In this document: piece after piece, positions 1 through 64,000 of the stretch | Layout: each line of letters starts with the position of its first letter | Position numbering within the stretch: the first letter of the stretch is position 1 | Sequence record: MH675927.1 | Direction: 5' to 3' (one strand) | DNA from: Escherichia phage vB_vPM_PD114 | DNA: 64,000 nucleotides | Position numbers and translations under genes: made by a program | The notes under the pieces: model-generated | Seen by the model: only the letters and a program-made list of their open reading frames with translations | Told to the model about the DNA's origin: nothing | The model's database searches: none

Positions 1-837
1 TGGATCTTAAACAATATTGGGTCTTGGATTCGCTATATGCAAGATGAATTCTTCCCAACATTGCCTACGACATATCTTCCTATAGTCGGTACTAAAATTA
101 CAATGGCAGGTGATGCTACAGGTGAAGTTACATGGAATGGTAATGCTGCTGTAACATTATCTATTCAAGTCGTAGATAACAGTCACAATCACTTATCAGC
201 TAACATTACAGACGCAACATCAAGCCAAGTTGTAGGGAATGTCCTTGTTAAGCGTGATAATGGTGGTGCTATCTATGCAGGTGATATTTACACTTGTGGT
301 ACAGGTGCTACAGATCCTGCAACATTATTTTTTAGAAACTATAATGGACAAACAGTAGGCAATATGTCTTCTGAACCAGGTGCAGGTGATCAACTCTATA
401 TTTATAGAATAAATCCATCTACTGGAGGAACATCTTGTGGAGTCCGTTTGTATGATGCAGGTTATGTTTTAATAGACAATCCTCGTTCTAATTCTGGTCA
501 AGATACTGGCAATGGTAATGCTCTTGTAAGATTAGATTATCTTAACTCAAGACTAAACTCATTGCAAAGTACACTGCAAAATAATATTAACAACGTTAAT
601 AGCAACTTGCAAGGCCAAATTAATAACATTAACAATAGAGTTTCTTCTGTTGTGTCTTCTATCCGTCTAGGAGCACGTATCCAAGCTGGTGTGTCCGAGT
701 CTCGTTTCTATGCTGGTCACGTGATCACAGGTTGGGGCTTTGGTGATAAGAAAGAACTTCGTGGTGCTTGGTATTGGTCAGCCCCGCTACAATATTATAT
801 TAATGGTAGCTGGATAACAGTAACCAACGTTTCATAA
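1..837 (+). CDS. tail fiber protein, C-terminal part (5-prime partial)
   Basis: Frame 1 is open from nt 1 to TAA at 835-837; G/S/T/N-rich fibre-like composition; directly followed by a fibre assembly chaperone gene. Confidence 0.55.
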   Translation, partial: WILNNIGSWIRYMQDEFFPTLPTTYLPIVGTKITMAGDATGEVTWNGNAAVTLSIQVVDNSHNHLSANITDATSSQVVGNVLVKRDNGGAIYAGDIYTCGTGATDPATLFFRNYNGQTVGNMSSEPGAGDQLYIYRINPSTGGTSCGVRLYDAGYVLIDNPRSNSGQDTGNGNALVRLDYLNSRLNSLQSTLQNNINNVNSNLQGQINNINNRVSSVVSSIRLGARIQAGVSESRFYAGHVITGWGFGDKKELRGAWYWSAPLQYYINGSWITVTNVS

Positions 838-846
838 GGAGAGTCT

Positions 847-1398
847 ATGAAAAAAGATGTTATTTTTACAGGTTTTGAATTGTACGAACCGGAATTAACA
901 GAGGAGAACATTCTTTATCTTTCTGTTGGCGGTGGTTTTTTGCAAGACAAGGATGGTAATGATTGGTATCAACTTCAAAAAACTTTGATGGCTGAATATC
1001 CCGACGCTTATTTCATTACCTTAGATGATAATAATATTGTACGTGGTGCTACTAAAGATGTTACTACCTATTTCCCTGCCGGACAATCTATTTTAGTTAC
1101 ATATAATGCACCAGATAAAATAGAAGATGAAAGTAATATTGGCTCTTGGCAATATGTTGAAGGTAAATTTGTTCCTCACAATAGTCTTGCTATTGAAGAT
1201 GCTACTCTTAAGTTAGAAAAGGAGTTAACTTGGGCTACGAATCAAGTGTCTGCGATTCAAGATTTAGAGGAATTACAAGGTTTATCTCAAGAACAAAAAG
1301 ATTGGTTAGGAAAAGTTAAACTATATCGTGCAACACTGATTCAAATTAACGTTGAAGATGCACCTAATATAACTTGGCCTACAAGACCTAAGAAATAG
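847..1398 (+). CDS. tail fiber assembly protein (chaperone)
   Basis: GGAG RBS before ATG 847; C-terminal QKDWLGKVKLYRATLIQINVEDAPNITWP resembles the conserved C-terminus of caudoviral tail fibre assembly proteins; sits after a fibre gene. Confidence 0.55.
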   Translation: MKKDVIFTGFELYEPELTEENILYLSVGGGFLQDKDGNDWYQLQKTLMAEYPDAYFITLDDNNIVRGATKDVTTYFPAGQSILVTYNAPDKIEDESNIGSWQYVEGKFVPHNSLAIEDATLKLEKELTWATNQVSAIQDLEELQGLSQEQKDWLGKVKLYRATLIQINVEDAPNITWPTRPKK

Positions 1399-1407
1399 GG
1401 GTAATGT

Positions 1408-1749
1408 ATGGAGCTAACAGAAGTATGGGATATCGCTAAAGAGGCGATTATCCCTCTTATTGGTGTAATCTGGGTGGTCTTCAAACAGAAGATAGATGAT
1501 ATGGCAAGTGATTTGGACAAAATGGAAGAGAAATACCGTGAACTAGAAAAGAAGTTGGTGTTTGTTGAATCCACTTATGCTACCAAAGCAGAACTTGCTC
1601 AAATGCTTAACCAGATCAACTCTACATTAATGGCAAATAATACTGCCTTAGAACAGAAGATTGAAAAAATAATGGATTTAAAAAATGCTCCTGTTCAATT
1701 AATGCTAGAGGAGATTACGAAGCGCACACAAAGTAAGGACAAAAATTAA
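1408..1749 (+). CDS. hypothetical protein, N-terminal membrane anchor plus coiled coil
   Basis: 113-aa ORF; hydrophobic AIIPLIGVIWVVF then charged heptad-like region; no recognisable catalytic motif. Confidence 0.45.
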   Translation: MELTEVWDIAKEAIIPLIGVIWVVFKQKIDDMASDLDKMEEKYRELEKKLVFVESTYATKAELAQMLNQINSTLMANNTALEQKIEKIMDLKNAPVQLMLEEITKRTQSKDKN

Positions 1750-4163
1750 TGGCGAATTTTCCAACATATCCTGCTACGACACTAGAACAAGGTGTTGATC
1801 TGGTTATATTCTCGTCTAACCAGATGCATGATGTTATTAACGGGGATGCTACAGCAACTGTAGAAACCGAAACAGGTTTAATACCTACACTGCGTAAAGC
1901 ACTTGTTGATAACTTCTTCTTTAAGAGTCCTGTTGCTTGGTCAGCAGGATCAACTGAAACTGTATTTAACCAGTTACGTTATTTTGAAAACGGCATCTTG
2001 AGTGGGTACTACTATGCCCCATCTGCCACTACTGCGAACCCTGTACCTATGCAGGGTACACCTGTAGGAGACAGTAACTGGACTCTGTACGCTCTTAAAA
2101 CTGAACAGTTAGCTTCAGATGTGTATCCTTGGTATTTTAAAGGTGCTACAGGATATGAAACAGAAATCAGTCCTCCTTATATCTTTGATAATGCTATTGT
2201 CACCATTAACGGTGTAATTCAGATTCAAGGTGAAGCATTTACTATCAAAGATAGTAAAATTATTCTGGCAGAACCATTAGGTTTAGATCCGTCTACTGGT
2301 CTACCTAACAAATTGTTTGCTTTTATTGGTAAAACAACAGCCTCTACTTCTTATGTAGAGAAAAACCTTTTGTCATCTACCACTGGTGCAGCAATGGTTG
2401 GTCTTCCATCTGGAGGCAACCTGTTACAAGCTCAATACTTTGTAACGCCTGAACAGTTTGGTGCAATTGGTGATGGAGTTACCGATGATACTCAAGCAAT
2501 TCTAAAAACCATTACTTTCGCTAACACGAATAACATTCAAGTACGTGCAGATAAGAATTATAGATTCACAAGCTCAATTGCTATGTCTGGTATTCGTTGG
2601 TATGGTGGTACATTCACTGGTAACGGTGGAACAATGATTTCTACTGTGTCCTGTTGGATTGAAAACGTTCGCTTTGAAAAATGTTATGTTAAGATGTTAG
2701 GTGGTGATTGTCGATTCTATCGTAATATCTTCTCCAACGCAACATCTACAGCAGCATTTTTAATGCAAGCAATGACAAGTGAAGGTACGTTGGACTTCAG
2801 TTACAACGAAATGTATGGTTGTAAATATGCGATCCTGCAACAAGGTACTGGAGAAGTAATGACCTATGGGCGTTACTCTAACAACTACATTCACGATATC
2901 AAAGGTGATGCTATTGAACTTAACGTAGTTCAAAGACACTACACTGAAGGTTTGATCATCGAGAATAACCACATTGCTAACGTAGATGCTTCTGGACAAG
3001 GTGCAAACTGGGGTATTGGTATTGGTGTAGCAGGTAGTGGCCCATATGGTGTTGATGCTCCTGATTCACAATATGTACGTAACTTCAGTATCGTTGGAAA
3101 TAGGGTTTACAATTGCCGTCAATGTCTACACGTTGAAATGGGTAAAAACTTCACAATACGTGATAACGAAGTTTATCCTAACACAGCAGTTTCAACAGGT
3201 ACAGGTTTAACTACTTGTGGTGTTGCATTATACGGATGCCAAGACTTTGAAGTTGATGGTTTAACTGGTTATCTGCTTAATGATCCGTCTGTTTCAACAC
3301 GCATGGTCTTTATTGACTGGGGTGTTAACGGTGGAAGATATGCGGGGCCACCAATTAACTTTACAATTAAGAATTTGGATATTCCAGAATCTTCGATTGA
3401 GATTGCAACTGCTGGATCAGACGACTGGGAAAACTCTACAATTGTTAGTAACATCAATTGTAATGATTTTAAATGGCGTGGGCTACCATCTAGCTCTACT
3501 TTTAATAATATTCGTTGCCGTAGTATTGACTTTATTGGTCAACACGGAAGCGGAGAAGGAAGTGGTGGCGGTTTCTATGCTCGCAGCCAATTCACGTATA
3601 TGAAGTGGGTAGGATGTACAGCACTTAGCGGAGATGAAACAACAGTTTCTTTTGCTAAAATCTACACGGATCGTTGCGATCAGGTTGGAAATAACTTTGG
3701 TGTTCCAACTGCTGTTGATGGTACAGGTCATCGTGGGCCAGTCTTAACCACTATTTCTGAACAATATTTTACAGATTATGATGAATTCCCAGGTGGGCGT
3801 GACTTCCCTACTGGAACAGTTATTCATTGTGCAAGCGGTAAAAAACACGTTGTTACAGCAGGTGGTGCTTTCTTTAGTGATAATGAGAAAATAAAAGCAA
3901 CTGTTACAGGTCAAACCTATCTACAGTCTAATGCTTTAAACTGGGCTAGTAATGGCTACGCTAAAGCAGCAGGTACTAAGATTGTTATTCCAGGTGCAGG
4001 AGCAAATGGTGGCGATCTTGTGACAACTATAGCACGTGCTACATATGTGACAAATAGTTTGTACACAATAGATATTGCAGATCCAATTGTAACACCTACA
4101 GCAGAGAATACACAAATTAAAGCTCTGAACCCTGTTACTTTTGTTACTGTCAATAATGCTTAA
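1749..4163 (+). CDS. tailspike / tail fiber protein with right-handed beta-helix (pectin-lyase-like) domain, possible depolymerase
   Basis: 804-aa ORF; repeated Asn/Gly-rich beta-helix rungs (NNHIANVDASGQG, VGNRVYNCRQCLHVEMGKNFTIRDNEVY); ATG overlaps upstream stop. Confidence 0.6.
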   Translation: MANFPTYPATTLEQGVDLVIFSSNQMHDVINGDATATVETETGLIPTLRKALVDNFFFKSPVAWSAGSTETVFNQLRYFENGILSGYYYAPSATTANPVPMQGTPVGDSNWTLYALKTEQLASDVYPWYFKGATGYETEISPPYIFDNAIVTINGVIQIQGEAFTIKDSKIILAEPLGLDPSTGLPNKLFAFIGKTTASTSYVEKNLLSSTTGAAMVGLPSGGNLLQAQYFVTPEQFGAIGDGVTDDTQAILKTITFANTNNIQVRADKNYRFTSSIAMSGIRWYGGTFTGNGGTMISTVSCWIENVRFEKCYVKMLGGDCRFYRNIFSNATSTAAFLMQAMTSEGTLDFSYNEMYGCKYAILQQGTGEVMTYGRYSNNYIHDIKGDAIELNVVQRHYTEGLIIENNHIANVDASGQGANWGIGIGVAGSGPYGVDAPDSQYVRNFSIVGNRVYNCRQCLHVEMGKNFTIRDNEVYPNTAVSTGTGLTTCGVALYGCQDFEVDGLTGYLLNDPSVSTRMVFIDWGVNGGRYAGPPINFTIKNLDIPESSIEIATAGSDDWENSTIVSNINCNDFKWRGLPSSSTFNNIRCRSIDFIGQHGSGEGSGGGFYARSQFTYMKWVGCTALSGDETTVSFAKIYTDRCDQVGNNFGVPTAVDGTGHRGPVLTTISEQYFTDYDEFPGGRDFPTGTVIHCASGKKHVVTAGGAFFSDNEKIKATVTGQTYLQSNALNWASNGYAKAAGTKIVIPGAGANGGDLVTTIARATYVTNSLYTIDIADPIVTPTAENTQIKALNPVTFVTVNNA

Positions 4164-4165
4164 TT

Positions 4166-4189
4166 AAAAGGGGCTTTCGCCCCTTTATA
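4166..4189 (+). terminator. rho-independent terminator (GGGGC-TTTC-GCCCC hairpin plus T-run)
   Basis: Stem GGGGC/GCCCC followed by TTTAT, just after stop of 1749-4163; same hairpin recurs at 15324-15337. Confidence 0.6.
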
Positions 4190-4203
4190 AAAGGAGTAGT
4201 AAA

Positions 4204-6165
4204 GTGATTTTAACACGTCCAAATAGTGCCATTGCAGACATGGTAGAGTCTCGCTATAGAAAGCGTAGAAGTTTTGCAAGTGGTTTTACCTTAAGAGATG
4301 CTCGTGAAGCATTGCTCTTTGAAGCTGACGGTAACTACTATCAGTGGAAAGGTTCTCTACCTAAAGTTGTACCTGCTAACTCTACTCCTACATCTACTGG
4401 AGGGATTTCAGATACAGCTTGGAAAAATGTGGGTAATGCAGATGACATTGCTCAAATAGAATCAGAATTAGATGCTATTGAAGCTGAAATTGAAGATCTT
4501 AGAGAATCCATCCCAGAAGCTGGTAAATCAGCTTACCAGATGGCCGTAGACAATGGTTTCCAAGGTACTGAGACACAGTGGTTGGCTTCTTTAAAAGGTG
4601 ATCCAGGTGCTCCATTAAAGCTATTAGGGACACTATCTAATACCAACCAATTACCTACAAGTGGAAACAATGCAGGGGATGCATGGATTGTAGGCGAGAA
4701 TATGTATGCTTGGGATGGTACTGCTTGGAGAAAAGTAAACTCACAGGGGCCAGAAGGTAAATCTGCTTATGAAGTATGGCTTGCAGCAGGAAACGAAGGT
4801 ACAGAACTAGATTATCTTGCCGCAATTAAAGGTGATAAAGGGGAGCCTGGCCCAGAGGGGCCACAAGGTGTGCCAGGTAACAATGCTAATGGTTTTGATT
4901 ACCAAGGTGCAGCTAATTCCGTTTCAGATCTTCCTTCTGCATCTCATGGAAACACATCTCAAGCATGGAGTGTTGGTACATATCTATACGTGTCAAACGG
5001 TGTAGAATGGATCAATATGGGCGCTATAGTGGGGCCAAAAGGAGATAAAGGCGACAAAGGAGATAAGGGTAACACTGGTGATTCAGCTTATCAAGTCTGG
5101 TTAAATGCTGGTAACGTTGGTACTATTGACGAATATATTGCCTCTCTGAAAGGAGAAAAAGGTGATAAGGGAGACAAGGGTGATCAAGGTGAACAGGGTA
5201 TACAAGGCTTGACGGGGCCAACTGGTGCAGGGTTGACCATTATTGACATTCTGACTAGCACTTCTGAACTGCCACAAACTGGAGAAGAGGGTGATGGTTA
5301 TCTGATCAATAATGAACTTTGGGTCTGGTTGCAAGGAGCCACAGAGTGGACAAATGTTGGTCGTTTAGCTGGTACTCCAATCACTGCAAAAGGACACGTT
5401 GCGTCTGCAAGTGCACTTCCTCCTACAGCTAATTACGGTGATGCTTATCTGACGGAAGATACAGGTCATCTTTACATTTACACCTATGATGAACAAACTC
5501 AAACTGCTGAATATGTAGATATGGGTAGTTTGAAAGGTGATAAGGGTGAAAAAGGTGACGCTGGTACTAACGGTACAGACGGTGCAACTTGGATTGTTAA
5601 AACAACAGATCCAATCTCTAGTGATGGTAAACAAGGTGATTATGCCTTTAATATCTCCACTGGCGAGGTGTTCTTAAAAACATCTGCAACTGTCTGGACT
5701 TCTCAAGGTACACTACCTAGTATCACAGATGCACCTAGTGATGGTAAGACTTATGCTCGTAAAGATGGAGCATGGGAAGAACTCACTAGTTCTGTAGATG
5801 GTCAAGATATAGTTCCAACAAAAGTAACAACTAATTTTATAGAGGTTACAGCATATACCAACAATTCTGTTACAGGGGACTGGACACCTCCAGGAACACA
5901 TAACATGAATGTGTTGAATCTTACTGGTAACTCTACTATAAAAGCATGGCCTGGTGTCGAAGATAGCACAAAACCTAAACCATTCTCTGCAATAGTTTAT
6001 CTTATCCAAGATGCCACTGGAGGTCATACTGTTACTTTAGATCCATCTTACAAAGTAATTGGTTCTAGTGATATTAATACAGATCCTAACGGAGTAACAA
6101 TACTACAACTAACATATTGTGGTGTTGGCGATTACGTGGATGCTATTGTTGCTAAACGCACATAA
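4204..6165 (+). CDS. tail fiber protein with collagen-like Gly-X-Y repeats
   Basis: GTG start with GGAG RBS; GDKGDKGDKG and GEKGDKGDKGDQGEQGIQGLTGPTGAG runs; 653 aa. Confidence 0.65.
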   Translation: MILTRPNSAIADMVESRYRKRRSFASGFTLRDAREALLFEADGNYYQWKGSLPKVVPANSTPTSTGGISDTAWKNVGNADDIAQIESELDAIEAEIEDLRESIPEAGKSAYQMAVDNGFQGTETQWLASLKGDPGAPLKLLGTLSNTNQLPTSGNNAGDAWIVGENMYAWDGTAWRKVNSQGPEGKSAYEVWLAAGNEGTELDYLAAIKGDKGEPGPEGPQGVPGNNANGFDYQGAANSVSDLPSASHGNTSQAWSVGTYLYVSNGVEWINMGAIVGPKGDKGDKGDKGNTGDSAYQVWLNAGNVGTIDEYIASLKGEKGDKGDKGDQGEQGIQGLTGPTGAGLTIIDILTSTSELPQTGEEGDGYLINNELWVWLQGATEWTNVGRLAGTPITAKGHVASASALPPTANYGDAYLTEDTGHLYIYTYDEQTQTAEYVDMGSLKGDKGEKGDAGTNGTDGATWIVKTTDPISSDGKQGDYAFNISTGEVFLKTSATVWTSQGTLPSITDAPSDGKTYARKDGAWEELTSSVDGQDIVPTKVTTNFIEVTAYTNNSVTGDWTPPGTHNMNVLNLTGNSTIKAWPGVEDSTKPKPFSAIVYLIQDATGGHTVTLDPSYKVIGSSDINTDPNGVTILQLTYCGVGDYVDAIVAKRT

Positions 6166-6167
6166 TC

Positions 6168-6193
6168 AAAGCCCCTTCGGGGGCTTATTATTT
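6168..6193 (+). terminator. rho-independent terminator
   Basis: GCCCC-TTCG-GGGGC hairpin followed by TTATTATTT, immediately after stop at 6165. Confidence 0.65.
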
Positions 6194-6204
6194 AAGGAGA
6201 TTAA

Positions 6205-8091
6205 ATGTATCCTATTCCTTTATTTATGTCAACAACATCAGCTTCAGTAGTAACAGCTACGTCTATAACCACTTCCTCTATTGGTATTGCAATAGTTGGT
6301 AGTAAAAAGCAACTGACATACACAGTTTCACCAGAAGATGGTGCGTTATTTGATATAGCTTTTTCATCTTCAGATAATACCAAAATGGTTATAGATAATA
6401 ACGGTATGATGGAGTTTGTTGCTGAAGGCGGTTTTGATGCAATAATGACAGCTAAAAATAATTTAGGTGCTGTCTTAACTGATCAATCTGGTGGCTATGC
6501 TTCAGAATTAAGTGTGTACACTGAAAGTCTGTCTGCTATGGATGCAGGAACTACTCAACAATTGGTTGCTACAATCAGTCCAGAAGGTGCTAAAGACCTT
6601 CCAGACATGGTAATTACGTACACCACAACAGATCCAGAAGTAGCTACTGTAAGCCCTACAGGATTAATAACTGCTCTTAAAGATGGCAGTTGCCGTATAG
6701 GTTGTACTGCAACTTATCAAGGAACAGTGGTGGCCTCTGATAGTTCTTATTTAGGTGTTAATGCTATTCCTGTTATTTCTAATGTAACAGCCGTGGCAAA
6801 CAGCTATGGAGACATTCGTGTTGCTTGGGATGTAGCTGATCCGCTAGATGGTGATACTTATACTGTAGAAGTATTAGATTTAAGTAATAACAGTGTCCAG
6901 TGGACTACAACAACCACGAATACTTACGCTTACTTTGATATCTCTGACTCTATTCCTCTTTATGGGTTTGCTCCAACATACCTTAAAATTAGCGTTAAGA
7001 GCACCAAAGCAGCACCCGTTATCTTTAATAACTCAATAGCTACAGATGATTCATTCATTAAAGAAGTTATTGTCTTTGCTGGACAAGATAACGTAAATGC
7101 ACACTTTACAGAATTATCTGGTGCAAATAAAGCAGCAATGAGTAGCACAACAGCCCGTAACGCATATGCTACGCAACGTGGTTTAGCAAATGCTGAAGTT
7201 CTTCCGTTAAATGCAGCTTCTGGATCATCAGCAGCAGATAAATATGCAGATGATAAAGCCGGAACAGGTACACCAGACAACTACTGGTATGATCTGGATA
7301 ACGCAGCAGATGGGCCATGCTTAACTAATTTTATCACTAAAGTCACACCTTATGCAAGTAAGGTTAAAGCAATTATTTGGGGACAAGGTGAAAACGATGC
7401 TGTATCAGCATCTTCGACTGTTGCAGGTAGGTACAGTAACACTACACGTTACCATGATGCTACGATAGCTATCTTTGATAAGATGCGTACAATAGTTCCT
7501 GCTTCTCAAGCAAAAATTGTTTGGCAGATCCTAGGACGTTCTTATCTATATGGTGTAGAAGTTAATGGTGTGGATTGGCAGAAATACAGAAATGTACAAA
7601 GAACCATCTCTACAGCACGTGACGATGTTATCATTGGTTCTTGGGTGGATGGTGCTGAACGCTACAGTGGTTATGTTTATGAAGAAGGTATTGATGGTCG
7701 TATCCATTATGTTTCTTCTGTATATCAAACAGCAGCTACAAAACTTGCTAAATCAGCAGCAGACGGTACAGACTTAACATCAACACCGCCTGTTTGGGTT
7801 GATATGTCTGTTCCAACAGGAGGAGCCGCTGTAAGACAAGCTAACCAAGATGCAATTATTTCTTGGGAACCAGCAGGATATACCAAACATTACTTCCGAA
7901 ATGTAAACGTCCTCACAGCAGCAATTCTTACAGAACAAACTCTTGATACTAACACTTACACATTTACTTATGCAGATCAGGTTGAACAATACGGGTTTGC
8001 AGCAGGTACAACAGTGTTTGATGTTGCACACTATGATGCTGATAATGACGTGTTATCACCTCTTGTCAGATTTACAGTTAATATTACATAA
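6205..8091 (+). CDS. tail fiber / receptor-binding protein with Ig-like (Big_2-type) domain and C-terminal SASA/SGNH-like esterase-like domain
   Basis: RBS AAGGAG; Big_2-like segment ATVSPTGLITALKDGSCRI; C-terminal blocks VIVFAGQDNV and KAIIWGQGENDA resemble sialate O-acetylesterase (SASA) blocks GQSN and WxQGESD. Confidence 0.55.
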   Translation: MYPIPLFMSTTSASVVTATSITTSSIGIAIVGSKKQLTYTVSPEDGALFDIAFSSSDNTKMVIDNNGMMEFVAEGGFDAIMTAKNNLGAVLTDQSGGYASELSVYTESLSAMDAGTTQQLVATISPEGAKDLPDMVITYTTTDPEVATVSPTGLITALKDGSCRIGCTATYQGTVVASDSSYLGVNAIPVISNVTAVANSYGDIRVAWDVADPLDGDTYTVEVLDLSNNSVQWTTTTTNTYAYFDISDSIPLYGFAPTYLKISVKSTKAAPVIFNNSIATDDSFIKEVIVFAGQDNVNAHFTELSGANKAAMSSTTARNAYATQRGLANAEVLPLNAASGSSAADKYADDKAGTGTPDNYWYDLDNAADGPCLTNFITKVTPYASKVKAIIWGQGENDAVSASSTVAGRYSNTTRYHDATIAIFDKMRTIVPASQAKIVWQILGRSYLYGVEVNGVDWQKYRNVQRTISTARDDVIIGSWVDGAERYSGYVYEEGIDGRIHYVSSVYQTAATKLAKSAADGTDLTSTPPVWVDMSVPTGGAAVRQANQDAIISWEPAGYTKHYFRNVNVLTAAILTEQTLDTNTYTFTYADQVEQYGFAAGTTVFDVAHYDADNDVLSPLVRFTVNIT

Positions 8092-8092
8092 A

Positions 8093-8124
8093 CAAAAAGG
8101 AGCCATTAGGCTCCTTTTCTTTTA
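8093..8124. terminator. bidirectional rho-independent terminator between converging modules
   Basis: GGAGCC-ATTA-GGCTCC hairpin flanked by an A-run upstream and a T-run downstream; lies between the plus-strand fibre genes and the minus-strand genes. Confidence 0.65.
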
Positions 8125-8126
8125 TC

Positions 8127-8558
8127 TTAATCAGTGAAAATTACGCTTACATCTTCTTTAGAGAAGAGTTTATGATCTTCACCTTTTGTCTCAAGAGTTT
8201 CATACAGGTTAAGAAGTTCTGAAACATCTTTCTCTACTAGTTTCTTCAATGTTGCAATTTTCTGTTTGCGATTTTTAATACGTTCAGCTACAACCTTACG
8301 TTGGTATCCAGCAGTACGATAACCTGAGAAAGTTACACCAGTAAGACTTGCAGTTACAGGATCGTAGTGACGTTCAATCTGAAATTTATTAAAAGGTACA
8401 GCGTCATCACGAATAATCTTACCGCCATTACTTACTTGACGAAGACCAGTAACTTGTTCCAGTCGTGCCATAGAAATCTTTGGAGACAGACCAGAGTCCA
8501 GGTTCATACCGTTGTTAATCAGTGCTTTCAGGGTGATTTTGCTGTTCAGTGTACTCAT
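8127..8558 (-). CDS. hypothetical protein
   Basis: 143-aa ORF directly downstream of the methyltransferase gene with 44-nt overlap; no recognisable motif. Confidence 0.4.
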   Translation of the reverse strand: MSTLNSKITLKALINNGMNLDSGLSPKISMARLEQVTGLRQVSNGGKIIRDDAVPFNKFQIERHYDPVTASLTGVTFSGYRTAGYQRKVVAERIKNRKQKIATLKKLVEKDVSELLNLYETLETKGEDHKLFSKEDVSVIFTD

Positions 8559-9246
8559 TTAGTCGTTCCTCCGCTTGCTTAAAAATATTTACATCGGCTT
8601 CACAGCCTAAGTATTCTCTACCTGTTAAAAGTGCCGCAACTTGTGTTGTTGCACTTCCAGAGAAGAAGTCTAAGACTACATCTCCTTCGTTGGTATGTAT
8701 ATTAATAAGGTCACAAAACAAAGTCAAGTGTTTTTGTGTTGGATGAAAACGATCTGCTCCTTGATAGATAGGATACTCAAACACACCCTTATGGTAGGAA
8801 GCATTGAAGGTTGGCTTCGAACCTTTAACACAAACAATAGCCATCTCTTTAGCGTTACTAAGGTAGTTAACACCACTGTTGATGGGTACAGGGTTTGTTT
8901 TAATCCATTCAATAGTACGGAACATACGAAAACCAAGTGGTTCAAGGATCTCACGTAGCTCCTGGATCTTCCAGATATCATACCAAACTATGCAAGTACC
9001 ACCTTTTCTAAGCACCCTATAGGCTTCTTTGAATACTTCTTTAAAGTAAGGAATATCTACAACATCCCAGTCACCAAAGTTGTAAGATACACGGAATCTA
9101 TCCGTATCTTTTCCAGTAGGCTCTCCAGATTGAAAATTTGTGTCACGAGAAATAGCATATGGTGGGTCAGTAAGAATCAAATCTACACTATTGCTTTCGA
9201 GGGTTTGCAGGTAGTTTAATGCAGTGTTGTTTACAAATTCGCTCAT
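8515..9246 (-). CDS. DNA methyltransferase (N6-adenine/N4-cytosine type, DPPY motif)
   Basis: Motif IV LILTDPPYA precedes motif I-like VVLDFFSGSATT (beta-class order); GGAG RBS; no adjacent restriction endonuclease recognised. Confidence 0.75.
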   Translation of the reverse strand: MSEFVNNTALNYLQTLESNSVDLILTDPPYAISRDTNFQSGEPTGKDTDRFRVSYNFGDWDVVDIPYFKEVFKEAYRVLRKGGTCIVWYDIWKIQELREILEPLGFRMFRTIEWIKTNPVPINSGVNYLSNAKEMAIVCVKGSKPTFNASYHKGVFEYPIYQGADRFHPTQKHLTLFCDLINIHTNEGDVVLDFFSGSATTQVAALLTGREYLGCEADVNIFKQAEERLNEYTEQQNHPESTD

Positions 9247-9253
9247 TATATCT

Positions 9254-9285
9254 CCTTCAAAGAAAAGGAGCCGTTAGGCTCCTTA
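9254..9285 (-). terminator. stem-loop, putative terminator or attenuator
   Basis: AAGGAGCC-GTTA-GGCTCCTT hairpin between stop of 9307-10254 and start of the methyltransferase; followed on the minus strand by TTCTTT. Confidence 0.4.
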
Positions 9286-9306
9286 TATTCACACAATATT
9301 TAATTA

Positions 9307-10254
9307 TTAGAAACAGTGCAGGAAGTTTCGACCATATTGCAAACCAATAGGAGCAAATGGGATATCATCATCGAAATCTTGAACAACAGGTTCTGGTTCT
9401 TTCGGTGCTGGCTCTTTCTTCTCTACTTTTTTAGTTTCTTTCTTAACTTCTTGTACTGGAATAGACATTCCACGGATAGCAGCAGCTACTTTATCAGACA
9501 AAGCAAGAACTTCACGAGCAGCTTCAATAATCTCTTCTGCCGTTACAGTTTTACCTGTATGATCACGACAAGCGTTAAGAATTGCGTGTCCAACTGAAGC
9601 ACCAAGATCATAGTCAGTCACATCAACGCCACGATCTTTAGCAATTTCAGCTTTCAGAGTAACAGTTGCAGATTGTACCACACCAGCCAAGTCGAAAGCA
9701 TCACCTTTCACACCAGCACGTAGAAGCTCCAGAGCGCCGTTTACAGCGTGTCCTGTTTCAATCCCTACGGTATCACGTTTTTTGTAGTTAGGCTTGCTAC
9801 CGTCATTATTAGATGGCTTATTTCCACCTTTTGAAGAGGATTGTGCTTGCTGAACACCTTCTGTTGAAAGAATAGTGATTTTACCTTTAGAGGAGTTGTA
9901 GTATGTTTTGCCATTCCATTCGGAAGGTTTAACATCCATAGTTAGTTCTACGCCTTTTTCGATAGTAACCCACTTATCACCATCTTTAACTTGCAGGTTT
10001 TCATGTTCTGGGTGCAGTTTAACTTCACCTAGGCTAACCCAAACACCTTTATCATCAGCACCAGCACCTTTCTCTTTAATAAGCAGAGATGCTTTGTGAG
10101 TTGATTCAATTTTCTTATCTGGTTGACCTGCAACCTTAATATAAGAGACTTTCATTTCATCAAACTTATCTAGTTTGACATATTCGACAATACCTTCAGC
10201 CCAGAATGCTTCTTTTTTAGTACGACGGTCGATTTCAGAATTAATTACTGGCAT
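9307..10254 (-). CDS. putative ssDNA-binding protein (SSB-like acidic motif DFDDDIPF near C-terminus)
   Basis: GAGGAG RBS; 315 aa; contains DFDDDIPF, identical to the E. coli SSB C-terminal tip, but followed by 15 extra residues (APIGLQYGRNFLHCF); adjacent to replication genes. Confidence 0.4.
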   Translation of the reverse strand: MPVINSEIDRRTKKEAFWAEGIVEYVKLDKFDEMKVSYIKVAGQPDKKIESTHKASLLIKEKGAGADDKGVWVSLGEVKLHPEHENLQVKDGDKWVTIEKGVELTMDVKPSEWNGKTYYNSSKGKITILSTEGVQQAQSSSKGGNKPSNNDGSKPNYKKRDTVGIETGHAVNGALELLRAGVKGDAFDLAGVVQSATVTLKAEIAKDRGVDVTDYDLGASVGHAILNACRDHTGKTVTAEEIIEAAREVLALSDKVAAAIRGMSIPVQEVKKETKKVEKKEPAPKEPEPVVQDFDDDIPFAPIGLQYGRNFLHCF

Positions 10255-10270
10255 AAATTCTCCTCTATAA

Positions 10271-10669
10271 TTACATTACTTTAACACAAAACTCTCGTAA
10301 AAGAGTAGCGTCAGTTTCTTCCAACAGGTATTTACCAAGACCAATACCAAATCCTATTTCACCACTTTCAAAATGGAGAATTTGTATCTTTTCTCCACCA
10401 AGGTTAATTACTTTTGCTTTTCCAGGATTGTCCAAAACATCTCGTATTGTGTCCTGTAGTAGCATTAGTTCACGTTTTGTGATAGTGGTTTCAGATATCT
10501 CTTTGTCTTCTACCCGCACTGTTAAACGGTTGTATCCACCAAAGAGACATAGTATTTGAATAAAAAAGGTATTATCTTGAGGTTCAACATCTTTTTTAGT
10601 TAGTTCAAGACGATTAGTTTCTCTACTGTAGAACGTCTCGACTAAGATTTTAGAACGATTGTCTGTCAT
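10271..10669 (-). CDS. hypothetical protein
   Basis: 132-aa ORF with GAGGA RBS; no recognisable motif. Confidence 0.45.
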   Translation of the reverse strand: MTDNRSKILVETFYSRETNRLELTKKDVEPQDNTFFIQILCLFGGYNRLTVRVEDKEISETTITKRELMLLQDTIRDVLDNPGKAKVINLGGEKIQILHFESGEIGFGIGLGKYLLEETDATLLREFCVKVM

Positions 10670-10712
10670 TCAAGTCCTCATAATAACACATAATTGTAAG
10701 GTTTGTCAACAC

Positions 10713-11306
10713 TTAAATCTTAAATTCTTCGTTGTTAAATGAATCCAGTGTACGTACTTCTGGTTCTTTGGGAATGAAAACGTCTTTTACAAAGCGGAAC
10801 ATAGGGAAACGTTCTGCCATTTTACGGACGTGTGCTTCTTTACCTGTGTATCGGTGATTAATAGTGCAAATATTAGTTTTCAATGCAAACTCAAAATCTG
10901 GATGATATACATAATTTTGACCATCCCAGTAACACAGGCAAATAGCTACGTCAAAGTTCCATACGATTTCACTGCGTACACCCTCTTCCATGATCATAAA
11001 GTTAAACTTAAGGTCTTTATAGTATGCTTCAAATACCCATTTCAAATGTGGTAGTTCGGCATAAGTGTGTTCTGTTTGCTTAGTAAGTTGTTTAACATTA
11101 CGTGCACCAACACCCAACATCAAAAACTTCTCTACTAGCACGAGTGTATTGTGGTTAGGCATACGCAAGTAAATGTCAATGTCTTGTGCAGGTTTCTCTA
11201 ATCGCCAATCACGTACAGCGCCGCCAGCTACAATTGCAAACGGATCTACCAGTTGGCACATACGTAATACTTCTAAAGCGCGTACTTTTTGATCTTCAAT
11301 ATTCAT
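10713..11306 (-). CDS. nucleotidyltransferase of the poly(A) polymerase / tRNA CCA-adding head-domain family
   Basis: Motif VAGGAVRDWRL...DIDIY matches the GGxVRD...DxD signature of PolyA_pol/CCA-adding enzymes; start placed at ATG 11306 (RBS AGGAGA) rather than the upstream GTG. Confidence 0.6.
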   Translation of the reverse strand: MNIEDQKVRALEVLRMCQLVDPFAIVAGGAVRDWRLEKPAQDIDIYLRMPNHNTLVLVEKFLMLGVGARNVKQLTKQTEHTYAELPHLKWVFEAYYKDLKFNFMIMEEGVRSEIVWNFDVAICLCYWDGQNYVYHPDFEFALKTNICTINHRYTGKEAHVRKMAERFPMFRFVKDVFIPKEPEVRTLDSFNNEEFKI

Positions 11307-11314
11307 ATTTTCTC

Positions 11315-11911
11315 CTATCGTTTCCACTCTTTGTGTTGTTCTACATGCTCAAGCATTTCATTATATAGTGCTTTAAGATGTGGAACAACTCTTTCATCTT
11401 CAGTTTCAAAGAATTTTGTAAGCTGCTCTGCCTTAGCTTTCAACCAGCAAAGATGCGCTTCAATTTCAGTATTAAAACGTCCCAGCGTTTTCATGCGACT
11501 GCCTACTTTTATGTTGGCTTTATACTTTTTACGATCTTTCTCGTAACTACAGCCTACCATAGTCCCATGAGATCTTTTACTTACTCTATAAGCTAAGAAC
11601 TTATTAAGATCTCCTGTTACTAAAAGACAGGTATCGGGAGAGTAAACTCTCCCTCCTATAATATCTTTATCAAGTTCTAAGTTTTCCCAGTTATCCCAAG
11701 TTTGCAACCAGGAATAGAAATTGGAGAACAACTTCCATTCTTCACAAACCGTCACCCCCTTATAACAAGGATCACGTTCTTGTTGACAAGGGGAGTAACA
11801 CCTCCCCAACATAGCCATCCATTTCATATAATGCGGCGTTAGTTTCTTACTACCAGGTAGTGTACTCTCGCCTTCCAAATCATTAATACCTTCACTATAC
11901 ACGGTAAGCAT
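11315..11911 (-). CDS. putative homing endonuclease-like protein with AP2-type DNA-binding domain
   Basis: N-terminal WMAMLGRCYSP...YKGVTVCEEW block typical of phage HNH/AP2 endonuclease families; C-terminal YEKDRKKYKANIKVGSRMKTLGRFNTEIEA is AP2-like; adjacent to the DNA polymerase gene. Confidence 0.5.
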   Translation of the reverse strand: MLTVYSEGINDLEGESTLPGSKKLTPHYMKWMAMLGRCYSPCQQERDPCYKGVTVCEEWKLFSNFYSWLQTWDNWENLELDKDIIGGRVYSPDTCLLVTGDLNKFLAYRVSKRSHGTMVGCSYEKDRKKYKANIKVGSRMKTLGRFNTEIEAHLCWLKAKAEQLTKFFETEDERVVPHLKALYNEMLEHVEQHKEWKR

Positions 11912-11938
11912 AAAAACTCCTTTAAAATCAAAGAGATG

Positions 11939-14900
11939 TCAGTGACAAGTTGACCATGAACTACCAACATCGTAACCAGCAGTTAGAGGTACATTAAGAT
12001 TGTAATACTCACCAGCTTTATTAACAGCGATAGATGCTAATTCTCCAGCACGACTGTAGGCTGTAAACCAACCACCTTTCGGAGATTCATGTACGTTAGC
12101 CCAAATCTTGCCAGTACGTTTCTCTTCCTCTTCTTTCCAGGTATTAACTTTATCCAAACATTCTTTATCAATTTTCTTTTGTTCTTCTGGATCATCAACT
12201 TGAGTCCAACCTAAAGATTCTTTAGAGAACCATTTAAAATGCACGAGATCACGAGTTACTTCAAGCTGTGCTTCATCGTGATATGCAATCATTTGTTGAA
12301 CGAATGACTTATTTTTCCAGTCATCAACAAAAAAGTCAACAGCTAATCCTTCTTCTTCGATAAGATCGTCGTAGATAACCATTGCTCTTTTTGCACAAAT
12401 AACACCACCACTCTGGAACAGAGAGTTAAGTATTGCGTGTGCAGATCGTGTAGGTACTTTCCTACCATCAATACCAAGAATGTATTTCTTACCTGTTTTA
12501 ACCCAAAAATCATGCAGACGTTCTTTAAGAAGTGCAAGAGGTTTTGCAGCTTCCCAGAAAGCATCGTATACAAGCTGTCCTGTATACATATCACTACCAA
12601 TAGTTTTTGCTACTTTTGCAGCTTGAGCACCATAAGTAATACCATACTTAACAGATTTAGCAGGGCTTCGTTCAAACTTACGACCAATAGTGTCAGAAAT
12701 ACGTCGAGCCATCATTGTATGAACATCATTAGGTTTTTCCAACAATAGAGCATTACAATATTCGTGTGGTTCCTGCTCGTACCGCCAACAATTCCCTGTA
12801 ATCGTGATGCAGTCTTTCTGACGCATAACCCATGTACCGAGTTCTGTTTGTGGACACCAAACATCTTCTACACCCCATTCTTCAATAGTCAGACTTTGAA
12901 CAGGGATGTGAGAGCGGTTAGCCAACGTTGCCACTTTTACTTTCTGGTCTTTCGTATTGAAGGCTACAGAAATATTACCCCCATGAACCAGGTATGAGGC
13001 AGTTAAGGCTGCTTCAAAAAGTTCTCCTGGGTTCTGCGCCCAGCGCCAAACAGGTTTTTGTTTATGTTTGTGCCAGTAACCATCCGCAATCAAAAAACCT
13101 TCCAAGAAAGCCACACGCTCGGCATGAGACATATTAACTACACGTTCTACCCACGGAACATCCCATTTACCTTGTTGAACAGAAGTTAAACTATTTACTT
13201 GATCTTGTTCCATGTTAAATGGAGCATTACAAATAATGTTATCTCCTGTGCAAAGCTCGGCAGTTGTTCTGACTTTAGGCACATAAGTATTCCCTGTACT
13301 ACGAGTATTAACATACCAACGGTGATCTGCTGTTGCACGATAAGTATGGGATTTTCCTTTAATCTCAAACGTCTTACTATTTTTATAGAAGACCTTACCT
13401 TTTACTTTAGTCCATTCTTTAAGTCCTGTTTCTGGGTTATATCCTAAGATTTCATCCCCTTCTTGTAGATCGTGATAACCAACCCAACCTTTACGGGTTA
13501 GTGCTTGTGCATCCATAGGTACACAGTAATGTGATTCTATTTTTGCCTCAAGAGAATCAAAGTCATAACCAATTTGGAAGTATTTTGGAACTTCTACACC
13601 AAATAAGTTACGCATTTCATATCCGTACAGAGATGTTACACGTGGGATGTTTGCTACTAACCTATGTTTCATACGAGACGTAGCTGCATCGCACGTTGCA
13701 GCAGGGGTTGGTATACGACCATCAGCCCTTACTGCCGCCAGATAACCTTTATCGTAATCCTCTTCATCCTCTTCCCAATCAGCGCCACCCCCTAGAATAG
13801 AGTTCCTACGATGTTTATACGTAAGATACTGCACAATCTGCGTAGCATAAGGAAACTTTTCACCTAGTGCTTCCAAGTTAGGACAAATATCCTTCTCTTG
13901 CCCTTTTGTAAAGGAAGGGTTAGTAAGCACTTTAACACCACGGCCTTTAGCTTTAGCAATACGATCTCTTAGTTTCCATTCCAAAGTTTCTGGTGTGCAC
14001 TCCAGATGATCACATCTATCCTGGCAGAAGTTAGATGCTAACGTTTGATCAACATAGTCACGAATAGCTTTCTCCATTTGTGCTTCATCTTTCTTAATCT
14101 TAGTGCCAGATTTAAGAGTGATATCTTTATCTTTATATTCAGATGGACTCCAACCTAAACCAACTAACCAATTTTTAATATGTGTAGTGTCGTCTAAAGT
14201 AGCAGGTACTGTAGGATCACAAATAGGTTCTTCTGCTGGAATAGGTAGTTTAAACTCCTTACCTAATGCAAATAACCACCAACCATCTTCTTTTTGTACA
14301 AGTTCACCAGAATGTTTCTCTGCAAACTTTATCATGTTACTTGAAGGTTCACCATTCTTTTTAAACTGTAGTTTAGGTGGAATGAATGATTTCAAATAAC
14401 CTTTAGTAGCAGGTTTAGGAGGTAGTACAGGTTCTGCCTCTAAACGACATGCTTCCATTCGAGCATCCAGATCACGAATATTATCTTCTGCTTGTTTCAT
14501 ATTGAAAGCAAAGCCACGGTGCTCTTGACGTGTAATAATATCAGCTACACGTTGTTCTAAGTTAAATGGTTCAGACCACTTATTATAATCACCCCACTCT
14601 TCCATCAAATAACGGAACACTGCGGTGTTAGCTTTGTTATCGTAAATACAGTAATACAGCATATCTGCTGCAAATGTTCTAAATCTTTCAGTTTCAGGGA
14701 TGTTTTTTCTAAAATCAATTTTAACATCCCCTCCAGCTTTCTTAGATAACTCTGCCAGACTATGACCACCGAAGCGATCAGGGTTTAGTGTCTTACTTAA
14801 GATCATAGTATCACAAATTTCAATGTTACTATTACCCCAAGTATTGTACTTAATACTGTAGTTGAGTTTAAAAAATAATTTAATTGCCAGTAAGTCGAAG

Positions 14901-15253
14901 TTAATGATGTTGTGTCCAACTACTTTGGTAATTTTATAGTTTGAATTACCTTTAAATTTACCTGTTCCATTTACAAAATCAGGAAAATCTTTAAGAGGGA
15001 AATGGGTATATTCTAAATGCTCATATTCCTCCAGTCGGTATTCATACTTTCCGTCAGTCTCAATATACGGACGACCATCGAAAAGATATTTATCACCATC
15101 ATGGAAAGCAATAATCTCTCCAGTATCATGACTTTCGCACACAATACAGTGCATTGCAAAACTATCTTTTAAACGATATGGACTTGCCAAGTAATCTACA
15201 CTTTCGTCATTAAGCAAGTTGTTACTTTCAATGTCGAAAGTAAAAGCTCCCAT
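11939..15253 (-). CDS. DNA polymerase, family A (T7 gp5-like), with 3-prime-5-prime exonuclease domain; contains an intein
   Basis: N-terminal exo motifs (FDIES, HCIVCESHD, GGHSLAEL) and C-terminal motifs (KSVKYGITYG, GIDGRKVPTRSAHAILNSLFQSGGVICAK, AYHDEAQLEV) colinear with T7-type polymerases; RBS AGGAGGGAGA. Confidence 0.9.
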   Translation of the reverse strand: MGAFTFDIESNNLLNDESVDYLASPYRLKDSFAMHCIVCESHDTGEIIAFHDGDKYLFDGRPYIETDGKYEYRLEEYEHLEYTHFPLKDFPDFVNGTGKFKGNSNYKITKVVGHNIINFDLLAIKLFFKLNYSIKYNTWGNSNIEICDTMILSKTLNPDRFGGHSLAELSKKAGGDVKIDFRKNIPETERFRTFAADMLYYCIYDNKANTAVFRYLMEEWGDYNKWSEPFNLEQRVADIITRQEHRGFAFNMKQAEDNIRDLDARMEACRLEAEPVLPPKPATKGYLKSFIPPKLQFKKNGEPSSNMIKFAEKHSGELVQKEDGWWLFALGKEFKLPIPAEEPICDPTVPATLDDTTHIKNWLVGLGWSPSEYKDKDITLKSGTKIKKDEAQMEKAIRDYVDQTLASNFCQDRCDHLECTPETLEWKLRDRIAKAKGRGVKVLTNPSFTKGQEKDICPNLEALGEKFPYATQIVQYLTYKHRRNSILGGGADWEEDEEDYDKGYLAAVRADGRIPTPAATCDAATSRMKHRLVANIPRVTSLYGYEMRNLFGVEVPKYFQIGYDFDSLEAKIESHYCVPMDAQALTRKGWVGYHDLQEGDEILGYNPETGLKEWTKVKGKVFYKNSKTFEIKGKSHTYRATADHRWYVNTRSTGNTYVPKVRTTAELCTGDNIICNAPFNMEQDQVNSLTSVQQGKWDVPWVERVVNMSHAERVAFLEGFLIADGYWHKHKQKPVWRWAQNPGELFEAALTASYLVHGGNISVAFNTKDQKVKVATLANRSHIPVQSLTIEEWGVEDVWCPQTELGTWVMRQKDCITITGNCWRYEQEPHEYCNALLLEKPNDVHTMMARRISDTIGRKFERSPAKSVKYGITYGAQAAKVAKTIGSDMYTGQLVYDAFWEAAKPLALLKERLHDFWVKTGKKYILGIDGRKVPTRSAHAILNSLFQSGGVICAKRAMVIYDDLIEEEGLAVDFFVDDWKNKSFVQQMIAYHDEAQLEVTRDLVHFKWFSKESLGWTQVDDPEEQKKIDKECLDKVNTWKEEEEKRTGKIWANVHESPKGGWFTAYSRAGELASIAVNKAGEYYNLNVPLTAGYDVGSSWSTCH
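12791..13525 (-). mobile_element. intein inserted after polymerase motif A (about 245 codons, LAGLIDADG-type endonuclease motif)
   Basis: In-frame block CVPMDAQALT...ITITGN followed by Cys; contains VAFLEGFLIADGYW; flanking extein ...LEAKIESHY|CWRYEQEPHEY... is contiguous relative to T7-type polymerases; terminal dipeptide is GN rather than HN. Confidence 0.7.
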
Positions 15254-15320
15254 TCTCCCTCCTTAAAATATTTCTAAAGTCTTAATTTGTTAATACTGTA
15301 CCATAAATTAATTGTTTTGT

Positions 15321-15340
15321 AAAGGGGCTTTCGCCCCTTC
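15321..15340 (-). terminator. stem-loop, putative terminator (GGGGC-TTTC-GCCCC)
   Basis: Same hairpin as at 4170-4183; 7 nt downstream of stop of 15344-15739 on the minus strand; weak U-tract. Confidence 0.35.
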
Positions 15341-15343
15341 TTG

Positions 15344-15739
15344 TTATTTATTGTCAGCACTTAATTGTACTTTAATAAGGCAATTAGGGACACCATTGGT
15401 ATTTCTCAAGCCTACACGTTCAATTTTAACTGTTCCTGTTAAGCCACTAAAAGTGGAAACAATGTTATTAATGTTTTCATCCTTACTGGCGATATCAAGA
15501 ACAACTTTATCACTAACATTTTTCAGCATACGATCTACAAGCTCTCCCACAAAACCACTGGTAGTTTGAATGAGAAGGTATAGGCAACCATCCTCAAACC
15601 ACAAATGTTCGCCATAAGCATAACCGTATGGTTCTAACTCCGATCCATCTTGAAATTTAAACTTGGCAATAGTTTTCGTATAATCATACCCTAACGCAGA
15701 AGGGGATACCCCATAAAGGATATTTTCGTTGTCTTTCAT
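15344..15739 (-). CDS. hypothetical protein
   Basis: Start trimmed to ATG 15739 (RBS AAGGAGAGAAAT), just downstream of the primase-helicase stop; the longer track ORF would overlap the primase. Confidence 0.45.
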   Translation of the reverse strand: MKDNENILYGVSPSALGYDYTKTIAKFKFQDGSELEPYGYAYGEHLWFEDGCLYLLIQTTSGFVGELVDRMLKNVSDKVVLDIASKDENINNIVSTFSGLTGTVKIERVGLRNTNGVPNCLIKVQLSADNK

Positions 15740-15749
15740 ATTTCTCTCC

Positions 15750-17522
15750 TTAATAAGAACCATCAGGAATATTCTCTGGGTTACTTGTGTATTGATCGTA
15801 ATCGTGAAGTGTAGCTGTTTTAATCTCATAGAAGAAACTACCTGCTGCACCAGTCTCTGAGAACTCACGGTTCTTTAGGATGTAGCAATATGTGCGGTTA
15901 CGTTCCATAGGATCTTCAGCTTGTTTATCACGCTCCAGCGCAATTGTGATACCAGCACCTTTAGCAAGGAAGCTACTACCCATTGCATCATCTTCTACAA
16001 TATGTTCATTACTATTGTTAGAAGACTTTTTAACGTGTGAAATTACAACAATGGTAATTGCGTACTCTTTCATAATGCGTTTGAGCCACGTCGCAAGTTC
16101 CTCTTGTTGTGACACGTCCATACCAGAAAGCAAGTCAGAATAAGGGTCGATAACAAGAATGGTTACTCCGAAATAAATAATCATTTCCAGAACCTTCTCT
16201 TTAATCACATCTACGTTAGCTCCACGATCATCACAAACATAGAAACGTGGTGTTCCATCTTCTCGTTCGTAAAAATCCCGAATCTTTTCTTCATTATCTT
16301 TTAAAATCTTTTCCTTCTCTTCTTTTGTTTTACGGTGAAGAGGGATGTGTAAGAATGAAGACAGTAAGTTACGAGAATACTTCTTATACGTTGCCTCCAA
16401 AGATAAAATACCAAGAGTATGTTCTGGGTGTGCAAGAATAATGTGCTTCGTAATCTCGTTAACCAACAGTGTTTTACCGATACTTGTTTTTGCAAGTATA
16501 ACAGTAATTTCTTCTTCTACCAAACCTCCACCTAACATATTAGAAGCAACACGCATGAATGGAGGAAGGGTGATCATTTTAGCTTCCAGGCATTCCAAGG
16601 CTGCTTCATACAGTACGTTAGAAGCATAAACACCAGCAGGTGTGTACAGTTTAGCTTTGAAAAAGCGATCAAGAAAATGATCAATTTTTCCTTCTACTAG
16701 TGCCTGGTTAGGATCTTTAACATCTGTTAGTTCCATCACGTAAACTTTATTACGTGGTAAGATTTTAACACATTTCTCAACTGCTGCACGTCCAGCTTCA
16801 TCATTATCCATACACAGAACAATCTTTTTAAATTGATCTAAGAATTTATAACGATGTTGAAGCTGCTTATGCAGAGATGTTTCGCCACAAGTACCAGACA
16901 CTACAGCAGGAACAGGATATTTACCGCCCTTGTTATAATCTTTTAGCATCTGTGTTGCAGCCAGCATATCGTGTTCACCACCAACGATTAGAATAGTACC
17001 ACTGTGGTTACGATATTTAAACTCCCCAAAAAGATCACAATCCTTTCCTGTTTCACCGATAGGATGCGAAAAATCTTTTGGATCGATACGTTGTTTATAC
17101 CCAGCAATATTGTAATCTTTAGTTGTAGGGTATAATGTTGAAATTACTTCGCCAGTAGCTTCATCGTACATATAGCGTACACCGAAAGGTTTAGAGATAT
17201 CTTCACGAATACCGCGATAACCTTTTGGATTAGTTCCAGTGCTGGCTTTTAGTTTATCATGTACTTCTGGATTAAACTCACTACCCAAGATATCCTCCTC
17301 TTCAATTTCTTCGCCGTGTGCATTTAACCATTTTTGATCAGGGATAGTAAAGCCACAAGAAAAACAATGTGCGCCTCGATGGTCTTCATCGGCATCTAAG
17401 CCATATACCATCAAATTGTTTTGTGATCGATCACGCCCTCCTTTCATACAACGAGGACACCCAGTATGTCCTTCTTGACTTAGATCAATGTTATACCCAT
17501 ATTTATTTACAACATAAGACAC
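15750..17522 (-). CDS. DNA primase-helicase (T7 gp4-like: Zn-ribbon, TOPRIM, DnaB-type helicase)
   Basis: N-terminal CPRC...CFSCG zinc ribbon, central TOPRIM-like region, Walker A ILAKTSIGKT and Walker B-like ILVIDPYSD; GTG start with AGGAGA RBS. Confidence 0.85.
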   Translation of the reverse strand: MSYVVNKYGYNIDLSQEGHTGCPRCMKGGRDRSQNNLMVYGLDADEDHRGAHCFSCGFTIPDQKWLNAHGEEIEEEDILGSEFNPEVHDKLKASTGTNPKGYRGIREDISKPFGVRYMYDEATGEVISTLYPTTKDYNIAGYKQRIDPKDFSHPIGETGKDCDLFGEFKYRNHSGTILIVGGEHDMLAATQMLKDYNKGGKYPVPAVVSGTCGETSLHKQLQHRYKFLDQFKKIVLCMDNDEAGRAAVEKCVKILPRNKVYVMELTDVKDPNQALVEGKIDHFLDRFFKAKLYTPAGVYASNVLYEAALECLEAKMITLPPFMRVASNMLGGGLVEEEITVILAKTSIGKTLLVNEITKHIILAHPEHTLGILSLEATYKKYSRNLLSSFLHIPLHRKTKEEKEKILKDNEEKIRDFYEREDGTPRFYVCDDRGANVDVIKEKVLEMIIYFGVTILVIDPYSDLLSGMDVSQQEELATWLKRIMKEYAITIVVISHVKKSSNNSNEHIVEDDAMGSSFLAKGAGITIALERDKQAEDPMERNRTYCYILKNREFSETGAAGSFFYEIKTATLHDYDQYTSNPENIPDGSY

Positions 17523-17534
17523 ATGATTCTCCTA

Positions 17535-17804
17535 CTAAAATGATTCGTTTGTCTCCATAATATATTGCATTTCCAAATCTTCCATATGTTTCTTAAATTG
17601 GTAAACAATTTCCGATGGGGAAATATCTATATCAAAAAGTTCTTTTGTACCAGAATAAAACCTAATACCATCAACAATAAGACCACCATAATAATCCCAA
17701 TCACTTTCTCGTGAGAAAGGATTAGGTTCTTCATAATAGTAATCTACTTCAACAATAATAGGTTCTTTATTATCTTGTTTATACTCAAAATCAAAAGTGT
17801 TCAT
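17535..17804 (-). CDS. hypothetical acidic protein
   Basis: 89-aa ORF abutting the next gene; no motif. Confidence 0.4.
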   Translation of the reverse strand: MNTFDFEYKQDNKEPIIVEVDYYYEEPNPFSRESDWDYYGGLIVDGIRFYSGTKELFDIDISPSEIVYQFKKHMEDLEMQYIMETNESF

Positions 17805-18748
17805 TATAAATCCTCGATAAGCAGTCTGCGGGTTTCATTTAAATCATCAATATTGTAGTTATCTCTTACATACTTAGCAAGAGCCAATCCTTTCTCAATA
17901 CAAACATCAGGAGATTCGATTAAGTATTCTACAATATCTTTCCACTCTTTAACTGAATCAGCAAAGAAGATTAGATCTTTAAACTCTTCAGTATAATAGT
18001 TCTCTCTTGGTGAACAAACGAGTGGCAAACCTTTAGCACCAGCTTCAAGAATTTTTAAATTACTTTTGGCATTATTAAAATGATTATTTACTAATGGAGC
18101 TATGGAGATTTGATGACCATCGTATGCTTCCATATAACACTCATAAGGACGAATACCTTCATAAACACAATCTGGTTGAATATCTTCTTTAATTTGCAAC
18201 CATTGAGCACTACTTAACTCTTCATGATCTCTACGAAATCCACATAAAGTTAAATCTTTACCAAAACTAGGAAGAATAGCTAAATCATGTTTATGTGTTT
18301 CACTTCCCGCCCAAACCAGTGGACTTTTAGAATAACGATCTTTCGTAAGAACAAACTGTCCTTCATCAAAAGGTAGTCCGTTAGGCACAATATGTACATT
18401 ATCATTGTATTGGCTTAATTCAACCTTTAATGCTGGAGTTGTTGTAGTTACAAGATCGCTTCTTTCAAGGAACCATTTTAGGTCATCTCGGATTTGATTT
18501 TCAAATAATCCTTCAAGCATATGCCCTTCAGGAATAATTAAAGAATCATCCAGATCCATTACCAATTTAAACCCAAGTTGTTTAAGAGCCAGGAAACCTG
18601 GCTTTCCACGGGTTGGTACTCCATTGAACACAAAAATATTATGCTTAGGATTAATGGTCAGTTTGCGTTTATATGGCAAAATGATTCTATGAAAATCACA
18701 TACACTATACTTTTCATTTCCGCGTGTGTCAAGAATAATATTAGGCAT
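17804..18748 (-). CDS. glycosyltransferase (GT-B-like), paralog 1
   Basis: C-terminal SNLKILEAGAKGLPLVCSP resembles the GT1/GT4 nucleotide-sugar binding motif; clear paralog of 18760-19734 (shared LPxDEGQFxLTKDRYS, YDGHxIxIAPLVxNxFNNxKSNLKILEAGAKGLP). Confidence 0.5.
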   Translation of the reverse strand: MPNIILDTRGNEKYSVCDFHRIILPYKRKLTINPKHNIFVFNGVPTRGKPGFLALKQLGFKLVMDLDDSLIIPEGHMLEGLFENQIRDDLKWFLERSDLVTTTTPALKVELSQYNDNVHIVPNGLPFDEGQFVLTKDRYSKSPLVWAGSETHKHDLAILPSFGKDLTLCGFRRDHEELSSAQWLQIKEDIQPDCVYEGIRPYECYMEAYDGHQISIAPLVNNHFNNAKSNLKILEAGAKGLPLVCSPRENYYTEEFKDLIFFADSVKEWKDIVEYLIESPDVCIEKGLALAKYVRDNYNIDDLNETRRLLIEDL

Positions 18749-18759
18749 ATGGCTCCTTG

Positions 18760-19734
18760 TTAAAGACTTTCAATAACTTGACGACGCAGTTCATTGGCAT
18801 CTGCAAGATTATAATTAAGACGAACGTGTTCTGCAAGCATCATACCACGATCTTCTGTGTATCTAGGGTTCCTCATTAGCTTGACAACTTCATAATGCCA
18901 AGATGCTTTAGAATCTGCATAGATAACAGCCTTTGCATCTACCGGATTGAAGTACGGCAGCACAGGAGAACAGATAATAGGAAGACCCTTTGCACCTGCT
19001 TCCAAAATCTTCAAATTGCTTTTACAGTTGTTGAAGTCATTGTCTACCAGAGGAGCAATTGCAATACTATGACCGTCATACACAGACATATACTCACCTA
19101 AATTTTTAATAGCTGGTTTATACTGTGCATTTGGAATTTTACGTTTTACTTTAACCCACTCCGCAGTAGTTAGATACTGACTATTATTTCCAACAGGTGC
19201 AGAAGGATACACTTCATAACCTGCAATTGTCAATAGCGTATCATCAAATGTATTAGCTACAAGAGATAAATCAGGTTCATGGCTTGCTCCTCCAGCCCAG
19301 ATAATAGGCGTGTCAGAATAACGGTCTTTTGTCAAAGTAAATTGACCTTCATCGTAAGGCAGTGCGTTTCTAATAACGACAACATTACGATTTAAATGAC
19401 GAATTTTGTAAGCCAGGTATTCTGTTGTTACTGTAACAACATCTGCTAACTTAACCATCTCTACAATAGTCTTTGAATGATTAGTAAATACGCCAGCCAT
19501 ATAATGTTCAGGATTAAGTGAATAAAAGTCATCTAAATCAACAATAATCTTAACACCTTGTGCCTTCAGGCGTTTAACTTCGTCTGCTCCATGAGAATAC
19601 ACTCTATTAAAAACTAAAACGTCTTTCTTAGGTTTAAACGTATTTCCAGCAAATGGCATTACAATACGATGGTAATCACAACCACTGCCTAACTTATTAT
19701 CACACTTAAGTACAGGAGTATTAGGATTTACCAT
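18760..19734 (-). CDS. glycosyltransferase (GT-B-like), paralog 2
   Basis: Same motifs as paralog 1; start placed at ATG 19734 (RBS AGGAGG) by alignment with paralog 1. Confidence 0.5.
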   Translation of the reverse strand: MVNPNTPVLKCDNKLGSGCDYHRIVMPFAGNTFKPKKDVLVFNRVYSHGADEVKRLKAQGVKIIVDLDDFYSLNPEHYMAGVFTNHSKTIVEMVKLADVVTVTTEYLAYKIRHLNRNVVVIRNALPYDEGQFTLTKDRYSDTPIIWAGGASHEPDLSLVANTFDDTLLTIAGYEVYPSAPVGNNSQYLTTAEWVKVKRKIPNAQYKPAIKNLGEYMSVYDGHSIAIAPLVDNDFNNCKSNLKILEAGAKGLPIICSPVLPYFNPVDAKAVIYADSKASWHYEVVKLMRNPRYTEDRGMMLAEHVRLNYNLADANELRRQVIESL

Positions 19735-20407
19735 ATTTTTGAGCCTCCTCATAAGAGATAAAAGTTTTACCATTGCGAAGATCCTCCAGTGATTGTTTAT
19801 ATTGTTCCCAGTTTACACCAATCCCCTGTTCTTTCTCTTCTTTTGACAGATTCGCAAAAGGTAAAGGATTGTCTCCAAACACATCGTCAGGATGGATAAA
19901 CGCCATAATTCGAATAGGACATGGTACGCCTGGAATACCTCGGTTCAAACCTGCCAGCGGAACGCGCTGAATCCACTCTGCATCTTCATATCCATAACCG
20001 TGGGTGTATGAGCGGAAATAGCCAGCTTTCTCAATAACTGCACGGGAATACATACCAAACTGGCACATCCCTAGTTCCCAAATAACCACTTCCCCTTCAA
20101 TACCTTTTACTTTATCTTTAAAGTATTCAGGCATACCAAAGAAATCCCAACCATTTTCCTTCGCCTGTTTTACAAAATATGTTTCCCAACCTTGAACAAC
20201 AGGATAACAATCATCATCAAAAATAAACCAGTAATCATACCCTTCATCATAAAACTTTTTCATCAATTCATTACGAGCATATGCAACACCTTTTCGTTCC
20301 CGATCATACTGTACAACAAAAGTAGCATTAGGATCAGTCACAAGATAGTCTTTAAGAGGACGCTTACCTACAGTAATAACACCAACACCAATTTTTGTAT
20401 TTTCCAA
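19721..20407 (-). CDS. glycosyltransferase, family 2-like (GT-A fold)
   Basis: GVAYARNE...YDYWFIFDDDCYP (DxD-type) and GYGYEDAEW motifs typical of GT2 enzymes. Confidence 0.55.
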   Translation of the reverse strand: MENTKIGVGVITVGKRPLKDYLVTDPNATFVVQYDRERKGVAYARNELMKKFYDEGYDYWFIFDDDCYPVVQGWETYFVKQAKENGWDFFGMPEYFKDKVKGIEGEVVIWELGMCQFGMYSRAVIEKAGYFRSYTHGYGYEDAEWIQRVPLAGLNRGIPGVPCPIRIMAFIHPDDVFGDNPLPFANLSKEEKEQGIGVNWEQYKQSLEDLRNGKTFISYEEAQKYGKS

Positions 20408-20416
20408 AATAACTCC

Positions 20417-20980
20417 TTAAATAATTTTATTCATGTCTTGACAATGTAAAAGGTGTGAAACAGCTTTTCTAGGATCATCGTTACCTAAACGATACGTGTG
20501 AAATAAATATAACCCACGTAGTAAACCTAGCCTTTTATTATTAGCATGTAATGCTTTAGAGAAAATTATATCAAACTGTATTGATCTTTCCTCAAAAGGG
20601 ATTTCATTCCACAGACTCTTACGAAAGAGAAGAAAGAATCCTGCTAAGATAGCATCTGTAGGTACTTCCTCTATTGAGTTTCCCCATTCTAGATGTGCTC
20701 TTTTTGCAATCTCAATGTGGTGTAATATATTTGGATCTTCACTTCTTTCATTATTAAATAATTGATATGTTGATCCTAATCTATTACAAGATGCACCAAG
20801 AACATCAAAATCAGGATTTGAACGGACTATTGATTCCAACCAAGCAGGTTGTTCTGGAAGAAGAAACATTGTATCAATGTCTCTTAGGCAAATCCAACTA
20901 TCTTCTGGTAAGACACTTATTGTGTCATTGATACCTTTTCCAATATCTCCAGAAAGATAGGGAGTTATGTGAAATATCAT
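20417..20980 (-). CDS. putative nucleotide-sugar transferase-like protein (tentative)
   Basis: ICLRDIDTMF DxD-like motif; fourth member of a contiguous glycosyltransferase cluster. Confidence 0.35.
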   Translation of the reverse strand: MIFHITPYLSGDIGKGINDTISVLPEDSWICLRDIDTMFLLPEQPAWLESIVRSNPDFDVLGASCNRLGSTYQLFNNERSEDPNILHHIEIAKRAHLEWGNSIEEVPTDAILAGFFLLFRKSLWNEIPFEERSIQFDIIFSKALHANNKRLGLLRGLYLFHTYRLGNDDPRKAVSHLLHCQDMNKII

Positions 20981-21037
20981 ACTCCCTCCGTATTATTACT
21001 TTAGCATTTTTAGACTAAAAAGTCCAAATGGTTTTAC

Positions 21038-21232
21038 CTATTGATTACGTTTTGCGAGTTCCATTTGGATAGCTAAACTGTGATCTCGTGCTTCCATATA
21101 CTCTTTATATGTTTCATTAAGATGATCACGACAAACATCACGCAGTTTAATCAGTTTATCTGTAGGGATACCACTAAGATCATCCCAAGATTTTACAACT
21201 TCACCAGTATCATTGATCCCAATGGTTTTCAT
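21038..21232 (-). CDS. hypothetical protein
   Basis: 64-aa ORF with AAGGAGG RBS. Confidence 0.4.
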   Translation of the reverse strand: MKTIGINDTGEVVKSWDDLSGIPTDKLIKLRDVCRDHLNETYKEYMEARDHSLAIQMELAKRNQ

Positions 21233-21440
21233 CTACAACCTCCTTAATTGCTACAGCACAGTTTTTGCAGATACACTGCCCTTTACCTTTAGAAATCTGG
21301 ATGTAAGGTTCATTTTCATCTTCGCCCTTACGTGAGTCATATATTACAGAATTGAAGCACACAACGCAAATATTTTTTAAGATTGTATACTTATCAACTT
21401 TCTTTTTTGTTTTAAAGTTAACTTCAATAACATCAGCCAT
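21210..21440 (-). CDS. hypothetical zinc-ribbon protein
   Basis: Start trimmed to ATG 21440, coupled to the upstream stop (TGATG); two CxxC pairs (CVVC, CKNC). Confidence 0.4.
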   Translation of the reverse strand: MADVIEVNFKTKKKVDKYTILKNICVVCFNSVIYDSRKGEDENEPYIQISKGKGQCICKNCAVAIKEVVDENHWDQ

Positions 21441-21718
21441 CAGTGTAACACTCCCAGTATGTTGTTTTGTGACATAACCATAGAACATTCAACAGTATCG
21501 TGACTACGTGAAAAACGTTCCCAAACATCTTCATCGACTCGTAAAGCTATACAAGGATAGACGTTATCATTGATCATTTCAATTGAATAAACATCCATAT
21601 TGTCTTCGTCTTCGATGAACATCATTGCAAACTGTTCTAAATGTTTCCTAATGTAATGTACATCCTCTTCTGTAAGACCAATAACAAGATAACTTGCAAC
21701 GATAACGCCATCTTTCAT
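21440..21718 (-). CDS. hypothetical protein
   Basis: 92-aa ORF. Confidence 0.4.
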   Translation of the reverse strand: MKDGVIVASYLVIGLTEEDVHYIRKHLEQFAMMFIEDEDNMDVYSIEMINDNVYPCIALRVDEDVWERFSRSHDTVECSMVMSQNNILGVLH

Positions 21719-21728
21719 CTATATCTCC

Positions 21729-22238
21729 TTAGCGATAGAATTGATGTTCTTTGTAGCGGTACACTAGAACCATATCTTTTTCCCAGTGTGCTCTTATTGT
21801 AGATTTTTTAAAGTATAATGCTCCTTTAGTAATATCTAGTGCAATTCGTAGTTCTGGAAAATGGTCATCGAGATAAAGCAGACGTTCTGCTATAGCCTTA
21901 GCTTCCTTCCACTTATCGTGTTCCATAACGTTGAATGTCTTTGTGTAAGAGAATTGTCCTTTTTGAAACAAAACTTCTTTTATAGTATCAGGGAAATATG
22001 AATCTCTCGCCCTATTCAATACTACATTACCAACAGCAGACATACCGCGCTTTCCTTGATTACGACTTTCTGCATAGATTGCACAAGCTAATAGATTTTC
22101 TTTACTATCACGCTTTGTACACTTGTGAACTACTTTAGCAGTTTTTACGTTTGCAGCTTCGGCTTGCGCCACAACAGGTGTAAATGTAAAAGCAGTTAAG
22201 GATAGTAACGCAATTGCGACAAAGGTTTTTATTGACAA
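21729..22238 (-). CDS. secreted cell-wall hydrolase, SleB/Hydrolase_2-like
   Basis: N-terminal signal peptide (IALLSLTAFTFTPVVAQA); CAIYAESRNQG...GMSAVGNVVLNRAR matches the SleB-type cell wall hydrolase signature. Confidence 0.6.
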   Translation of the reverse strand: MSIKTFVAIALLSLTAFTFTPVVAQAEAANVKTAKVVHKCTKRDSKENLLACAIYAESRNQGKRGMSAVGNVVLNRARDSYFPDTIKEVLFQKGQFSYTKTFNVMEHDKWKEAKAIAERLLYLDDHFPELRIALDITKGALYFKKSTIRAHWEKDMVLVYRYKEHQFYR

Positions 22239-22301
22239 ACTTGCCTCCTATTTTGTTAAACGAACTTTTATTGTAACACAGAAGAGGCTGTTTTGCAAGT
22301 G

Positions 22302-22320
22302 GAGGGGGATAATCCCCCTC
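22302..22320 (-). other. intergenic stem-loop (GAGGGGGAT-A-ATCCCCCTC)
   Basis: Perfect 9-bp inverted repeat downstream of 22331-22936; no clear U-tract. Confidence 0.3.
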
Positions 22321-22330
22321 TTAGACTCTG

Positions 22331-22936
22331 TTAGATATTGTAAACCTTTGTATGAGTTACTACACCATCTTCTACAAAATCAATACGTTCTTGATCCGTA
22401 ACCAGTGCAGACAACACTTTAAATTTAATTTTTACACGTTCAAAAGCTGGTTGACCATCTTTAAGATAATTATGTTCGGTTGTCACTGTCTTGTTTACAA
22501 AATCAACTTTCGCTTTACCGTTTTCGCGTAGGTGGAATGTTTTTCCTGCTTTGTACACAATTTCAACATTACCTTCGAGAATAATTCCTTCAAAAAGTTC
22601 ACCATCTTCTTCTTCATTTTCTTCACTTTTGAACAGACGACGAAACTCTTCCATATCAAGATAAACAACATCTTCAGAATGACTATCAGTAAGGTATGTC
22701 CTACCATCCATTAACCCGAAATATTGCCAGATTGCAGAATAAACATCACAAGTTGATCCTGCGGTTTCCTCTAGTTTAGTTCCACGGATTACTTCATAAA
22801 CTTCAAAATTAAAACCAGACTGCAAAGCATTAAACAGTACATCACTAACTTCTAAAGCATAATCTTCATTGTTGTCAATATCTACAAGAAAATTGCCGCT
22901 ACGAATAAGTTTTTGACCTTCTAAAGTAATACTCAT
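22331..22936 (-). CDS. hypothetical acidic protein
   Basis: 201-aa ORF with RBS. Confidence 0.45.
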   Translation of the reverse strand: MSITLEGQKLIRSGNFLVDIDNNEDYALEVSDVLFNALQSGFNFEVYEVIRGTKLEETAGSTCDVYSAIWQYFGLMDGRTYLTDSHSEDVVYLDMEEFRRLFKSEENEEEDGELFEGIILEGNVEIVYKAGKTFHLRENGKAKVDFVNKTVTTEHNYLKDGQPAFERVKIKFKVLSALVTDQERIDFVEDGVVTHTKVYNI

Positions 22937-22961
22937 TGTTTTCTCCTCTTTTATTTTAAAT

Positions 22962-22981
22962 ATGCGCCCCGAAGGGCGCTA
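22962..22981 (-). other. intergenic stem-loop (GCGCCC-CGAA-GGGCGC)
   Basis: GC hairpin between TerD stop and the next gene start. Confidence 0.3.
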
Positions 22982-23000
22982 TGATTTATTACCTGACTTA

Positions 23001-23597
23001 TTACTCGAACCAATCGTCGCCAGCGCCAAACGCTTTAACTACATCGTAAATATCAAGCCCAGCTTTACCTACACCATATGCTTTCAGTTTCCATTCACTA
23101 TCTTCCCGTACCAGGGAGGCAACGTGGCAAATGGTGTTACCTGCAAGTTCTGGAGCCAAGAAATCAAAGTCCAGCAGTTCAACATTACGTTCATCATCGA
23201 AGATTTTAAGGAAACCTTCGGTAGCATGACCAAGGCGTTTCTTACCCGTTTCGTCATCAATAGTAATTACGAATGCAATTTCCTGTGCTTCAGCAGAGAT
23301 ATTATCCAGTGTAACATCAATCTGCTCCATTTGTCCTACACCGTCACGAACATCTTCACCTGCAAAAGTAGAACGTTCAGGATCAAATTTCTGTGCGTAG
23401 CATACCAGGTGGCGAGGAGACAACAGTTCCGGCAGACCAGATGCATTGTGTCGGCAAATCAGAGCACTAACATCCAGATCCAGTTTTTCGTTAGATTTCC
23501 AAGAGAATTCCAGACGAATACGTTTCAGTGCTGGTGCGATCTTTTTCAGAGAAACTTTTTCGCTAGAACCTTTTTTCAGGGAAATTTTCTGAGTCAT
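23001..23597 (-). CDS. TerD-domain protein (tellurium-resistance TerD/TerZ family)
   Basis: N-terminal ISLKKGSSEKVSLKK and C-terminal ...WKLKAYGVGKAGLDIYDVVKAFGAGDDWFE follow the TerD pattern (acidic core, C-terminal W-K-F-x-A-x-G-x-G); RBS AAGGAGA. Confidence 0.75.
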   Translation of the reverse strand: MTQKISLKKGSSEKVSLKKIAPALKRIRLEFSWKSNEKLDLDVSALICRHNASGLPELLSPRHLVCYAQKFDPERSTFAGEDVRDGVGQMEQIDVTLDNISAEAQEIAFVITIDDETGKKRLGHATEGFLKIFDDERNVELLDFDFLAPELAGNTICHVASLVREDSEWKLKAYGVGKAGLDIYDVVKAFGAGDDWFE

Positions 23598-23670
23598 AAT
23601 TTATTATCTCCTTTGTTGTTAATTTACGTTGTCTATTTTACTAATCTTTTCTACAAAGTCAAGCGTTTTT

Positions 23671-24465
23671 TTACGCTTTTGCTCCGAATTTTTTAACCCA
23701 CTCGCCAAACTCTTCGGATAACAGTTTATCGTAGAGTTCTTCATCAGACAAGGACAAATCTGCAATACCGATAAAATCAACATTATCGTATTCTTTTGCC
23801 AAGTCTTTCAGGAATTTAAAGTTTGCATTACCTACACCAACCATAAACCAGTAAACAGGCGTATTGCGGTGTTTGTTCAGTAAGCTACGTACTGCTGAAG
23901 TATCCATGTTCTCCCCGTCAGTTTGGAAGAAAATCATTGCAGGAGTACGATCAACTTGTGCATCAGTATCTACAACCTGTTCTACAACAGTACGTGTTAC
24001 TTCTACAAGTTCTTTTTTACCAGTTAATTTAGCAAGGAAACCCTTAGCCGGAACTTCTTCATACTCAACGACTTCGCGTGTAATATTTTTCATAGGTACA
24101 CTACCGAAGTATGTATCATAGATCTCTTGCATTACTGGAGCATAAGCAGTACCACCGTTGATGCAAACATTAGACATGCAAGAGCCGACATAATCATCAT
24201 ACACATCAGCCGTTGCAGGAGGCAGTTCAAAAGAAGAACTATTGAAAGCCCACATGTCAATCTGTGCATTGTCATCAAACTTCATACCAAACGGCAGCAG
24301 TTTACCTACAAAATCACTAACAGTGCCATCACGATACAGCTCACACATACTACCCGAAATATCTAAGGCGCTACCGACACGAAGAACAACATCGTTAATC
24401 TTTTTCTTACGCAGAGATACAGTAAGAGTTTCTTGACGTTTTTTAAGACTGATTTTATTGGACAT
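23671..24465 (-). CDS. von Willebrand factor A (vWA) domain protein, TerF/TerY-like
   Basis: MIDAS motif LDISGSM, downstream GGTAYAPV and IFFQTDGEN; short TerD-like N-terminal ISLKK segment; adjacent to TerD. Confidence 0.65.
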   Translation of the reverse strand: MSNKISLKKRQETLTVSLRKKKINDVVLRVGSALDISGSMCELYRDGTVSDFVGKLLPFGMKFDDNAQIDMWAFNSSSFELPPATADVYDDYVGSCMSNVCINGGTAYAPVMQEIYDTYFGSVPMKNITREVVEYEEVPAKGFLAKLTGKKELVEVTRTVVEQVVDTDAQVDRTPAMIFFQTDGENMDTSAVRSLLNKHRNTPVYWFMVGVGNANFKFLKDLAKEYDNVDFIGIADLSLSDEELYDKLLSEEFGEWVKKFGAKA

Positions 24466-24466
24466 A

Positions 24467-24736
24467 TTATTTCTCCTTTCTGAGTGTAATGTTAGTAACT
24501 TCTAAATCCACTTCTACCATTTCTGTATCATATGAAATACAGCTAAGTTGACCTCTTTGTGAACCGTTCAGACACATTGCTTGGTTTGTATTAACTTTAA
24601 TAAACACTAAGTTTCTGAACGTATCTAAACCAGAATCTTGATACGCAACATAATATACGAATGTATCACCTGCGTCAAGTTCTCCAAAACATTTAGGTTC
24701 ATCTGATTTATCGTCTTTGATATTAAATTTAAGCAC
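24467..24736 (-). CDS. hypothetical protein
   Basis: 89-aa ORF tightly packed in operon. Confidence 0.4.
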   Translation of the reverse strand: MLKFNIKDDKSDEPKCFGELDAGDTFVYYVAYQDSGLDTFRNLVFIKVNTNQAMCLNGSQRGQLSCISYDTEMVEVDLEVTNITLRKEK

Positions 24737-25292
24737 TGTCTTCTCCTTTACCTGCTCTCAAACCTAAATAGAAAGCCTCTCTGGTGATCTTTTGCAACTC
24801 GTTTAAAGAGATAGTTACAACTAAATCATCTTCAATTTCTAGCTTTGAGTCTTCTTCTGTCTCAATGCAAGTATTATGCACTTTGTGGTAAGGATTGTCA
24901 ACACGTTTAAATTTATTATTTTCAGTGCTGAAGAAGCAATCTGGATCTTCTTCTCCATCACCCCAGCCCTGGTTAGGGTCTTCTTCAGATCTTTCTGTTG
25001 GGATCTCACCTGTAAAGTGCTCTTCTAATACCATAGCGATACCATCTCCAAGATCGGAAGAGAACATCAAATTACAAACTTCTTCCCAAGGCGTAGACCA
25101 CTTAAAACTTTTACGATTGCCATGTTTATCTTCTTCGTTAGAGAAAACACTACCATAGCTATCATAATTGCCATACATCTCTTCAACAACTTTACCACCT
25201 TTCAAAAGAAATAGGTAGCAAGGAGAGCCATCGAAAGAGGTAGAAAGAGCAGCATTACCAGACTCTTTGCACAAGAAACTAAAACACCCCAT
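24729..25292 (-). CDS. hypothetical acidic protein
   Basis: 187-aa ORF. Confidence 0.4.
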   Translation of the reverse strand: MGCFSFLCKESGNAALSTSFDGSPCYLFLLKGGKVVEEMYGNYDSYGSVFSNEEDKHGNRKSFKWSTPWEEVCNLMFSSDLGDGIAMVLEEHFTGEIPTERSEEDPNQGWGDGEEDPDCFFSTENNKFKRVDNPYHKVHNTCIETEEDSKLEIEDDLVVTISLNELQKITREAFYLGLRAGKGEDSA

Positions 25293-25492
25293 TATACACC
25301 AGCCTTAAGATCAATTAAAGCCAAAGTTGTTTCAGAATGTGTTTGCTCGTCTACAGGTGCAGTCATATGATAGTACAAAAAGTCTTCGGCATCATACCAA
25401 TCTGACTCTTGACCTTGTTTCCAACCATCAATGAAAGCATCTTCCATAATGGTTTGTAATTCTTCACGAGTTAAGTGAATATCTTTATTCAT
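25292..25492 (-). CDS. hypothetical protein
   Basis: 66-aa ORF, abutting neighbours. Confidence 0.35.
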   Translation of the reverse strand: MNKDIHLTREELQTIMEDAFIDGWKQGQESDWYDAEDFLYYHMTAPVDEQTHSETTLALIDLKAGV

Positions 25493-25725
25493 TACACATT
25501 CTCCTCTTTTACCAATCCCATCGTTGAACTATCAAAACCATCTTTAGAAGAATAGGTATAGACAGAACGTAGTTCTCGCAGGACAGTAAACACATTAGGA
25601 TCATCTAACCAAGCATCCTGGAGGAGAACATAACGATCTTCATTGTCGTACTGGACAGCGATCATAGAACCAGACAGTTTGTAAATTTTAATATTCATAA
25701 TATATTTCTCCTTAAAGTAGACCAC
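25492..25725 (-). CDS. hypothetical protein
   Basis: 77-aa ORF. Confidence 0.35.
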   Translation of the reverse strand: MVYFKEKYIMNIKIYKLSGSMIAVQYDNEDRYVLLQDAWLDDPNVFTVLRELRSVYTYSSKDGFDSSTMGLVKEENV

Positions 25726-26815
25726 GTTTAACAGTTTGAATCATACCATCTTCAAGAGATTGTACTTCTTGAATGTAATCAATACGAGCAGCACGGGCTT
25801 CAGTGTTGATTCGGTTAGTTTCTTCCAACATTTTAACTAAGTTTTCTTGATCGCGACGTAATGTTTCAATATCCAATACTTGACGATTAGCAAGTTGCGT
25901 AGCTTCAATTTGGTTTTGTGCAGCCAGATCACTACCCATTGCAATAGCCGCATTAAATTCATTCAGTACATTGTTCTGTGTATCGGCTGCTTTCTTCTGG
26001 CGTAGACTTTCAATATACATAGAAAAGTTTGCAGAGTAAGCAGGAATAACATTATTCACAATATTACGGGCTGATCGCATCAAACTTGCAGATACTTTCT
26101 GCATACTTTGTACACGTGGCCCCATCTGAACACACAGTAAACGCAAGGCTTTCAGGTCTGCAATACGAATTTCAAGCAGATCCATAGTATCACGAGTACG
26201 TTGACGCTCTTCTACTTCATTTTCAGGTAGTGTATTAAGGCGAACTTCTTCTTTTTCATAAGTAGCTGTTAGAAGCTCTATATCCCTGTTTAAGCTAAGA
26301 GCATATTTTGCAATAGCCTCTTCTAAACGTTGCAGATATCGTAAAGAATCTTCTTCTTTTTTCAAGTCTGTTTGGAGTGTCTTTACCAAACCTTCAATAC
26401 GATTATTGATGGTGTCAAATTCACCAAACAAATCTTCTTTCATACCTAATACTTTCTTAACTAGTTTACCTAAGCCTTTAGATTGTTTAATAGAGTTAGG
26501 ATCAAGTTGCTTTGCTTGCTTAATAAGTGCAGTTAAACGTTCACTCATTTCATCTCCCTGGGATGAACGCTGGTGTTTAAGCACTTCAGCATTAAGGTTA
26601 CGAAGAGTAAGTCCTGCATCAGCACCAACCTGTTCAATCTCTTCACGAGACATTGGAGGCAGCATTTGTACAGGTCGTGCAACAGCAGGGGCATATACAG
26701 GGCTTGCATCCATAGCACTTGGAGCAAACAAAGACTTACTTTTTTCTGTTGTTGCCGTGAATACACTCATTTCAGACGGTTTGCTTTTTACGGCACTAAT
26801 AAAAGGACTGGACAT
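25712..26815 (-). CDS. TelA-like (toxic anion resistance / KlaB family) protein, tentative
   Basis: 367-aa, strongly coiled-coil protein of TelA-like size and composition; GGAGG RBS; sits among TerD/vWA/TerC genes. Confidence 0.5.
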   Translation of the reverse strand: MSSPFISAVKSKPSEMSVFTATTEKSKSLFAPSAMDASPVYAPAVARPVQMLPPMSREEIEQVGADAGLTLRNLNAEVLKHQRSSQGDEMSERLTALIKQAKQLDPNSIKQSKGLGKLVKKVLGMKEDLFGEFDTINNRIEGLVKTLQTDLKKEEDSLRYLQRLEEAIAKYALSLNRDIELLTATYEKEEVRLNTLPENEVEERQRTRDTMDLLEIRIADLKALRLLCVQMGPRVQSMQKVSASLMRSARNIVNNVIPAYSANFSMYIESLRQKKAADTQNNVLNEFNAAIAMGSDLAAQNQIEATQLANRQVLDIETLRRDQENLVKMLEETNRINTEARAARIDYIQEVQSLEDGMIQTVKRGLL

Positions 26816-26883
26816 TCAATTTCCTCCATATTCTTTAGTAGATGGTGATACCTCTGTACCACCATCATAACACAAATTAAGTA

Positions 26884-27735
26884 TTAAACAAACATATCTA
26901 AATAATTTGTAGTAATAAATGCTCCATCTGCTTCCAGATTAACATAACCAGTAGCATTAGTGGTTAAGAAATCCAGATCGAAGGACTCTTTAACACCCCG
27001 TACCTCAACACGAGAGATATCGAATACAGGTAGTGTAACAGCCTCTTCGTGCAATACCGTACCTTTGTAGGTTGCCTTAATGATAAACTTGATATTACCC
27101 GTTCCCGCATCATACAAAACACTTTCAAAGCCTTTGAGAGTATACTTATCACCAGAGGTGAAGTGCAAAGTTGCTTTGTTTACAGTACGTTTTTTACGAG
27201 GAGTTCCTTTCACACGTTTATGATCACTACGTTTTTTGTATTTAGGAATGAATACAAACGATACACTCTCAAGAAAAGTATCAACATCAAGGATTTTAAT
27301 ATCCTCTGTTTCAGCAAATTTTGAAGTCGTTGCATCAAAATGCTTTGCCCTGCGATCATACATAAAGATATCAAACCGATCTTCTAAATCAAACAAATTG
27401 TGTATCTTAATTTCAGAATGCTTGCACATTGCAGCAACCTTAAACTCTTCAAAACGTGGGTGTTCTACAAGCTCTTCAAGTTTTACACCAAAGACAGTAT
27501 ATTGTTTCGAAGTTTTTTCTGGCGTTGGCATTACAGAAGCATAATCACCGATTGCGCTTTTAAAGCAAAATTGTTCTTGACCTGTATTTTTACCAACGAA
27601 TTTACAGTATTCGTCATCGTGCATACTTTCTTTGGTAGTACCAACAAACTCAAAACCATCTTTATTCTTCTCAAGAATTTCTTGATTAAAGATCAAACCT
27701 TCCAGGCGATACACTTTACCAACTTCTAGTTTCAT
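26884..27735 (-). CDS. hypothetical protein
   Basis: 283-aa ORF; no motif recognised. Confidence 0.45.
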   Translation of the reverse strand: MKLEVGKVYRLEGLIFNQEILEKNKDGFEFVGTTKESMHDDEYCKFVGKNTGQEQFCFKSAIGDYASVMPTPEKTSKQYTVFGVKLEELVEHPRFEEFKVAAMCKHSEIKIHNLFDLEDRFDIFMYDRRAKHFDATTSKFAETEDIKILDVDTFLESVSFVFIPKYKKRSDHKRVKGTPRKKRTVNKATLHFTSGDKYTLKGFESVLYDAGTGNIKFIIKATYKGTVLHEEAVTLPVFDISRVEVRGVKESFDLDFLTTNATGYVNLEADGAFITTNYLDMFV

Positions 27736-27770
27736 CTGTTTCTCCTTCTTATTTAATCTGTATTAAATTA

Positions 27771-28361
27771 TTAACGACGACGTGAGCTACTAAAACTACG
27801 TTTCGACGAAGAATAACTTTTCGAAGACTTACTATAAGAGCTAATAGGGCTTGAGTAAGACTTACGAGCAGAGTAATCACTATTCACTTTTGTTGTTGAT
27901 GGGCGTGAATACGTTTGTACACTTTGCTGCTTAATTGTGTTTTGTTTAGTGGTTGTATATGTATTCCCTTGTTTATCATAAAAACTATGCTTTTGTGTTG
28001 TATATGCTTTACTATTAGTTGTAGGAGCAGCGTTGTTATTGATAATTGTTGTATTGCTACCGCCATCTCTATAACCACCACCGCCACTATTACCACTCAA
28101 CATATGACCAAGAAGCATACCTGTAGCAAACTCACCTACGCCAGAAGAACCACTGCCGCCTCCTTGCACAACAACTGTTGAAGGTTGTGCAGGTGCTGCT
28201 TGAACAACTTGAGGTGCAGGTTGATTTACATATTGTTCATCTACCATCTGATTTGGTGTTTGTTGGTAACGTTGGTTTTGTACACTTTCAGAATCATCAC
28301 AACCTACCAGCAATGCACTGCCTAAAACAACTGCAACAATAAAAGATTTAATGTTTTTCAT
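27771..28361 (-). CDS. lipoprotein with Gly/Ser-rich low-complexity region
   Basis: Start at ATG 28361 (RBS GAGGG); signal peptide ending in lipobox LLVGC; GGGSGSSG and S/Y/K-rich tail. Confidence 0.5.
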   Translation of the reverse strand: MKNIKSFIVAVVLGSALLVGCDDSESVQNQRYQQTPNQMVDEQYVNQPAPQVVQAAPAQPSTVVVQGGGSGSSGVGEFATGMLLGHMLSGNSGGGGYRDGGSNTTIINNNAAPTTNSKAYTTQKHSFYDKQGNTYTTTKQNTIKQQSVQTYSRPSTTKVNSDYSARKSYSSPISSYSKSSKSYSSSKRSFSSSRRR

Positions 28362-28554
28362 CTGTAACCCTCTCATTTAAAGTCTCGACACAATTTTTAA
28401 AATCTCTAGAGAAACAATACATCTGTTCTCCGTTCCTGTTGATAGTAATTGTATGGTTATCAACATATGTTGTCAAGATAAAAATCAAACAAAATAACCC
28501 TAAAGCAAAACAAATATTTTCAAACAGAATCCAAAGAACACGTAAAACCACCAT
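28348..28554 (-). CDS. small membrane protein
   Basis: 68 aa with one hydrophobic helix. Confidence 0.3.
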   Translation of the reverse strand: MVVLRVLWILFENICFALGLFCLIFILTTYVDNHTITINRNGEQMYCFSRDFKNCVETLNERVTDEKH

Positions 28555-28565
28555 CAGATCACCTC

Positions 28566-28590
28566 AATAAAGCCCCCGAAGGGGCTTAAT
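28566..28590 (-). terminator. rho-independent terminator after the TerC gene
   Basis: AGCCCC-CGAA-GGGGCT hairpin followed on the minus strand by TTATTGAGG. Confidence 0.5.
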
Positions 28591-28593
28591 GAA

Positions 28594-29571
28594 TTAAGCA
28601 ACAGCCTGGTCTTCTTTTTCAGGGAAGATTAAACTTGCAATAACACCCAGCCCCAGAGTACCTAACACAATATACATACTGATCGTCGGATCAATGTGTG
28701 CTGGCAGGAAACTCACTTTTGCGTGCAGAGTTTCTGCAAACGGGTGATACATCAGTTTTACACCCACAAATACCAGGACTACGATAACTGCTTTCTCCAG
28801 ATGAACCAAATATTTCAGTGCAACACTAAGGACAAAGAACAGAGCACGTAGACCTAAAATTGCACACAGCATTGAAGAAAATACAAGCAGAGGTTCTTGT
28901 GTCACTGCAATTACTGCTGGAACAGAGTCTACTGCAAAGATTACGTCAACCATTTCCATTACAAACACACAAACCAATGCAGGAGTTGCTACACGAACAC
29001 CATTTTTGATTGTGAAGAACTTCTCACCATCCATCTGATCAGATACAGGGAACAGCTTACGAACAATGCGAGTAGCCCAATGTTTAGAGTAATCAACTTC
29101 TGCGTCATTATCTCCAGCAAATACCATTTTAGCTGCACAGAAAAGGATGACCGCACCGAAGAAGATATTAACATACCAGCCCAAACTCAACAAGTAAGTA
29201 CCTACTGCTACAAACACACCTCGGAAGACAATCGCACCTGCAATACCCCAAAGTAGAATCTTATGCTGCAAGTGTGTGCTTTTAATACCAAAACTTGCGA
29301 ATACTGCCACAAATACTACTAAGTTATCTACAGAAAGAGATTTCTCCAACACATACCCACTCAAGAACAAGCTCGCAAAATCAGCACCGTGTTGGAAGTA
29401 TACAAAACCATAGTAGGCTAACGATACCCCAATCCAGAAGATTGACCAGCCAATTGCAGATTTAAATGAAATTTCTTTGTTTTCTCTGTGTCCAAAGAAA
29501 TCAATACAAATCGACAAGACTAAAATACCCACTAAAACAACCACATCAATAATTGGGAAACCCAGTTGCAT
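28594..29571 (-). CDS. TerC-family integral membrane protein
   Basis: Multiple TM helices; hallmark EKSLSVDNLVVFVAVF and second repeat DVIFAVDSVPAVIAV (TerC/Alx signature). Confidence 0.8.
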   Translation of the reverse strand: MQLGFPIIDVVVLVGILVLSICIDFFGHRENKEISFKSAIGWSIFWIGVSLAYYGFVYFQHGADFASLFLSGYVLEKSLSVDNLVVFVAVFASFGIKSTHLQHKILLWGIAGAIVFRGVFVAVGTYLLSLGWYVNIFFGAVILFCAAKMVFAGDNDAEVDYSKHWATRIVRKLFPVSDQMDGEKFFTIKNGVRVATPALVCVFVMEMVDVIFAVDSVPAVIAVTQEPLLVFSSMLCAILGLRALFFVLSVALKYLVHLEKAVIVVLVFVGVKLMYHPFAETLHAKVSFLPAHIDPTISMYIVLGTLGLGVIASLIFPEKEDQAVA

Positions 29572-29589
29572 TCTTTTCTCCTCTTTAAT

Positions 29590-29608
29590 GCGGAGGACAA
29601 TCCTCCGC
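29590..29608 (-). other. intergenic stem-loop (GCGGAGGA-CAA-TCCTCCGC)
   Basis: 8-bp GC stem immediately upstream of the TerC RBS. Confidence 0.3.
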
Positions 29609-29648
29609 TCTATGTCGTATACTATAAACTGTTTTTAAAGAAAGTCAA

Positions 29649-29897
29649 CTAGTTCAGTTCTGTAATTTTAAGTTTATCTTCTTTGTTAATGATAGGGAAA
29701 GCTACAGCATCACCTACATCATCAATAAAGCAAATAGCAAGACCACCTTCCACTTTGCTAACCTGACCATTAAAGGCGTGATACGGGGTAGGAACAATAT
29801 CTCCATCTTCAAGGAGAATAGCCTCATAAACCTTACCAACAGTACAATCACGAGTGTTTATAAATTTTTCAAGCACTTCAACATTTACTTTACGCAT
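29649..29897 (-). CDS. hypothetical protein
   Basis: 82-aa ORF. Confidence 0.4.
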   Translation of the reverse strand: MRKVNVEVLEKFINTRDCTVGKVYEAILLEDGDIVPTPYHAFNGQVSKVEGGLAICFIDDVGDAVAFPIINKEDKLKITELN

Positions 29898-29911
29898 ATA
29901 AAGATCCTCTC

Positions 29912-30118
29912 TTATTTGTTAGATTGAAAGATACCACGAAGTACCGCAAGAATGAACGTCACACAGACTACACTCCAAAACGTTACAGGAACATGATGCC
30001 AGTCTAAGCCGATAATGTCAATCATATAGTTGTATGCTAAAAGCAGTAGCCAACTAGGGATTAACACAATCAAGAACACAACAATAAAACAACCTAATAC
30101 TGCTAAAACACCTGCCAT
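29912..30118 (-). CDS. small membrane protein (two TM helices)
   Basis: 68 aa, hydrophobic. Confidence 0.4.
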   Translation of the reverse strand: MAGVLAVLGCFIVVFLIVLIPSWLLLLAYNYMIDIIGLDWHHVPVTFWSVVCVTFILAVLRGIFQSNK

Positions 30119-30127
30119 ACTTTCTCC

Positions 30128-30844
30128 TTATTTCAGTTTGTAAACAATTACATTTAAACCTTTGTTCACTAGAGTTTCTTCGATCATAAGTTTTACAATA
30201 TTCCAAGAACCTCCAGCCAAACCACAACCAAGCATTGGTAAACCTACAATTTTACCGCCTGAAGATACAACATCGTCTCCCATACTATCTAACGCATTGT
30301 AGATAGCTTCATAATTCAGGTCACGCTTACCTTCCTCACGACGACTATAACCATATTGTCCATATAAATTATAAATTGTCAAATTGTTTTCTGTATACTT
30401 AGTAAACGTACCTAATTTTTTATAATCACCACGTTTAGTGGCACAATCTGCTTTAAACGCACCAGGCCACTTGCTTTTAATTTTTGGTGCAATACCACTA
30501 CCCATAGTGCAAAAACAGTTACAGCAGTGTGCTATAGCGTCTATATCGCCTCTCTCGGCTGCTGCTAAAAGATCACCGTATACCTCAATGATACCTGCTG
30601 GATAACTTGTTACAATTTCATCTTCCCAGTACATTTGCTCTACACCACCGATTAGTGCAAAGTTTTGTGTAATGCGATCATCAATATAATTAAGACCTGA
30701 AACATACACAGCATATTCATCCTGTGCTGTAATGCCTTGTACACGAATTCTTAAGACACCATCTTTATCTGTTGCTACACGCCCAAAATCTTTTTCTGTA
30801 ATACTGGTGATAGGATCTCCGAAAGTCGTCACTTTATTAGACAT
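30128..30844 (-). CDS. Macro-domain protein (ADP-ribose binding/processing) with N-terminal extension
   Basis: Start at ATG 30844 (RBS AAAGGGGA); C-terminal half GDIDAIAHCCNCFCTMGSGIAPKIK ... GLPMLGCGLAGGSW matches macro-domain blocks. Confidence 0.6.
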   Translation of the reverse strand: MSNKVTTFGDPITSITEKDFGRVATDKDGVLRIRVQGITAQDEYAVYVSGLNYIDDRITQNFALIGGVEQMYWEDEIVTSYPAGIIEVYGDLLAAAERGDIDAIAHCCNCFCTMGSGIAPKIKSKWPGAFKADCATKRGDYKKLGTFTKYTENNLTIYNLYGQYGYSRREEGKRDLNYEAIYNALDSMGDDVVSSGGKIVGLPMLGCGLAGGSWNIVKLMIEETLVNKGLNVIVYKLK

Positions 30845-31694
30845 AATAATCCCCTTTAACATTAGATTTGTTGATAATGTTGCTTTCAAAAAATTGATGC
30901 AGGAAATCAAAGTTCTCTTTGTATTTTTCAATATTATTGTAACCTTCTGCAAGGCAACCAAAGAACAGTTGTTCTACATAATACAAAGGAAGTTGTGAAA
31001 GTGCAATTTTAAAATCAACTTCGCTTTGACTCATTAGATACTTAATAGGACGAACCAAACATTTAGCATCAGTTTCTTGCTTAATCATTTTAATAAAAGC
31101 TGCCAGGTTATTGATATAGTTGAAGTTAAGTGCAGCTTCGGTGTTGGCTTCTGTACCTTCATACTTTGCAAAGTACAGGAAAAACGTATCGTTTTCAACA
31201 CCTTCTTTGTCTAAAATTTCAATAAGTTTTTCTTCGTGTGTTCCTGTAATATTAACATCATCAATGAAAATCAGAGTTTTATTACCCCAGAAATCACGAT
31301 TGATAGAGAAAGTGTCACCATCGATCAAAGCCTTACGATCTTCTTTGCTAAGAAATCCATAATCATTGATATAACTCACTTTACGATGAACGATATCCCA
31401 CTCTACTGCTTTACCTCCTTTGATAGAGATTAGGTAGTTGAGGTGATCTACAAAATGTTCAGATAACACTGTAGCTGCATTTTTCACATAGTTATATGGA
31501 GATGGAATAACAACAAAACTTTCATTTACTAGTCGTTCTTCATATTTAAAAAAGAAACTTTCAGCCAGAATGCGTCCCATTCTTTTTGCTGCCTGGTTAC
31601 TACCAAACTTTAGTTTGGAATAATCTGCAATGTTAAATTTTGCTTCCTTCAGGTTAGTAAAAGTATTAGCAAAATGTTGAATTTGATTACGCAT
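30837..31694 (-). CDS. phosphoribosyltransferase (type I PRTase) domain protein
   Basis: PRPP-binding motif TLIFIDDVNITGTHEEK (hydrophobic-DD-hydrophobic-x-TG-T); RBS GAGG; overlaps the HAD stop by 8 nt. Confidence 0.6.
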   Translation of the reverse strand: MRNQIQHFANTFTNLKEAKFNIADYSKLKFGSNQAAKRMGRILAESFFFKYEERLVNESFVVIPSPYNYVKNAATVLSEHFVDHLNYLISIKGGKAVEWDIVHRKVSYINDYGFLSKEDRKALIDGDTFSINRDFWGNKTLIFIDDVNITGTHEEKLIEILDKEGVENDTFFLYFAKYEGTEANTEAALNFNYINNLAAFIKMIKQETDAKCLVRPIKYLMSQSEVDFKIALSQLPLYYVEQLFFGCLAEGYNNIEKYKENFDFLHQFFESNIINKSNVKGDYYV

Positions 31695-32343
31695 TAATAA
31701 GTTCCTCTTTTTTAAGTTTAGCCAACAAGTCTTCTGGATTAATAATATGACAGAACTTCATCCCTATGTCAACAGCTTTTCCATCATAAATCAAACTATC
31801 CCCAACGTGTAAAATCTCCTCTGGTGCGAGATCAAACGTTACCATTTCATCAAAAGAGAGTTTAAAAAACCTAGGATCTGGTTTACACAAGCAAAACTCA
31901 TCAGAAAAATGCATAAAGTCAAATGGTAATTTTGTTAAGCCAGAATATACAGCTAAGAAACTACCTGGTACAAAATTAGTATTGCTCTTAATACTCAAAG
32001 AATAGGTTGAACTTAGCTCTTCCAACTTCTTGCAAAGCTCAGGGTTCAATATTGGAGGATGTTTTATAAACATTGCTAAACAGTCTCTTTTTAACCCATC
32101 CACTTTATCAAGATCAATGTTGAAACGAGTAGAAAGTGTTTCCCAAGCGTTCCTAGACGTTCCACAAATGCCTTTTTCTGCTTTTAAATCCAGGAGAGTT
32201 TTTACCTCTTTATATACGGTAGCTGCTTCTGCCTCAGAACAAGAGGCATACTCGGCAATAACCTTGTTGCGTTCTTCTGCATACAAAGGATTAGCAGTAA
32301 TAAGAGTATTCCATACATCAAAAGAAATATGCTTAACAGTCAT
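31687..32343 (-). CDS. HAD-superfamily hydrolase (phosphatase-like)
   Basis: Start at ATG 32343 (RBS GGAGG); motif I ISFDVWNTL and motif IV HVGDSLIYD (GDxxxD). Confidence 0.55.
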   Translation of the reverse strand: MTVKHISFDVWNTLITANPLYAEERNKVIAEYASCSEAEAATVYKEVKTLLDLKAEKGICGTSRNAWETLSTRFNIDLDKVDGLKRDCLAMFIKHPPILNPELCKKLEELSSTYSLSIKSNTNFVPGSFLAVYSGLTKLPFDFMHFSDEFCLCKPDPRFFKLSFDEMVTFDLAPEEILHVGDSLIYDGKAVDIGMKFCHIINPEDLLAKLKKEELINA

Positions 32344-32345
32344 TT

Positions 32346-32501
32346 TTAATCCTCCGTCCAAAAGAATATCATCTGCTTAATTTTATTGATCTCTTGATGT
32401 AGTAACTTTCCAGCATGTGATTGATCTTTAATATTGACAGCAAGAATTTCAAGCTCCGTTAGTTTTTCCTGGATAGCTTTATATTCATCATCTGTAAGCA
32501 T
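32346..32501 (-). CDS. small hypothetical coiled-coil protein (not in supplied ORF track)
   Basis: ATG 32501 with RBS AAGGGG; 51 codons; fills the gap before the HAD gene. Confidence 0.3.
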   Translation of the reverse strand: MLTDDEYKAIQEKLTELEILAVNIKDQSHAGKLLHQEINKIKQMIFFWTED

Positions 32502-32512
32502 TTTCTTCCCCT

Positions 32513-32704
32513 TTAGAATGGTAATCTTTGTATGTCACTTAGCCCCACACCCAGAAGTCTAGCAATATCCTTATCTAAAAGCAACTCTTTTTGTTCTAAA
32601 ATGTTAATCAAATCTCCTAATACTTCTTTAATGTCACGATCATTTTTAGCAACGTGACCACCTGCGGTATCAACTTTATCTTTAAAAACAAAATAATGAT
32701 CCAT
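32513..32704 (-). CDS. hypothetical protein
   Basis: Start trimmed to ATG 32704 (RBS GGAGG). Confidence 0.35.
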   Translation of the reverse strand: MDHYFVFKDKVDTAGGHVAKNDRDIKEVLGDLINILEQKELLLDKDIARLLGVGLSDIQRLPF

Positions 32705-32721
32705 AATACCCTCCATATAAA

Positions 32722-32747
32722 TAAAGGAGGCTTTCGCCTCCTTTTAT
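32722..32747. terminator. rho-independent terminator (GGAGGC-TTTC-GCCTCC)
   Basis: Hairpin with T-tracts on both strands; downstream of the AAA ATPase gene on the minus strand. Confidence 0.5.
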
Positions 32748-32750
32748 CAC

Positions 32751-33911
32751 TTAGTAAGAACGACCACCAAACACATACTCTGTGTAGTTTTTACGTTCTT
32801 TGTTTTTAATAACAACTTCAATGTTGTTACCTTTATCATCGGTGAACATAAAGTGATAGCCGTCACCACCCATTGTACGAATGTGTTTTTCATCATACGT
32901 TAGCAAGATACGGTCTACACCCCAGTAGTAGTCACCTTCTTCATCTTTATCTTCTACGGTAACAATCCCTTCCATTTCAGGAAGATGCTCTTCTCCTGAC
33001 TTATGATCTACAGCTACAACATAACGATTACCGCTAAACAAACCTTGTGCTGTCATACCGTCAATATCGGTATCTGACGAAACATCTCCTGTACGATCTA
33101 CACCGTTAACTTTCAGAAGTTTAACTTCTTTTGCAGCATAGCCGTGTTCAGTAATACTGATACCCATTAATGCAAGTGCATCAGAGAATTTGTCATTAGG
33201 ATAACGGTTAAGTTCTTCTACTAATGACTGAACAATATCAAAGTTCAAATCCACGGAGAGATTATAAAGCGTTTCAAAATCTGGTAAGAAGGCTTTGTTC
33301 TCCAGATTTTTAGCCAGATAATCATCCATAGTAGCTTTAGGTAGTTTCTTATAGCTAAAACTGTAGAAAATACGGCTAGGACGATTACGCAAAAATTCTG
33401 ATACATAACCATCATTTTTAGTCAATACAAACAGCTTGTCATAACCACCAACACCATCCAGCAGGGTAAGCAAACCATCTTGTGCATCTTTTTCAGCATA
33501 CAGTTTATCAAATTCATCGATCATAATCATCACAGGTTGTGTGATTTTAGACATAAAATTGATAAAGCCTTCACCATTAAAAGCACTACCGATAGAAATA
33601 GTAGGAATACCCATTTCACGAAGAGCAGAAGACAGCATTTTAGCTTGCAAAGTTTTACCGCTACCTTTCGTACCCTCAAGGAGAACACCTGTGTTTTTAC
33701 CTTTGCGGCTAAGGAACGTCTTGATAATACGTTCTGATTTATCATCAGTATCACCGTATGTTACTGAAGGGACTTCCATATCATTTTTAGGATACAGGAA
33801 GAACTCGCCACTTTGAGTAACACCTACACCAAAAGTTCCTGCTGGAATTTCTTCAATATCTGTACCAGACTTCTGACGCAGGAAGATTTGATTGCCGAAT
33901 ACTGTAAACAT
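32751..33911 (-). CDS. AAA-type ATPase, paralog A
   Basis: Walker A GTKGSGKT, Walker B IMIDEFDK, sensor-like RPSRIFY; paralog of 49472-50599 with a divergent C-terminal half. Confidence 0.65.
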   Translation of the reverse strand: MFTVFGNQIFLRQKSGTDIEEIPAGTFGVGVTQSGEFFLYPKNDMEVPSVTYGDTDDKSERIIKTFLSRKGKNTGVLLEGTKGSGKTLQAKMLSSALREMGIPTISIGSAFNGEGFINFMSKITQPVMIMIDEFDKLYAEKDAQDGLLTLLDGVGGYDKLFVLTKNDGYVSEFLRNRPSRIFYSFSYKKLPKATMDDYLAKNLENKAFLPDFETLYNLSVDLNFDIVQSLVEELNRYPNDKFSDALALMGISITEHGYAAKEVKLLKVNGVDRTGDVSSDTDIDGMTAQGLFSGNRYVVAVDHKSGEEHLPEMEGIVTVEDKDEEGDYYWGVDRILLTYDEKHIRTMGGDGYHFMFTDDKGNNIEVVIKNKERKNYTEYVFGGRSY

Positions 33912-33931
33912 AGTTTTCTCCTCTATTTAAT

Positions 33932-34402
33932 TTAGTCAGATTCCCAAATGTTGTCTTTCTTAACCCACATTCGTTGATTATCTGAACCTCTATAACGTTT
34001 CGTTGTTGGTTGATTCATATCATACTTACCATCTATCACTATGTCAACCAGTTTTTTAATTTTCTCTGGAATTTCTTCAAAAAGATATCCTGTATATAAG
34101 ACAATATCTTTTTTGTTTCCAAAACAATCTCTTACCTTCTCAAGAACATACTCTACAGTGTCAATGTTCTCTTTGTCAAGAGGTTCACCACCTAAAACTG
34201 TTAATCCTTTAATGAAAGGTCGAGATAAATCTTCCAAGATAAGATCTAATGTTTCAGCAGTGAACTCTTGTCCGTAATTATACGACCAGGCTTTCTGGTT
34301 AAAGCAGCCACGGCAACCGTGGCTACAACCGCTCACCCACAAAGAGCATCTTACACCGTCACCGTTGAGCATGTCAACAGGTTCATATCCGGCGTAATTC
34401 AA
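33932..34402 (-). CDS. nrdG: anaerobic ribonucleotide reductase activating protein NrdG (radical SAM)
   Basis: MNYAGYEPVDMLNGDGVRCSLWVSGCSHGCRGCFNQ follows the NrdG N-terminus including the CxxxCxxC radical-SAM cluster; TTG start; 4-nt overlap with nrdD stop. Confidence 0.85.
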   Translation of the reverse strand: MNYAGYEPVDMLNGDGVRCSLWVSGCSHGCRGCFNQKAWSYNYGQEFTAETLDLILEDLSRPFIKGLTVLGGEPLDKENIDTVEYVLEKVRDCFGNKKDIVLYTGYLFEEIPEKIKKLVDIVIDGKYDMNQPTTKRYRGSDNQRMWVKKDNIWESD

Positions 34403-35340
34403 AAATGTTTCTCCCTTTCTAGTACCTCTTGCATTTTACCTTTATTATAAGGGCGAGAGTTAGGAGCAGAAAGGTATCCTGACACTCTTCTGATCACAGA
34501 TATGGATTCTTCTTCATGATTACCGCAACTTGGACACTCGAAGCCTTTAGCCGTTGCTTTAAACTCACCATGAAAACCACATTTGAAACACTGATCTACA
34601 GGTTGGTTCACGCCAAAATAAGGAATTTTGTTGTAGGCATAATCTACAAGAGTTTCCAGTGCTTGCAAGTTATTTTTAAGGTTTGGTGTTTCTACATAAC
34701 CTATGTTCCCACCGTTACTAATTTGTGCAAAACCTTCCTCATAATCCCACTTTTGGAACGGGGTAGTGTGCATCCATACAGGTTGATGGAAAGAGTTTGT
34801 CAAGTAGTCACGATCAATAGAACCAGGATAGCGATCATTTAATGCTTTGGCAAATTTATAGCACAAGGATTCTGCTGGTGTTCCATACAAACTAAAAGCT
34901 AAACCAGAACGTTCTTTAAATGTGCCACAGATATCCTTCATATATTGAAGGATGTTTTTACCCATTGCTTTTGGATTGGTGTTACCTGGGTATAAAATCT
35001 CCATAGCTTCTGCTAAACCTACATAACCGATACTAATAGAGGCATAACCACCTTCGAATAGTTTACCAATCTCTTCATTAGCTTCTAGTCGAGCTAAAGC
35101 CCCTTCCATAAACAATGTAGGGTTTTGAGATGCTTTGGTATGTCTAATACGGTTAACACGTAGCATATGTGCCTTATACGCCATCTCCATATGTTGTTCC
35201 AACAGTTCAGTAAATAAGATGCCCTTTTCACGGGACTCTGCTGCAATGATAGGTAAGTTTAAAGAAACTACGCCTAAGTTGAAACGACCATCATATTTTT
35301 CACCTTGCTCTGTTGCATAGTATGACAAGAAACTTCTACA
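34399..35340 (-). CDS. nrdD: anaerobic ribonucleotide reductase NrdD, exon 2
   Basis: C-terminal zinc ribbon CFKCGFHG...CPSCG and glycyl-radical motif RRVSGYL; exon starts TGT AGA (CRSFLSYY) right after the predicted 3-prime splice site. Confidence 0.8.
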   Translation of the reverse strand, partial: CRSFLSYYATEQGEKYDGRFNLGVVSLNLPIIAAESREKGILFTELLEQHMEMAYKAHMLRVNRIRHTKASQNPTLFMEGALARLEANEEIGKLFEGGYASISIGYVGLAEAMEILYPGNTNPKAMGKNILQYMKDICGTFKERSGLAFSLYGTPAESLCYKFAKALNDRYPGSIDRDYLTNSFHQPVWMHTTPFQKWDYEEGFAQISNGGNIGYVETPNLKNNLQALETLVDYAYNKIPYFGVNQPVDQCFKCGFHGEFKATAKGFECPSCGNHEEESISVIRRVSGYLSAPNSRPYNKGKMQEVLEREKHF

Positions 35341-35619
35341 CATTATGTTCAAAGTGGCTCGCAAGGCCACTCCCGCACCATTACGTGCTGCTGCATGTCA
35401 CCATGCAGATCAGACTATATCTTCATGCTTAAAGCATGTCTACCATTTGGGGTGTCATAGGCTTACACCCTACGCTGCTACATTCATCACAGCTAGTCGT
35501 TAGGCATTTCGTAATAGTACCCCCTTCTTCTGTGTTGGGAGTTCTGTTACGTTTAGCACGGGATTGTCTCGTTGAGAGTTCCCCCGTTTAGGCAGATTTT
35601 ACATGAGCAGTTATAGTTT
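35341..35619 (-). ncRNA. group I self-splicing intron (td-like, no internal ORF) interrupting nrdD
   Basis: 279 nt between the two nrdD reading frames; core-like TAAACGGGGGAACTCTCAACGAGACAATCCCGTGCTAAAC and P7 3-prime element AAGATATAGTC; CTGCATG-GTGA-CATGCAG hairpin near the 3-prime end; ends GAACATAATG; exon 1 ends ...ATGGGT. Confidence 0.75.
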
Positions 35620-36477
35620 ACCCATGCTTGTGACGCGACCATCTGAAGATCCTGTAACTTCTTTGTTTAAAGGTACAGAGATAAAATCAGGATAAATGCG
35701 TTCAGCACAACACTCCATTGCCAGTTGCTTCAAATCATAGTTTGGATCGCCAGCTTTCATGTTAACACCATCTTCCAAGAAGAAGATAACTTTAGGAAAC
35801 ACAGGAGTTACCCTATCTTTTCCTAATCCTTGTTTGTGCACCATTAGGTAGTTTTTAGTGATCATTCTACCAAAAGCAGAGGTATCCAAACCTAAACTAA
35901 TTGTTATAAAAGGTGACTGACCATTTACACTCATTAGAGTGTTCACCTGGTAGATTAAAGTTTGCATTGCATCATAGACCTGTTTATCTACCATACGCAT
36001 AGCAATATCATAATCGCCAACATCGGCATATATTTTATTAAAACTTGCTTTAACGTATTGACTAAGCCCAGTATCAACATGTGCACAAGTTTGTCCACCA
36101 TATTGGCTAGAGGCTACTGCTTGAATAATTTGAGTTAGGACAGTAGTTGCTACACCGATAGATTTTGGTTTTTCAATATGTGCATTACCAATACGGAAAC
36201 CGTTCTCAAGCATATCTTGGTAATTTACCAGGCAACAATTAGTTAGAGGTGAGAGTAAATAATCTAAATCGTGAATGTGACCATACCCGCTTTTATGCCA
36301 TTCTGCCAGATCTTCCGGTAAAATATGGGTCATTGCCATGTGCTTGCTCAGAATACCTGCTAGTAAGTCTCGGTGAGTATTAACAATCATTGCAGGTTTG
36401 TTTGCATTTTCACGAGTAAATTCTTCGGATGTTTGTTCGAGGAATCCGATTACATCCTCATATAGTTTTTGGGTCAT
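35620..36477 (-). CDS. nrdD: anaerobic ribonucleotide reductase NrdD, exon 1
   Basis: Start ATG 36477 (RBS GGAGG); reading frame stops 9 nt into the intron; splicing predicted to join ...RVTSMG to CRSFLSYY..., giving a 599-aa product. Confidence 0.8.
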
Positions 36478-36494
36478 TAATCCTCCGTGGAAAA

Positions 36495-36520
36495 TAAAAG
36501 CCAGCATTAAGCTGGCTTTA
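36495..36520 (-). terminator. rho-independent terminator
   Basis: AAAGCCAGC-TTAATG-CTGGCTTT hairpin followed on the minus strand by TATTTTCC; between 36567-37517 and nrdD. Confidence 0.5.
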
Positions 36521-36566
36521 GGGTGGATCTTTATTTTAAATCTTTTTCGTAAGATTGTCCTTGATC

Positions 36567-37517
36567 TTAGTCAAGGTTTTTGGTAATACGTGTACAACCG
36601 TCAGAAGTCAAACCGTCAACTTGAGTTTCCCAAGTACCATGAATATTTCGGAACAATGTTGTTACACCTTTTGGTTCATTAATAATGATTGCCATAACAA
36701 GTTTAGGATCGATAACAGACATAATCTTTTCCTCAATACCCTCTGTAATAACATTATTGCGCACAATATTAATTGCATCTTCTTGTACAGTAAGAACACT
36801 TACGTTCTTAAGAGTATATACCTGCTGTGTAGTGTAAATGATACGAACATAACTTACAGAACGAGTAGGCACAGGTTTACGCGGTCGGCGAAAACGTGGT
36901 TTTGGTGAAGATTCAGTTTTACTTTCATCTTTTGAATAATACTCCTCAAACAGTTTAGTAAATGTTTTTACATCAACTACAAACCGATCTTTCCGATATG
37001 GAGAATTCTTATGTGCACCATTAATACCACTGTTTTCATCGAAGAAAGTAATGTTTTCTTCATTTGAATACATTAGATAATGATCTGCATTTTTCCAATG
37101 TGGTTGTGGACAACGAGGATTACAAACGGAAAGCAGATAACTAATATCTTCTTCCGTGGCATCAGTATCCACGAAACACGTATTATGCACAGTCAGTTGT
37201 ACTTTTTCAGCCATATCTTTTTCTTTATCCTCTTTAGCAAGATATTCAGTACGAATAATCTCCAGAAAATTTTCAGGTGTTACTTCCATAAATGTATATT
37301 CAGGATGAAGTTCCATATATTCAAATCCACAACCATCTAACTGCTGTAGAAAGTTAGGGTAGAAGAACAAATCATTAACACTGTGAATCAGATCATTGAT
37401 TTCTGCTTCAGTTGTGTAACCAAAACTCTTGTGAATTGCTTCGTTAAGAATATGCAGGATACCCATCTCTTCTGCTGCTTTTTTAACTTCCAGTTTATTA
37501 GCGTAAAATGCAATCAT
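36567..37517 (-). CDS. hypothetical protein
   Basis: 316-aa ORF with AAGGAG RBS. Confidence 0.45.
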   Translation of the reverse strand: MIAFYANKLEVKKAAEEMGILHILNEAIHKSFGYTTEAEINDLIHSVNDLFFYPNFLQQLDGCGFEYMELHPEYTFMEVTPENFLEIIRTEYLAKEDKEKDMAEKVQLTVHNTCFVDTDATEEDISYLLSVCNPRCPQPHWKNADHYLMYSNEENITFFDENSGINGAHKNSPYRKDRFVVDVKTFTKLFEEYYSKDESKTESSPKPRFRRPRKPVPTRSVSYVRIIYTTQQVYTLKNVSVLTVQEDAINIVRNNVITEGIEEKIMSVIDPKLVMAIIINEPKGVTTLFRNIHGTWETQVDGLTSDGCTRITKNLD

Positions 37518-37534
37518 TATGTTCTCCTTCTAAA

Positions 37535-37969
37535 TTAGTTTAAAATTTCTTTTGCAATGGTAGAAGCAAGTTTTCCATCATATTGATTCGGATACTCTGC
37601 TTTAAGGTGTTTCATCATATCTGGCATTTTCTTGCCTGTCAAGGCAAATTCTTCAGCAATAGCTCGAAGATCATCTTCAGATAGCATTTCTGGCAAATAT
37701 TTTTCCAGAGTGGTGATATCACGCATAGCTCGCTCACATTTGCTAATGGAGGCATTAACTTTCTTAAGTGAGTCTAGTTCCTCTTTAGCGTGTGCAATAC
37801 CAATCTTAACAATGTTAATCATAATATCGTCTTCTGATTTGTTTAGATTTGCCTTTTGAGTACGAGCAAGGTCAAACTCACCAATAATATTAGTTAACAA
37901 AGCAAAAGCACCCTTATCGGTTGTACGTGCTAAGATACGATCTGCTTTCATTTGTGTCACAATAGACAT
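37535..37969 (-). CDS. GatB/YqeY-domain protein
   Basis: Pattern ...LEKYLPEMLSEDDLRAIAEEFALTGKKMPDMMKHLKAEYPNQYDGKLASTIAKEIL matches the YqeY/GatB C-terminal domain (YLPxxLSEEEL...MGxVMKxLK...GRADGKxVS). Confidence 0.55.
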   Translation of the reverse strand: MSIVTQMKADRILARTTDKGAFALLTNIIGEFDLARTQKANLNKSEDDIMINIVKIGIAHAKEELDSLKKVNASISKCERAMRDITTLEKYLPEMLSEDDLRAIAEEFALTGKKMPDMMKHLKAEYPNQYDGKLASTIAKEILN

Positions 37970-37981
37970 TCTATTCTCCTC

Positions 37982-38554
37982 TTATTTGCTAATGCTTTGA
38001 ATGTTATTTACAACACGGTTTATTGCCAGTGAAGCCCTAGGCTCCGCAATACCTGTTGCATAGATATAAGGATGACCTTTTGGAGACTCCCTCATACCGA
38101 ATGAACCTAATTCTAAACCATATTCATCCTCTACGTCAACCCCAATATTAGTGGGTACTAAATATGTTTTAACTCCATAATAAGTAGAGAAGAAACAGCG
38201 CATAGCGTTAGCATACTCTTCAATTGTAGCATCAGGGTAGAACTCAATCAACTCCAATTTCAAGAAAATATTAAAATGGGTATCATCTAAATTTTCTTCT
38301 GTACGGTAACATGGCGTTAGTGCCATATACGGATTACCTGCTGCAAATTCAAAACCATCCTTCTCCATTTGCAGGAAAGATTGTTCTGCACTAGCTACAT
38401 AGTATTTACCGTTAGGATGCCCTAATGGGCGATCCTCTTTATTTTCTGGTAGTGTGTACGCCAGTATATCAGCATCCACGAGATATGGAACTTCTAACAT
38501 TTGTGCAAATCGACCATAGTAATCAATAGCTTGAGCTATTACTGCAACATTCAT
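37982..38554 (-). CDS. hypothetical protein; weak class II aminoacyl-tRNA-synthetase-like core resemblance (tentative)
   Basis: Possible motif-2-like TPCYRTEEN...FNIFLKLELIEF and motif-3-like ATGIAEPRASLAI; too short for a full synthetase; start ATG coupled to upstream stop (ATGA). Confidence 0.3.
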   Translation of the reverse strand: MNVAVIAQAIDYYGRFAQMLEVPYLVDADILAYTLPENKEDRPLGHPNGKYYVASAEQSFLQMEKDGFEFAAGNPYMALTPCYRTEENLDDTHFNIFLKLELIEFYPDATIEEYANAMRCFFSTYYGVKTYLVPTNIGVDVEDEYGLELGSFGMRESPKGHPYIYATGIAEPRASLAINRVVNNIQSISK

Positions 38555-38802
38555 GATCGACCTCCGCTACGGAATGCACGTTTAGTAATGTTTGACATAG
38601 TGATCAAATCTTGAAGCGTCATCTCAGGAAAATGCTGTTCAAGAACACCTTCAACAGCGCCTACAATATCTGATAACTCAATAAGTTGCATCAGCTTGCA
38701 ATCTTGATCAATAGCATCTTGAAGTTCATAAAGCTCTTCTTGAATCTTAGCAACAGAACCATATTCCTCTTTGCTAATCTCCTTCAAATGATACCCTGCC
38801 AC
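38551..38802 (-). CDS. MazG-like all-alpha NTP pyrophosphohydrolase (tentative)
   Basis: EExxExxD-type motif (IQEELYELQDAI) and downstream acidic helix typical of short phage MazG proteins; GTG start with AAGGGGGG RBS. Confidence 0.4.
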   Translation of the reverse strand: MAGYHLKEISKEEYGSVAKIQEELYELQDAIDQDCKLMQLIELSDIVGAVEGVLEQHFPEMTLQDLITMSNITKRAFRSGGRS

Positions 38803-38813
38803 TTTAACCCCCC

Positions 38814-41588
38814 TTAGTTTACCAGTTTATTTATGTCTGGTAAAAGATTTATTTCACCTAAGAAATCACCTTCACCTTCCTCTAGCCAACTCTCATATGC
38901 TTGTGCATGATTATAGTTACCATCAAAAGAATCTGCAACAAATTTTTCTACAGTTTTTCGAGATGTGCCAGCGCCAAATACACCAAGTTTAATACCATTG
39001 ATCGGTAAAGTGGTGCTTGTGGGTACTTTCTCTGTTGCAACACGGTTGATATCTATAATCTCCTGTACGGTTGTGTTCCATTGTAAGCATTTAACACAAC
39101 GGGTATGCGCTACATACAGTAGGTTTCGCTCTGCCTCTTCTAGTCCTACCCACTCACCAGTCTTTTTATCATAGTTGGAAGGAAAATCATTAGCAACAAT
39201 AACCTGATCCCACTCCAAACCTTTAGACTTGTGTGCTGTAGTCAATGTGACTTTTGCTGTAGGAGAATTTCTATGCGTTCTAAGTGTATGTGCTATAGTG
39301 TTTGCCTTACCAGAAACTACAATGTTTAACAAGCGTTTAGCATCTGGATCAGCCTCTGCACACTCAACAAATTCATTCCAGTCTGCGTAAGGTAATACAG
39401 TTTCATGTTTTACTTTCTCAATATCTCCTCTCCGAAGAGCATTAACACTATCTACCATAGAGATAAAATCCCTGGTATCTACGTTAATAATAATTTCTTC
39501 CCCATCTGCAATACGATCCATTGCCTCCATAAGCAAGGTTAAATTCTTGCGAAAGATGATAGTGTAAGGTTTTGTATAGTCTACAACATCTGATTTGTAG
39601 CTACCTACTACAGTATCAAAGCCTTTACCAACCAAAGGATGACGCAAAGGTTCTTTATCACTTAAAATCATATTTGCAATGTTTGCCACTTTGGGGCCAA
39701 AACGGAAGCAAGCAGTTAATGGAAGCTCTGCCCCATACTTAGCTGTTTCAATCATCATATTAGAGCTACCTCTAAATTGATAAATGCAGTTGTGGCTAAG
39801 AATTTCATTGCCAAAAAAGTTAGCAGTATCTTCTACTTCAATATCATAATAGATACCCTCACTATCTACAATGTCCACTATCTCTTCTGCCGTTACAGTA
39901 TCACCATCTTTTACTAACACAGACATGCCTTTAAACAAACCCGCTGCCGGAATTAAATTATATTTGGCAGTGTTCACAGAGGACATGCATTCTTTTAAAG
40001 ATGCAAACGGAACTATTTCAAGGATCTTTTGTGCAAAACTCAATGCTTCACGATAAGAATTGAAATATTTACGTACACGGTAACGACCTTCCAATTTAGC
40101 AACACTTACGCTTACACCTGCTTCAATGAGTGAGGCATAGATTGGCATTTCACTTTCTGTCCACTCAAAGCTAACTTGTGTTCCTTTACAACCTTGTGCT
40201 CGCAAAGTCACTGTTAACATTTTTCTTGCATCTACTGCACAATTGATGCTGTGCCAATGTGGATAAGCAAAATGATAGTCTTTATCCTCTAAAAGTTTAA
40301 AACCATTTTGTCCGAATTGTTCAAAGATATTGTTGATCCTTTCTTGATTAATACCGCGTGAACTTGCTTCAAATACACAAGTAGGAATGCCATATTGTAA
40401 ACTGTATGCCATTTCTTTTTCCATAGCAGCTTCACGGTTTTCAACAATATCCAACACCCACAACTTCTGTGCTTTTTCAGAACGTGTACGTTGCCCCAGT
40501 TTAGAAAAACCTTCTTTATCATCGAATTTGTTAGTGATCCCTACTCGGAAACCTAAATCTTTTCTCCACATTAGGTATACCACCATCTGATCATCTTTCA
40601 GAACATAAGGTGAAGCCCAAATACGATGGTTATGTGTCATATCTAAAGTCTTACCTTTAGCAGTAATAATATTCCTACCTTTTGTACGTGTAGATAAAGT
40701 CTTATTTGTTACTTTTCTAAATGTAACTTTACCGTTAGAATAAGACTCTACCTTATCACCGATTTGCAGGTCTTTCATTGTAACCTGACCATTTTCGGTA
40801 TTAAGTACCGTGTTTTCTGACACACATTGGAATTCATCACCAACTACCACAATTTGTTTGGCAGATTTAGCATTCCGCAGAATAGACAAGAATGCAGGGT
40901 TAACATCCTGGAATTCATCCCCAAAAATAATGTCATAACCAAGATCAGCACCAGACAATTCAAACAATTTTACATAGGTGTCATGCGTCATCAAAGTATC
41001 TGTGTTAGGGTCAATGCGCTCTCGCCACAATTGTTTTGCATACTTAACTACTTCTGTAATTAGTTTGTGTTCGTTAATACCTTTTCTTTTAATATCTGCA
41101 AGATGTACACTAGGAAAATGTTTACGGCTGATAAAAGGATCATCCGAAAATTCAAACTTACCTACGGTTTGCTTGATCATTAAACCAATCATAGCACGAG
41201 TTAAAAGTGTTTTCCCTCGTTTATCAATAAGATTATTAATCTTAAATTTCTTTGCTATCTCACTACCTGTACCTGCAACGTTAACATACTGTCCTTCTGG
41301 TCGTGACAGTTTTGCACGTAAACGATGATCCAGGAATTGATAGCAAATGGAATGCAATGTACGGCATTCTACATTTGGTGGCATCTTACGCCGTGCTTCT
41401 TCTGCCATGCTTTTATTGAAAGCTAAGTAAAGAATGCGATCTTCTGTACTGTTAGCCAGCAAATAAAGTGTTGACGTTTTTCCTGATCCAGATTTAGCTT
41501 GGATAGTTAAAAACCGATGATCTGGAAAAGCCTCCTTAATAGCTGTTTGCTCTTCTGTTGGAGTAAAACTCAACTCTTTCTTAGCCAT
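38814..41588 (-). CDS. UvrD/PcrA-like superfamily 1 DNA helicase; contains an intein
   Basis: Walker A AKSGSGKTS, motif II IIFGDEFQD, motif III VVVGDEFQ|...|CIYQFRGSS split by the intein; start at ATG 41588 (RBS AGAGAGG). Confidence 0.85.
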   Translation of the reverse strand: MAKKELSFTPTEEQTAIKEAFPDHRFLTIQAKSGSGKTSTLYLLANSTEDRILYLAFNKSMAEEARRKMPPNVECRTLHSICYQFLDHRLRAKLSRPEGQYVNVAGTGSEIAKKFKINNLIDKRGKTLLTRAMIGLMIKQTVGKFEFSDDPFISRKHFPSVHLADIKRKGINEHKLITEVVKYAKQLWRERIDPNTDTLMTHDTYVKLFELSGADLGYDIIFGDEFQDVNPAFLSILRNAKSAKQIVVVGDEFQCVSENTVLNTENGQVTMKDLQIGDKVESYSNGKVTFRKVTNKTLSTRTKGRNIITAKGKTLDMTHNHRIWASPYVLKDDQMVVYLMWRKDLGFRVGITNKFDDKEGFSKLGQRTRSEKAQKLWVLDIVENREAAMEKEMAYSLQYGIPTCVFEASSRGINQERINNIFEQFGQNGFKLLEDKDYHFAYPHWHSINCAVDARKMLTVTLRAQGCKGTQVSFEWTESEMPIYASLIEAGVSVSVAKLEGRYRVRKYFNSYREALSFAQKILEIVPFASLKECMSSVNTAKYNLIPAAGLFKGMSVLVKDGDTVTAEEIVDIVDSEGIYYDIEVEDTANFFGNEILSHNCIYQFRGSSNMMIETAKYGAELPLTACFRFGPKVANIANMILSDKEPLRHPLVGKGFDTVVGSYKSDVVDYTKPYTIIFRKNLTLLMEAMDRIADGEEIIINVDTRDFISMVDSVNALRRGDIEKVKHETVLPYADWNEFVECAEADPDAKRLLNIVVSGKANTIAHTLRTHRNSPTAKVTLTTAHKSKGLEWDQVIVANDFPSNYDKKTGEWVGLEEAERNLLYVAHTRCVKCLQWNTTVQEIIDINRVATEKVPTSTTLPINGIKLGVFGAGTSRKTVEKFVADSFDGNYNHAQAYESWLEEGEGDFLGEINLLPDINKLVN
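39789..40826 (-). mobile_element. intein in helicase motif III (346 codons)
   Basis: Starts CVSENTVLNTENGQVTMKDLQIGDKV (canonical intein N-terminal block), ends FFGNEILSHN followed by Cys; removal restores VVVGDEFQ-CIYQFRGSS. Confidence 0.75.
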
Positions 41589-41589
41589 T

Positions 41590-42066
41590 TCAACCTCTCT
41601 TAATTTGTTTAACAAGCATAGGAACAAAATCTCGTTTTAAAATTTGTTCAATAATATGATCAGGTAGCTGTTGGAAATTATAATTAAACGCTACTGTCTC
41701 ACCTTTAGGTGTTTCTACCCGCACATATAGCATGTTACGAAGTTTATCCACTTGTGCTGTATATTCTAAACCACGTAATTGATGCATTGCAAACATCAAA
41801 TCCTCAGTTTCAGTTTGGAATCTATCCCTTGTTTGCATCAAGGATAAGGCAAAAGGTAGATTTTCCCTAAGAGCCACCTTCTTAGGCACTAATGAAGGGA
41901 AATACTCCCCAATAACTTCCTGTGTAAGCTGAATACACTCTTTTTCAAGCTGGTTTTGTTCCTTGAGTTCACAAACACTTTTTTGTAAAGTGTTAACCTC
42001 TTTTTGCAAAGCTGCTAGTTGAGCACTTAACTTTCTTTTTTGATTACGACCAAAACGTTTAGACAT
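41590..42066 (-). CDS. hypothetical coiled-coil protein
   Basis: 158-aa ORF. Confidence 0.4.
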   Translation of the reverse strand: MSKRFGRNQKRKLSAQLAALQKEVNTLQKSVCELKEQNQLEKECIQLTQEVIGEYFPSLVPKKVALRENLPFALSLMQTRDRFQTETEDLMFAMHQLRGLEYTAQVDKLRNMLYVRVETPKGETVAFNYNFQQLPDHIIEQILKRDFVPMLVKQIKRG

Positions 42067-42074
42067 ATTTCCCC

Positions 42075-42590
42075 CTAGTAAAACCCCTTAACAATTTGTA
42101 TTAACTCGGCACAACGGTTGACCAACTTTTCATCGTACAATACACGTTGTGGCATATGTTGTATAATATACTCCATTTGCTCATGCCATGTCCACTTTTC
42201 TTTTTTGTCTGGGATAACATCACTAGCACGAGAATTATCTTTTAATGTTTGTATAATCCAATTGCTTGGAAAGTGCTCTCCACCTTTCTTAAATGGTTTA
42301 TAGTGGCCTAGAGTGAATTGAGAATCCCCTGTTAGAGCACCCAATTTATTTAGATGGATAATCAAACTACGAAACACATAATATTCATAGATGTTATCCA
42401 CCGTATAGCAAGCATAATATTTCAAGATGCCCTTATCTCGCGGATACTTACCAACATCCAGATTACACCAGTTGACATTTTCTGGATCATAGTGGTGTTC
42501 CTTAAGCCATATTTCTCTTTCATCAAAGTCTGGATATATTACCGCCCTGCTTACAGAGTCAACAAGTGGAGATTGAGCATCAAAAAACAT
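42075..42590 (-). CDS. hypothetical protein
   Basis: 171-aa ORF. Confidence 0.45.
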   Translation of the reverse strand: MFFDAQSPLVDSVSRAVIYPDFDEREIWLKEHHYDPENVNWCNLDVGKYPRDKGILKYYACYTVDNIYEYYVFRSLIIHLNKLGALTGDSQFTLGHYKPFKKGGEHFPSNWIIQTLKDNSRASDVIPDKKEKWTWHEQMEYIIQHMPQRVLYDEKLVNRCAELIQIVKGFY

Positions 42591-42612
42591 TATATTTTTC
42601 CTTATTGGTTTA

Positions 42613-42978
42613 TTAAACGTTTTCTAAATCTTTTAAGGCATTACCCAACGTTAGAACAATAACATCGTTTGCTGCCTCTTCCCCATTGATATTGGTGAAA
42701 TTTGGTGTGACAAAAGTAACCATATAAAACTCGTCCACCTGGAAGACAGCAATAACACCGTCCATCTTAACATCTTGACGAAAGGAAAAACCAAGCATCT
42801 TCTCTTGCAAAGGCATATCCCCTTCCTTCATTACTGCCAGGGAGTTTTCAGGAATGTTATATTTATCTGCTCCGATGTAGATGTACGTAATGTTATCTTT
42901 ATCGTGATGATACAGGGTTGCTTTTTCCATATCTAAACCTGACAGATCAAATACGTTAATTTCTTGTGTAGTCTTCAT
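42613..42978 (-). CDS. hypothetical protein
   Basis: Start trimmed to ATG 42978 (RBS GGGAGG). Confidence 0.4.
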   Translation of the reverse strand: MKTTQEINVFDLSGLDMEKATLYHHDKDNITYIYIGADKYNIPENSLAVMKEGDMPLQEKMLGFSFRQDVKMDGVIAVFQVDEFYMVTFVTPNFTNINGEEAANDVIVLTLGNALKDLENV

Positions 42979-43342
42979 AAATATCCTCCCAAATCCAATA
43001 ATCATCTGTGTAAGTAGGATGCCTTTTATCCCACTCTGTTCTAGCCCAAGCAACCGCTGCTACCAACACATCACCATGACAAGGTTGAGGTGCGCAGAAG
43101 CAAACTAAGTCTTTCCCTTCTAATTCTAACAAATCCTCAAGAGTGATTTTACCACAACGAATTTGTTCCCACAACCACTCTTTATATCTTTGTATAGTTG
43201 ACCCTCGTGGTTCATCATCCTTTAACTTAAAAGGATTTGCAAACTTTGAGGCTTTTAACCCCATATGAGGCATAGCTCTGCCAATGTACACTGCACCTTC
43301 AGGTATTACTTTACCTAAGTGGTAAAAATTTAATACTTTCAT
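42956..43342 (-). CDS. DUF4326-family protein (predicted ADP-ribose-processing domain)
   Basis: AVYIGR...GSKFANPF...YKEWLWEQI...LEGKDLVCFCAPQPCHGDVL matches the DUF4326 signature; start ATG 43342 coupled to upstream stop. Confidence 0.6.
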   Translation of the reverse strand: MKVLNFYHLGKVIPEGAVYIGRAMPHMGLKASKFANPFKLKDDEPRGSTIQRYKEWLWEQIRCGKITLEDLLELEGKDLVCFCAPQPCHGDVLVAAVAWARTEWDKRHPTYTDDYWIWEDIYEDYTRN

Positions 43343-43343
43343 A

Positions 43344-43694
43344 TTAACCCAAACACATCTGTGCAATCAAGCCCTGTATAAATTTATTAGCTTCTTTACT
43401 GTCGTAATCAGTTTCTTCTGGATATCCATCTTCATCGTACACAACTGTACCTTCAATATACCCTGCCTCAATTAAGGCGCGGATCATATCAAATTGCCAG
43501 CATGAATTACCAAATGGACGTTTACCATTAAAACACTCTTCTTCTCTCCATAACGTAGAGAGTAGTTGTCGGAAATATTCCCGTACAGTGACAGTACCAA
43601 GATCTGAATCCTCAAACATAACATCCAGGGCATCAGGATTGCTTTTCTCTACATAAGGAATATATTTAACACCATTAATAGTTACATCAAGCAT
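43344..43694 (-). CDS. hypothetical protein
   Basis: 116-aa ORF. Confidence 0.4.
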   Translation of the reverse strand: MLDVTINGVKYIPYVEKSNPDALDVMFEDSDLGTVTVREYFRQLLSTLWREEECFNGKRPFGNSCWQFDMIRALIEAGYIEGTVVYDEDGYPEETDYDSKEANKFIQGLIAQMCLG

Positions 43695-44057
43695 TTATTT
43701 CTCCTTATCATCATATTCTAGGAACATATCTGCACGATATGCTTTACGCTCTTCAAACTTAGCAGGATCTACAACAATAAGCAATACAAGGTTAACATCT
43801 AAATACTTCTTAACAAATAGAAATAAATCTTTTCCACAGTTAAAACCTACACCAGTATAGGCATCCCCATATTGATCTACTGATTTAATCTTCTTACTAA
43901 CCGTACATTCTATGCTATTCTTTTCTTCTTGGTATAAGGCTTTCCCACCCCAATATGTAAAGAATTTAGTACCGTCAGCACCAAGTTTAAAACCCTCTGT
44001 TGCATGTCCCGCAAATGAAAGTAAACATAACCAAGTGATCATCAGGTACTTTAGCAT
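43695..44057 (-). CDS. hypothetical secreted protein
   Basis: Start at ATG 44057 (RBS GGGTGG); signal peptide MLKYLMITWLCLLSFAGHA. Confidence 0.4.
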   Translation of the reverse strand: MLKYLMITWLCLLSFAGHATEGFKLGADGTKFFTYWGGKALYQEEKNSIECTVSKKIKSVDQYGDAYTGVGFNCGKDLFLFVKKYLDVNLVLLIVVDPAKFEERKAYRADMFLEYDDKEK

Positions 44058-44058
44058 T

Positions 44059-44541
44059 TTAACCACCCAATTGCAAATGTTTAGAAAGAACAATATCCCA
44101 CTGATCACCACAACCGTTATCTATGCGGAACATAATGTACGTATCATCTTCTTCTACGACATACCGTACCTCATAGGAGTTACAACAGCCTTCCCAATTT
44201 TTAACGGCTTCTGGTGTATGATGTGTAAGAATTTCATTACCATCATATGACCAAAACAAAGGGGTAAGGTTTTCGAAGGTCAGTGAAGTAGGGTTTACTT
44301 CATCTTTAACTGCTTCCTCATATTCTTTATGTGTTTGTACTGCTTTAGTTAGTGTACTCATGTCTATCTCCTTTTCTCCTTCTTGACTATGAAGGATAGC
44401 GAACTCTCTAAACTCCACCTCACGCCATGTTTTCAGGTAGTGCTTTATAATTTGATCAACATCTGCCTGTTCAACGTTACTTTTCAAGCAATAGTAGTCA
44501 TGGTCTTCACCCATTCTACCCCATATGCTATACATTGTCAT
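44059..44541 (-). CDS. hypothetical protein
   Basis: 160-aa ORF. Confidence 0.4.
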   Translation of the reverse strand: MTMYSIWGRMGEDHDYYCLKSNVEQADVDQIIKHYLKTWREVEFREFAILHSQEGEKEIDMSTLTKAVQTHKEYEEAVKDEVNPTSLTFENLTPLFWSYDGNEILTHHTPEAVKNWEGCCNSYEVRYVVEEDDTYIMFRIDNGCGDQWDIVLSKHLQLGG

Positions 44542-44809
44542 CTGATTGATCCTTCACATTGTTCTTGGCATACACAGGAATAACATCATGGTGATCTTTA
44601 TTACTTTCGTCTGTTAAAGCCCAAAACAACTTACCTGCCGGATGTTTAAAGATGTAAGCAATAGGTTCCTCTTCCTGTGCTTCTTTGCTACGGATGCCAT
44701 CCCGCCAGGCAAGCCAAGTGTAAATCATCACTTCTTGACGTTCTTCTTCATTAGGCCACAGATGGGGTAGAAAGTTTTTATCAAACCATTGCTTAAATTC
44801 TTCAGTCAT
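44528..44809 (-). CDS. hypothetical protein
   Basis: 93-aa ORF. Confidence 0.4.
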   Translation of the reverse strand: MTEEFKQWFDKNFLPHLWPNEEERQEVMIYTWLAWRDGIRSKEAQEEEPIAYIFKHPAGKLFWALTDESNKDHHDVIPVYAKNNVKDQSDDNV

Positions 44810-44819
44810 AGTCTACTCC

Positions 44820-44984
44820 TTAGCGTACAAAGTTAACTTCTGCTTCTTTCAGCTTTGACACTTCTACATAACCACCATGATCATCTTTAATCCATTCTTT
44901 TCCTTTACGGATGATAACAGGATACGTAGAGTGAGTAAGTTTAGGTACAGATCTTTTTGTTTTAGTGATAGAAATGTTTTGCAT
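44820..44984 (-). CDS. small hypothetical protein (not in supplied ORF track)
   Basis: ATG 44984 with RBS AAGGAA; 54 aa. Confidence 0.3.
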   Translation of the reverse strand: MQNISITKTKRSVPKLTHSTYPVIIRKGKEWIKDDHGGYVEVSKLKEAEVNFVR

Positions 44985-45044
44985 AGTAGTTTCCTTAGTA
45001 AATTTTACATAGAGTTTAGATTATTTAGTAGGTAGAGTCAATAA

Positions 45045-45311
45045 TTAATTACTGTTAGATCTGTACTCTGTCTTCCATTCGCAATGGTAAACTTCAACAG
45101 GTTCTAACTTCCAGTGTTCAGGAACTAGTTCAGGACAATATCTACAAAAGAGAAATAGATAGATAACTAAGACAGGTATTAAATAGTAAAATGGTATACG
45201 ATCATAACCATACTTACGAGATAACATGTAGACATATAGATAGGGTATAACAATTAAACCTATAACTATAAGTAAGAAGAGAAGTATAAACCTCAGTGTA
45301 GTAACATCCAT
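45045..45311 (-). CDS. small membrane protein
   Basis: 88 aa, two hydrophobic helices. Confidence 0.4.
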   Translation of the reverse strand: MDVTTLRFILLFLLIVIGLIVIPYLYVYMLSRKYGYDRIPFYYLIPVLVIYLFLFCRYCPELVPEHWKLEPVEVYHCEWKTEYRSNSN

Positions 45312-45475
45312 AGTATTCTCCTATACAGTAATATACTCTGTTCCTGCCCCTCCATGAGTGACAGGAACAATATCTATAGAGAATACTAACTCGCTTCGCT
45401 CGTCACCTTTCAGGTTTAGGGTAGCATGTTTTTCTGAAAAAGTCAATACTCTCCACAAAACTTTACAAAATGTTT

Positions 45476-45748
45476 TTACATAGGTACAACAGAGTCTGTT
45501 TTGAAGTCGTACATATGATTTACACCTGTGATTTTTGACATAGAGATTGCACGTTTAGCACCTGCAATTACCTGGTCTGTCTTCTTAATCTCTTCACGGA
45601 ACTTACGTACAGTTAGAGAGAAGAAACGATGATCCATCCATTGACGATTCACACGATCACGCTTGAAGTGACGGAAATCTTCAATCTGTTTATTGCGCAA
45701 TCGGCGCAGTACATGCAATAATTTATAGTAAGGGTGTTTACTTTTCAT
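45476..45748 (-). CDS. hypothetical basic protein
   Basis: 90-aa ORF rich in K/R. Confidence 0.4.
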   Translation of the reverse strand: MKSKHPYYKLLHVLRRLRNKQIEDFRHFKRDRVNRQWMDHRFFSLTVRKFREEIKKTDQVIAGAKRAISMSKITGVNHMYDFKTDSVVPM

Positions 45749-45751
45749 AAT

Positions 45752-46180
45752 TTATTCTCCAAATCGAAAATCGTCAATATCATCAAACCATACACAATGG
45801 CGAGTCCTTTCTTTTTCTGTTGCAGACATTGTTTCAACAGCTTTAGGACTAAGCACAACAGGAATGTAACGAACAGGTCGTTCATAATAGTAGCCATACT
45901 TTTCTGTATTAGCTGCCTCAAAGACTTTACGGCGTTCTTCAAGATCTTCTATGGTGAATCCTACCATATAACCATCATGTTTGCTACCCCATCCTTCCTC
46001 ACTTTCAACAATCGGGATATAAAAGCCGTTACGCGTTCCTGACGCTGGTTCTTCTTGAGCCTGAAGGCAAGCCTCCCATCCTGCTTTAAAGACGTTATAG
46101 AGCGATTTACGCACGTTATGAGTGCCGCTTTCGCTTGCTGGATAGAGTTCATTAAATTTGTCTTGGATTTGTTGTGTCAT
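45752..46180 (-). CDS. hypothetical protein
   Basis: 142-aa ORF; RBS AAGGGG. Confidence 0.45.
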   Translation of the reverse strand: MTQQIQDKFNELYPASESGTHNVRKSLYNVFKAGWEACLQAQEEPASGTRNGFYIPIVESEEGWGSKHDGYMVGFTIEDLEERRKVFEAANTEKYGYYYERPVRYIPVVLSPKAVETMSATEKERTRHCVWFDDIDDFRFGE

Positions 46181-46323
46181 ACTCGCCCCTTAGTGATTAT
46201 TTGACCAGCTAAACAAATAGCTTGTAGTACAATAAAGAAGTAGCCTAATTTTACACTACCCAATACCCAGAATGCAATGTTTGCAAACAAACAAAAAGCA
46301 ATATTAAGTCTAAAGAATAACAT
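46177..46323 (-). CDS. small membrane protein (not in supplied ORF track)
   Basis: 48 aa (MLFFRLNIAFCLFANIAFWVLGSVKLGYFFIVLQAICLAGQIITKGRV); translationally coupled on both sides (TAAATG upstream, ATGA downstream). Confidence 0.4.
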   Translation of the reverse strand: MLFFRLNIAFCLFANIAFWVLGSVKLGYFFIVLQAICLAGQIITKGRV

Positions 46324-46590
46324 TTAATCCCCTTCATATTTAGGTAAAGGCATATATGCCACAATAGGAGGGTAATCAAAGTGAAAATGATGGTTCACCA
46401 CAATAATCTTACCAGACATACTTTTATGCACTTCACAATACCCTTTTCCACCATCTTCCATTACCACCACATACTCACCTAGTGGGATATCGTATGGATC
46501 TTCTACTTTTACCCATCCTGTCATTTTGTAAACTCCTCGTAGTAAGGTAAAGCCTTGATCAGTTGTTCTGAAGTGCCATTTTGCACCCAC
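46324..46590 (-). CDS. hypothetical protein
   Basis: 88-aa ORF. Confidence 0.4.
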   Translation of the reverse strand: MGAKWHFRTTDQGFTLLRGVYKMTGWVKVEDPYDIPLGEYVVVMEDGGKGYCEVHKSMSGKIIVVNHHFHFDYPPIVAYMPLPKYEGD

Positions 46591-46656
46591 GTAACACCAT
46601 TGTCAACAGAAACATACCCTTTTTTGTCAATAAATTTACGCAGACAGCCAGTGAAC

Positions 46657-46836
46657 TTATTTTTGTAGATCATTTCTTCTTTCCTTTTTGATTACAGCCC
46701 CATCACTCCCTTGCCAAACTTCCGATCTGAATTCCATCTCAAACCACTCACCACCGCAAAAACGGCTATGTTCAACACGTCTATCTTCCTTCATTGCTTC
46801 TTTAGCTTCGATAGAAGTTAGTTCGATGTTTTGCAT
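46657..46836 (-). CDS. hypothetical protein (first gene of the minus-strand block)
   Basis: Start trimmed to ATG 46836 with strong RBS GAAAGGAGA; the longer track ORF lacks an RBS. Confidence 0.4.
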   Translation of the reverse strand: MQNIELTSIEAKEAMKEDRRVEHSRFCGGEWFEMEFRSEVWQGSDGAVIKKERRNDLQK

Positions 46837-46954
46837 TTGTTTTTCTCCTTTCATTTGGTATGCGCTAATCTTAACAAAATAAAAATGTATGTCAATACTT
46901 GATTTGAAATTAGTTTCTGGTACTCTGTGTGTATCGTAACAAAAGAGGTTAGAT

Positions 46955-47245
46955 ATGAACATCACACTAGCAACTAAGAATATTACAGAAACTTTTGATG
47001 GTTTTGGCATTATTATTGCTGTTCATGGGCATAACGAAAAATGGTTAGCCTCTTTTGAAGAGGACAAAGAACGCAATGTACGTTTGAATGCACCAATCAA
47101 AGTTTTACACCAGGTAGGTGAGAATAAGAAACAATGGAGATCATACAAAGAGTGGAACATTACGAACGAGTTAATACACAAACTTGACAAAGTGATAAAC
47201 ATGTTCGACAATGCACCAAGCAGTGCAAAACGTGTCTTAATGTGA
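46955..47245 (+). CDS. hypothetical protein
   Basis: 96-aa ORF; RBS AAAGAGG; first gene of the divergent plus-strand block. Confidence 0.45.
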   Translation: MNITLATKNITETFDGFGIIIAVHGHNEKWLASFEEDKERNVRLNAPIKVLHQVGENKKQWRSYKEWNITNELIHKLDKVINMFDNAPSSAKRVLM

Positions 47246-47257
47246 GAGGAGAACCAA

Positions 47258-47545
47258 ATGTATTATTCACAAAATGAAGTAGCAAACATTAAACTGGCAG
47301 TGGGCGATCTTATTGTGTCACCTAACTACTATTGGGATAACACAGATTTGGTTGAAGTAGTAACCTATGTTGGAGTTGAAGGTATTGTGCTCTACACACT
47401 AGGTGGAGGTGTTGTTGGGGAAATGGAACGTTATACGACAACGAAGAAACTGGTAAGCTCTTATCGCATGTTTTTACACCAAGGTTCGGAAGAGTATACA
47501 GCTTTCTTGTTGAAATTAGATGCAGATCGGGAGAAGGCACGATGA
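47258..47545 (+). CDS. hypothetical protein
   Basis: 95-aa ORF with RBS GAGAGGAG. Confidence 0.45.
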   Translation: MYYSQNEVANIKLAVGDLIVSPNYYWDNTDLVEVVTYVGVEGIVLYTLGGGVVGEMERYTTTKKLVSSYRMFLHQGSEEYTAFLLKLDADREKAR

Positions 47546-47895
47546 AAATTGTACACGATGAAATTCAATTTGAAGAGAGTGATCTTCTTGATCTGGATGT
47601 GACACTAAGTAAACTGATCTACAACGCACTTTCTGCATATCGTGCAAAAGTGATAGCCACAAACAATGTTGAAATTCCTAGCGGGTTACTTCGTCGGATG
47701 TACCCACACGCTAAAGGTGACTATCTACCTTATATGGAAGAACGAGCAGCAGAACACTGGTTAGAAATTCTTGAAAAAATGGAGTCCTCTTTTAAAGATT
47801 CAACTCCACCGGAAGAAGTTAATGAAAAACAACGGCAAGAGCGTTTAGAAGGTCGTATTTTGTTTGCTAAGTATTTCCATAATTTGTGGAGCTAA
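47542..47895 (+). CDS. hypothetical protein
   Basis: 117-aa ORF, ATGA overlap with upstream gene. Confidence 0.45.
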   Translation: MKIVHDEIQFEESDLLDLDVTLSKLIYNALSAYRAKVIATNNVEIPSGLLRRMYPHAKGDYLPYMEERAAEHWLEILEKMESSFKDSTPPEEVNEKQRQERLEGRILFAKYFHNLWS

Positions 47896-47971
47896 ACATA
47901 TCTGGTAAAATCACTTATATGTTCTTAGTATACTTGTGTAAAGAAGTTATCGGTCTAATTAAGGGGAAGAT

Positions 47972-48223
47972 ATGATTCAGTTTCAAAAAGGTCAAAAGAT
48001 GACGGTATACGACGCAAAAGATATGGAATTTGCACTTGAACTTCTCGAAGATGCAGGTTTTGTGTGGATCAACGGCGGAGAGAAGCCTACGGCTTGGCTT
48101 CCACATGAAAAAATAGCCAACCACACCTTTCCTGATAGTATCAATTGGCATTCTGATGGTAAGATTTGCCGTGGAAGTTACCCAACAGGTGTTGAGTGGA
48201 CTATTAAATTAGGAGGACTTTAA
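47972..48223 (+). CDS. hypothetical protein
   Basis: 83-aa ORF with RBS AAGGGGAAG. Confidence 0.45.
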   Translation: MIQFQKGQKMTVYDAKDMEFALELLEDAGFVWINGGEKPTAWLPHEKIANHTFPDSINWHSDGKICRGSYPTGVEWTIKLGGL

Positions 48224-48224
48224 T

Positions 48225-48563
48225 ATGTTTAGTAAAGAAATGAGAGAAGTAATTGCCACTTTGGTAGTTGATCATGGTGTTGAAGTTGAGCGTCACGTTT
48301 GGAACGATGAACCTCCTTTCTTCGATTTGGCATCACGAGCTAAAAGTCATATGTACCTGCTGGAAGACGGTAATGAGTTTGTTCTCCGTATGCGTTATGA
48401 TCGAGAGTTTCGAATTCCGCTTGACACTGAACCAGATGGTGTAGTAATGTGGTTGGCAGAACATTTCGCATACGATGCACTACATGGAAGAAGTTTTGGT
48501 AATGAGCGTTGGGATGCCATTTGTCGTAAGCATAATATTGAACCAGAGTACGGGAGTATGTAA
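48225..48563 (+). CDS. hypothetical protein
   Basis: 112-aa ORF with RBS AGGAGG. Confidence 0.45.
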   Translation: MFSKEMREVIATLVVDHGVEVERHVWNDEPPFFDLASRAKSHMYLLEDGNEFVLRMRYDREFRIPLDTEPDGVVMWLAEHFAYDALHGRSFGNERWDAICRKHNIEPEYGSM

Positions 48564-48814
48564 TGTTAAGTATCAAACCTAAAATGATAACGGAAGATGA
48601 AGCAGACTTTATTTTCAAATGTGGACGTGTATGGAGAGAATTCACAAAAGGAAATGAAGTGGTTGTTGTTGTCGAACACAAGATATCTATCCAGGATCTG
48701 TTTGGACAATATGTTGATGTTATTAAATTAGGTATTGACAAGGGTTTAGTTGAGGTGTTAACATTAGATCAAGTTGAAGCAGAGCACCTCGATAAAGTAG
48801 TGGTTGAATTTTAA
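48563..48814 (+). CDS. hypothetical protein
   Basis: 83-aa ORF overlapping upstream stop. Confidence 0.45.
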   Translation: MLSIKPKMITEDEADFIFKCGRVWREFTKGNEVVVVVEHKISIQDLFGQYVDVIKLGIDKGLVEVLTLDQVEAEHLDKVVVEF

Positions 48815-48834
48815 AATACAGACGGGAGAAAGGT

Positions 48835-49008
48835 ATGAGTTTCTTTGTTACAGTATTTATGGCTATCTGGATTGTAGTCTCACTCGTTCTTTTCCTGGTG
48901 GGTTGTCTGGAAGAGATTAAGAAAGCGGTTATTTGCGGTTTCTTTGGCTTTATTATCTCTCCTGCCTGGATGTGGTTCTTCATTATGATTGGTTTCCTTA
49001 AAAGGTAA
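48835..49008 (+). CDS. small membrane protein (not in supplied ORF track)
   Basis: 57 aa, two hydrophobic helices; RBS GGGAGAAAGG. Confidence 0.35.
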   Translation: MSFFVTVFMAIWIVVSLVLFLVGCLEEIKKAVICGFFGFIISPAWMWFFIMIGFLKR

Positions 49009-49022
49009 GTGAGGAATAAAGA

Positions 49023-49460
49023 ATGAGTAAAACAAACGCAATTGCAGATAAAGCAACGGATGTACTTCTGAATATGGTTAACGTCACTATTCAAACAATG
49101 AGTGATGTTGTAGAGTTTGGAAAACAACAAATTCCAGAAGTAATCCATCAATTACTAGTGTGGAAAGCAGTATCCGCAGGTTTATGGCAACTTTTTAGTA
49201 TTTGCTTTATGTTTATTACTTTTATTGCTGTGCGGAACCTCGTAAAAGCAATTAAAGATAAAGAATGCCTGTGGTCACGAGATCGCTATGGTGAAGTATC
49301 TGCTTTACCTATTGTTGGTCTTGTTGTCTGTGCTTTCTTTTTCTTTTTAGGATTTGTTATTTTCTTTTCGAATTTTGATTGGCTAAAAATCATTATTGCA
49401 CCAAAAGTGTATCTGATTGAATTTGCTGCTGATTTAATTCGTTCATCTCAACAAAAATAA
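49023..49460 (+). CDS. membrane protein
   Basis: 145 aa with hydrophobic helices; RBS GAGGAA. Confidence 0.45.
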   Translation: MSKTNAIADKATDVLLNMVNVTIQTMSDVVEFGKQQIPEVIHQLLVWKAVSAGLWQLFSICFMFITFIAVRNLVKAIKDKECLWSRDRYGEVSALPIVGLVVCAFFFFLGFVIFFSNFDWLKIIIAPKVYLIEFAADLIRSSQQK

Positions 49461-49471
49461 AAGGGGTTAAA

Positions 49472-50599
49472 ATGAAATACACGATTTATGGTGATATTGT
49501 AAGTGTAAATAAAGATATGGGTGTGGAATCTAATTATCTTCCACCTGGATTCTATACTGTTAGTCGTGATCCCCTTGGCAATTATTTTTTAAGCCGTGGT
49601 AATCTAACAGGTGTACCGGATGTTCTGTATGGTGAAACAGAAAAACGAGCAAATCACGTTATCCGTACATTCCATCGCCGGAGTGCACAAGGTAAAAATA
49701 CAGGTTTGCTTCTGACAGGAACTAAGGGCAGTGGTAAAACTATGTTAGCCAAGCTCATTAGTCGTGACCTTGTAGAAGAAGGTATTCCAACTATTATGGT
49801 TACTCAAGCCTACAGTGATGCTAATTTCATTGAACTTATTAGCAAGATCACCGACAAAGCAGTGATTATTTTTGACGAGTTTGATAAAGTATATGAGAAG
49901 AAACAAGATCAAGAAGCACTTCTCACTTTGTTAGATGGTACTGGCAGTGGTAATAAACTGTTTATTCTAACTAAAAACAGTGGCTTTATCTCTGAATTCT
50001 TTCTAAATCGTCCTAGTCGTGTGTTTTATAATTTTAATTATGATAAAATCTCACTAGAAACTATGATTGACTATTTAGATAAAAACCTGGATAACAAAGC
50101 ACACTTTGATAATTTCCAAAGACTTTGGGATGTAAGTTTAGAGTTGTCCTTTGATGTGATCCAAGGTATAGTAGAAGAACTTAATTTCTACCCTGATTTA
50201 TCCTTTAAAGAATGCATCTCTATGATGGGCGTTTCTTTGGGTGGTGGTAATAAATGGGATATCAGCAGCGTTGTTATTAATGGAAAACTTCAGAAAGTTA
50301 GCTGGGTATCTAGTTGGCATAACTTTACACCTGCAATCTTTTTAGGTGGCTCGTGCACACTAGACGTGTACTTGTCATCTCCAAGTGATGCAGACTCTAA
50401 AGAAGCCCTTGCTAATAGCTCTTACGTGGTTTTTGATGATGAAGGCGATGCTCGAATTCCATTGAATGCGACAAAAATGAAAGCAGATCTTATTACAGGC
50501 GGTAAAATCGTTGTGTTTAGTGATGATCCAGAAGATTCTTTCCGTATTGTTCTGGAACCAACTATCACCAATGGTGCAACTTTGGCAAGTGTGTTTTAA
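49472..50599 (+). CDS. AAA-type ATPase, paralog B
   Basis: Walker A GTKGSGKT, Walker B IIFDEFDK, RPSRVFY; N-terminal 230 aa colinear with 32751-33911, C-terminal half unrelated. Confidence 0.65.
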   Translation: MKYTIYGDIVSVNKDMGVESNYLPPGFYTVSRDPLGNYFLSRGNLTGVPDVLYGETEKRANHVIRTFHRRSAQGKNTGLLLTGTKGSGKTMLAKLISRDLVEEGIPTIMVTQAYSDANFIELISKITDKAVIIFDEFDKVYEKKQDQEALLTLLDGTGSGNKLFILTKNSGFISEFFLNRPSRVFYNFNYDKISLETMIDYLDKNLDNKAHFDNFQRLWDVSLELSFDVIQGIVEELNFYPDLSFKECISMMGVSLGGGNKWDISSVVINGKLQKVSWVSSWHNFTPAIFLGGSCTLDVYLSSPSDADSKEALANSSYVVFDDEGDARIPLNATKMKADLITGGKIVVFSDDPEDSFRIVLEPTITNGATLASVF

Positions 50600-50612
50600 G
50601 TAAGCCAGCAAA

Positions 50613-50640
50613 TAAAAACCCGCTTCGGCGGGTTTTCTTG
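50613..50640 (+). terminator. rho-independent terminator
   Basis: AAAACCCGC-TTCG-GCGGGTTTT followed by CTTG. Confidence 0.7.
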
Positions 50641-50673
50641 TATTGATGCCAGATTTAATAAAAGGAGCAGTAG

Positions 50674-51864
50674 ATGCCAGCACCAAAATCATGGGAACAA
50701 TATAAAGAAGAGTGTCAACTTCTTGCGAATAAGAAGGGGATTGAGATCCTAGGGTATGTTGAACCGTTTATAGGGGGTAGTACAAAAATGATCCTACGCT
50801 GTAGACAGAAACATGAATGGAATACTTGTAGTATTAAGAATTTCAAGCGCGGTAGAAGTTGTCCTATCTGTGCTGGTAAAAGCAAGACGTTAGAAGATTA
50901 CCTTGCAGAATGCCAGCCATTAGCTGTTGAAAGAGGGATAGAGATTTTAGGTATCAATGGTGAGTTTATAGGTTGTGATACGAAAATGATGCTACGTTGT
51001 AGGCATGGTCACGAATGGAACACATGTAGCTTTGATAATTTTAAACGTGGCAATGGTTGTCTTGTATGTAGGTATGAGAATACAAGGAAGTTACAAACAA
51101 TATCCGACGATCAACACGTTGCAGACTTCTTTTCTACTGGTGTCTTCCCTGAAGGCACTATCTTCACTAACACAGGAAGAAGTAACAAATTTGGAAAAAG
51201 TATTTGGATGATTGAGTGTCCTGTTTGTTCTCACGATGAATATGTGAAAGCTGGTGTATGTAATGGTAAATTTTATTCTAGAGGGTGTCACCTAAAACAA
51301 GGGAGTATCCCTTGCCGTTGTTCTACAAACTACCGTTATACAAAAGATCAGATCACCTACAGGGTAAAAAAGACAGTAGAAAGGAAAGGGTATGTTTGGG
51401 TAGGTTGGATCGGTAAACCGTCTATAAGACCAGGTAAGTTTAAATATCTTTGTCTTATGCATGGGGAACAGATAGGGCGTGCTGATTCCTTATTAAATCA
51501 GGATAGTGGTTGTCCACAATGTGCTGGTCATAGTCAACAGCAATTATATATTAATATTGTTAAAGATAATGATATTATAGTTGCTCTTAAGTTTGGCATA
51601 GCTAAAGATAGCGATAGACGATTAAACAGTCAAAATAGCCGTAATCTGTTTTTTATGGAGCGTATTTGTTTATATGATTTTAGCACAGTGAAACAGTGTA
51701 AGGCTGCTGAAAGAGCTATAAAGAAAAAATTAAAAACTGGTATTTTAACAGCAAGAGAGTTGAAAGACGGTCATACAGAAACAGTAAGTGTTTCTGATTT
51801 GGAAAATCTTCAAAAAATTATTACACAATGTGGTGGCAAATTAGTATACAATAAGGAGGTGTAA
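50674..51864 (+). CDS. zinc-ribbon repeat protein with C-terminal T5orf172/GIY-YIG-like domain (putative DNA-binding or nuclease)
   Basis: Repeated units ...HEWNTCS..NFKRG..CP.C...; C-terminal LYINIVKDNDIIVALKFGIAKDSDRRLNSQNS resembles the T5orf172 motif. Confidence 0.4.
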   Translation: MPAPKSWEQYKEECQLLANKKGIEILGYVEPFIGGSTKMILRCRQKHEWNTCSIKNFKRGRSCPICAGKSKTLEDYLAECQPLAVERGIEILGINGEFIGCDTKMMLRCRHGHEWNTCSFDNFKRGNGCLVCRYENTRKLQTISDDQHVADFFSTGVFPEGTIFTNTGRSNKFGKSIWMIECPVCSHDEYVKAGVCNGKFYSRGCHLKQGSIPCRCSTNYRYTKDQITYRVKKTVERKGYVWVGWIGKPSIRPGKFKYLCLMHGEQIGRADSLLNQDSGCPQCAGHSQQQLYINIVKDNDIIVALKFGIAKDSDRRLNSQNSRNLFFMERICLYDFSTVKQCKAAERAIKKKLKTGILTARELKDGHTETVSVSDLENLQKIITQCGGKLVYNKEV

Positions 51865-52416
51865 ATGCGGATTACTGACAAGTATGTGTTCTTCTTCTCG
51901 GCAAAAGATGAATTTAGCAACTGGTATCTATCATCTTTTATTGAACCTTTAGCTCCCAAGTATAATAATTCTATTACAAGTTCTGTCGAATTTACTTGTG
52001 TGGAACAATATATGATGTGGAGAAAAGCATGTTTGTTTTATGATTACAATATTGCATCTTCTATTTTAACCGGAGATCTAAGATATACAGGAGAAAAAGA
52101 ACAAGCATATTATAAACGACTAGGCAGATCAGTTAAAGATTATGATGAAGATACTTGGACTTCTTTACGGGAGAAGATTGTCAAGCGTGGTTTGTATCTT
52201 AAATACACACAAAATGAAGATCTCAAAAATAAACTTATCGCTTACGCAGATAAGGAGTTCGTAGAGGCAAGCCCCTATGATTCTATTTATGGTATCAAAA
52301 TGGGGATGTGGGATCGTGATGTTGAAAACAAGGATTGTTGGAAAGGACAAAATCTTTTAGGAAAATGGCATACAGACCTTGCTGTTTATCTAAAAACACA
52401 ATCTGATATTTCCTGA
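51865..52416 (+). CDS. NADAR (YbiA/DUF1768) family protein, predicted ADP-ribosyl N-glycosidase
   Basis: VFFFSAKDEFSNW...FTCVEQYMMWRKA...RLGRSV...ASPYDSIYGIKMG...GQNLLGK colinear with the YbiA/NADAR signature; RBS AAGGAGG. Confidence 0.75.
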   Translation: MRITDKYVFFFSAKDEFSNWYLSSFIEPLAPKYNNSITSSVEFTCVEQYMMWRKACLFYDYNIASSILTGDLRYTGEKEQAYYKRLGRSVKDYDEDTWTSLREKIVKRGLYLKYTQNEDLKNKLIAYADKEFVEASPYDSIYGIKMGMWDRDVENKDCWKGQNLLGKWHTDLAVYLKTQSDIS

Positions 52417-52634
52417 TATTTTGAAAATTTTTATTTTTATAAAAAGGGGTGTGGGTTTCATGTACGGAAATCCACCCTCTGAATAATATATCCAGAGTAA
52501 GTAGTATTCTGTACTCTGTTAATAAAGTATTTAATTTGTTTGTTGGACTATGATATCTGATCTTTAAAAGGCATACTATCTCTTAACTACTACTTATAAC
52601 AAAACAGTAAAATCCTTTTTATAAAAAGTACAAA

Positions 52635-52840
52635 ATTATTTAAAGTTTTTACAGATTTTCGGGTACAAATTTTGAAAATGAAAAGTTCAAGTTTGGTCAA
52701 AATTATTTAAAGTTTTTGTACGTATTTCTATCCAGATTTTGAAAATGAAAACTTCAATTTTTTAAAAATTCCCCAGTTTATTTAAAGTTTTTTTGCCTTT
52801 TTCCGTAGAAAAATCAAAAATGAAAAGTTCAATTTCGTGT
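52635..52840. repeat. three tandem direct repeats of about 66-76 bp
   Basis: Each unit has TTATTTAAAGTTTTT (52635, 52701, 52777) and TTTTGAAAATGAAAAGTTCAA (52671, 52737, 52811). Confidence 0.7.
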
Positions 52841-52855
52841 TTTTATAGGTGTGTT

Positions 52856-52967
52856 AATGAGAATCATTTTCGTTTGTAAATGAGAATCATTATCATTTAA
52901 CTATGTAAGTGATAATCATTCTCAGTAAGAGAATGAGAATCATTAGCAAATGAGAATTTTTCTCATT
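52856..52967. promoter_or_regulatory. cluster of Fur-box-like palindromic sites (AATGAGAATCATT family)
   Basis: At least five copies; AATGAGAATCATTATC (52879-52894) matches 15/16 positions of the E. coli Fur consensus; perfect palindrome AATGAGAA-TTT-TTCTCATT at 52948-52966. Confidence 0.45.
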
Positions 52968-53229
52968 TACAGAATAACGCGCAGGGGCGGTGTTTGTCTC
53001 GCGCTCCCGTGTCCCCTCGCCATACAATAAGAATAGCATAACCAACAACAAAAGCAAGCGATTATTTTTATCTTTACATTTCTTTACAAATTTATTTTAG
53101 ACGAGCTACCGGCGATCAACCTTCCAACCAGTGCCCCCTGGTATGTTAGCCCCGCCTTTACGCCGTGGGGGTGGCGTTTCCTCTTCTGTATGTAAAACAG
53201 TATAAGCCCGATCCCTGGGCTTGTCAAGA

Positions 53230-53496
53230 TTATTTTTTGTTTTCTTGCCAGGATAGGACACCTAACCAAAAATACATGTCGCCCCGCGCCCCTGGTGGGA
53301 TCTTGCTTTCCCCGCCGCCACTGCAAGCCCATAGATAACCATTTACGAACGTATCAAAGTGATCTATCTCTTCCACCTTATGATCGCCCAGGTTGAGAAC
53401 GGTTTCAACCTTTAAGCCCGTTGCGCTTGCTACCTGGTGCACCGTGCCGCCTTGCCAGCCCAGTGAGTGCATGAGATGTAAAGGAGTATTTGTCAT
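53230..53496 (-). CDS. hypothetical protein in a G+C-rich island
   Basis: 88-aa ORF with RBS AAAGGG; region is visibly more G+C-rich than its surroundings; no motif recognised. Confidence 0.35.
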   Translation of the reverse strand: MTNTPLHLMHSLGWQGGTVHQVASATGLKVETVLNLGDHKVEEIDHFDTFVNGYLWACSGGGESKIPPGARGDMYFWLGVLSWQENKK

Positions 53497-53607
53497 GGTA
53501 TCGCCCTTTCTTTGTTGTGCGCCCTGGTTGGCGCGGTAGAAAGATGATAGCCGTTTCCTTTATAGATAGCAAGCAAAAAAGAAATGAAAAAAGATTAAAA
53601 AAAATGG

Positions 53608-53636
53608 TTGACGTTCCTCACCTGGTAGCGTAGTAT
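53608..53636 (+). promoter_or_regulatory. sigma70-like promoter (TTGACG-17-TAGTAT), first of the rightward early-gene array
   Basis: Near-consensus hexamers with 17-bp spacer about 130 nt upstream of 53765. Confidence 0.5.
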
Positions 53637-53764
53637 TCATCTTGTCGAGGGGCGGCAAGGCACAACGACAATAAACAATAGGCGGGTGCAATGCAAGACG
53701 GGCAAAGGTGAGGATCTCCACAATCCACCGTCACAATAACATTACTTATAAAAGGTTGATAACA

Positions 53765-53869
53765 ATGATCAAGAAAGAAAATAGCTTGACGGTTGGAACG
53801 ATTAACGCTATCATTCTTGCCGTTCCCTTTTGGATTGTAGTGTCAGTTATTATTTCAATCATTCTATAA
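53765..53869 (+). CDS. small membrane peptide (34 aa; not in ORF track)
   Basis: ATG with AAAGG RBS; hydrophobic. Confidence 0.3.
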   Translation: MIKKENSLTVGTINAIILAVPFWIVVSVIISIIL

Positions 53870-53879
53870 GGCGCACACT

Positions 53880-54161
53880 ATGAGCAAGGTAATTAGTCAT
53901 AAAGAGTTAAGCCCTACTCTTTCAATGAGTGAGTGCACCGATGGCTTTTGGCTGTATGATGATACGCGCGGCATGAATTTAGCTATGCGTGAAAAAACAG
54001 AAGAGGCGGCGTATATTGAAGCCCTGGAATACTACCAGGAACGACTAAAGGAAGTAGAAAACAATTATAATAACCTAAAAACAAAGGTAGATCATTTTAT
54101 CAGCCAGGTGGCAGATGACGACGATGATCACTATTGCGAGCGGTGCGGATCATACAGCTAA
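53880..54161 (+). CDS. hypothetical protein
   Basis: 93 aa; acidic DDDDD tract and C-terminal CERCG. Confidence 0.45.
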   Translation: MSKVISHKELSPTLSMSECTDGFWLYDDTRGMNLAMREKTEEAAYIEALEYYQERLKEVENNYNNLKTKVDHFISQVADDDDDHYCERCGSYS

Positions 54162-54181
54162 AATTATTTTTAAAAATATTC

Positions 54182-54242
54182 TTGACAACGTTTTTTAAAC
54201 TGATAAGATGTATCACATAGGGCGGCGGAATACTTCCCCGCC
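54182..54242 (+). promoter_or_regulatory. sigma70 promoter (TTGACA-16-TAAGAT, extended TG) plus GC-rich leader hairpin
   Basis: TTGACA 54182-54187, TAAGAT 54204-54209, hairpin GGGCGGCGGAATACTTCCCCGCC 54220-54242, then RBS and ATG 54265; 40-nt promoter sequence repeated at 56520. Confidence 0.6.
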
Positions 54243-54264
54243 AAAACAAAAAAAGGGTAATGCA

Positions 54265-54627
54265 ATGAGCAAGCAAATCAATACTATCATGTTTAATCTG
54301 GTATCTTTCCGCGACGATATGAAAAATTTACCACGTGAAACGGTTGATATTCATGTTTCAGCTTATCGCGCCCTTATTGATATGTTACCGCTAAAACGTG
54401 ATCAACATGCCGCTAATATGATGCTTAATGCTATGCTTAAAAAGATGATTCAAACGGATCTCACCCTGGCGTATGAGTATCAAGGGCGCTTATATGCAAC
54501 TTACAACAAGGCGGTACCTGGTCTGGGAAGTACCGAAGAGTTGCACGGCTTAAACCTGGATCAAAACACTTGGGATAGTATGCGCCGCGTTATGGTATGG
54601 GCCGAAAGCGGTAAAATTTACGAATAA
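54265..54627 (+). CDS. hypothetical protein
   Basis: Start at ATG 54265 (RBS AAGGG) downstream of promoter and hairpin; the longer track ORF begins inside the promoter. Confidence 0.5.
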   Translation: MSKQINTIMFNLVSFRDDMKNLPRETVDIHVSAYRALIDMLPLKRDQHAANMMLNAMLKKMIQTDLTLAYEYQGRLYATYNKAVPGLGSTEELHGLNLDQNTWDSMRRVMVWAESGKIYE

Positions 54628-54633
54628 AAACGG

Positions 54634-54686
54634 TTGACATTGCACTAAAACCTGATAAGCTATCTTAAAGCGGGAACTATTCCCGC
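54634..54686 (+). promoter_or_regulatory. sigma70 promoter (TTGACA-16-TAAGCT) plus leader hairpin GCGGGAA-CTA-TTCCCGC
   Basis: TTGACA 54634-54639; hairpin 54670-54686. Confidence 0.55.
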
Positions 54687-54705
54687 TTACATAGGATAAA
54701 ACTTT

Positions 54706-54852
54706 ATGAAACAATATGTAATGAGTATTCATACCAAAAACGGCGCTACTGTTACGACTCCGGCACGGTTTGCACTTGTAAACCGTTGCAACAGACTAAA
54801 ACGAGAGCTAAAAAATAACCGTGCAACGGGCTTTAAACGCTGGGGAGGATAA
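54706..54852 (+). CDS. small hypothetical basic protein (48 aa; not in ORF track)
   Basis: ATG 54706 after promoter and hairpin; stop 2 nt before the next gene start. Confidence 0.35.
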   Translation: MKQYVMSIHTKNGATVTTPARFALVNRCNRLKRELKNNRATGFKRWGG

Positions 54853-54854
54853 TC

Positions 54855-55115
54855 TTGTTTTTTCTAAAAGTTTTTGATAATGTGATCGCTTTTGAACATG
54901 CTACAACGTTCGACCTGGCGAGATATGCTATCAGGTTTAAAGATAATGTTTATCCCCGTGCTGGCGGCGGTTACACTATTTTTAATCATCGCAACGCGCA
55001 ACTGACTGATGTAACTAATCCAGATCCTGGAGTGTATCGGATAGGCTGGCTACCGTCAAAAGACGCTGCAAGCATGTTTAAGGTATGTAAACTACTAACA
55101 GAAGAGGCGAACTAG
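54855..55115 (+). CDS. hypothetical protein
   Basis: TTG start with RBS GGAGGAT; 86 aa. Confidence 0.45.
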   Translation: MFFLKVFDNVIAFEHATTFDLARYAIRFKDNVYPRAGGGYTIFNHRNAQLTDVTNPDPGVYRIGWLPSKDAASMFKVCKLLTEEAN

Positions 55116-55116
55116 C

Positions 55117-55671
55117 ATGGGGCGTGAATATGTGATCCAGTCCTGGGTAAAGCATGACGCAAATGATCCGCGCATAATACCAGATGACATGATCGATCAC
55201 ATGGTAGGGTATAGCGGGGAGCAGATAGGAAATCGAGCGGCAAAGAGCAACGGCAATACCAGGACGAGATCCGTTCGCCCTGGATGGCTGGCGAATGGTA
55301 ACGCTGACATTGCAAGCGCCGCAGATCCAAGCGATGACGCTAAAAATAATCCCTTGTACAGCATTGATCCGGCTTTTAAGGTGTTGGAAGAGTATCCCGC
55401 TAAATTAGCCGCACTAGATAAGGCATACGCAGAAAAGCGCATGGCATGGACTGTATACAACACCGCTAAAATGGTGCTAGATGCAAAACTAATTAAAGCC
55501 CAGGAGAAGATCAATAAACTTGTTACCATAGCGCAAAAGGAAGACCAGGGCGACCAGGAGGAAGAGGAAGAAATCATGCCTATCCTGGAAGAGGAAGAGA
55601 TCCAGCCATACATGCCGACGGAAGAGGAAAAAAGACAAGCCTTAAAAAATTATGAAAATTGTGTTGTGTAA
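55117..55671 (+). CDS. hypothetical protein with acidic C-terminal tail
   Basis: 184 aa; EEEEE-rich C-terminus. Confidence 0.45.
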   Translation: MGREYVIQSWVKHDANDPRIIPDDMIDHMVGYSGEQIGNRAAKSNGNTRTRSVRPGWLANGNADIASAADPSDDAKNNPLYSIDPAFKVLEEYPAKLAALDKAYAEKRMAWTVYNTAKMVLDAKLIKAQEKINKLVTIAQKEDQGDQEEEEEIMPILEEEEIQPYMPTEEEKRQALKNYENCVV

Positions 55672-55674
55672 GGC

Positions 55675-55729
55675 TTGACATATGCAAACAAGCCCCGTAA
55701 TATATACCACATAGAGCGGGGCAACGCCT
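55675..55729 (+). promoter_or_regulatory. sigma70 promoter (TTGACA-17-TAATAT) with degenerate GC leader element
   Basis: TTGACA 55675-55680, TAATAT 55698-55703, CATAGAGCGGGGCAACGCC downstream. Confidence 0.45.
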
Positions 55730-55751
55730 CAAAGGTGAAATAAAAAATCAC

Positions 55752-55779
55752 TTGACACCTGAAATCAGTAAGCTATAAT
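55752..55779 (+). promoter_or_regulatory. consensus sigma70 promoter (TTGACA-16-TATAAT)
   Basis: Perfect -35 and -10 hexamers at 55752-55757 and 55774-55779, upstream of ATG 55817. Confidence 0.65.
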
Positions 55780-55816
55780 GCTTATATAAATTAAAGCGTT
55801 ACTAAGGAATAAAATC

Positions 55817-56182
55817 ATGGCTAAAAATATCAATGTTTCTGCTTATGCTACCCTGGCTAACACTGCTAAAATTGAACTATCCAGCATTGAAGCGGTACAT
55901 ATTAGCGCCCGTCGCTGGTTTCAAAAGTCTTATGGTAATACTTATTTCTCTTTGATGGTTGACGTTGAGATCGGCGGTAAACTGATTGAAGTCGTTAACG
56001 TTCCGTTTCAATATGGTTATGGTGATCATTTTGATACCGTTGCCCTAGAAGAGTTTAGCAAGGTTATCAACCTGGAAGGTAAAGACTTTTCAAATTATGC
56101 TTACCTTTCCCGTTTTTGCCGTGACAATGGGATCGCTGTATACAGTCATGCAAGCGATGTTAAACGTAAAAAAGATTTATAA
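55817..56182 (+). CDS. hypothetical protein
   Basis: 121 aa. Confidence 0.5.
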   Translation: MAKNINVSAYATLANTAKIELSSIEAVHISARRWFQKSYGNTYFSLMVDVEIGGKLIEVVNVPFQYGYGDHFDTVALEEFSKVINLEGKDFSNYAYLSRFCRDNGIAVYSHASDVKRKKDL

Positions 56183-56188
56183 AAAGCA

Positions 56189-56246
56189 TTGACAGCACGA
56201 ATAAAAAGCATATAATACTTATATCGAGAGCGGGAATAGTTCCCGC
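56189..56246 (+). promoter_or_regulatory. consensus sigma70 promoter (TTGACA-16-TATAAT) plus leader hairpin GCGGGAA-TAG-TTCCCGC
   Basis: TTGACA 56189-56194, TATAAT 56211-56216, hairpin 56230-56246. Confidence 0.65.
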
Positions 56247-56270
56247 CTCACTGAAAAAGAGATTAACATC

Positions 56271-56510
56271 ATGGCTAAATCTAAAATGTACAACGGTCAC
56301 AAAAATAAAACTCATTGGAATGTAAGCCTTTGGATTAATAACGATCCAGGTTTTTATAATATGGCAAAAGAATTTATAGCCGTGAACAACAATAAAGATA
56401 ACGCCGCGCGTGAAATGATGTCACTACTTAACGAAATGGGCCAAACTACTACGCCAGATGGCTATAAATTCAGTAAAACCAGTATCCGCGCCGCTATGGT
56501 AGGAATGTAA
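56271..56510 (+). CDS. hypothetical protein
   Basis: 79 aa. Confidence 0.5.
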   Translation: MAKSKMYNGHKNKTHWNVSLWINNDPGFYNMAKEFIAVNNNKDNAAREMMSLLNEMGQTTTPDGYKFSKTSIRAAMVGM

Positions 56511-56519
56511 TAAAAACAG

Positions 56520-56579
56520 TTGACAACGTTTTTTAAACTGATAAGATGTATCACATAGGGCGGGAAATGGTTTCCCGCC
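56520..56579 (+). promoter_or_regulatory. sigma70 promoter (TTGACA-16-TAAGAT) plus 21-bp palindrome GGCGGGAAATGGTTTCCCGCC
   Basis: Promoter nearly identical over 40 nt to the one at 54182; palindrome 56559-56579. Confidence 0.6.
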
Positions 56580-56601
56580 AAATCAAAGAAAGGTTAACAT
56601 T

Positions 56602-56829
56602 ATGGCTATCGTTATTGTTCGCGTATCCGGTACGGTTGGGATCTCCCAGGTAGTAGCAGTTATCACCGAGAAGAAAGGGGATGATCTTCACTCCTCTTTG
56701 AATAGCTGGGCGGTCGCTAACTTTGGGCAATGGTCGAGCGTTGAGTACATCGAAGCATACCAGGTGCCAACGATTAGCCTAACCGATCTAAATGTTGATC
56801 GCTTGTTGTGCCTGGATCAATTAAACTAA
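56602..56829 (+). CDS. hypothetical protein
   Basis: 75 aa. Confidence 0.5.
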   Translation: MAIVIVRVSGTVGISQVVAVITEKKGDDLHSSLNSWAVANFGQWSSVEYIEAYQVPTISLTDLNVDRLLCLDQLN

Positions 56830-56837
56830 AAATAATA

Positions 56838-56895
56838 TTGACAAGATAACTAAAATCAGTAAAATGTAATGCATAGGGCGGCACTATTGCCGCCC
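56838..56895 (+). promoter_or_regulatory. sigma70 promoter (TTGACA-16-TAAAAT) plus leader hairpin GGGCGGCA-CTAT-TGCCGCCC
   Basis: TTGACA 56838-56843; hairpin 56876-56895. Confidence 0.55.
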
Positions 56896-56916
56896 CTAGT
56901 GAGAGAGATTATCAAA

Positions 56917-57132
56917 ATGGCTAATATCCGCACACTGTTAAAAAATGCAAGTCAAGTTTTATTTTCAGATGACGAGTATTTCAACAAAGACATTACAGGC
57001 GTGAAAAATTTAAAAGACGTGAAGGATGTTATCGGTATCCGTGGATCTTTACGTAAAGATGACATATACGGTAACAAGGTGCAATATAAATTGTCAAAAG
57101 ATTATGATTTTACTTTGACAATTATTTCATAA
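56917..57132 (+). CDS. hypothetical protein
   Basis: Start at ATG 56917 after the leader hairpin; the longer track ORF would start inside the hairpin. Confidence 0.5.
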   Translation: MANIRTLLKNASQVLFSDDEYFNKDITGVKNLKDVKDVIGIRGSLRKDDIYGNKVQYKLSKDYDFTLTIIS

Positions 57133-57138
57133 AACTAC

Positions 57139-57199
57139 TTGCAAACCTGGTAAAATAAAGTAAACTATATTCATTAAGGCGGTAGAATAGCCCACCGCC
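57139..57199 (+). promoter_or_regulatory. sigma70-like promoter (TTGCAA-16-TAAACT) plus leader hairpin GGCGGT...ACCGCC
   Basis: TTGCAA 57139-57144; hairpin 57178-57199. Confidence 0.45.
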
Positions 57200-57222
57200 T
57201 AACAAAGAGAAGAGGAAACATC

Positions 57223-57393
57223 ATGATTACTTTCGCCACCCGTGAAGCCGCTCGCAACGTTGCACGTAAAGTTAACGCCGCCAACCTGGGCGCTACGCTT
57301 AAAGCACCGGTTAAAGATGAATCAGGAAAATGGATCTTTCCTGGTCTGCGTCACGCTGATAAGCTGGGAACATTAACGTTAAAAAATAAATAA
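57223..57393 (+). CDS. small hypothetical basic protein (56 aa; not in ORF track)
   Basis: ATG 57223 with RBS AGAGGAAA after promoter and hairpin. Confidence 0.4.
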   Translation: MITFATREAARNVARKVNAANLGATLKAPVKDESGKWIFPGLRHADKLGTLTLKNK

Positions 57394-57400
57394 TATTCGC

Positions 57401-57459
57401 TTGACAGTAGCATCATTTATAAGTAAAGTAACAACAACGGCGGGAAATGGTTTCCCGCC
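57401..57459 (+). promoter_or_regulatory. sigma70 promoter (TTGACA-17-TAAAGT) plus palindrome GGCGGGAAATGGTTTCCCGCC
   Basis: TTGACA 57401-57406; palindrome 57439-57459. Confidence 0.55.
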
Positions 57460-57479
57460 ATCAATAAAGAGATAAGATT

Positions 57480-57839
57480 ATGAAATCAGCAAAAGCAATT
57501 AAAACTTACATTTTATCGGCTATTTCTTTTGATGGTACTACAACCGAAAAAGAAAAGATCACCGAACTGATGCGCCGTTTTAACTCTGAATACTGGTATC
57601 CCGATAATCAAAAACGTTACAATCATAACATGACCAAGGCGATAGCCTCATGGTTACAAGGTTTACCGTCAGAAGTCAATATTGCTTTTGATTATAATGA
57701 GATCGATCACTTGTTAATTGAATGGAAGTGCATAAAAGAAACAAGCAAAGAAACAACCGTTACCCGTGAGCGGGAAAATTATTGGTTATATATTGCAAGC
57801 ATGATCGTAATCCTGGCAAAACAGCATAACGTGGCGTAA
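57480..57839 (+). CDS. hypothetical protein
   Basis: 119 aa. Confidence 0.5.
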   Translation: MKSAKAIKTYILSAISFDGTTTEKEKITELMRRFNSEYWYPDNQKRYNHNMTKAIASWLQGLPSEVNIAFDYNEIDHLLIEWKCIKETSKETTVTRERENYWLYIASMIVILAKQHNVA

Positions 57840-57854
57840 TTAAGAGGAAGAAAC

Positions 57855-57992
57855 ATGAACGCATCACAGCAGATCGAAAAATTCAACCGCAGCAAGGCGC
57901 GTAAAGATTGGAACGAAGAGATCACCAAAAAAGGCGATAAGCGGAACAAAACAAAAAGAGATCGCAGCACAAAAAGACACTGGAACGAATAA
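57855..57992 (+). CDS. small hypothetical basic protein (45 aa; not in ORF track)
   Basis: ATG 57855 with RBS GAGGAAG; K/R-rich; followed by a terminator. Confidence 0.35.
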   Translation: MNASQQIEKFNRSKARKDWNEEITKKGDKRNKTKRDRSTKRHWNE

Positions 57993-57994
57993 CA

Positions 57995-58021
57995 AAAAGG
58001 GCGCAATAAGCGCCCTTTTAG
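57995..58021 (+). terminator. rho-independent terminator (GGGCGC-AATA-GCGCCC)
   Basis: Hairpin with A-run before and T-run after; same hairpin at 62880. Confidence 0.7.
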
Positions 58022-58110
58022 CTTATATAGAGGCTTGTTACCCATAGGCAATGGTAACGCCAGGGCAAGCCTATAAATCAACGTTAGACGGCTTTACAGG
58101 AGCTTTAAAA

Positions 58111-58293
58111 ATGAGATTAGAAGAAATAAGCAAGGCACTAGCCCAGGGGCAAAGGTTATGCGCCCGATATCGTGATCAATATGGCTTCATAACTAGCGGC
58201 GTGATCCTGGGGATTGAAGGCAATAAAATTTTTATTGACACGTTGAAAAACGTTGTATATAGTGACAATATAATCTCAATAAAACATATATGA
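58111..58293 (+). CDS. hypothetical protein
   Basis: Start at ATG 58111 (RBS CAGGAG); 60 aa. Confidence 0.4.
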   Translation: MRLEEISKALAQGQRLCARYRDQYGFITSGVILGIEGNKIFIDTLKNVVYSDNIISIKHI

Positions 58294-58301
58294 GGCAAGA
58301 A

Positions 58302-58703
58302 ATGAAAAAATTATTGATCGCTGGTTTAATCTCTTTTGGCATGGTTGGAACATCTAGCGCGGCGATATCCTCCACAATAGCAGAATTAAGCGCCGTTGAT
58401 GCAATGGAAAACGTCATGATCATTAATAACGCGATCCCCGATGAAATCATGGAGGATTCTCACATGATCGCTTATGGTGCTGTTACACAATTAACGGCAA
58501 AAATAGATAAATCTATTGTTAATGGCTTAAATGAAGATGTACCATGTGAAATTATTACCAGTGTGCTAACGACTCAAAATTTTACGCCGTGGCTAAAAAG
58601 TATTCAAAAGGTACACAGCACCGCCGCAGATCGTAGCAATGAAAAACTAGTGTCAGCACTTGCAACGTATACCCTAGCAAAATGTACCGAAATAAAAGAT
58701 TGA
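58302..58703 (+). CDS. hypothetical secreted protein
   Basis: Signal peptide MKKLLIAGLISFGMVGTSSAA; start ATG 58302 (RBS GAGG). Confidence 0.5.
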   Translation: MKKLLIAGLISFGMVGTSSAAISSTIAELSAVDAMENVMIINNAIPDEIMEDSHMIAYGAVTQLTAKIDKSIVNGLNEDVPCEIITSVLTTQNFTPWLKSIQKVHSTAADRSNEKLVSALATYTLAKCTEIKD

Positions 58704-58728
58704 CAACATAGAAAGCACGTTATAAGAT
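58700..58728 (+). promoter_or_regulatory. sigma70 promoter (TTGACA-17-TAAGAT)
   Basis: TTGACA 58700-58705, TAAGAT 58723-58728, followed by RBS AAAGGAGA and ATG 58751. Confidence 0.55.
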
Positions 58729-58750
58729 ACACACAACAAAGGAGAACTAC

Positions 58751-59053
58751 ATGAACGGCATAGCTAAAACGTTTTTTCTTTTTTCTGGTGTAAATGATCC
58801 ATCAATAAAAGTCGATAGTGTAAAAGAAAACAACACTATCACCGCTAAATTGTTTCAAGATGAAACAAATAACGTGCTAATCATTAATCTTAAAGAAATA
58901 ACGAAAGGTTATTATACTATTGCTTACCATGCGATCTATCATGCGGGTACTAGTGAGGAAGTGCAAACAAGCAACAACGAAAGCGCGGCGCTACCTGGTG
59001 ATCTGGTGCTGGGCGTTATCAGTTTAATTGTCAATGATTTTTTTAAGGAGTAA
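58751..59053 (+). CDS. hypothetical protein
   Basis: 100 aa. Confidence 0.5.
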   Translation: MNGIAKTFFLFSGVNDPSIKVDSVKENNTITAKLFQDETNNVLIINLKEITKGYYTIAYHAIYHAGTSEEVQTSNNESAALPGDLVLGVISLIVNDFFKE

Positions 59054-59057
59054 AACC

Positions 59058-59153
59058 ATGCCCTATTTACATTTATTTTTCGGTATCTTATTGACAGGAT
59101 CTTTTTTCTTCTGTATGCTTGTTTCTATTGTAAACCACGTTTTAAGACATTAA
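59058..59153 (+). CDS. small hydrophobic peptide (31 aa; not in ORF track)
   Basis: ATG with RBS AAGGAG; single TM helix. Confidence 0.25.
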   Translation: MPYLHLFFGILLTGSFFFCMLVSIVNHVLRH

Positions 59154-59162
59154 GGAAACAGC

Positions 59163-59282
59163 ATGAAAATTATTCCCGTACAGTATAGCGTAATAAATCC
59201 AGCATATGAGGAAGGAAGGAAAACAAGCATGGTTTTATGTTGTATTGCTACTATAGCCATGTTATTATACATTGTGTTTTAA
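59163..59282 (+). CDS. small hydrophobic peptide (39 aa; not in ORF track)
   Basis: ATG with RBS AAGGAAA; C-terminal TM helix. Confidence 0.25.
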   Translation: MKIIPVQYSVINPAYEEGRKTSMVLCCIATIAMLLYIVF

Positions 59283-59311
59283 TAGGTTTTATAGTTGTAC
59301 GCTTTAAAGGC

Positions 59312-59363
59312 TTGACAATTTTTTGTTATGCTTTAAACTATATCTTGAAAACGGCAAAGGCCG
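59312..59363 (+). promoter_or_regulatory. sigma70-like promoter (TTGACA-16-TAAACT) plus short leader hairpin CGGC-AAAG-GCCG
   Basis: TTGACA 59312-59317; hairpin 59352-59363. Confidence 0.45.
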
Positions 59364-59382
59364 CAAACAAAAGGGTAAAATT

Positions 59383-59706
59383 ATGAAATCTGTGATCGGT
59401 GTTTATTTGGATAACTCTGATTTTTTCTATCATCGTGCGCGTTTCCTTGATGCGATTGAAATGATAGAATCAGGCTTTAAAGAATACCGCCTTGCACATG
59501 ATGACCTGGAAGCATTACAGGGCAATAGTGTTTTTACATTGCAAGCGAAAGCACTATGCAAAAGCCGGATCGACATTGCGAGCAAAAAGATAGAACGCGG
59601 CATGTCCTGGTTGCGCACCGCAGAAATCAACATGGGGCAATGGTACGGCGAAAACTTAGAAAATAAACGCCCTTTTGTAAATGTAGAAAATCTTAAAGAT
59701 TATTGA
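59383..59706 (+). CDS. hypothetical protein
   Basis: Start at ATG 59383 (RBS AAAAGGG); 107 aa. Confidence 0.5.
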   Translation: MKSVIGVYLDNSDFFYHRARFLDAIEMIESGFKEYRLAHDDLEALQGNSVFTLQAKALCKSRIDIASKKIERGMSWLRTAEINMGQWYGENLENKRPFVNVENLKDY

Positions 59707-59768
59707 TTGACAGCACACCTGATAAGTAATATATTGTATCTCATAGAGCGGGGAAATGGTTTCCCCGC
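59706..59768 (+). promoter_or_regulatory. sigma70 promoter (TTGACA-17-TATATT) plus leader hairpin GCGGGGAAA-TGGT-TTTCCCCGC
   Basis: TTGACA 59706-59711, TATATT 59729-59734, hairpin 59747-59768. Confidence 0.55.
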
Positions 59769-59789
59769 CTAACAGAAGAGAGAAAAATC

Positions 59790-60074
59790 ATGAAAATCAC
59801 AAAAAGCCTAACTAATTATGCAGCACGTCGCGGATTATGTTTAACCGTTGAAAACTTAGGGAAAGAAGACTTTTTGTGTTTTTGGGAGCTTGAAAATGAT
59901 TGCGAGTGGATGTTTTCTTATTCTATCTGCGAAGATCAAAACGGTTGTTTGTTAACCTGGCGCGGTAATATCTATTTACCGGAAGAAATTAAAGAAGAGT
60001 TACCAGGTACGATCATGACAGAGAGACAGCTTAAGGAAGTGATCAATTTTGTAGGGCAAAACATTAAAAAATAA
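59790..60074 (+). CDS. hypothetical protein
   Basis: 94 aa. Confidence 0.5.
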   Translation: MKITKSLTNYAARRGLCLTVENLGKEDFLCFWELENDCEWMFSYSICEDQNGCLLTWRGNIYLPEEIKEELPGTIMTERQLKEVINFVGQNIKK

Positions 60075-60075
60075 T

Positions 60076-60136
60076 TTGACAGCACGCAAACAACGTAGTA
60101 AAGTTTATTACATAGAGCGGTGGACCATTCCGCCGC
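60076..60136 (+). promoter_or_regulatory. sigma70 promoter (TTGACA-17-TAAAGT) plus leader hairpin GCGGTGGA-CCAT-TCCGCCGC
   Basis: TTGACA 60076-60081, TAAAGT 60099-60104, hairpin 60117-60136 (one mismatch in stem). Confidence 0.5.
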
Positions 60137-60159
60137 TCACAACAGAAGAGAAACAAATC

Positions 60160-60330
60160 ATGATCCCGACTATGTTTTATGTATCGCGCAAAGGTCACAA
60201 TATTTTTTGGTCTGAAGATTTAAATGAAGCCATGACGTTTGCCCGTAATCGTGTTGCTATCGGTGGCGTTAACATCACCGTAACCGATGAAAACGGCATT
60301 GAATACTATAACGGCGACGATGAAGAATAA
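60160..60330 (+). CDS. hypothetical protein
   Basis: Start at ATG 60160 after the hairpin; 56 aa. Confidence 0.45.
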   Translation: MIPTMFYVSRKGHNIFWSEDLNEAMTFARNRVAIGGVNITVTDENGIEYYNGDDEE

Positions 60331-60337
60331 TTAATGA

Positions 60338-60357
60338 GGCGGGGGAGTATTCCCGCC
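60338..60357 (+). promoter_or_regulatory. intergenic GC hairpin without an obvious promoter (GGCGGG-GGAGTATT-CCCGCC)
   Basis: Same hairpin family as the leader elements, but directly between two genes of one transcription unit. Confidence 0.4.
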
Positions 60358-60376
60358 ATTAATAAAGAGGTAAATC

Positions 60377-60652
60377 ATGAAAATATCATTGGACGTTGCA
60401 ATCAAGGCCATCGAATCCGGTTACACCCTGGTAAAAGATGATAAGGCTAAAATAGTGCATCATGTTAACAAGGAAACAGGCGAAAGCATGATCACATATA
60501 AAGCCGCCTACTTTCTCCAATCAGTAGCAGATCCGCGCGTACAACGCCAGGTTACGGCGGCTATTGCTAAAAAATTATGTGCTTTACAGGGTACAAGTTT
60601 TAACGAGATCGCCCCGTGTTTTGACTGGTCGAGCTTGAAAAAATTAGTTTGA
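60377..60652 (+). CDS. hypothetical protein
   Basis: 91 aa; RBS AAAGAGG. Confidence 0.5.
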   Translation: MKISLDVAIKAIESGYTLVKDDKAKIVHHVNKETGESMITYKAAYFLQSVADPRVQRQVTAAIAKKLCALQGTSFNEIAPCFDWSSLKKLV

Positions 60653-60710
60653 CAACAGTCAACAATCTGGTAAAGTGTACTACATAGGGCGGGGCAATAA
60701 GGCAACGCCC
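60649..60710 (+). promoter_or_regulatory. sigma70 promoter (TTGACA-16-TAAAGT) plus GC-rich leader element
   Basis: TTGACA 60649-60654, TAAAGT 60671-60676, GGGCGGGGCAATAAGGCAACGCCC 60687-60710. Confidence 0.5.
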
Positions 60711-60728
60711 ATTAATGATGGTAGAATC

Positions 60729-60833
60729 ATGTTAGAGAAAATTTTCACGGTTGTAATAGTGGGCCTGGCGTTATCGGTTGGAGTGGTTGCAACTATGGCT
60801 AATATGATCCTATCTTCCCACGGTATCGGTTAA
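60729..60833 (+). CDS. small hydrophobic peptide (34 aa; not in ORF track)
   Basis: ATG 60729; single TM helix. Confidence 0.3.
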   Translation: MLEKIFTVVIVGLALSVGVVATMANMILSSHGIG

Positions 60834-60847
60834 AAGAGAGACACAGC

Positions 60848-61234
60848 ATGAAAACAGAAATCATTATTGAAATCATCAACGGTTATAAAGAAGCCTTTAT
60901 TTTTGCTGAATCAGCAAGGGATCATGAAGGTAATTTTATTGAAAACTTAGACGATTATGATTTTTCTCCTAGCGCGGATCAACGGATCGCCCAGGATGTA
61001 ACAGCCTTTATTAATGCTAATCTTGCCGCTATCTCTGAGGCAATGAGCGACGGCGCAACAGCCAACCAGATCGGGAATGATTTACATTTTACTCGTAACG
61101 ATCATGGCGTTGGTTTTTGGGATCGCCCTGAAATATACACTACTAACACAGCAAACCGTTTAACTAATGCAGCTAAATTAATGCCATCGGTGCATGCTTA
61201 CATTGGTGAAGATAATTTGATTTATATTGAATAA
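60848..61234 (+). CDS. hypothetical protein
   Basis: 128 aa; RBS AAAGAGAGA. Confidence 0.5.
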   Translation: MKTEIIIEIINGYKEAFIFAESARDHEGNFIENLDDYDFSPSADQRIAQDVTAFINANLAAISEAMSDGATANQIGNDLHFTRNDHGVGFWDRPEIYTTNTANRLTNAAKLMPSVHAYIGEDNLIYIE

Positions 61235-61240
61235 AAAGTG

Positions 61241-61299
61241 TTGACACCGATCCCCAATATGGTATTATTTACCACGTAGGCGGGAAATGGTTTCCCGCC
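61241..61299 (+). promoter_or_regulatory. sigma70 promoter (TTGACA-16-TATTAT) plus palindrome GGCGGGAAATGGTTTCCCGCC
   Basis: TTGACA 61241-61246; palindrome 61279-61299 (third identical copy). Confidence 0.55.
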
Positions 61300-61322
61300 A
61301 GGTAATCAAAAAGGTAAATACT

Positions 61323-61712
61323 ATGCGCAACCTGGTTTCTGTTTCTAACGTTGAAAAATTCCAATCCTTGCAGGGTATCGTTAACAACGTAGCGCCTTTT
61401 TTAGTCAATGGCTTGATTGCAAAGATGAAAAATAAACATCATGCGGCATGGTCTGCTTACTGCTTTGATAATGATGAAAAAGCGGCTGAAATGATGTTAA
61501 ATATGCTGCTAGACAGTGTAGAATCATCTTTACCGGAAAACATCGCAGAAGAGATCACCTATCGTTATAATATGGCGATCACTTACCAGGAAGTAGCACA
61601 GTTTAACATGATGGATGAAGATGACCAACAGGATCAGGAAATGTTTTGGGAGTATGCTGATCGTCAATCGGCTTTTGATGAAAAATTAGCGATGTATTAT
61701 AACGAATATTAA
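61323..61712 (+). CDS. hypothetical protein
   Basis: Start at ATG 61323 (RBS AAAAAGG) after the palindrome; 129 aa. Confidence 0.5.
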   Translation: MRNLVSVSNVEKFQSLQGIVNNVAPFLVNGLIAKMKNKHHAAWSAYCFDNDEKAAEMMLNMLLDSVESSLPENIAEEITYRYNMAITYQEVAQFNMMDEDDQQDQEMFWEYADRQSAFDEKLAMYYNEY

Positions 61713-61724
61713 TACACGGTAAAA

Positions 61725-61754
61725 GAAAGGGGCGCACTAAGCGCCCTTTTTTGT
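61725..61754 (+). terminator. rho-independent terminator (GGGGCGC-ACTA-AGCGCCC)
   Basis: Hairpin followed by TTTTTTG. Confidence 0.7.
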
Positions 61755-62097
61755 ATTCTTTTTTCACGATAGAAACAACACGTAAAGAATAGGCGTAAAG
61801 GTGGCGTAAAACCATCTAAAACCGATTGTAACCGCTTAAACAAGGTAGGGATGATTAATCACCTTACCAGGACGAAAAAGCCGTTATAAAGCTATCTAGA
61901 GCGTTTAAAGCACATAGGAAATAATTTGCTTTTTATCTTGCCTTTTATTCTGCTTTTGATTATTATTATGGAACGGGCGGCACCTGGGGACAGGGGAAGA
62001 TAATCACCGGAAGATCCCGCTATATATTGATAGCTAACATCTATCAAACAACAAAACATCAAAGGAATAAACTATCAAATCTTTACAATCTCACCTA

Positions 62098-62156
62098 TTG
62101 ACACCGGATCGCCCTTATACTAAGATGTATCACGTAGGCGGGAAGTGGTTTCCCGC
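62098..62156 (+). promoter_or_regulatory. sigma70 promoter (TTGACA-17-TAAGAT) plus leader hairpin GCGGGAA-GTGG-TTCCCGC
   Basis: TTGACA 62098-62103, TAAGAT 62121-62126, hairpin 62138-62156. Confidence 0.6.
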
Positions 62157-62175
62157 TCAATATAGGAATCATATC

Positions 62176-62406
62176 ATGATCGAACAAATTAAACGCGCTG
62201 AGGCTATTAACGGCAATGTGATCTATTCTGTCAGCAATAACGAAAAAGGCGTACCTTATGCAGCGGTGATAGTACAGCCTGACGGTGATTATTGGTTTAC
62301 TGTATACGGATCTTATTCTTTTGGGCGTCCAGTACATGATAAAATTTTGAAAGTAGCTAATCCCACCGGCAAGAATATCACAGTAGAAAAATTCTATGAA
62401 AAATAA
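62176..62406 (+). CDS. hypothetical protein
   Basis: Start at ATG 62176 after the hairpin; 76 aa. Confidence 0.5.
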   Translation: MIEQIKRAEAINGNVIYSVSNNEKGVPYAAVIVQPDGDYWFTVYGSYSFGRPVHDKILKVANPTGKNITVEKFYEK

Positions 62407-62407
62407 C

Positions 62408-62436
62408 TTGCTTTATAGCCTCTGTTAATTTATAGT
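62408..62436 (+). promoter_or_regulatory. sigma70-like promoter (TTGCTT-17-TATAGT)
   Basis: Hexamers at 62408-62413 and 62431-62436 upstream of ATG 62482. Confidence 0.45.
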
Positions 62437-62481
62437 TATCGTGTAGGGCAAGCAATTTTAAACGGTAAACGAGGAATCTCC

Positions 62482-62865
62482 ATGAGCAATATCATCAACC
62501 TGGCGGCTACTGTAAACGGTAAAGATTTTAATGGCGCTGTAGATCGTGATCCTATGTGGTGCTTATCCGTATTCAAAGGTGACTTGGTTGAAGTTAGAAC
62601 AACCGAAGGTTATAGCGACGATTATAAATGTGAGATTCATTTGCACAACTGGTACACGGGTAAAACTTATGCGCTGAATCATGCGTTTATCGGGAAAATT
62701 GAATATCGCGAGATGATCGACGAGGAAACCGGGCAAGATTTTAGCGATTATGTTTATATTCGTTCAGAAACATTAGCCGAACGTTTGATCGAGAAAATGA
62801 AAGCAAAAAATAAAATTAATTTAGCTCATTGGCTTGATATAACAAACGATCCGGCTTATAAGTAA
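62482..62865 (+). CDS. hypothetical protein
   Basis: 127 aa; RBS GAGGAA; last gene before the terminator and AT-rich region. Confidence 0.5.
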   Translation: MSNIINLAATVNGKDFNGAVDRDPMWCLSVFKGDLVEVRTTEGYSDDYKCEIHLHNWYTGKTYALNHAFIGKIEYREMIDEETGQDFSDYVYIRSETLAERLIEKMKAKNKINLAHWLDITNDPAYK

Positions 62866-62877
62866 ATAACATTTCAC

Positions 62878-62907
62878 ACAAGGGCGCAATAAGCGCCCTT
62901 TCTTTTT
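62878..62907 (+). terminator. rho-independent terminator (GGGCGC-AATA-GCGCCC)
   Basis: Same hairpin as at 57997; followed by TTTCTTTTT. Confidence 0.7.
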
Positions 62908-63111
62908 ACCTCAATAAAGATGATATCTTTTACCTATCAAAAACGTTCACCGAAAAAGTGAATAGATCGCGGTATCGAGCTAATCAAGGAGCAGATGAAC
63001 AACCATACCATGAAGATCATAAGGCGCTTACAACGTGTTTTAGACCGCTTATTTTTAATTTCTTCATGCAACTATCTGGCAAAAACAGCCTTTTTCTTGT
63101 CTTTCCTCTTA

Positions 63112-63184
63112 AATGATAATCATTCTTATTTATAGCTGATTATTTATGCAATAAACTGAATAATGTAATAATGATAATCATTCT
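63112..63184. promoter_or_regulatory. two Fur-box-like sites (AATGATAATCATTCTTA)
   Basis: ATAATGATAATCATTCT (63168-63184) matches 16/17 positions of the E. coli Fur consensus; second copy at 63112-63128. Confidence 0.45.
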
Positions 63185-63911
63185 TAACTTAAGACCATCT
63201 AACCTATAAAATAATAAGTTATCTAACTAAATTAAAACTAATTATCTCACCTTTATTTATAACTTACTGTTACTATGTCATTGATAACCTTATATTAAAC
63301 AACAATAACTAATATAAATCATTACTAAGCTAAATATAATATATCTAACCTTTAAAACTATAACTATAATCTATTGAATTATTGCACAAAGTAACTATTA
63401 AATCGTTAGTAACATTACTAAATAATTCATATCCTATCTATTTATAATCTAACCTTTATCTTCCTATCTATTACCTAAGTAATCATTTCATACAATAATT
63501 ATAACAAGAAATATAATTAGCAAGCGTATCATTAGCAGCCTATGCCGGACACATAGGCGGCTAATAATAACGCAACTACACACCTCACATAATAACCATC
63601 ACCGATAGTTATTATCTGTGCTTATGTAGCTTGCAACAACTGCAAGCGCAACAATATACATGGTATATTGTATTCCCTTACATTGTTGCGGTGCGTTATT
63701 ATTAGCTAATGTTTGGAACATTGGCTATAATATAAGCTATCCAATAATAAACATAGTGAATAATGACCCTGATGATCATAATGCGCCACCTTCCAGGGGG
63801 CGCTATGTGAACACAAAGAAATCTTTCTTGTCAAGAAAAATATTACCATTATTGCGCAAAATTATTTACATCTGAATAGATGGTTTTTCATACTATTGCC
63901 CCCAATACTAT

Positions 63912-64000
63912 CCCTATTTGTTGTTATTTGTTGGATAAAATTATCCCTATTTGTTGCAGTATAAACTATTATTTGTTGCCCTAACTATTGCTATTTGTTG
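63912..64000. repeat. iteron-like direct repeats (C)TATTTGTTG, at least five copies, running to the window edge
   Basis: CCCTATTTGTTG at 63912 and 63945; TTATTTGTTG at 63924 and 63969; CTATTTGTTG at 63991. Confidence 0.6.

Follow-up and report, generated by a model that had tools for sequence, protein, structure and literature searches.

In the 64-kb window analysed here (the whole stretch of phage DNA, to which all positions below refer), the anaerobic ribonucleotide reductase gene nrdD is spread over two reading frames separated by 279 nt. Is this insert an intron that leaves the RNA, a spacer between the genes of two cooperating polypeptides, or the mark of a decayed gene? The window represents a phi92-like myovirus, its nrdD region being 99.3% identical to that of phi92. 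An initial annotation, made from the sequence, had proposed a td-like, self-splicing group I intron at 35341-35619; the coordinates proved exact, and every string that it had quoted was found there on the minus strand, which it had not stated. Our reading, to which we give a probability of roughly 90%, is that the insert is a phage IA2-type group I intron in nrdD of a phi92-like coliphage, which would be spliced out of the transcript and probably represents a degenerate mobile element.

The nrdD locus and the boundaries of the insert

All features of the locus lie on the minus strand. Exon 1 of nrdD (35620..36477, 286 codons) starts with ATG at 36477, downstream of a GGAGG, a start and ribosome-binding site that agree with the phi92 annotation, and ends with ACA AGC ATG GGT (T S M G). 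Exon 2 (34399..35340, 313 codons plus stop) starts with UGU AGA AGU (C R S) and closes with TGA at 34401..34399. Between the two lies the 279-nt group I (IA2-type) intron, devoid of an endonuclease ORF (35341..35619), which begins AAACUAUAAC at 35619 and terminates GAACAUAAUG at 35341. Its 3' end reads ...AUAAUG, such that the last nucleotide is a G (omega-G, 35341..35341), as located by comparison with the intron-less junction.

Those junctions were provided by six intron-less Justusliebigvirus alleles (EC.P2, J-01, Nernie, PaulScherrer, inny and W22), which read ...AGCATGGGT|TGC CGT AG... and have otherwise near-identical exons. Since all six join at GGT|TG, the intron is exactly 35619..35341, and neither end can be slid by a base. 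At the junction, the ligated exons are identical in every base to the intron-less alleles, leaving the host ORF uninterrupted. Upon in-silico joining, the exons read ...RVTSMG|CRSFLSYY... and translate into the 599-aa NrdD that had been claimed, with its CFKCG...CPSCG zinc ribbon (CxxC...CxxC), the RRVSGYL motif and an intact Gly_radical domain. At the level of Pfam profiles, the exon 1 half matched NRDD positions 1-263 (E 1e-72) and the exon 2 half positions 264-562, the two abutting exactly at the junction, while Gly_radical was matched in exon 2 (E 5e-26). In annotation, nrdD of the window is thus best entered as a single spliced gene of 599 aa, rather than as a pseudogene or a pair of fragments.

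The reading frame of exon 1 meets an in-frame UAA three codons past the 5' splice site (GGU|AAA CUA UAA). An intein or any other protein-level element was ruled out by this in-frame stop three codons into the insert.

The splice point separates the Gly codon of the MGCRS motif from its Cys codon. In the alignment with T4 NrdD, MGC corresponds to residues 288-290, the cysteine being Cys290, which we take from the T4 NrdD structure to be the catalytic thiyl-radical cysteine. As a general rule, phage introns occupy functionally critical, conserved sequence (PMC2988022), and an insertion directly 5' of the codon for the catalytic cysteine fits this rule. The locus can serve as a textbook case of a selfish ribozyme that interrupts a phage ribonucleotide reductase gene at the most conserved codon of the active site, in line with group I introns being an ordinary feature of phage nucleotide-metabolism genes.

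Directly downstream of nrdD and outside the intron lies the activase gene nrdG (33932..34402; from the ORF list and the phi92 annotation), given here as context only. The TTG with which it starts shares bases with the TGA stop codon of nrdD (TTGA, 34399-34402), an arrangement that suggests translational coupling of reductase and activase.

Prior records of the intron

The intron is already known, as its splice is annotated in the phi92 record. Phage phi92 (NC_023693 / FR775895) carries it in the same gene, at the same site and at the same length of 279 nt, with 278 of 279 nt identical; the sole difference is at intron nt 105 (window 35515), which is A in the window and G in phi92. In both the RefSeq and the EMBL record of phi92, gene 192A is entered as a "spliced variant" whose CDS is in two pieces, with 2079 - 1800 = 279 nt left out. 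That annotation joins the two exons but gives the intron no RNA-level annotation. A literature search on phi92 or Justusliebigvirus in combination with intron returned nothing specific to the nrdD intron, the phi92 genome paper lying outside the search. Added here are the corrected strand and helix labels, the resemblance of the 5' half to sunY, the location just ahead of the codon for the catalytic cysteine and the loss of the endonuclease gene by deletion.

Several features of the public records deserve mention. The phi92 RefSeq record (locus 624-2702) also lists both exon fragments as separate genes, which is redundant and could mislead, and a "ribosome binding site" is placed in the phi92 record inside what is here intron helix P9.2. 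Most of the other sister records examined annotate nrdD as two fragments, and a spurious "hypothetical protein" is often placed in the gap. Four unannotated records labelled "Campylobacter phage" (MG065639, MG065645, MG065656 and MG065689; A150, A145, C3 and A110a) are 98.8% identical to this phi92-like E. coli phage region, including the intron; judged by this sequence, the Campylobacter jejuni host label of these four MG0656xx records looks doubtful.

The insert matches a group I intron in sequence and predicted fold

The covariance-model search that the initial annotation had proposed as a check gave an above-threshold group I match: Rfam model RF00028 (Intron_gpI) aligned on the minus strand over model positions 1-253 of 253 with 72.5 bits (gathering threshold 50; E 1.8e-16), far beyond what chance would give. 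It was the sole above-threshold Rfam match in the 64-kb window. A structure from P1 to P9.2 was drawn by hand, and was tested by MAFFT alignment and explicit pair counting over seven introns from the same site, namely those of the window, three compact IMG/VR copies, an rV5-like phage, JSE and Vibrio phage F99 (the latter three with their ORFs excised).

In this structure, the P1 5' strand CAUGGGU, which is the last 7 nt of the exon (35620..35626), pairs with the internal guide sequence GCUCAUG (P1 3' strand; intron nt 12-18, 35602..35608), the latter being identical in the T4 sunY intron. At the 5' splice site, the terminal exon U(-1) forms a U.G wobble with G12. The P1 helix was 100% paired in the seven relatives, yet this is a nearly invariant helix that was partly fixed by the search pattern. 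There follow, within 35558..35596, the P3 5' strand UCUGCC (35591-35596), J3/4, P4 (ACGGGG/UCCCGU) and P5 (UCUC/GAGA), as defined by covariation and the minimum-free-energy (MFE) fold and with three, two and one compensatory pairs in P3, P4 and P5 respectively. The P6 arm (35504..35557) consists of P6 (GC/GC), P6a (CGUAA/UUACG; three compensatory pairs) and the P6b hairpin (ACUCCC/GGGGGU), and it is followed by the P7 5' strand GACUA (35494..35498).

Next come P7.1 (GCUG/CAGC) and P7.2 (GGGUGU/ACACCC), together spanning 35450..35493, both present in the MFE fold and with two compensatory pairs each. Such extra helices, placed between the P7 5' strand and the P3 3' strand, are the defining trait of subgroup IA; P7.1 and P7.2 together with homology to the T4 introns assign the intron to subgroup IA2. 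The P3 3' strand GGUAGA (35439..35444) was 100% paired, and the adjoining P8 hairpin CAUGCU-UUA-AGCAUG (35424..35438) showed compensatory changes in four of its six pairs. J8/7 and the P7 3' strand (AAGAUA-UAGUC, 35413..35423) were placed by the Rfam alignment and are invariant. The 3' part is made up of P9 (CUGCAUG-GUGA-CAUGCAG), P9.1 (GCAC/GUGC) and P9.2 (AGUGGC/GCCACU), all within 35353..35408 and all in the MFE fold; P9.2 contains three compensatory pairs, and the changes in P9 are one-sided only.

Over the seven introns, standard pairs filled 93.4% of the cells, against 29-45% when the partners were slid by 1-3 columns, and pairs with changes on both sides numbered 25, against 1-7 in the slid controls. 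Among 500 shuffles, none reached the observed value in four of the five measures, while 66 did so in the fifth, the number of further standard pair types. Compensatory changes were present in P3, P4, P5, P6a, P7.1, P7.2, P8, P9.1 and P9.2. P7 was 100% paired and invariant in all seven sequences, so that covariation is uninformative there, as it is for most of P1. An independent MFE fold recovered all hand-drawn helices except the pseudoknot that P7 forms with P3, with z = -2.97 relative to shuffles. The covariance model, the intron-less alleles, the covariation and the independent fold all agree on a group I intron. A candidate P10 between intron CUAUA and exon 2 UGUAG was 86% paired, with no covariation and no consistent equivalent in other family members, and is not claimed.

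As for the helices named in the initial annotation, the string called a P3-P7-like core is in fact J3/4-P4-P5-P4'-P6(5'), whereas the labels given to AAGATATAGTC (a P7 3' strand element; here J8/7 plus the P7 3' strand), to the P9 hairpin and to the 3' end were right.

These data bear directly on whether the locus could be a split gene without splicing, in which a non-catalytic insert separates two polypeptides that assemble into NrdD after translation. Functional split reductases do have a precedent in Aeh1 NrdA, which is split by mobE (PMC3653736, PMC7344957), and the separate listing of the halves in the phi92 record, with an "RBS" within the insert, could be taken the same way. We regard this possibility as barely credible: i) the insert scored far above the Rfam threshold and displayed extensive compensatory covariation, unlike a non-RNA element; ii) the break falls inside the conserved active-site MGCRS motif; iii) the supposed second start (GTG at 35370) lies inside P9.2 and would add 10 residues foreign to NrdD.

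Predicted course of splicing

Splicing, catalysis and mobility are predictions here, whereas the structure, the boundaries, the homology and the deletion rest on the analyses presented. By the standard group I pathway, the transcript would fold into the P1-P9.2 structure, with exon CAUGGGU paired to the guide GCUCAUG and the U.G wobble thereby set at the 5' splice site. Free guanosine held in P7 would then attack the 5' splice site, after which the released 3'-OH of exon 1 would attack behind the terminal G (35341). GGU would thus be joined to UGU, restoring the conserved ...SMG-CRSFL... finger-loop, with the catalytic cysteine as the first codon of exon 2. On unspliced RNA, translation would halt at the UAA three codons into the intron. 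As an analogy only, HNH-containing introns in other genes of a Vequintavirinae phage were shown by RT-PCR to be spliced (PMC7344957).

Relationship to the introns of T4

The description "td-like" was borne out in part: the 3' half does resemble td, but the guide and P3-P6 are closest to the T4 nrdD (sunY) intron. Identity to the T4 introns amounted to 70% over 220 nt for sunY, 85% over 47 nt plus 68% over 174 nt for td, and 68% over 112 nt for nrdB. In total identical nucleotides, td (158, in two segments) and sunY (154, in one segment) were about equal. The 5' segment, from the guide GCUCAUG (P1 3' strand) through P6, was 81% identical to sunY, 73% to the same-site intron of Vibrio phage F99 and 65% to td.

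T4 td has an IA2-type core, and shares with the window intron the P3-P4 stretch (85% over 47 nt), the 3' half (68% identical, intron nt 111-279) and an identical terminal GAACAUAAUG. It differs in residing in another gene, in using another guide and in encoding a GIY-YIG endonuclease (I-TevI). A td-type 5' architecture was not found in the window intron: td has about 20 extra nt that form a P2 hairpin between P1 and P3, while the model used here has no P2 there and the guide is that of sunY.

The T4 sunY intron, on the other hand, shares with the window intron the host gene nrdD, the guide GCUCAUG and both P7.1 and P7.2. It occupies a different site, after nt 538 (codon 180), which is 110 codons upstream and has AUGAGU instead of AUGGGU as 5' exon; the MG|C site of T4 itself is uninterrupted (ATG GGT TGC CGT). 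It is also longer, at 1033 nt, and carries the GIY-YIG endonuclease I-TevII (so named in the T4 record). As the window intron matches sunY nt 14-197 without a break, the extra length of sunY must lie downstream of that stretch and not in the P6 arm. The shared features, among them a near-identical 5' region at P3-P6 (window 35552-35619 against T4 nrdD, record positions 43535-46385), suggest that sunY and the window intron represent one lineage at two nrdD sites with similar 5' exons.

Loss of the endonuclease gene

No sense-strand ORF longer than 29 aa was found inside the window intron, as expected from the statement that it has no homing endonuclease ORF. In arall, VEcB, SD2, phiWec187 and several Phapecoctavirus records, the intron is 769 nt long. 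In the arall copy, 490 nt are inserted after P6b and before the P6a 3' strand, and outside this indel it equals the window intron. The insert encodes a 169-aa protein, which aligned end to end with I-HmuI (PDB 1u3e; E 8e-9), the HNH nicking endonuclease of the SPO1 DNA-polymerase intron; the window copy differs from that system in having no I-HmuI-like ORF. Pfam matches of the 169-aa ORF to HNH_3 and I-HmuI_NUMOD-like were weak and under the curated cut-offs. The tail of the ORF (…EFCYEMPND) and its UAG stop extend into P6a', P6' and the P7 5' strand.

Apart from a clean deletion that runs between two CTG repeats (TACTG[GTATG…GTTCTG]TTACG), the phi92 sequence is exactly that of arall, and comparison with arall and phi92 places the scar of the deletion in the window at 35515..35516, between intron nt 104 and 105. 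Judging from these alignments, the ORF-less state is a secondary loss by a 490-nt deletion in the phi92/window lineage: one such event took out the HNH gene and left the ribozyme intact. A second group of phages (pEC-M2929, the same as pEC-M2929-1AR.1, ECGD1, PD06, AMO3598 and others) has a 290-nt intron with other deletion endpoints, seen in pEC-M2929 at about intron nt 95-125. Because these endpoints differ from those of the phi92/window type, the endonuclease gene was lost at least twice independently. The pEC-M2929-1AR.1 record annotates a spurious 33-aa "hypothetical protein" inside its intron.

The reverse direction, in which the 279-nt ORF-less form is ancestral and the endonuclease gene entered the P6 arm later in arall-type phages, deserves consideration: independent invasion of intron loops by endonuclease genes is generally known, compact ORF-less relatives exist, and parsimony alone gives no direction when the indel is all that distinguishes introns with the ORF from those without it. 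We consider it quite unlikely, as three observations stand against it. The pEC-M2929 variant retains 18 nt of C-terminal ORF coding sequence (…YDYEFC) outside any core helix, which is explicable only by deletion; the phi92 junction is exactly as expected from a deletion between two CTG repeats; and the P6b hairpin of the window is also found, covarying, in the 90%-identical, ORF-containing rV5-like intron but is absent from the compact ORF-less forms.

With deletion as the preferred direction, the P6b hairpin (ACUCCC/GGGGGU) appears as a part kept in the window which, in the sister phages, lies just 5' of the AUG of the ORF and includes a likely Shine-Dalgarno sequence. Hairpin control of intron-ORF translation is known for T4 introns, and we infer by analogy that the P6b hairpin may regulate translation of the endonuclease in the same way.

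The deletion also raises the possibility of a splicing-impaired relic, in which the loss within the P6 arm, the change at nt 105 or both damaged folding, and nrdD is effectively a pseudogene in this lineage. Both the deletion and the G-to-A change are located at the P6a/P6b junction, and the latter removes, relative to phi92, one possible C-G pair that would extend P6a. Selection on nrdD may moreover be weak under aerobic propagation. For T4, nrdD is dispensable in aerobic laboratory growth, and if the same applies here, viability of the phage is no proof of continued splicing. Yet such a relic is highly unlikely, for several reasons: i) the changes are limited to a peripheral arm, where natural compact relatives (L020, L099 and L119) have only a short hairpin; ii) all core helices and junctions are intact; iii) the exons are open, free of frameshifts and stops, and near-identical to intron-less alleles; iv) the same ORF-less form, with an identity of at least 99%, recurs in 17 phage records.

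An intact ribozyme without its endonuclease gene is thus the state that we favour for the window copy. With this gene deleted, the copy has lost the means of homing on its own, and any remaining mobility would depend on help in trans or on recombination in co-infected cells. Within Justusliebigvirus, empty, ORF-containing and ORF-less alleles coexist at an otherwise identical site, with exons about 99% identical, which is the patchy distribution expected of a mobile intron. Near-identical genomes therefore display three stages of the homing-endonuclease cycle, namely the empty site, the intron with its endonuclease gene and, by two independent deletions, the intron that has lost it. Together with the sequence link to T4 sunY, these stages would make the locus a natural system well suited to studies of how introns are gained, decay and switch sites.

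Introns at the same site in other phages

Introns at the same MG|C site and with the same guide were found in JSE (Krischvirus), in rV5-like Vequintavirus phages (SYGMH1, JEP1 and others) and in Vibrio phage F99. The introns of JSE, the rV5-like phages and arall/VEcB/SD2 share the insertion point MG|CRS and the identical flanks ATGGGT|TGTAGAAGT, and their ribozymes are 72-100% identical to that of the window. They differ in being 760-769 nt long, with a 169-173-aa HNH ORF between P6b and the P6a 3' strand. Beyond these phages, several dozen IMG/VR contigs carry introns at the MG|C site, in very diverse NrdD sequences and with ORFs that are HNH-like, GIY-YIG-like or absent; the presence of both HNH-like and GIY-YIG-like ORFs means that different endonuclease families occupy one site. 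In the first IMG/VR pattern scan, about 70 of 120 matches had no group I core motif and were set aside as random. As the scan pattern forces ATGGGT and GCUCAU, conservation of P1 in that set is circular. Among 78 nrdD loci of an IMG/VR sample that were picked independently of the intron, at least nine carry an intron at the MG|C site. An IMG/VR scan for intron-less junctions returned one locus, which was not nrdD.

The start of exon 2 (window 35335-35340) differs between the two kinds of allele within Justusliebigvirus: it is TGT AGA in all intron-bearing alleles and TGC CGT in six of six intron-less ones, the two being synonymous. Across the intron family, TGYAGA was present in 30 of 32 intron-bearing alleles. 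In the IMG/VR sample, all nine intron-bearing alleles have it, as do 30 of the 63 without an intron; Fisher's test gave p = 0.003, with no correction for relatedness. TGYAGA as an absolute signature of the intron was rejected, since 30 of 63 intron-less alleles share it; the relationship is one of enrichment only. Co-conversion during homing, a target preference of the endonuclease or a requirement of the ribozyme in the 3' exon are possible sources of the pattern, and the TGT AGA and TGC CGT forms may mark alleles susceptible and resistant to the endonuclease, or else a co-conversion tract.

A wider proposal, which we put forward tentatively and consider more doubtful than probable, is that the MG|C-site introns and T4 sunY form one mobile lineage. 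Such a lineage would have spread over at least four distant phage groups, with its endonuclease cassette repeatedly swapped or lost (I-HmuI-like HNH, GIY-YIG-like or none), and would have jumped between two nrdD sites that share AUGRGU and the guide GCUCAU. If true, the jump within nrdD would show in nature an ectopic transposition directed by the guide sequence, with reverse splicing as one conceivable route.

Two further observations came from these loci. A distinct NrdD type (…YFSTMG|CRTANG…) was seen in nine IMG/VR loci, with introns at the same site and with the same guide, some of them containing GIY-YIG-like ORFs. In Vibrio phage F99, nrdD is interrupted twice, by an HNH-ORF insert at about aa 127/128 and by an 819-nt intron at MG|C, and its record (locus 1-3700) also divides the 3' exon into two CDSs.

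Follow-up and report, generated by a model that had tools for sequence, protein, structure and literature searches.

Three genes on the minus strand of Escherichia phage vB_vPM_PD114, lying between positions 37,535 and 38,802 of the 64,000-nucleotide stretch of DNA analysed here (the window; sequence record MH675927.1), raise the question of whether they form a functional set and, if so, what such a set could do for the phage. In the preliminary description, made from the sequence of the window, they appear as a protein with YqeY domain, a presumed fragment of aminoacyl-tRNA synthetase (aaRS) and a MazG-like pyrophosphohydrolase, which together with a remote nucleotidyltransferase of CCA-adding type were thought to manipulate or repair tRNAs or their aminoacylation. 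Here, we addressed which of these genes belong together, what their products are and which reactions they may catalyse.

Gene arrangement in the window

The reading of open reading frames placed the 144-aa gene at 37535-37969, the 190-aa gene at 37982-38554 and the 83-aa gene, which has a GTG start, at 38551-38802, all on the minus strand and exactly at the positions described before. Each is preceded by a Shine-Dalgarno sequence and, since the 190-aa protein is present in 272 deposited phage genomes, the three frames are real genes rather than chance ones. As read from the sequence, the 83-aa gene ends and the 190-aa gene begins within one ATGA, where stop and start codons overlap, and the GGAGG element (38561-38565) sits 8 nt upstream of the second start. 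Thus defined junction (38551-38565, minus strand) couples translation of the 83-aa and 190-aa genes in this phi92-like coliphage. The genes of nucleotide metabolism among which the pair sits in the window are NrdD/NrdG.

The 190-aa protein as a synthetase core

The product of the 190-aa gene (37982-38554, minus strand; hereafter the core, or 'A' subunit) is the catalytic core of a class II aaRS, minimal in size and nearest to seryl-tRNA synthetase (SerRS), from which it derives. Its identity came only from profiles and structure prediction, while single-sequence searches in PDB, Pfam and NCBIfam gave nothing useful. Structure prediction followed by structural search found the class II synthetase-like fold, with PylSc and the catalytic domain of PylRS as top Foldseek matches (E 1e-9, TM ~0.7). 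The antiparallel beta-sheet core with motifs 1, 2 and 3, by which the class II superfamily is recognized, is present in the protein, and so are the arginine and acidic residue of motif 2, the adenine-stacking phenylalanine and the arginine of motif 3. The aaRS-like assignment, which had been offered as weak, turns out to be strong.

Conservation was counted over 266 non-identical family members, among which S55, E57, C82, R84, F97, K99, E101, E148, G150, S151, T167 and R173 are retained in 100% of cases. The motif 1 region (residues 14-27, GR..LEVPYLVD; 38474-38515, minus strand, as for all segments below) aligns with GYSENYVPYLVNQD of E. coli SerRS, shares with it the same letters VPYLV and contains P23, kept in 95% of members. 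The SAEQSF loop (residues 55-60; 38375-38392), aligned with IPTAEVPL of SerRS, is the counterpart of its 'TAE' amino-acid-binding loop and combines invariant S55 and E57 with Q58, conserved in 98%. Motif 2 (residues 78-101, ALTPCYRTEENLDDTHFNIFLKLE; 38252-38323) is aligned with TPCFRSEAG...HQFDKVE of SerRS and comprises C82, R84, F97, K99 and E101 from the invariant set; position 86 is occupied by E in 71% and by D in 22% of the family. These three elements are spanned by tool-made alignments, that is, by HMM alignment of the N-terminal half to 2dq3 and by hhalign comparison with E. coli SerRS. The C-terminal half was paired with E. coli SerRS by hand (E148, S151, T167 and R173), since a profile restricted to that half did not retrieve any SerRS. 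According to this manual alignment, ELGS (residues 148-151; 38102-38113), comprising invariant E148, G150 and S151, is the counterpart of the metal-binding strand E..S with the spacing equal to that of REISSCS in E. coli SerRS. Motif 3 (residues 165-178, YATGIAEPRASLAI; 38021-38062), also matched manually, contains P172, conserved in 99%, along with invariant R173 and T167, the latter standing 6 residues ahead of the arginine, as S391 precedes R397 in NGSGLAVGR of E. coli SerRS. The protein therefore bears the SerRS signatures TxE loop, TPCFRxE, FxKxE, E..S and (T/S)G.A..R, the C-terminal ones being assigned by hand.

In size and in means of tRNA recognition the core departs from its relatives. 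The bacterial-type SerRS has a core of ~260 residues within an enzyme of 430, whereas the phage protein is cut down to ~180. In the hhalign comparison its residue 14 falls opposite residue 186 of the E. coli enzyme, and since the protein begins at motif 1, the N-terminal coiled-coil arm, by which SerRS recognizes the long variable arm of tRNA-Ser, is absent. Compared with SerRS of A. aeolicus and E. coli, 6 residues are missing from the loop of motif 2, which in its full-length form contacts the acceptor stem. The core has no tRNA-recognition domain, and across the 266 members all conserved basic residues belong to the active site. Both the 83-aa and 190-aa proteins are acidic overall, no more so than the core of E. 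coli SerRS, and their net charge does not discriminate between tRNA and small-molecule substrates. Longer members of the core family carry extra domains, for which Pfam provided no clue. Among natural class II cores with the complete active site it would, as far as we know, be the smallest, which would bear on the minimum of protein that activation of an amino acid requires; its ~180 residues approach the size of engineered 'urzymes'.

Several truncated or diverged synthetases invite comparison. PylSc and PylRS resemble the core by the short motif-2 loop (CYRKE..H..F), and PylSc also by being a stand-alone core that works with the separately encoded tRNA-binding protein PylSn. Both differ in their length (~270-290 residues) and large pyrrolysine pocket, and the partner in that case is a tRNA-binding domain, not a pyrophosphohydrolase. 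EpmA (GenX/PoxA) and GluQRS (YadB) are likewise truncated synthetase paralogues that keep amino-acid activation and serve a non-canonical acceptor, which is a lysine of EF-P for the first and queuosine in tRNA-Asp for the second. However, they originate from LysRS and from GluRS (class I), respectively, have ~300 aa, act alone and are cellular. The label of histidyl-tRNA synthetase, given to this protein by PHROG and GenBank, was rejected, as neither a HisRS core as the best match nor a C-terminal anticodon-binding domain was found. In the HisZ-HisG-HisE system, in which HisE is the PR-ATP pyrophosphohydrolase, HisZ regulates the ATP phosphoribosyltransferase HisG; HisZ is non-catalytic and binds HisG, in contrast to the phage core with its invariant catalytic residues and the signature of SerRS rather than HisRS; identity with HisZ was also discarded, given this invariance and the fact that no HisG-type gene was seen among the recurrent neighbours of the module.

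The 83-aa protein as a HisE/MazG-type partner

The product of the 83-aa gene (38551-38802, minus strand; the partner, or 'M' subunit) is, as judged from its sequence family, a minimal all-alpha nucleotide pyrophosphohydrolase of HisE/MazG type with the metal site EExxE...ExxD predicted to be intact. Its first metal-binding motif EExxE..D is EELYELQD (residues 22-29; 38716-38739, minus strand), aligned with lvEEvgEL of MazG and vaEEaaE of HisE, and the second, ExxD, is ELSD (residues 42-45; 38668-38679, minus strand), aligned with EELAD of MazG. Among 63 diverse family members E22, E23, E26, E42 and D45 are invariant, which upholds the earlier MazG-like designation, and the family motifs EExxE(..D) and ExxD line up with their equivalents in MazG 1vmg and HisE 2a7w. 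The assignment became possible with a profile widened to 63 sequences and with Pfam scanning of each member: the protein of the window itself reaches 15 bits, below the Pfam gathering cut-off of 21.3, a profile of 20 family sequences was negative against PDB and so was hhalign comparison of the 83-aa protein with E. coli MazG. In the member-by-member scan 45 of 63 sequences matched PRA-PH at E<0.1, with 2.8e-5 as the best value, and by its scores the family is closer to HisE than to MazG. Four loci of jumbo phages encode the partner with an additional N-terminal domain HxH...H, weakly similar to the cysteine dioxygenase PHROG and devoid of sequence matches in PDB.

The idea that ELSD could be a phosphopantetheine site and the 83-aa protein a carrier was considered and rejected, because S44 is not conserved, being A, C or T in many members; Pfam gave no PP-binding match to the protein or its family. 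This bears on a wider and highly improbable explanation, by which the core has a non-catalytic role or is directed to proteins. It could be a HisZ-like regulator or a decoy heterodimerising with host SerRS and borrowing the tRNA arm across the dimer, it could aminoacylate a protein as EpmA modifies EF-P, or it could load the 83-aa protein in the manner of amino acid:[carrier protein] ligases. In favour of such roles, SerRS does bind tRNA across its dimer, VPYLV in motif 1 is identical with that of E. coli SerRS, and the C-terminal tail F..G.R of the partner is free and conserved in split and fused forms. Full conservation of catalytic residues nevertheless argues against a pure regulator and the lack of a HisG homologue among conserved neighbours against the HisZ-like option. 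Loading of the partner is opposed by the variability of S44, its only candidate phosphopantetheine serine, and by its predicted enzyme-type HisE/MazG fold with the invariant acidic metal site, so that the 83-aa protein is not regarded as a carrier. The known ligases of this kind (Bll0957 and Atu2573; PDB 3mey) are ~100 residues longer than the phage core, which, unlike them, resembles bacterial-type SerRS in sequence, and the phage partner has the HisE/MazG metal motif in place of an invariant serine.

Linkage of the two genes

The core and the MazG/HisE-like protein constitute the conserved unit. Starting from the core, the partner adjoins it in about 85 of 87 loci (84 of 87 by profile search), and six-frame search revealed the partner or its remnant directly upstream in two of the three exceptions. 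Starting from the partner, 67 of 68 loci have the core no more than 3 kb away, the sole exception being cut by the contig end. In unfused pairs the genes abut in 57 of 73 cases with the median gap of -2 nt, and 14 proteins from about 10 lineages are fusions in which the core always comes first; for most of them the closest relative is unfused rather than fused. The 261-aa relative P0036 was checked as one more fusion with the partner and ruled out. In one contig a radical-SAM gene, with no match in PHROG, separates the core from the partner; this arrangement is not recurrent. The MazG/HisE-like gene, listed only third in the preliminary description, is the conserved neighbour, and dependence on this partner, as well as restriction to viruses, sets the core further apart from bacterial-type SerRS.

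One rival explanation is alarmone control, by which the 83-aa protein would degrade (p)ppGpp or dinucleoside polyphosphates, the core would sense amino acid and ATP or produce Ap4A-type compounds, and the pair would block stringent or abortive-infection responses of the host. Class II synthetases can form Ap4A out of aminoacyl-adenylate, and serine limitation is a classic trigger of the stringent response. The precedent is Atd1, a small phage enzyme of MazG type with an anti-defence role, which depletes (p)ppGpp and shields against TIR-STING toxicity (bioRxiv 10.1101/2022.06.09.495361). Yet Atd1 is free-standing and has no link to a synthetase-like protein; because free-standing MazG enzymes manage alone, alarmone control leaves obligate pairing or fusion with an adenylate-forming site unexplained, and the proximity of the family to HisE rather than MazG also stands against it. 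We rate this explanation as very unlikely.

YqeY and other neighbours

The 144-aa protein (37535-37969, minus strand) does contain the YqeY domain, similar to the tail of GatB, as was suggested initially: it matches PF09424 of Pfam above the gathering score (E 5.3e-7; 30.3 bits against 27) and YqeY of B. subtilis in PDB (1ng6, E 1e-4; also 8xjg, E 0.01). The PHROG label of GatB, or tRNA amidotransferase, was dismissed, since Pfam gives only the YqeY/tail domain and 144 aa are too short for the GatB body, which rules out the catalytic cradle. The other proposed member of the set, the 'CCA-adding' frame, spans 10713-11327 (204 aa) rather than the 10713-11306 given before and shows only the head domain of PolyA_pol below the Pfam threshold (E 0.0018; 19 bits with the cut-off of 23).

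The model following from the preliminary description unites YqeY, the core, its MazG-like neighbour and the remote nucleotidyltransferase into one set for tRNA repair or aminoacylation; the core lacks the arm, and YqeY would bind tRNA for it in trans. It is true that YqeY/GatB-tail domains are tRNA-binding modules enhancing tRNA binding (PMC1865053, PMC2811023), that YqeY is encoded directly downstream of the pair here and two genes away from it in a distant contig, whose proteins are 28-38% identical, and that Caulobacter phages CcrSC and CcrBL9 possess both the pair and YqeY. However, YqeY adjoins the pair in just 5 of 87 loci, representing two lineages, the phi92/Justusliebigvirus group and the mentioned distant contig, while phages of phAPEC8 type, which are close relatives, carry the pair and gave no match to YqeY at more than 60% identity. 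Of the 151 phage records with YqeY, most fall in groups, e.g., Vibrio phages, not seen among the carriers of the pair. This distribution, with largely independent spread of YqeY among phages, rules it out as an obligate partner, so that from the initial trio the aaRS/MazG pair stands and adjacency of YqeY remains a lineage-specific feature. The nucleotidyltransferase is 27 kb away from the pair and sub-threshold. Altogether, the four-gene model appears quite unlikely.

Neighbours of the module other than the partner are heterogeneous. BLAST clustering of ~2,500 neighbouring frames and Pfam scans of 120 and 104 revealed no third conserved gene except that of the RNA-repair nucleotidyltransferase RlaP, found near the module in 13 of 87 loci, some of which also encode Rnl1, PNKP-phosphatase and CCA-type enzymes. 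Of 60 loci inspected for tRNA genes, 8 have one within 1 kb of the module and about 20 within 8 kb; none was found in the 64,000-nt window, and most loci lack both tRNA and RNA-repair genes in their vicinity. A role directed to tRNA would be favoured by such tRNA and RlaP neighbours, where they occur, and by YqeY near the pair in two distant lineages; the absence of a tRNA-recognition domain from the core speaks against it. Genes of nucleotide metabolism often surround the module, ribonucleotide reductase and thymidylate synthase being such neighbours in other loci.

Possible function of the pair

The predicted activity is amino-acid activation coupled to hydrolysis of a pyrophosphate bond, probably for maintenance of tRNA or translation. 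We infer that the 83-aa and 190-aa genes may encode two halves of one phage-specific enzyme for translation upkeep in the course of infection, a reading that in our estimate falls somewhat short of even chances. The core, probably dimeric like other class II enzymes, would use ATP to form seryl-AMP or the adenylate of another small amino acid very like serine, and its complex with the pyrophosphohydrolase would hand the aminoacyl group to an acceptor of adenosine type, in all likelihood a tRNA 3' end, otherwise a free nucleotide. The pyrophosphate bond cut by the partner would belong to the acceptor, the product or some competing nucleotide. The aim could be to keep translation going, either by tRNA maintenance or by counter-defence. 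YqeY would be a lineage add-on that might lend affinity to tRNA, the system having no need of it. Serine as the substrate is suggested by residue correspondence with SerRS, established in part by manual alignment: the residues matching those that contact the alpha-amino and hydroxyl groups of serine in SerRS are kept in the core, so that the donor would resemble an ordinary amino acid. The role given to the partner is a guess, as no reaction of tRNA is known to require an enzyme of MazG type in complex with a synthetase.

In a more specific and somewhat unlikely version, the pair would be an unrecognised two-component aminoacyl-transfer enzyme that activates serine and defeats immunity targeting translation. 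It might recharge or repair 3' ends of tRNAs without a canonical tRNA-recognition domain, for example, after the CCA end has been pyrophosphorylated or extended by toxins of the host, or else make a new aminoacyl-nucleotide.

The same architecture may be read as a pathway of nucleotide metabolites, which we consider unlikely. Here, the partner would convert NTP or dNTP to monophosphate and the core would couple an amino acid to the nucleotide, yielding aminoacyl-nucleotide, a precursor of modified base, or a compound that imitates a nucleotide immune signal or competes with it. In Z-genome phages MazZ supplies the monophosphate for PurZ, and this system, like T4 dCTPase with dCMP hydroxymethylase, joins a phage MazG-type enzyme to a second enzyme comparable with the core by the use of ATP and, for PurZ, also of an amino acid. 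These second enzymes resemble adenylosuccinate synthetase or thymidylate synthase instead of a class II aaRS, and to our knowledge no fusions have been reported for either system. Such a pathway would agree with the predicted action of both proteins at the alpha-phosphate of NTP, with tight coupling and fusion, suggestive of consecutive chemistry on one small substrate, with NrdD/NrdG and other nucleotide-metabolism genes in the vicinity, with the lack of a tRNA-binding domain in the core and with the HxH...H domain of the jumbo-phage partners, which hints at small-molecule chemistry. On the other hand, no further pathway enzyme is kept next to the pair, and the retained serine-contact residues of SerRS point to an ordinary amino acid as the donor and not to any particular acceptor.

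Distribution and significance

The core family is restricted to viruses. It comprises ~1,600 clusters, and the search through 185,579 species genomes returned only 15 matches, all on MAG contigs, with no cellular homologues outside them. Large phages commonly carry the pair, and unrelated ones infecting Proteobacteria and Cyanobacteria keep it; being obligate there and often located near tRNA arrays or RNA-repair genes, it is a good candidate for a takeover or counter-defence system. It would also add nucleotide pyrophosphohydrolase as a new kind of partner for synthetase paralogues acting outside translation. Full-text literature search found no functional study of the pair, and databases label the core as "histidyl" or "seryl tRNA synthetase" and the partner as "unknown function". 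Seeing both as one unit corrects these labels, since the core family is neither a histidyl- nor a seryl-tRNA synthetase in the usual sense. Among the 272 phages carrying the core family there are therapeutic-candidate coliphages and Acinetobacter phages.

Gene Arrangement and Existing Annotation

The region holds three minus-strand ORFs, placed and sized as in the preliminary description: an 83-aa ORF with a GTG start (38551-38802), a 190-aa ORF (37982-38554), whose start overlaps the stop of the former as ATGA with GGAGG 8 nt upstream, and a 144-aa ORF (37535-37969), Shine-Dalgarno sequences being present ahead of all three. Assignment of the last product to YqeY-domain proteins holds, with a Pfam YqeY match of 30.3 bits against a threshold of 27 and matches to solved YqeY structures; it consists of the GatB-tail/YqeY domain alone and is not an amidotransferase.

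Escherichia phage vB_vPM_PD06 and other phi92-like myophages (Stephanstirmvirinae, Justusliebigvirus) share 99.4% identity with the region, and the names given to all three genes vary among deposited genomes. The 190-aa protein is recorded as "putative seryl-tRNA synthetase", "histidyl tRNA synthetase", "putative tRNA synthetase" or "hypothetical" and falls into phrog_4806, labelled "histidyl tRNA synthetase" in PHROGs; the 144-aa protein is a "tRNA amidotransferase" or "aspartyl/glutamyl-tRNA synthetase/YqeY-like"; the 83-aa protein is "hypothetical" in every record, its family being phrog_6408 of unknown function. The genes are already known as annotations, but mislabelled, and the 190-aa protein should not be filed as seryl- or histidyl-tRNA synthetase. 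Full-text searches of open-access papers found none on the pairing of the 190-aa and 83-aa proteins, on their fusions or on any function of the pair, and we regard the system as a synthetase paralogue joined to a partner of a new kind. Phage records MG065689, MG065639, MG065656 and others, which bear the name "Campylobacter phage" (host C. jejuni) and measure 146,366 bp each, match these proteins of phi92-like E. coli phages at 98-100% identity, and their stated host may reflect mislabelling or contamination.

Some features of the surroundings deserve mention. Between YqeY and nrdD lies a 316-aa protein (36567-37517, minus strand) that PHROGs label "ribonucleotide reductase" (phrog_15930) and curated records "hypothetical"; Pfam and NCBIfam gave no match, and the label looks unreliable. 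The anaerobic ribonucleotide reductase gene nrdD is split by a group I intron (35391-35665, minus strand; Rfam RF00028, 72.5 bits, E 1.4e-17, full-length model) located between ORFs 34399-35370 and 35611-36507, while in the relative JohannJBalmer it is one unbroken CDS. Just upstream of the pair, the 937-aa UvrD/Rep-type helicase (38814-41627, minus strand) contains an intein; the JohannJBalmer record annotates it as such and assembles the mature helicase from two pieces.

A Class II Core Related to SerRS

Single-sequence searches with the 190-aa protein in Pfam, PDB and NCBIfam returned nothing informative. All PDB matches of a profile of 35 homologues were class II synthetases, with A. aeolicus SerRS scoring best (E 1e-4), hhalign against E. 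coli SerRS gave 88% probability (E 3e-6), the AlphaFold model was very confident (pLDDT 95.1, pTM 0.89), and Foldseek related it to the cores of PylRS and SerRS (E ~1e-9, TM 0.70-0.75). Because profile, hhalign, AlphaFold and Foldseek results coincide, the protein is assigned to class II cores, so that the resemblance considered weak in the preliminary description is now backed by a class II synthetase-like fold.

According to the profile-PDB and hhalign alignments, GY....VPYLVD, VASAEQSF, ALTPCYRxE and FLKLE of the core correspond to GYSENYVPYLVNQD, IPTAEVPL, AHTPCFRSE and HQFDKVE of E. coli SerRS, and manual alignment adds ELGS against REISSCS and YGTGLAEPR against LNGSGLAVGR, with equal T/S-to-Arg spacing. 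Direct descent of the core from SerRS is evident from the alignments. In terms of the T. thermophilus SerRS complexes, the aligned positions presumably correspond to the arginine and glutamate of motif 2, the stacking phenylalanine, the glutamate and threonine that hold the hydroxyl group of serine, the metal site formed by Glu and Ser, and the arginine of motif 3. In contrast to E. coli SerRS, the phage core lacks the entire N-terminal coiled-coil arm (its residue 14 is matched to residue 186 of SerRS), has a motif-2 loop 6 residues shorter and is ~30 residues shorter between motif 2 and motif 3.

Among 266 non-identical members, 12 positions (S55, E57, C82, R84, F97, K99, E101, E148, G150, S151, T167 and R173) are 100% conserved, which indicates that the core is probably an active enzyme rather than a decayed paralogue. 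Non-catalytic or protein-directed roles of the pair appear very improbable.

The 83-aa Partner

The 83-aa protein taken alone matches only Pfam PRA-PH (E 0.034, below the gathering cut-off), and the narrow profile of its family found no match in PDB. Among 63 diverse members, 45 match PRA-PH (best 2.8e-5) and seven match MazG, no other Pfam family recurring in more than three; the broad profile has S. solfataricus MazG (1vmg) and HisE (2a7w) as top PDB matches, aligned exactly over the acidic motifs. Invariant residues are Y4, H5, I9, K19, E22, E23, E26, E42 and D45, the acids forming EExxE..D and ExxD on two helices. The earlier MazG-like call is confirmed by these member matches and the PDB alignment, and assignment to minimal HisE/MazG-type pyrophosphohydrolases is well supported at the level of sequence. 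Alarmone control by the pair is regarded as quite improbable. A phosphopantetheinyl carrier was also considered and ruled out, since many members have A, C or T in place of S44.

In four jumbo-phage contigs of 155-578 kb (L040, 7070-8017; L051, 7163-7990; L055, 6953-7858; L052, 8567-9436) the partner is fused to a ~200-aa N-terminal domain with invariant HxH...H (HDH, then FHRT). This domain is phrog_4784, weakly linked to a PHROG labelled cysteine dioxygenase; Pfam and PDB sequence searches gave no match.

Conservation of the Pair

Linkage was assessed in 80 viral loci fetched by the core profile, which found a relative encoded on 102 viral contigs, and in further loci obtained separately. 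The 83-aa family adjoins the core on the same strand in 84 of 87 loci, and six-frame search of the three exceptions recovered the partner immediately upstream in one; in a second, a 37-aa remnant takes that place. Among non-redundant loci the partner precedes the core in 62, follows it in 11 and is fused to it in five; 57 of the 73 unfused pairs abut (median gap -2 nt). The 14 fused proteins, from ~10 lineages, all have the core first, and for most of them the nearest unfused relative is closer than the nearest fused one. In the reverse search, seeded with the 83-aa family, 67 of 68 loci had the core no more than 3 kb away, and a contig end truncates the remaining one. Genetic linkage of core and partner is obligate, up to fusion. 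In one metagenomic contig (L006), a 242-aa radical-SAM-like gene (4273-5001; Pfam E 4.4e-6, just below threshold) lies between the two; no PHROG matches it, and none of the other loci has it.

Neighboring Genes and Possible Role

YqeY, previously grouped with the other two genes, adjoins the pair in the phi92 group and otherwise only in a single distant contig with a YqeY of 28% identity; phAPEC8-type phages carry the pair and show no YqeY match of more than 60% identity, and of the 151 phage records that have YqeY, most belong to Vibrio, Sinorhizobium and jumbo phages. YqeY is not borne out as part of the conserved unit, and a model centred on YqeY, for which adjacency in the window speaks, is improbable. 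Among neighboring genes of the examined loci no general third neighbor was found. The sole recurrent one besides the partner is an RlaP-family RNA-repair nucleotidyltransferase (PF10127, phrog_388), 0.3-5 kb away in 13 loci of several lineages (including L002, L014-L017, L020, L026, L040, L042, L051, L055 and L057) and of a family predicted to put nucleotides back onto damaged RNA ends (PMC7824862). Rnl1, PNKP-phosphatase and PolyA_pol-/CCA-type genes accompany it in some of these loci. As for the "CCA-adding-type nucleotidyltransferase" of the window, the ORF exists (10713-11327, minus strand, 204 aa), while its domain call is weak, the PolyA_pol head-domain match being sub-threshold (E 0.0018, 19 bits against a cut-off of 23).

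Of 60 loci, ~20 have a tRNA gene no more than 8 kb from the pair and eight have one at 1 kb or less, a roughly estimated 3-4-fold enrichment, and several pair modules are embedded in tRNA arrays; no tRNA gene was found in the window, and no such contextual clue, RlaP and the HxH...H domain included, is universal among loci. The core possesses an intact adenylate-forming class II site and the partner an intact MazG/HisE metal site. The core would activate serine or a near relative and form a complex with the partner; the aminoacyl group may be passed to an adenosine-type acceptor, and the partner would cut a pyrophosphate bond on the acceptor, product or competitor. The main rival, a small-molecule aminoacyl-nucleotide pathway, seems unlikely, and maintenance of tRNA ends or of translation is the overall reading we tentatively favor. 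Pair-carrying jumbo-phage contigs also contain CUA-anticodon (amber-reading; ARAGORN "tRNA-Pyl") tRNA genes (L050, 1980-2053; L055, 967-1123; L058, 12956-13030), which hints at stop-codon reassignment or suppression.

Distribution

The core family comprises ~1,597 clusters (50% identity) at E<1e-3 and 1,081 at E<1e-30, and the matches listed are mostly ~175-200 aa long, with some fusions of 260-275 aa. Its 272 deposited phage genomes include E. coli Stephanstirmvirinae with Pectobacterium, Cronobacter and Erwinia relatives, ~165-kb Acinetobacter phages such as Acj61, Microcystis phages, and Caulobacter CcrColossus-like and Brevundimonas jumbo phages, while 185,579 species genomes yielded 15 matches, all on MAG contigs. 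Fused or paired copies also occur on short IMG/VR contigs named GVMAG, that is, giant-virus MAG bins (L086/L154, L155); the family could reach eukaryotic giant viruses, or these could be mis-binned phage DNA.

Follow-up and report, generated by a model that had tools for sequence, protein, structure and literature searches.

The UvrD/Rep-type helicase gene of Escherichia phage vB_vPM_PD114 (record MH675927.1, of which a 64,000-nt stretch, hereafter the window, was analyzed) is interrupted by an intein whose 220-residue insert is best read as a divergent GIY-YIG-like nuclease joined to an alpha/beta domain without assignment. We consider the explanation as a whole, a class-1 intein in helicase motif III that splices and bears a divergent GIY-YIG-type homing nuclease, likely to be correct. 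The intein itself is ordinary and no new discovery, since GenBank records of sister phages already list it; the interest lies in the endonuclease module, and a GIY-YIG-type endonuclease within an intein appears not to have been described before.

The source is a phi92-like coliphage (Justusliebigvirus), and the same helicase coding sequence is annotated in MZ501084 and NC_023693. The precursor matches the Pfam families UvrD-helicase, UvrD_C and AAA_19 as well as PHROG 1967, DNA helicase (E 5.8e-163). A first-pass annotation of the window had assumed a full-length product of 937 aa. An open reading frame of that length does exist, starting from a TTG at 41627, but annotated relatives use the ATG 13 codons further downstream, so that the true precursor probably has 924 aa, corresponding to a 578-aa spliced helicase and a 346-aa intein (Table 1).

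Translation of 39789-40826 bore out exactly the 346-codon intein that had been proposed there, running from Cys1 (CVSENTVLNTENGQVTMKDLQIGDKV...) to ...FFGNEILSHN and followed by a Cys codon at 39786-39788; what had to be corrected was the strand, as the feature lies on the minus strand, and a translation of the plus strand is full of stops. The flanks read VVVGDEFQ/CIYQFRGSS (slash, insertion point), confirming that motif III is split in frame. The element is a class-1 intein that separates the Gln of superfamily 1 motif III from the Ser or Cys after it (VGDxxQ/(S,C)IYxFRG). Its termini, described beforehand as textbook, are all in place: Cys1, a block B TxxH motif (T64-H65-N66-H67), and a C-terminal end YYDIEVEDTANFFGNEILSHN that comprises blocks F and G and the terminal His-Asn before Cys+1. 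Among 69 family members, C1, H67 and N346 are invariant and H345 nearly so, and the intein has the features of a Hint fold. The intein profile search that had been suggested also gave matches: TIGR01443 (intein_Cterm) scored 23.3 bits with the precursor and 20.0 bits with the intein alone (cut-off 15.6), and Pfam Hint (PF01079) 30.3 bits with the intein alone (cut-off 29.7). Pfam Intein_splicing (PF14890) matched the intein alone with an E-value of 2.7e-8 at 34.2 bits, just below its cut-off of 35.8, and TIGR01445 reached 21.7 bits, just under its cut-off of 24.5. Because of these profile matches, and because intein-less alleles are shorter by exactly 1038 nt (see below), the intein is not a chance resemblance. 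The label 'canonical' suits the splicing (Hint) part, but not the 220-residue insert, whose type had rightly been left open in the first-pass annotation; it is neither a LAGLIDADG nor an HNH endonuclease.

Table 1. Features of the intein-containing helicase gene and other self-splicing elements in the window (positions in the window).
Feature	Position	Strand	Remarks
UvrD/Rep-type helicase precursor CDS	38814..41588	-	Probably 924 aa, from ATG at 41588; coordinates include the stop codon
N-extein, 254 aa	40827..41588	-	Ends in the first half of motif III, ...VVVGDEFQ
Upstream flank haplotype	40827..40853	-	Co-conversion-like tract; 9 differences in 27 nt from intein-less alleles
Intein, 346 codons	39789..40826	-	Cys1 to His345-Asn346; from translation and profile matches; exactly the stretch absent from intein-less alleles
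Hint N-terminal part, intein residues 1-73	40608..40826	-	Block A Cys1, block B T64-x-x-H67; beta strands, predicted with pLDDT 96-98
GIY-YIG-like putative nuclease subdomain, intein residues 74-158	40353..40607	-	VVYLMWRKDLGFRVGIT...R113xxxE117...W123...E138
Two-helix linker and alpha/beta subdomain, intein residues 159-297	39936..40352	-	Confident predicted model; fold without assignment
Hint C-terminal part, intein residues 298-346	39789..39935	-	Block F YYDIEVEDTANFFGN, block G EILSHN; TIGR01443 above cut-off
C-extein, 324 aa and stop	38814..39788	-	Opens with Cys+1 (39786-39788); CIYQFRGSS is the second half of motif III
Downstream flank haplotype	39738..39788	-	16 differences in 51 nt; includes Ser-to-Cys at +1
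Group I intron in nrdD	35391-35665	-	Rfam RF00028, 72.5 bits
Intein-like insert, 245 aa, in DNA polymerase	12791-13525	-	

The 220-residue insert matched no family in Pfam, NCBIfam or PHROG. Profile searches with its subdomains against PDB sequences, PHROGs and NCBIfam likewise gave nothing usable, and a Foldseek search of the model against the PDB returned only Hint/intein entries with low TM over the whole model and nothing on the insert. Two conventional assignments were rejected. The insert shows neither the one or two LAGLIDADG helices nor the alpha-beta-beta-alpha-beta-beta-alpha repeats of that endonuclease family, nor its blocks C, D, E and H. No HNH profile matched, and there is no His, Asn or Cys among the invariant residues of the insert. 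An endonuclease gene in another frame or on the antisense strand, as in some actinophage inteins, was also considered; just three short ORFs there, 61-77 aa in length, overlap the intein, and what is conserved and well folded is the in-frame insert.

Structure prediction, which had been proposed as a way to classify the insert, was of no use with a 3-sequence alignment as input (pLDDT 46). In the confident model, the first 85 residues of the insert (intein residues 74-158) are predicted to form strands at 81-88 and 92-98, a helix at 111-116, a strand at 121-128 and a helix at 131-145, that is, the beta1-beta2-alpha1-beta3-alpha2 topology of the GIY-YIG core. Across 69 sequences with identities of only 24-50% (one nearly identical copy of the phi92 type excepted), Y84, G92, R94, G96, R113, E117, W123 and E138 are invariant. 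Four of the invariant residues, a Tyr, a Gly, an Arg and a Glu, follow one another in GIY-YIG order, at the positions of the GIY Tyr, the YIG Gly, the alpha1 Arg and the alpha2 Glu. The tyrosine on beta1 is Y84 (V-V-Y-L-M), which hhalign pairs with the GIY Tyr of phage homing endonucleases. The YIG signature is incomplete, with the glycine present (G96) and its Tyr position invariably taken by Arg94 (F-R-V-G), and no equivalent of the conserved Asn of GIY-YIG nucleases was identified in the subdomain. R113, with E117 at i+4 on alpha1, and E138 on alpha2 occupy the corresponding helices of the model and are candidate catalytic residues; in I-TevI, the alpha1 Arg and its i+4 partner are R27 and H31.

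Profile comparisons pointed in the same direction. The GIY-YIG family PF01541 was matched weakly by 10 of 47 family members (best E 0.0088, all far below the gathering threshold) and is the only Pfam family that more than two of the 47 matched; the neighboring subdomain, used as a control, gave no comparable Pfam pattern. Starting from a phage GIY-YIG domain, a word-indexed search yielded two matches, and hhalign against the resulting 3-sequence profile was not significant (E 0.13), which is why we built an alignment of 16 phage GIY-YIG domains from tblastn matches in phage genomes. Against this alignment, hhalign found the correct register with P 0.003, a score of 20.6 and a probability of 10%, and aligned the E138 helix with the GIY-YIG Glu helix (P 0.003). 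All of 200 column shuffles scored below the real value (mean 10.1, SD 2.2, maximum 18.3). A search of PDB sequences with the subdomain profile found nothing. The two-helix linker and alpha/beta subdomain (residues 159-297), which gave no consistent Pfam or PDB match, are presumed to bind DNA.

It is conceivable, and in our judgment unlikely, that the intein splices while its central 220 residues are something other than GIY-YIG, either an endonuclease of an unrecognized fold or type or a non-catalytic DNA-binding or structural insert, in which case the resemblance would be convergent or spurious. Four independent weak signals converge on this one superfamily, whereas the control subdomain produced none, and both the order of the invariant Tyr, Gly, Arg and Glu and the secondary-structure elements that carry them are right for GIY-YIG. 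Moreover, charged and aromatic residues are strictly conserved at 24-50% identity and even in splicing-dead free-standing copies (see below), which argues for catalysis rather than a passive insert.

A word-indexed protein search with the intein returned two relatives only; it was an exhaustive representative search that revealed the family, with 1243 cluster representatives matching the insert (E<=1e-3). Of the top 150 matches, 108 were inteins at the same motif III site of the helicase. Extracted with a pattern that allowed Cys, Ser or Ala at position 1, all 108 had Cys there, 95 ended in HN, and the +1 residue was Ser in 84, Cys in 22 and Thr in two. Inteins elsewhere in helicases and in a DNA methyltransferase contain the same module too. 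In addition, there are free-standing derivatives that lack Cys1, the block B His and the terminal His-Asn and yet keep every GIY-like invariant, as expected if the endonuclease rather than splicing is maintained by selection there. The three whose contexts were fetched (P0002, P0045 and P0055) directly adjoin intact UvrD helicase genes. Viral contigs yielded 24 loci, several of them on contigs of 220-450 kb; in the genomes of 185,579 species, scanned with two narrow peptide patterns derived from the module, no relative was found. We tentatively propose a large family of inteins, carried mainly by phages and so far not recognized as such, that includes the phi92-type helicase intein and has a divergent GIY-YIG homing endonuclease. 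Such a family would have colonized several helicase sites and a DNA methyltransferase and would repeatedly have given rise to free-standing, splicing-dead 'ex-inteins' that adjoin intact UvrD helicase genes and would be the phage equivalent of yeast HO, with movement between intein-borne and free-standing lifestyles.

Within the genus, the intein is polymorphic. The helicase alleles of phages alia, KKE7M and ESCO8 lack it and measure 1776 nt instead of 2814 nt, a difference of exactly 1038 nt, for which the base-level alignment of the gap was checked in phage alia. These alleles read VVVGDEYQ/SIYQFRGS, and the uninterrupted site in alia and ESCO8 is ...GTAGTGGTGGGTGACGAATATCAG/AGCATCTACCAGTTCCGTGGAAGC.... 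Of 55 phage records with an identity of 95% or more, 37 span 80% or more of the query, which means that they carry the intein; in those listed with partial coverage (62%, 1776 nt), exactly 1038 nt are absent. Differences between alleles with and without the intein are strongly clustered, as 25 of 51 fall within 90 nt near the junction, compared to 26 in the 1686 nt elsewhere (Fisher p 1e-20). One flank haplotype is common to all four intein-plus alleles examined, the only exceptions being two synonymous sites in the upstream part in phi92 and A150, and the other to all three intein-minus alleles. Relative to three relatives, the codon changes in the intein were predominantly synonymous (synonymous:non-synonymous 18:4, 28:5 and 30:9) and none touches an invariant residue; by this comparison, the intein is shown to be under purifying selection. 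The intein is probably both self-splicing and mobile.

For splicing, nuclease activity, the target site and ongoing homing, we infer the following course of events. The 924-aa precursor would be translated first, and its Hint domain (Cys1, T64xxH67, the block F Asp, His345-Asn346 and Cys+1) would run standard four-step splicing, releasing the 346-aa intein and ligating the exteins to give a 578-aa helicase whose motif III is whole again (predicted junction peptide ...VVVGDEFQCIYQFR...). The predicted masses are about 105 kDa for the precursor, 66 kDa for the spliced helicase and 40 kDa for the free intein. Either the free intein or the precursor would then act as the homing endonuclease, with Tyr84, Arg94, Arg113, Glu117 and Glu138 forming a divergent GIY-YIG-type catalytic module; the alpha/beta subdomain, and probably the Hint domain too, would position it. 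In a mixed infection, this enzyme would cut the uninterrupted motif III region of intein-less helicase alleles, and recombinational repair would transfer a copy of the intein to the cut allele along with some flanking sequence, about 27 nt upstream and 51 nt downstream.

Instead of ongoing homing, the linked flank haplotype could stem from one old invasion with vertical descent and occasional precise loss, or from co-adaptation of extein and intein. An intein that splices and no longer moves, as the relic of one ancient invasion passed on vertically in Justusliebigvirus, would account for the single flank haplotype in all intein-plus alleles examined, with intein-less alleles arising by precise deletion or by recombination with intein-free relatives. 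We regard this as quite improbable. A decaying endonuclease would gather changes or deletions on its way to a mini-intein, whereas here purifying selection on the endonuclease-like residues is strong and most substitutions are synonymous. Both allele types are found within one named species, alia, and the minus alleles have different, internally consistent flanks, whereas precise deletion would have left those of the plus alleles behind. Finally, that the 346 residues are a permanent insertion domain of the helicase, or that the gene is a pseudogene, we hold to be extremely improbable, even with splicing deduced from sequence and two intein profiles just under their curated cut-offs.

The closest known counterparts of the PD114 intein are those of the BASEL phages JohannJBalmer (MZ501084) and PaulScherrer (MZ501100), where GenBank lists an 'intein-containing UvrD / Rep family helicase precursor' with a mat_peptide 'intein'. 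Gene, site and length are the same, at 98-99% nucleotide identity; the GenBank feature is 3 nt (one codon) longer, as it includes the +1 Cys. In these records and in Maffei et al. 2021 (PMC8594841), the endonuclease domain is unclassified and mobility is not discussed. More distantly, the 16 bacterial UvrD helicase inteins listed by Novikova et al. 2016 (PMC4760082) resemble that of PD114 in being placed in P-loop/helicase motifs of UvrD-type SF1 helicases.

With the phage GIY-YIG homing endonucleases I-TevI and SegA-G, the module shares the predicted catalytic topology, the Tyr...Gly...Arg...Glu constellation, the phage setting, the (here presumed) modular design of a small nuclease domain tethered to separate DNA-binding parts, and free-standing relatives beside the presumed target gene. 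It differs from them in that an Arg takes the place of the second Tyr, a long and variable loop separates the 'YIG' strand from the Arg helix, NUMOD and zinc-finger DNA-binding modules are absent, and sequence similarity lies below family thresholds. The module also sits in an intein, whereas the known GIY-YIG homing endonucleases are intron-encoded or free-standing; Dunin-Horkawicz et al. 2006 (PMC1564403) stated that none had been found in inteins. The PD114 intein has the layout of the LAGLIDADG intein PI-SceI, a Hint domain with the endonuclease inserted between blocks B and F, and the free-standing descendants are like yeast HO in keeping the Hint scaffold with the splicing residues lost. 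The Hint part contributes to DNA binding in both of these proteins. The non-canonical inteins of actinophages (Gosselin, Arsenault and Gogarten 2025; bioRxiv 10.1101/2025.01.02.630785) are comparable as phage inteins whose endonuclease is not an in-frame LAGLIDADG. That study proposed the invasion of inteins by free-standing endonuclease genes; it names GIY-YIG only in a passing list with old citations and mentions no UvrD host protein.

The intein as such is chiefly a matter of correct annotation, as the product is named just 'DNA helicase' or 'hypothetical protein' in most of the 37 phage records with it. If the module is indeed GIY-YIG, the only classical homing-endonuclease superfamily said to be absent from inteins, it would fill the one gap in the matrix of homing-endonuclease families versus self-splicing hosts. 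Together with the splicing-dead copies beside helicase genes, it would then provide a concrete series on how endonuclease genes and inteins associate and part. It would also offer a compact, monomeric and sequence-tolerant nuclease fused to a splicing domain, of potential use for intein-controlled nucleases. The system is tractable, as the coliphage can be grown on E. coli K-12 and culture collections hold natural partners with the intein, such as JohannJBalmer, and without it, such as the Justusliebigvirus phages alia and outra.

The helicase intein is accompanied in the window by two further elements, in agreement with the three self-splicing elements counted in the first-pass annotation. 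The nrdD intron is recognized by Rfam as a group I intron, and the claimed polymerase intein corresponds to the intein-like insert in DNA polymerase (Table 1).

The helicase gene is up to 99.5% identical over its length to those of phi92-like coliphages (Justusliebigvirus, Stephanstirmvirinae). In it, the first-pass annotation had placed a canonical intein that interrupts motif III, and the interval it gave, 346 codons ending in FFGNEILSHN and followed by Cys, proved exact when the minus strand was translated; in plus-strand translation, the same interval showed stops throughout and no open reading. The flanks read ...IVVVGDEFQ / CIYQFRGSS... (junction at the slash), and the Pfam UvrD-helicase match ends precisely at this junction. 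VGDxxQSIYxFRG is motif III of UvrD/Rep-type SF1 helicases.

Features of the window (MH675927.1) and of contig loci (L numbers) carrying relatives of the intein
Feature	Position	Strand	Description
Helicase mechanical ORF	38814-41627	-	937 codons, TTG start
Helicase precursor	ATG at 41588	-	924 aa; start as in annotated relatives
Intein	39789-40826	-	exactly 346 codons, Cys1 (CVSENTVLNTENGQ...) to ...FFGNEILSHN
+1 residue after intein	39786-39788	-	Cys codon
Polymerase insert	12791-13525	-	within DNA polymerase ORF 11939-15253; 245 in-frame codons, CVPMDAQALT...CITITGN / C
Group I intron	35391-35665	-	Rfam RF00028, 72.5 bits, E 8e-18, full-length model match
Free-standing intein-type genes	L004 8001-8798; L044 3340-4392; L045 4001-5002; L046 2087-3088		265-350 aa
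L020 helicase	2852-6685		two module-bearing inteins, at motif III and at TIH/C...HN/SAKGLEW
L027 ParB-N6/N4 DNA methyltransferase	2744-4963		module-bearing intein
L026 helicase	2831-5344		module-bearing intein at another helicase site

The intein is real, as the first-pass annotation had read it, and it is already known: GenBank records of BASEL phages annotate it, and the BASEL paper goes no further on inteins than identifying them by comparative annotation (Maffei et al. 2021, PMC8594841). UvrD is also a known bacterial intein host (Novikova et al. 2016, PMC4760082). The textbook blocks claimed for both termini are present, with a complete set of class-1 residues (Cys1, block B T64-x-x-H67, block F (YYDIEVEDTANFFGN), block G His345-Asn346 and Cys+1). 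In the intein profile search that had been proposed, matches were confined to the two ends: PF01079 Hint (residues 4-73, for the isolated intein) and TIGR01443 (residues 327-346) scored above their curated cut-offs, PF14890 Intein_splicing (E 2.7e-8, residues 8-346 with the middle skipped) 1.6 bits under and TIGR01445 (residues 1-69) 2.8 bits under. An AlphaFold model from a 69-sequence alignment reached pLDDT 93.9 and pTM 0.90, and superposed with TM 0.98 on the BFVD entry for this protein (A0A140G655); a 3-sequence alignment gave a poor model (pLDDT 46).

The label canonical holds for the splicing termini but not for the insert between them, which is no canonical endonuclease: residues ~74-297 matched no Pfam, NCBIfam or PHROG family. 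A LAGLIDADG or HNH endonuclease was excluded by the lack of profile matches, the wrong topology and the absence of invariant His/Cys from the insert; LAGLIDADG inteins align to this intein via their Hint parts only. Across a family alignment (69 members, 24-50% identical to the window's intein, together with a phi92-type copy that is almost identical to it), the invariant positions were C1, H67 and N346 for splicing, and Y84, G92, R94, G96, R113, E117, W123 and E138 in the insert. The structure prediction called for to classify the endonuclease domain gave residues 81-145 a beta-beta-alpha-beta-alpha topology, that of the GIY-YIG core (Dunin-Horkawicz et al. 2006, PMC1564403). Y84 then corresponds to the GIY Tyr, G96 to the YIG Gly, R113 to the alpha1 Arg (with E117 at i+4) and E138 to the alpha2 Glu, whereas the second Tyr of the signature is replaced by Arg94. 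Residues 159-297, modelled with confidence, form two helices followed by an alpha/beta unit, a stretch that matches no family consistently.

When 47 subdomain copies were scanned singly against Pfam, 10 matched PF01541 GIY-YIG (best E 0.0088) and one a URI-fold toxin family, with no other Pfam family matched by more than two; the adjacent subdomain, scanned likewise as a control, gave only scattered noise. Alignment with hhalign to 16 phage GIY-YIG sequences scored 20.6 (P 0.003), with the Tyr strand, Gly strand and Glu helix in register with their counterparts, compared with 12.3 for the reversed query, 11.6 for the control subdomain and a mean of 10.1 (SD 2.2, maximum 18.3) for 200 column shuffles of the query. 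Because several signals, individually weak, combine, GIY-YIG is the best reading of this subdomain from sequence and model, and a fairly likely one.

A profile of the insert matched 1243 of 1.84 billion cluster representatives at E<=1e-3; a threshold of E<=1e-30 left 101. An intein at the same site ([VI]GDxxQ / C...HN / [SC]IYxFRG) houses it in 108 of the 150 top matches; the hosts checked were UvrD-type helicases, none with a Pfam family over the insert. Viral contigs, several of 220-450 kb, contributed 24 loci with the module, and, independently, the only whole-architecture matches in BFVD were one helicase and one methyltransferase (TM about 0.6). Other module-bearing inteins at this helicase motif have a distinct N-terminal signature (CQP[AP]GT...), which the inteins of L020, L026 and L027 share. 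This distribution suggests that module-bearing inteins have switched insertion site repeatedly. On a high-G+C metagenomic contig, frame changes split a helicase gene bearing this intein at the motif III site (L003 6997-10107; MAVGDDQQ/CVSVDT...ILSHN/SIYGWRGS) into four ORFs; the copy is either misassembled or decaying.

The intein also aligns with eight short proteins of 265-366 aa, seven of which begin with Met. Cys1, the block B His and the terminal His-Asn are missing from them; VYLMYR, GFRVG, R, E, W and E are retained apart from isolated substitutions. Genomic context was fetched for three of these splicing-dead relatives: P0002 is a separate gene directly upstream of an intact UvrD helicase gene, and P0045 and P0055 lie directly downstream of one (adjoining helicases 478-499 aa). 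The four contig genes listed in the table, clearly descended from this type of intein, each adjoin an uninterrupted UvrD-type helicase gene on a phage-like contig; they have Met in place of Cys1 and no block B His or terminal His-Asn, and every GIY-like invariant residue is preserved. Free-standing phage homing endonuclease genes, such as the T4 seg and mob genes, usually adjoin their target gene; because the genes whose context is known adjoin a helicase gene in the same way, they look like intein-derived free-standing endonucleases, a phage analogue of yeast HO. Such genes indicate that selection retains the putative endonuclease activity, and perhaps also the Hint scaffold for DNA binding.

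The helicase query matched 121 phage records, 55 at >=95% identity, 37 of these with >=80% query coverage. Among the records listed, those with partial coverage matched in two pieces summing to 1776 nt, that is, 2814 minus 1038; the more distant Phapecoctavirus-type helicases (~75% identity) also lack the insert. In phage alia (NC_052655), the alignment gap is exactly the 1038 intein bases and motif III reads VVVGDEYQ/SIYQFRGSQ uninterrupted; records named Justusliebigvirus alia include some with the intein and some without. Between the two alleles, 25 differences fell in 90 nt at the junction (gene positions 775-801 and 1840-1890) versus 26 in the remaining 1686 nt (Fisher p 1e-20). One flank haplotype was common to the four intein-plus alleles examined (window, JohannJBalmer, phi92, A150), and the three without the intein (alia, KKE7M, ESCO8) had the other in common. 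Since the minus flanks form a separate haplotype, the minus alleles are unlikely to be simple deletions of the plus allele; the flanks look as though they were co-converted when the intein homed from a diverged donor. Within the intein, synonymous changes outnumbered non-synonymous ones in codon comparisons with three relatives (18:4, 28:5 and 30:9).

In the best-supported account, for which we infer splicing, cleavage, target site and current mobility, a 924-aa precursor would be translated and class-1 splicing would rebuild motif III, yielding a 578-aa helicase and the 346-aa intein. In mixed infections the latter, as a GIY-YIG-type homing endonuclease, would cut motif III DNA that lacks the intein, and repair templated by the intein-plus genome would co-convert short flanks. 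GIY-YIG enzymes have been stated not to be found in inteins (Dunin-Horkawicz et al. 2006, PMC1564403) and, in a later study, are mentioned only in a passing list (Gosselin, Arsenault and Gogarten 2025, bioRxiv 10.1101/2025.01.02.630785). A full-text search pairing intein or Hint with GIY-YIG, over a collection with few subscription journals, turned up no account of a GIY-YIG intein. The module is probably an undescribed GIY-YIG-like variant, and it is this module, widespread in phage helicase inteins, that merits following up, together with its free-standing derivatives.

Two further elements named by the first-pass annotation, a polymerase intein and an nrdD intron, were also recovered. The polymerase insert, precisely the stretch that the 859-aa JohannJBalmer polymerase lacks, contains a single LAGLIDADG-like motif (FLEGFLIADGYW) and had no Hint profile match at E<=0.001; it is probably a second intein, with C-terminal Gly-Asn instead of His-Asn. 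The intron, a group I element too short for an endonuclease ORF, splits the anaerobic ribonucleotide reductase gene nrdD (halves 34399-35370 and 35611-36507), which is uninterrupted in JohannJBalmer. Just downstream of the helicase gene (37535-38554, minus strand), two small ORFs of 190 and 144 aa are annotated in related records as putative tRNA synthetase / tRNA amidotransferase-like; they are unusually short for these names, and the annotations vary among records.
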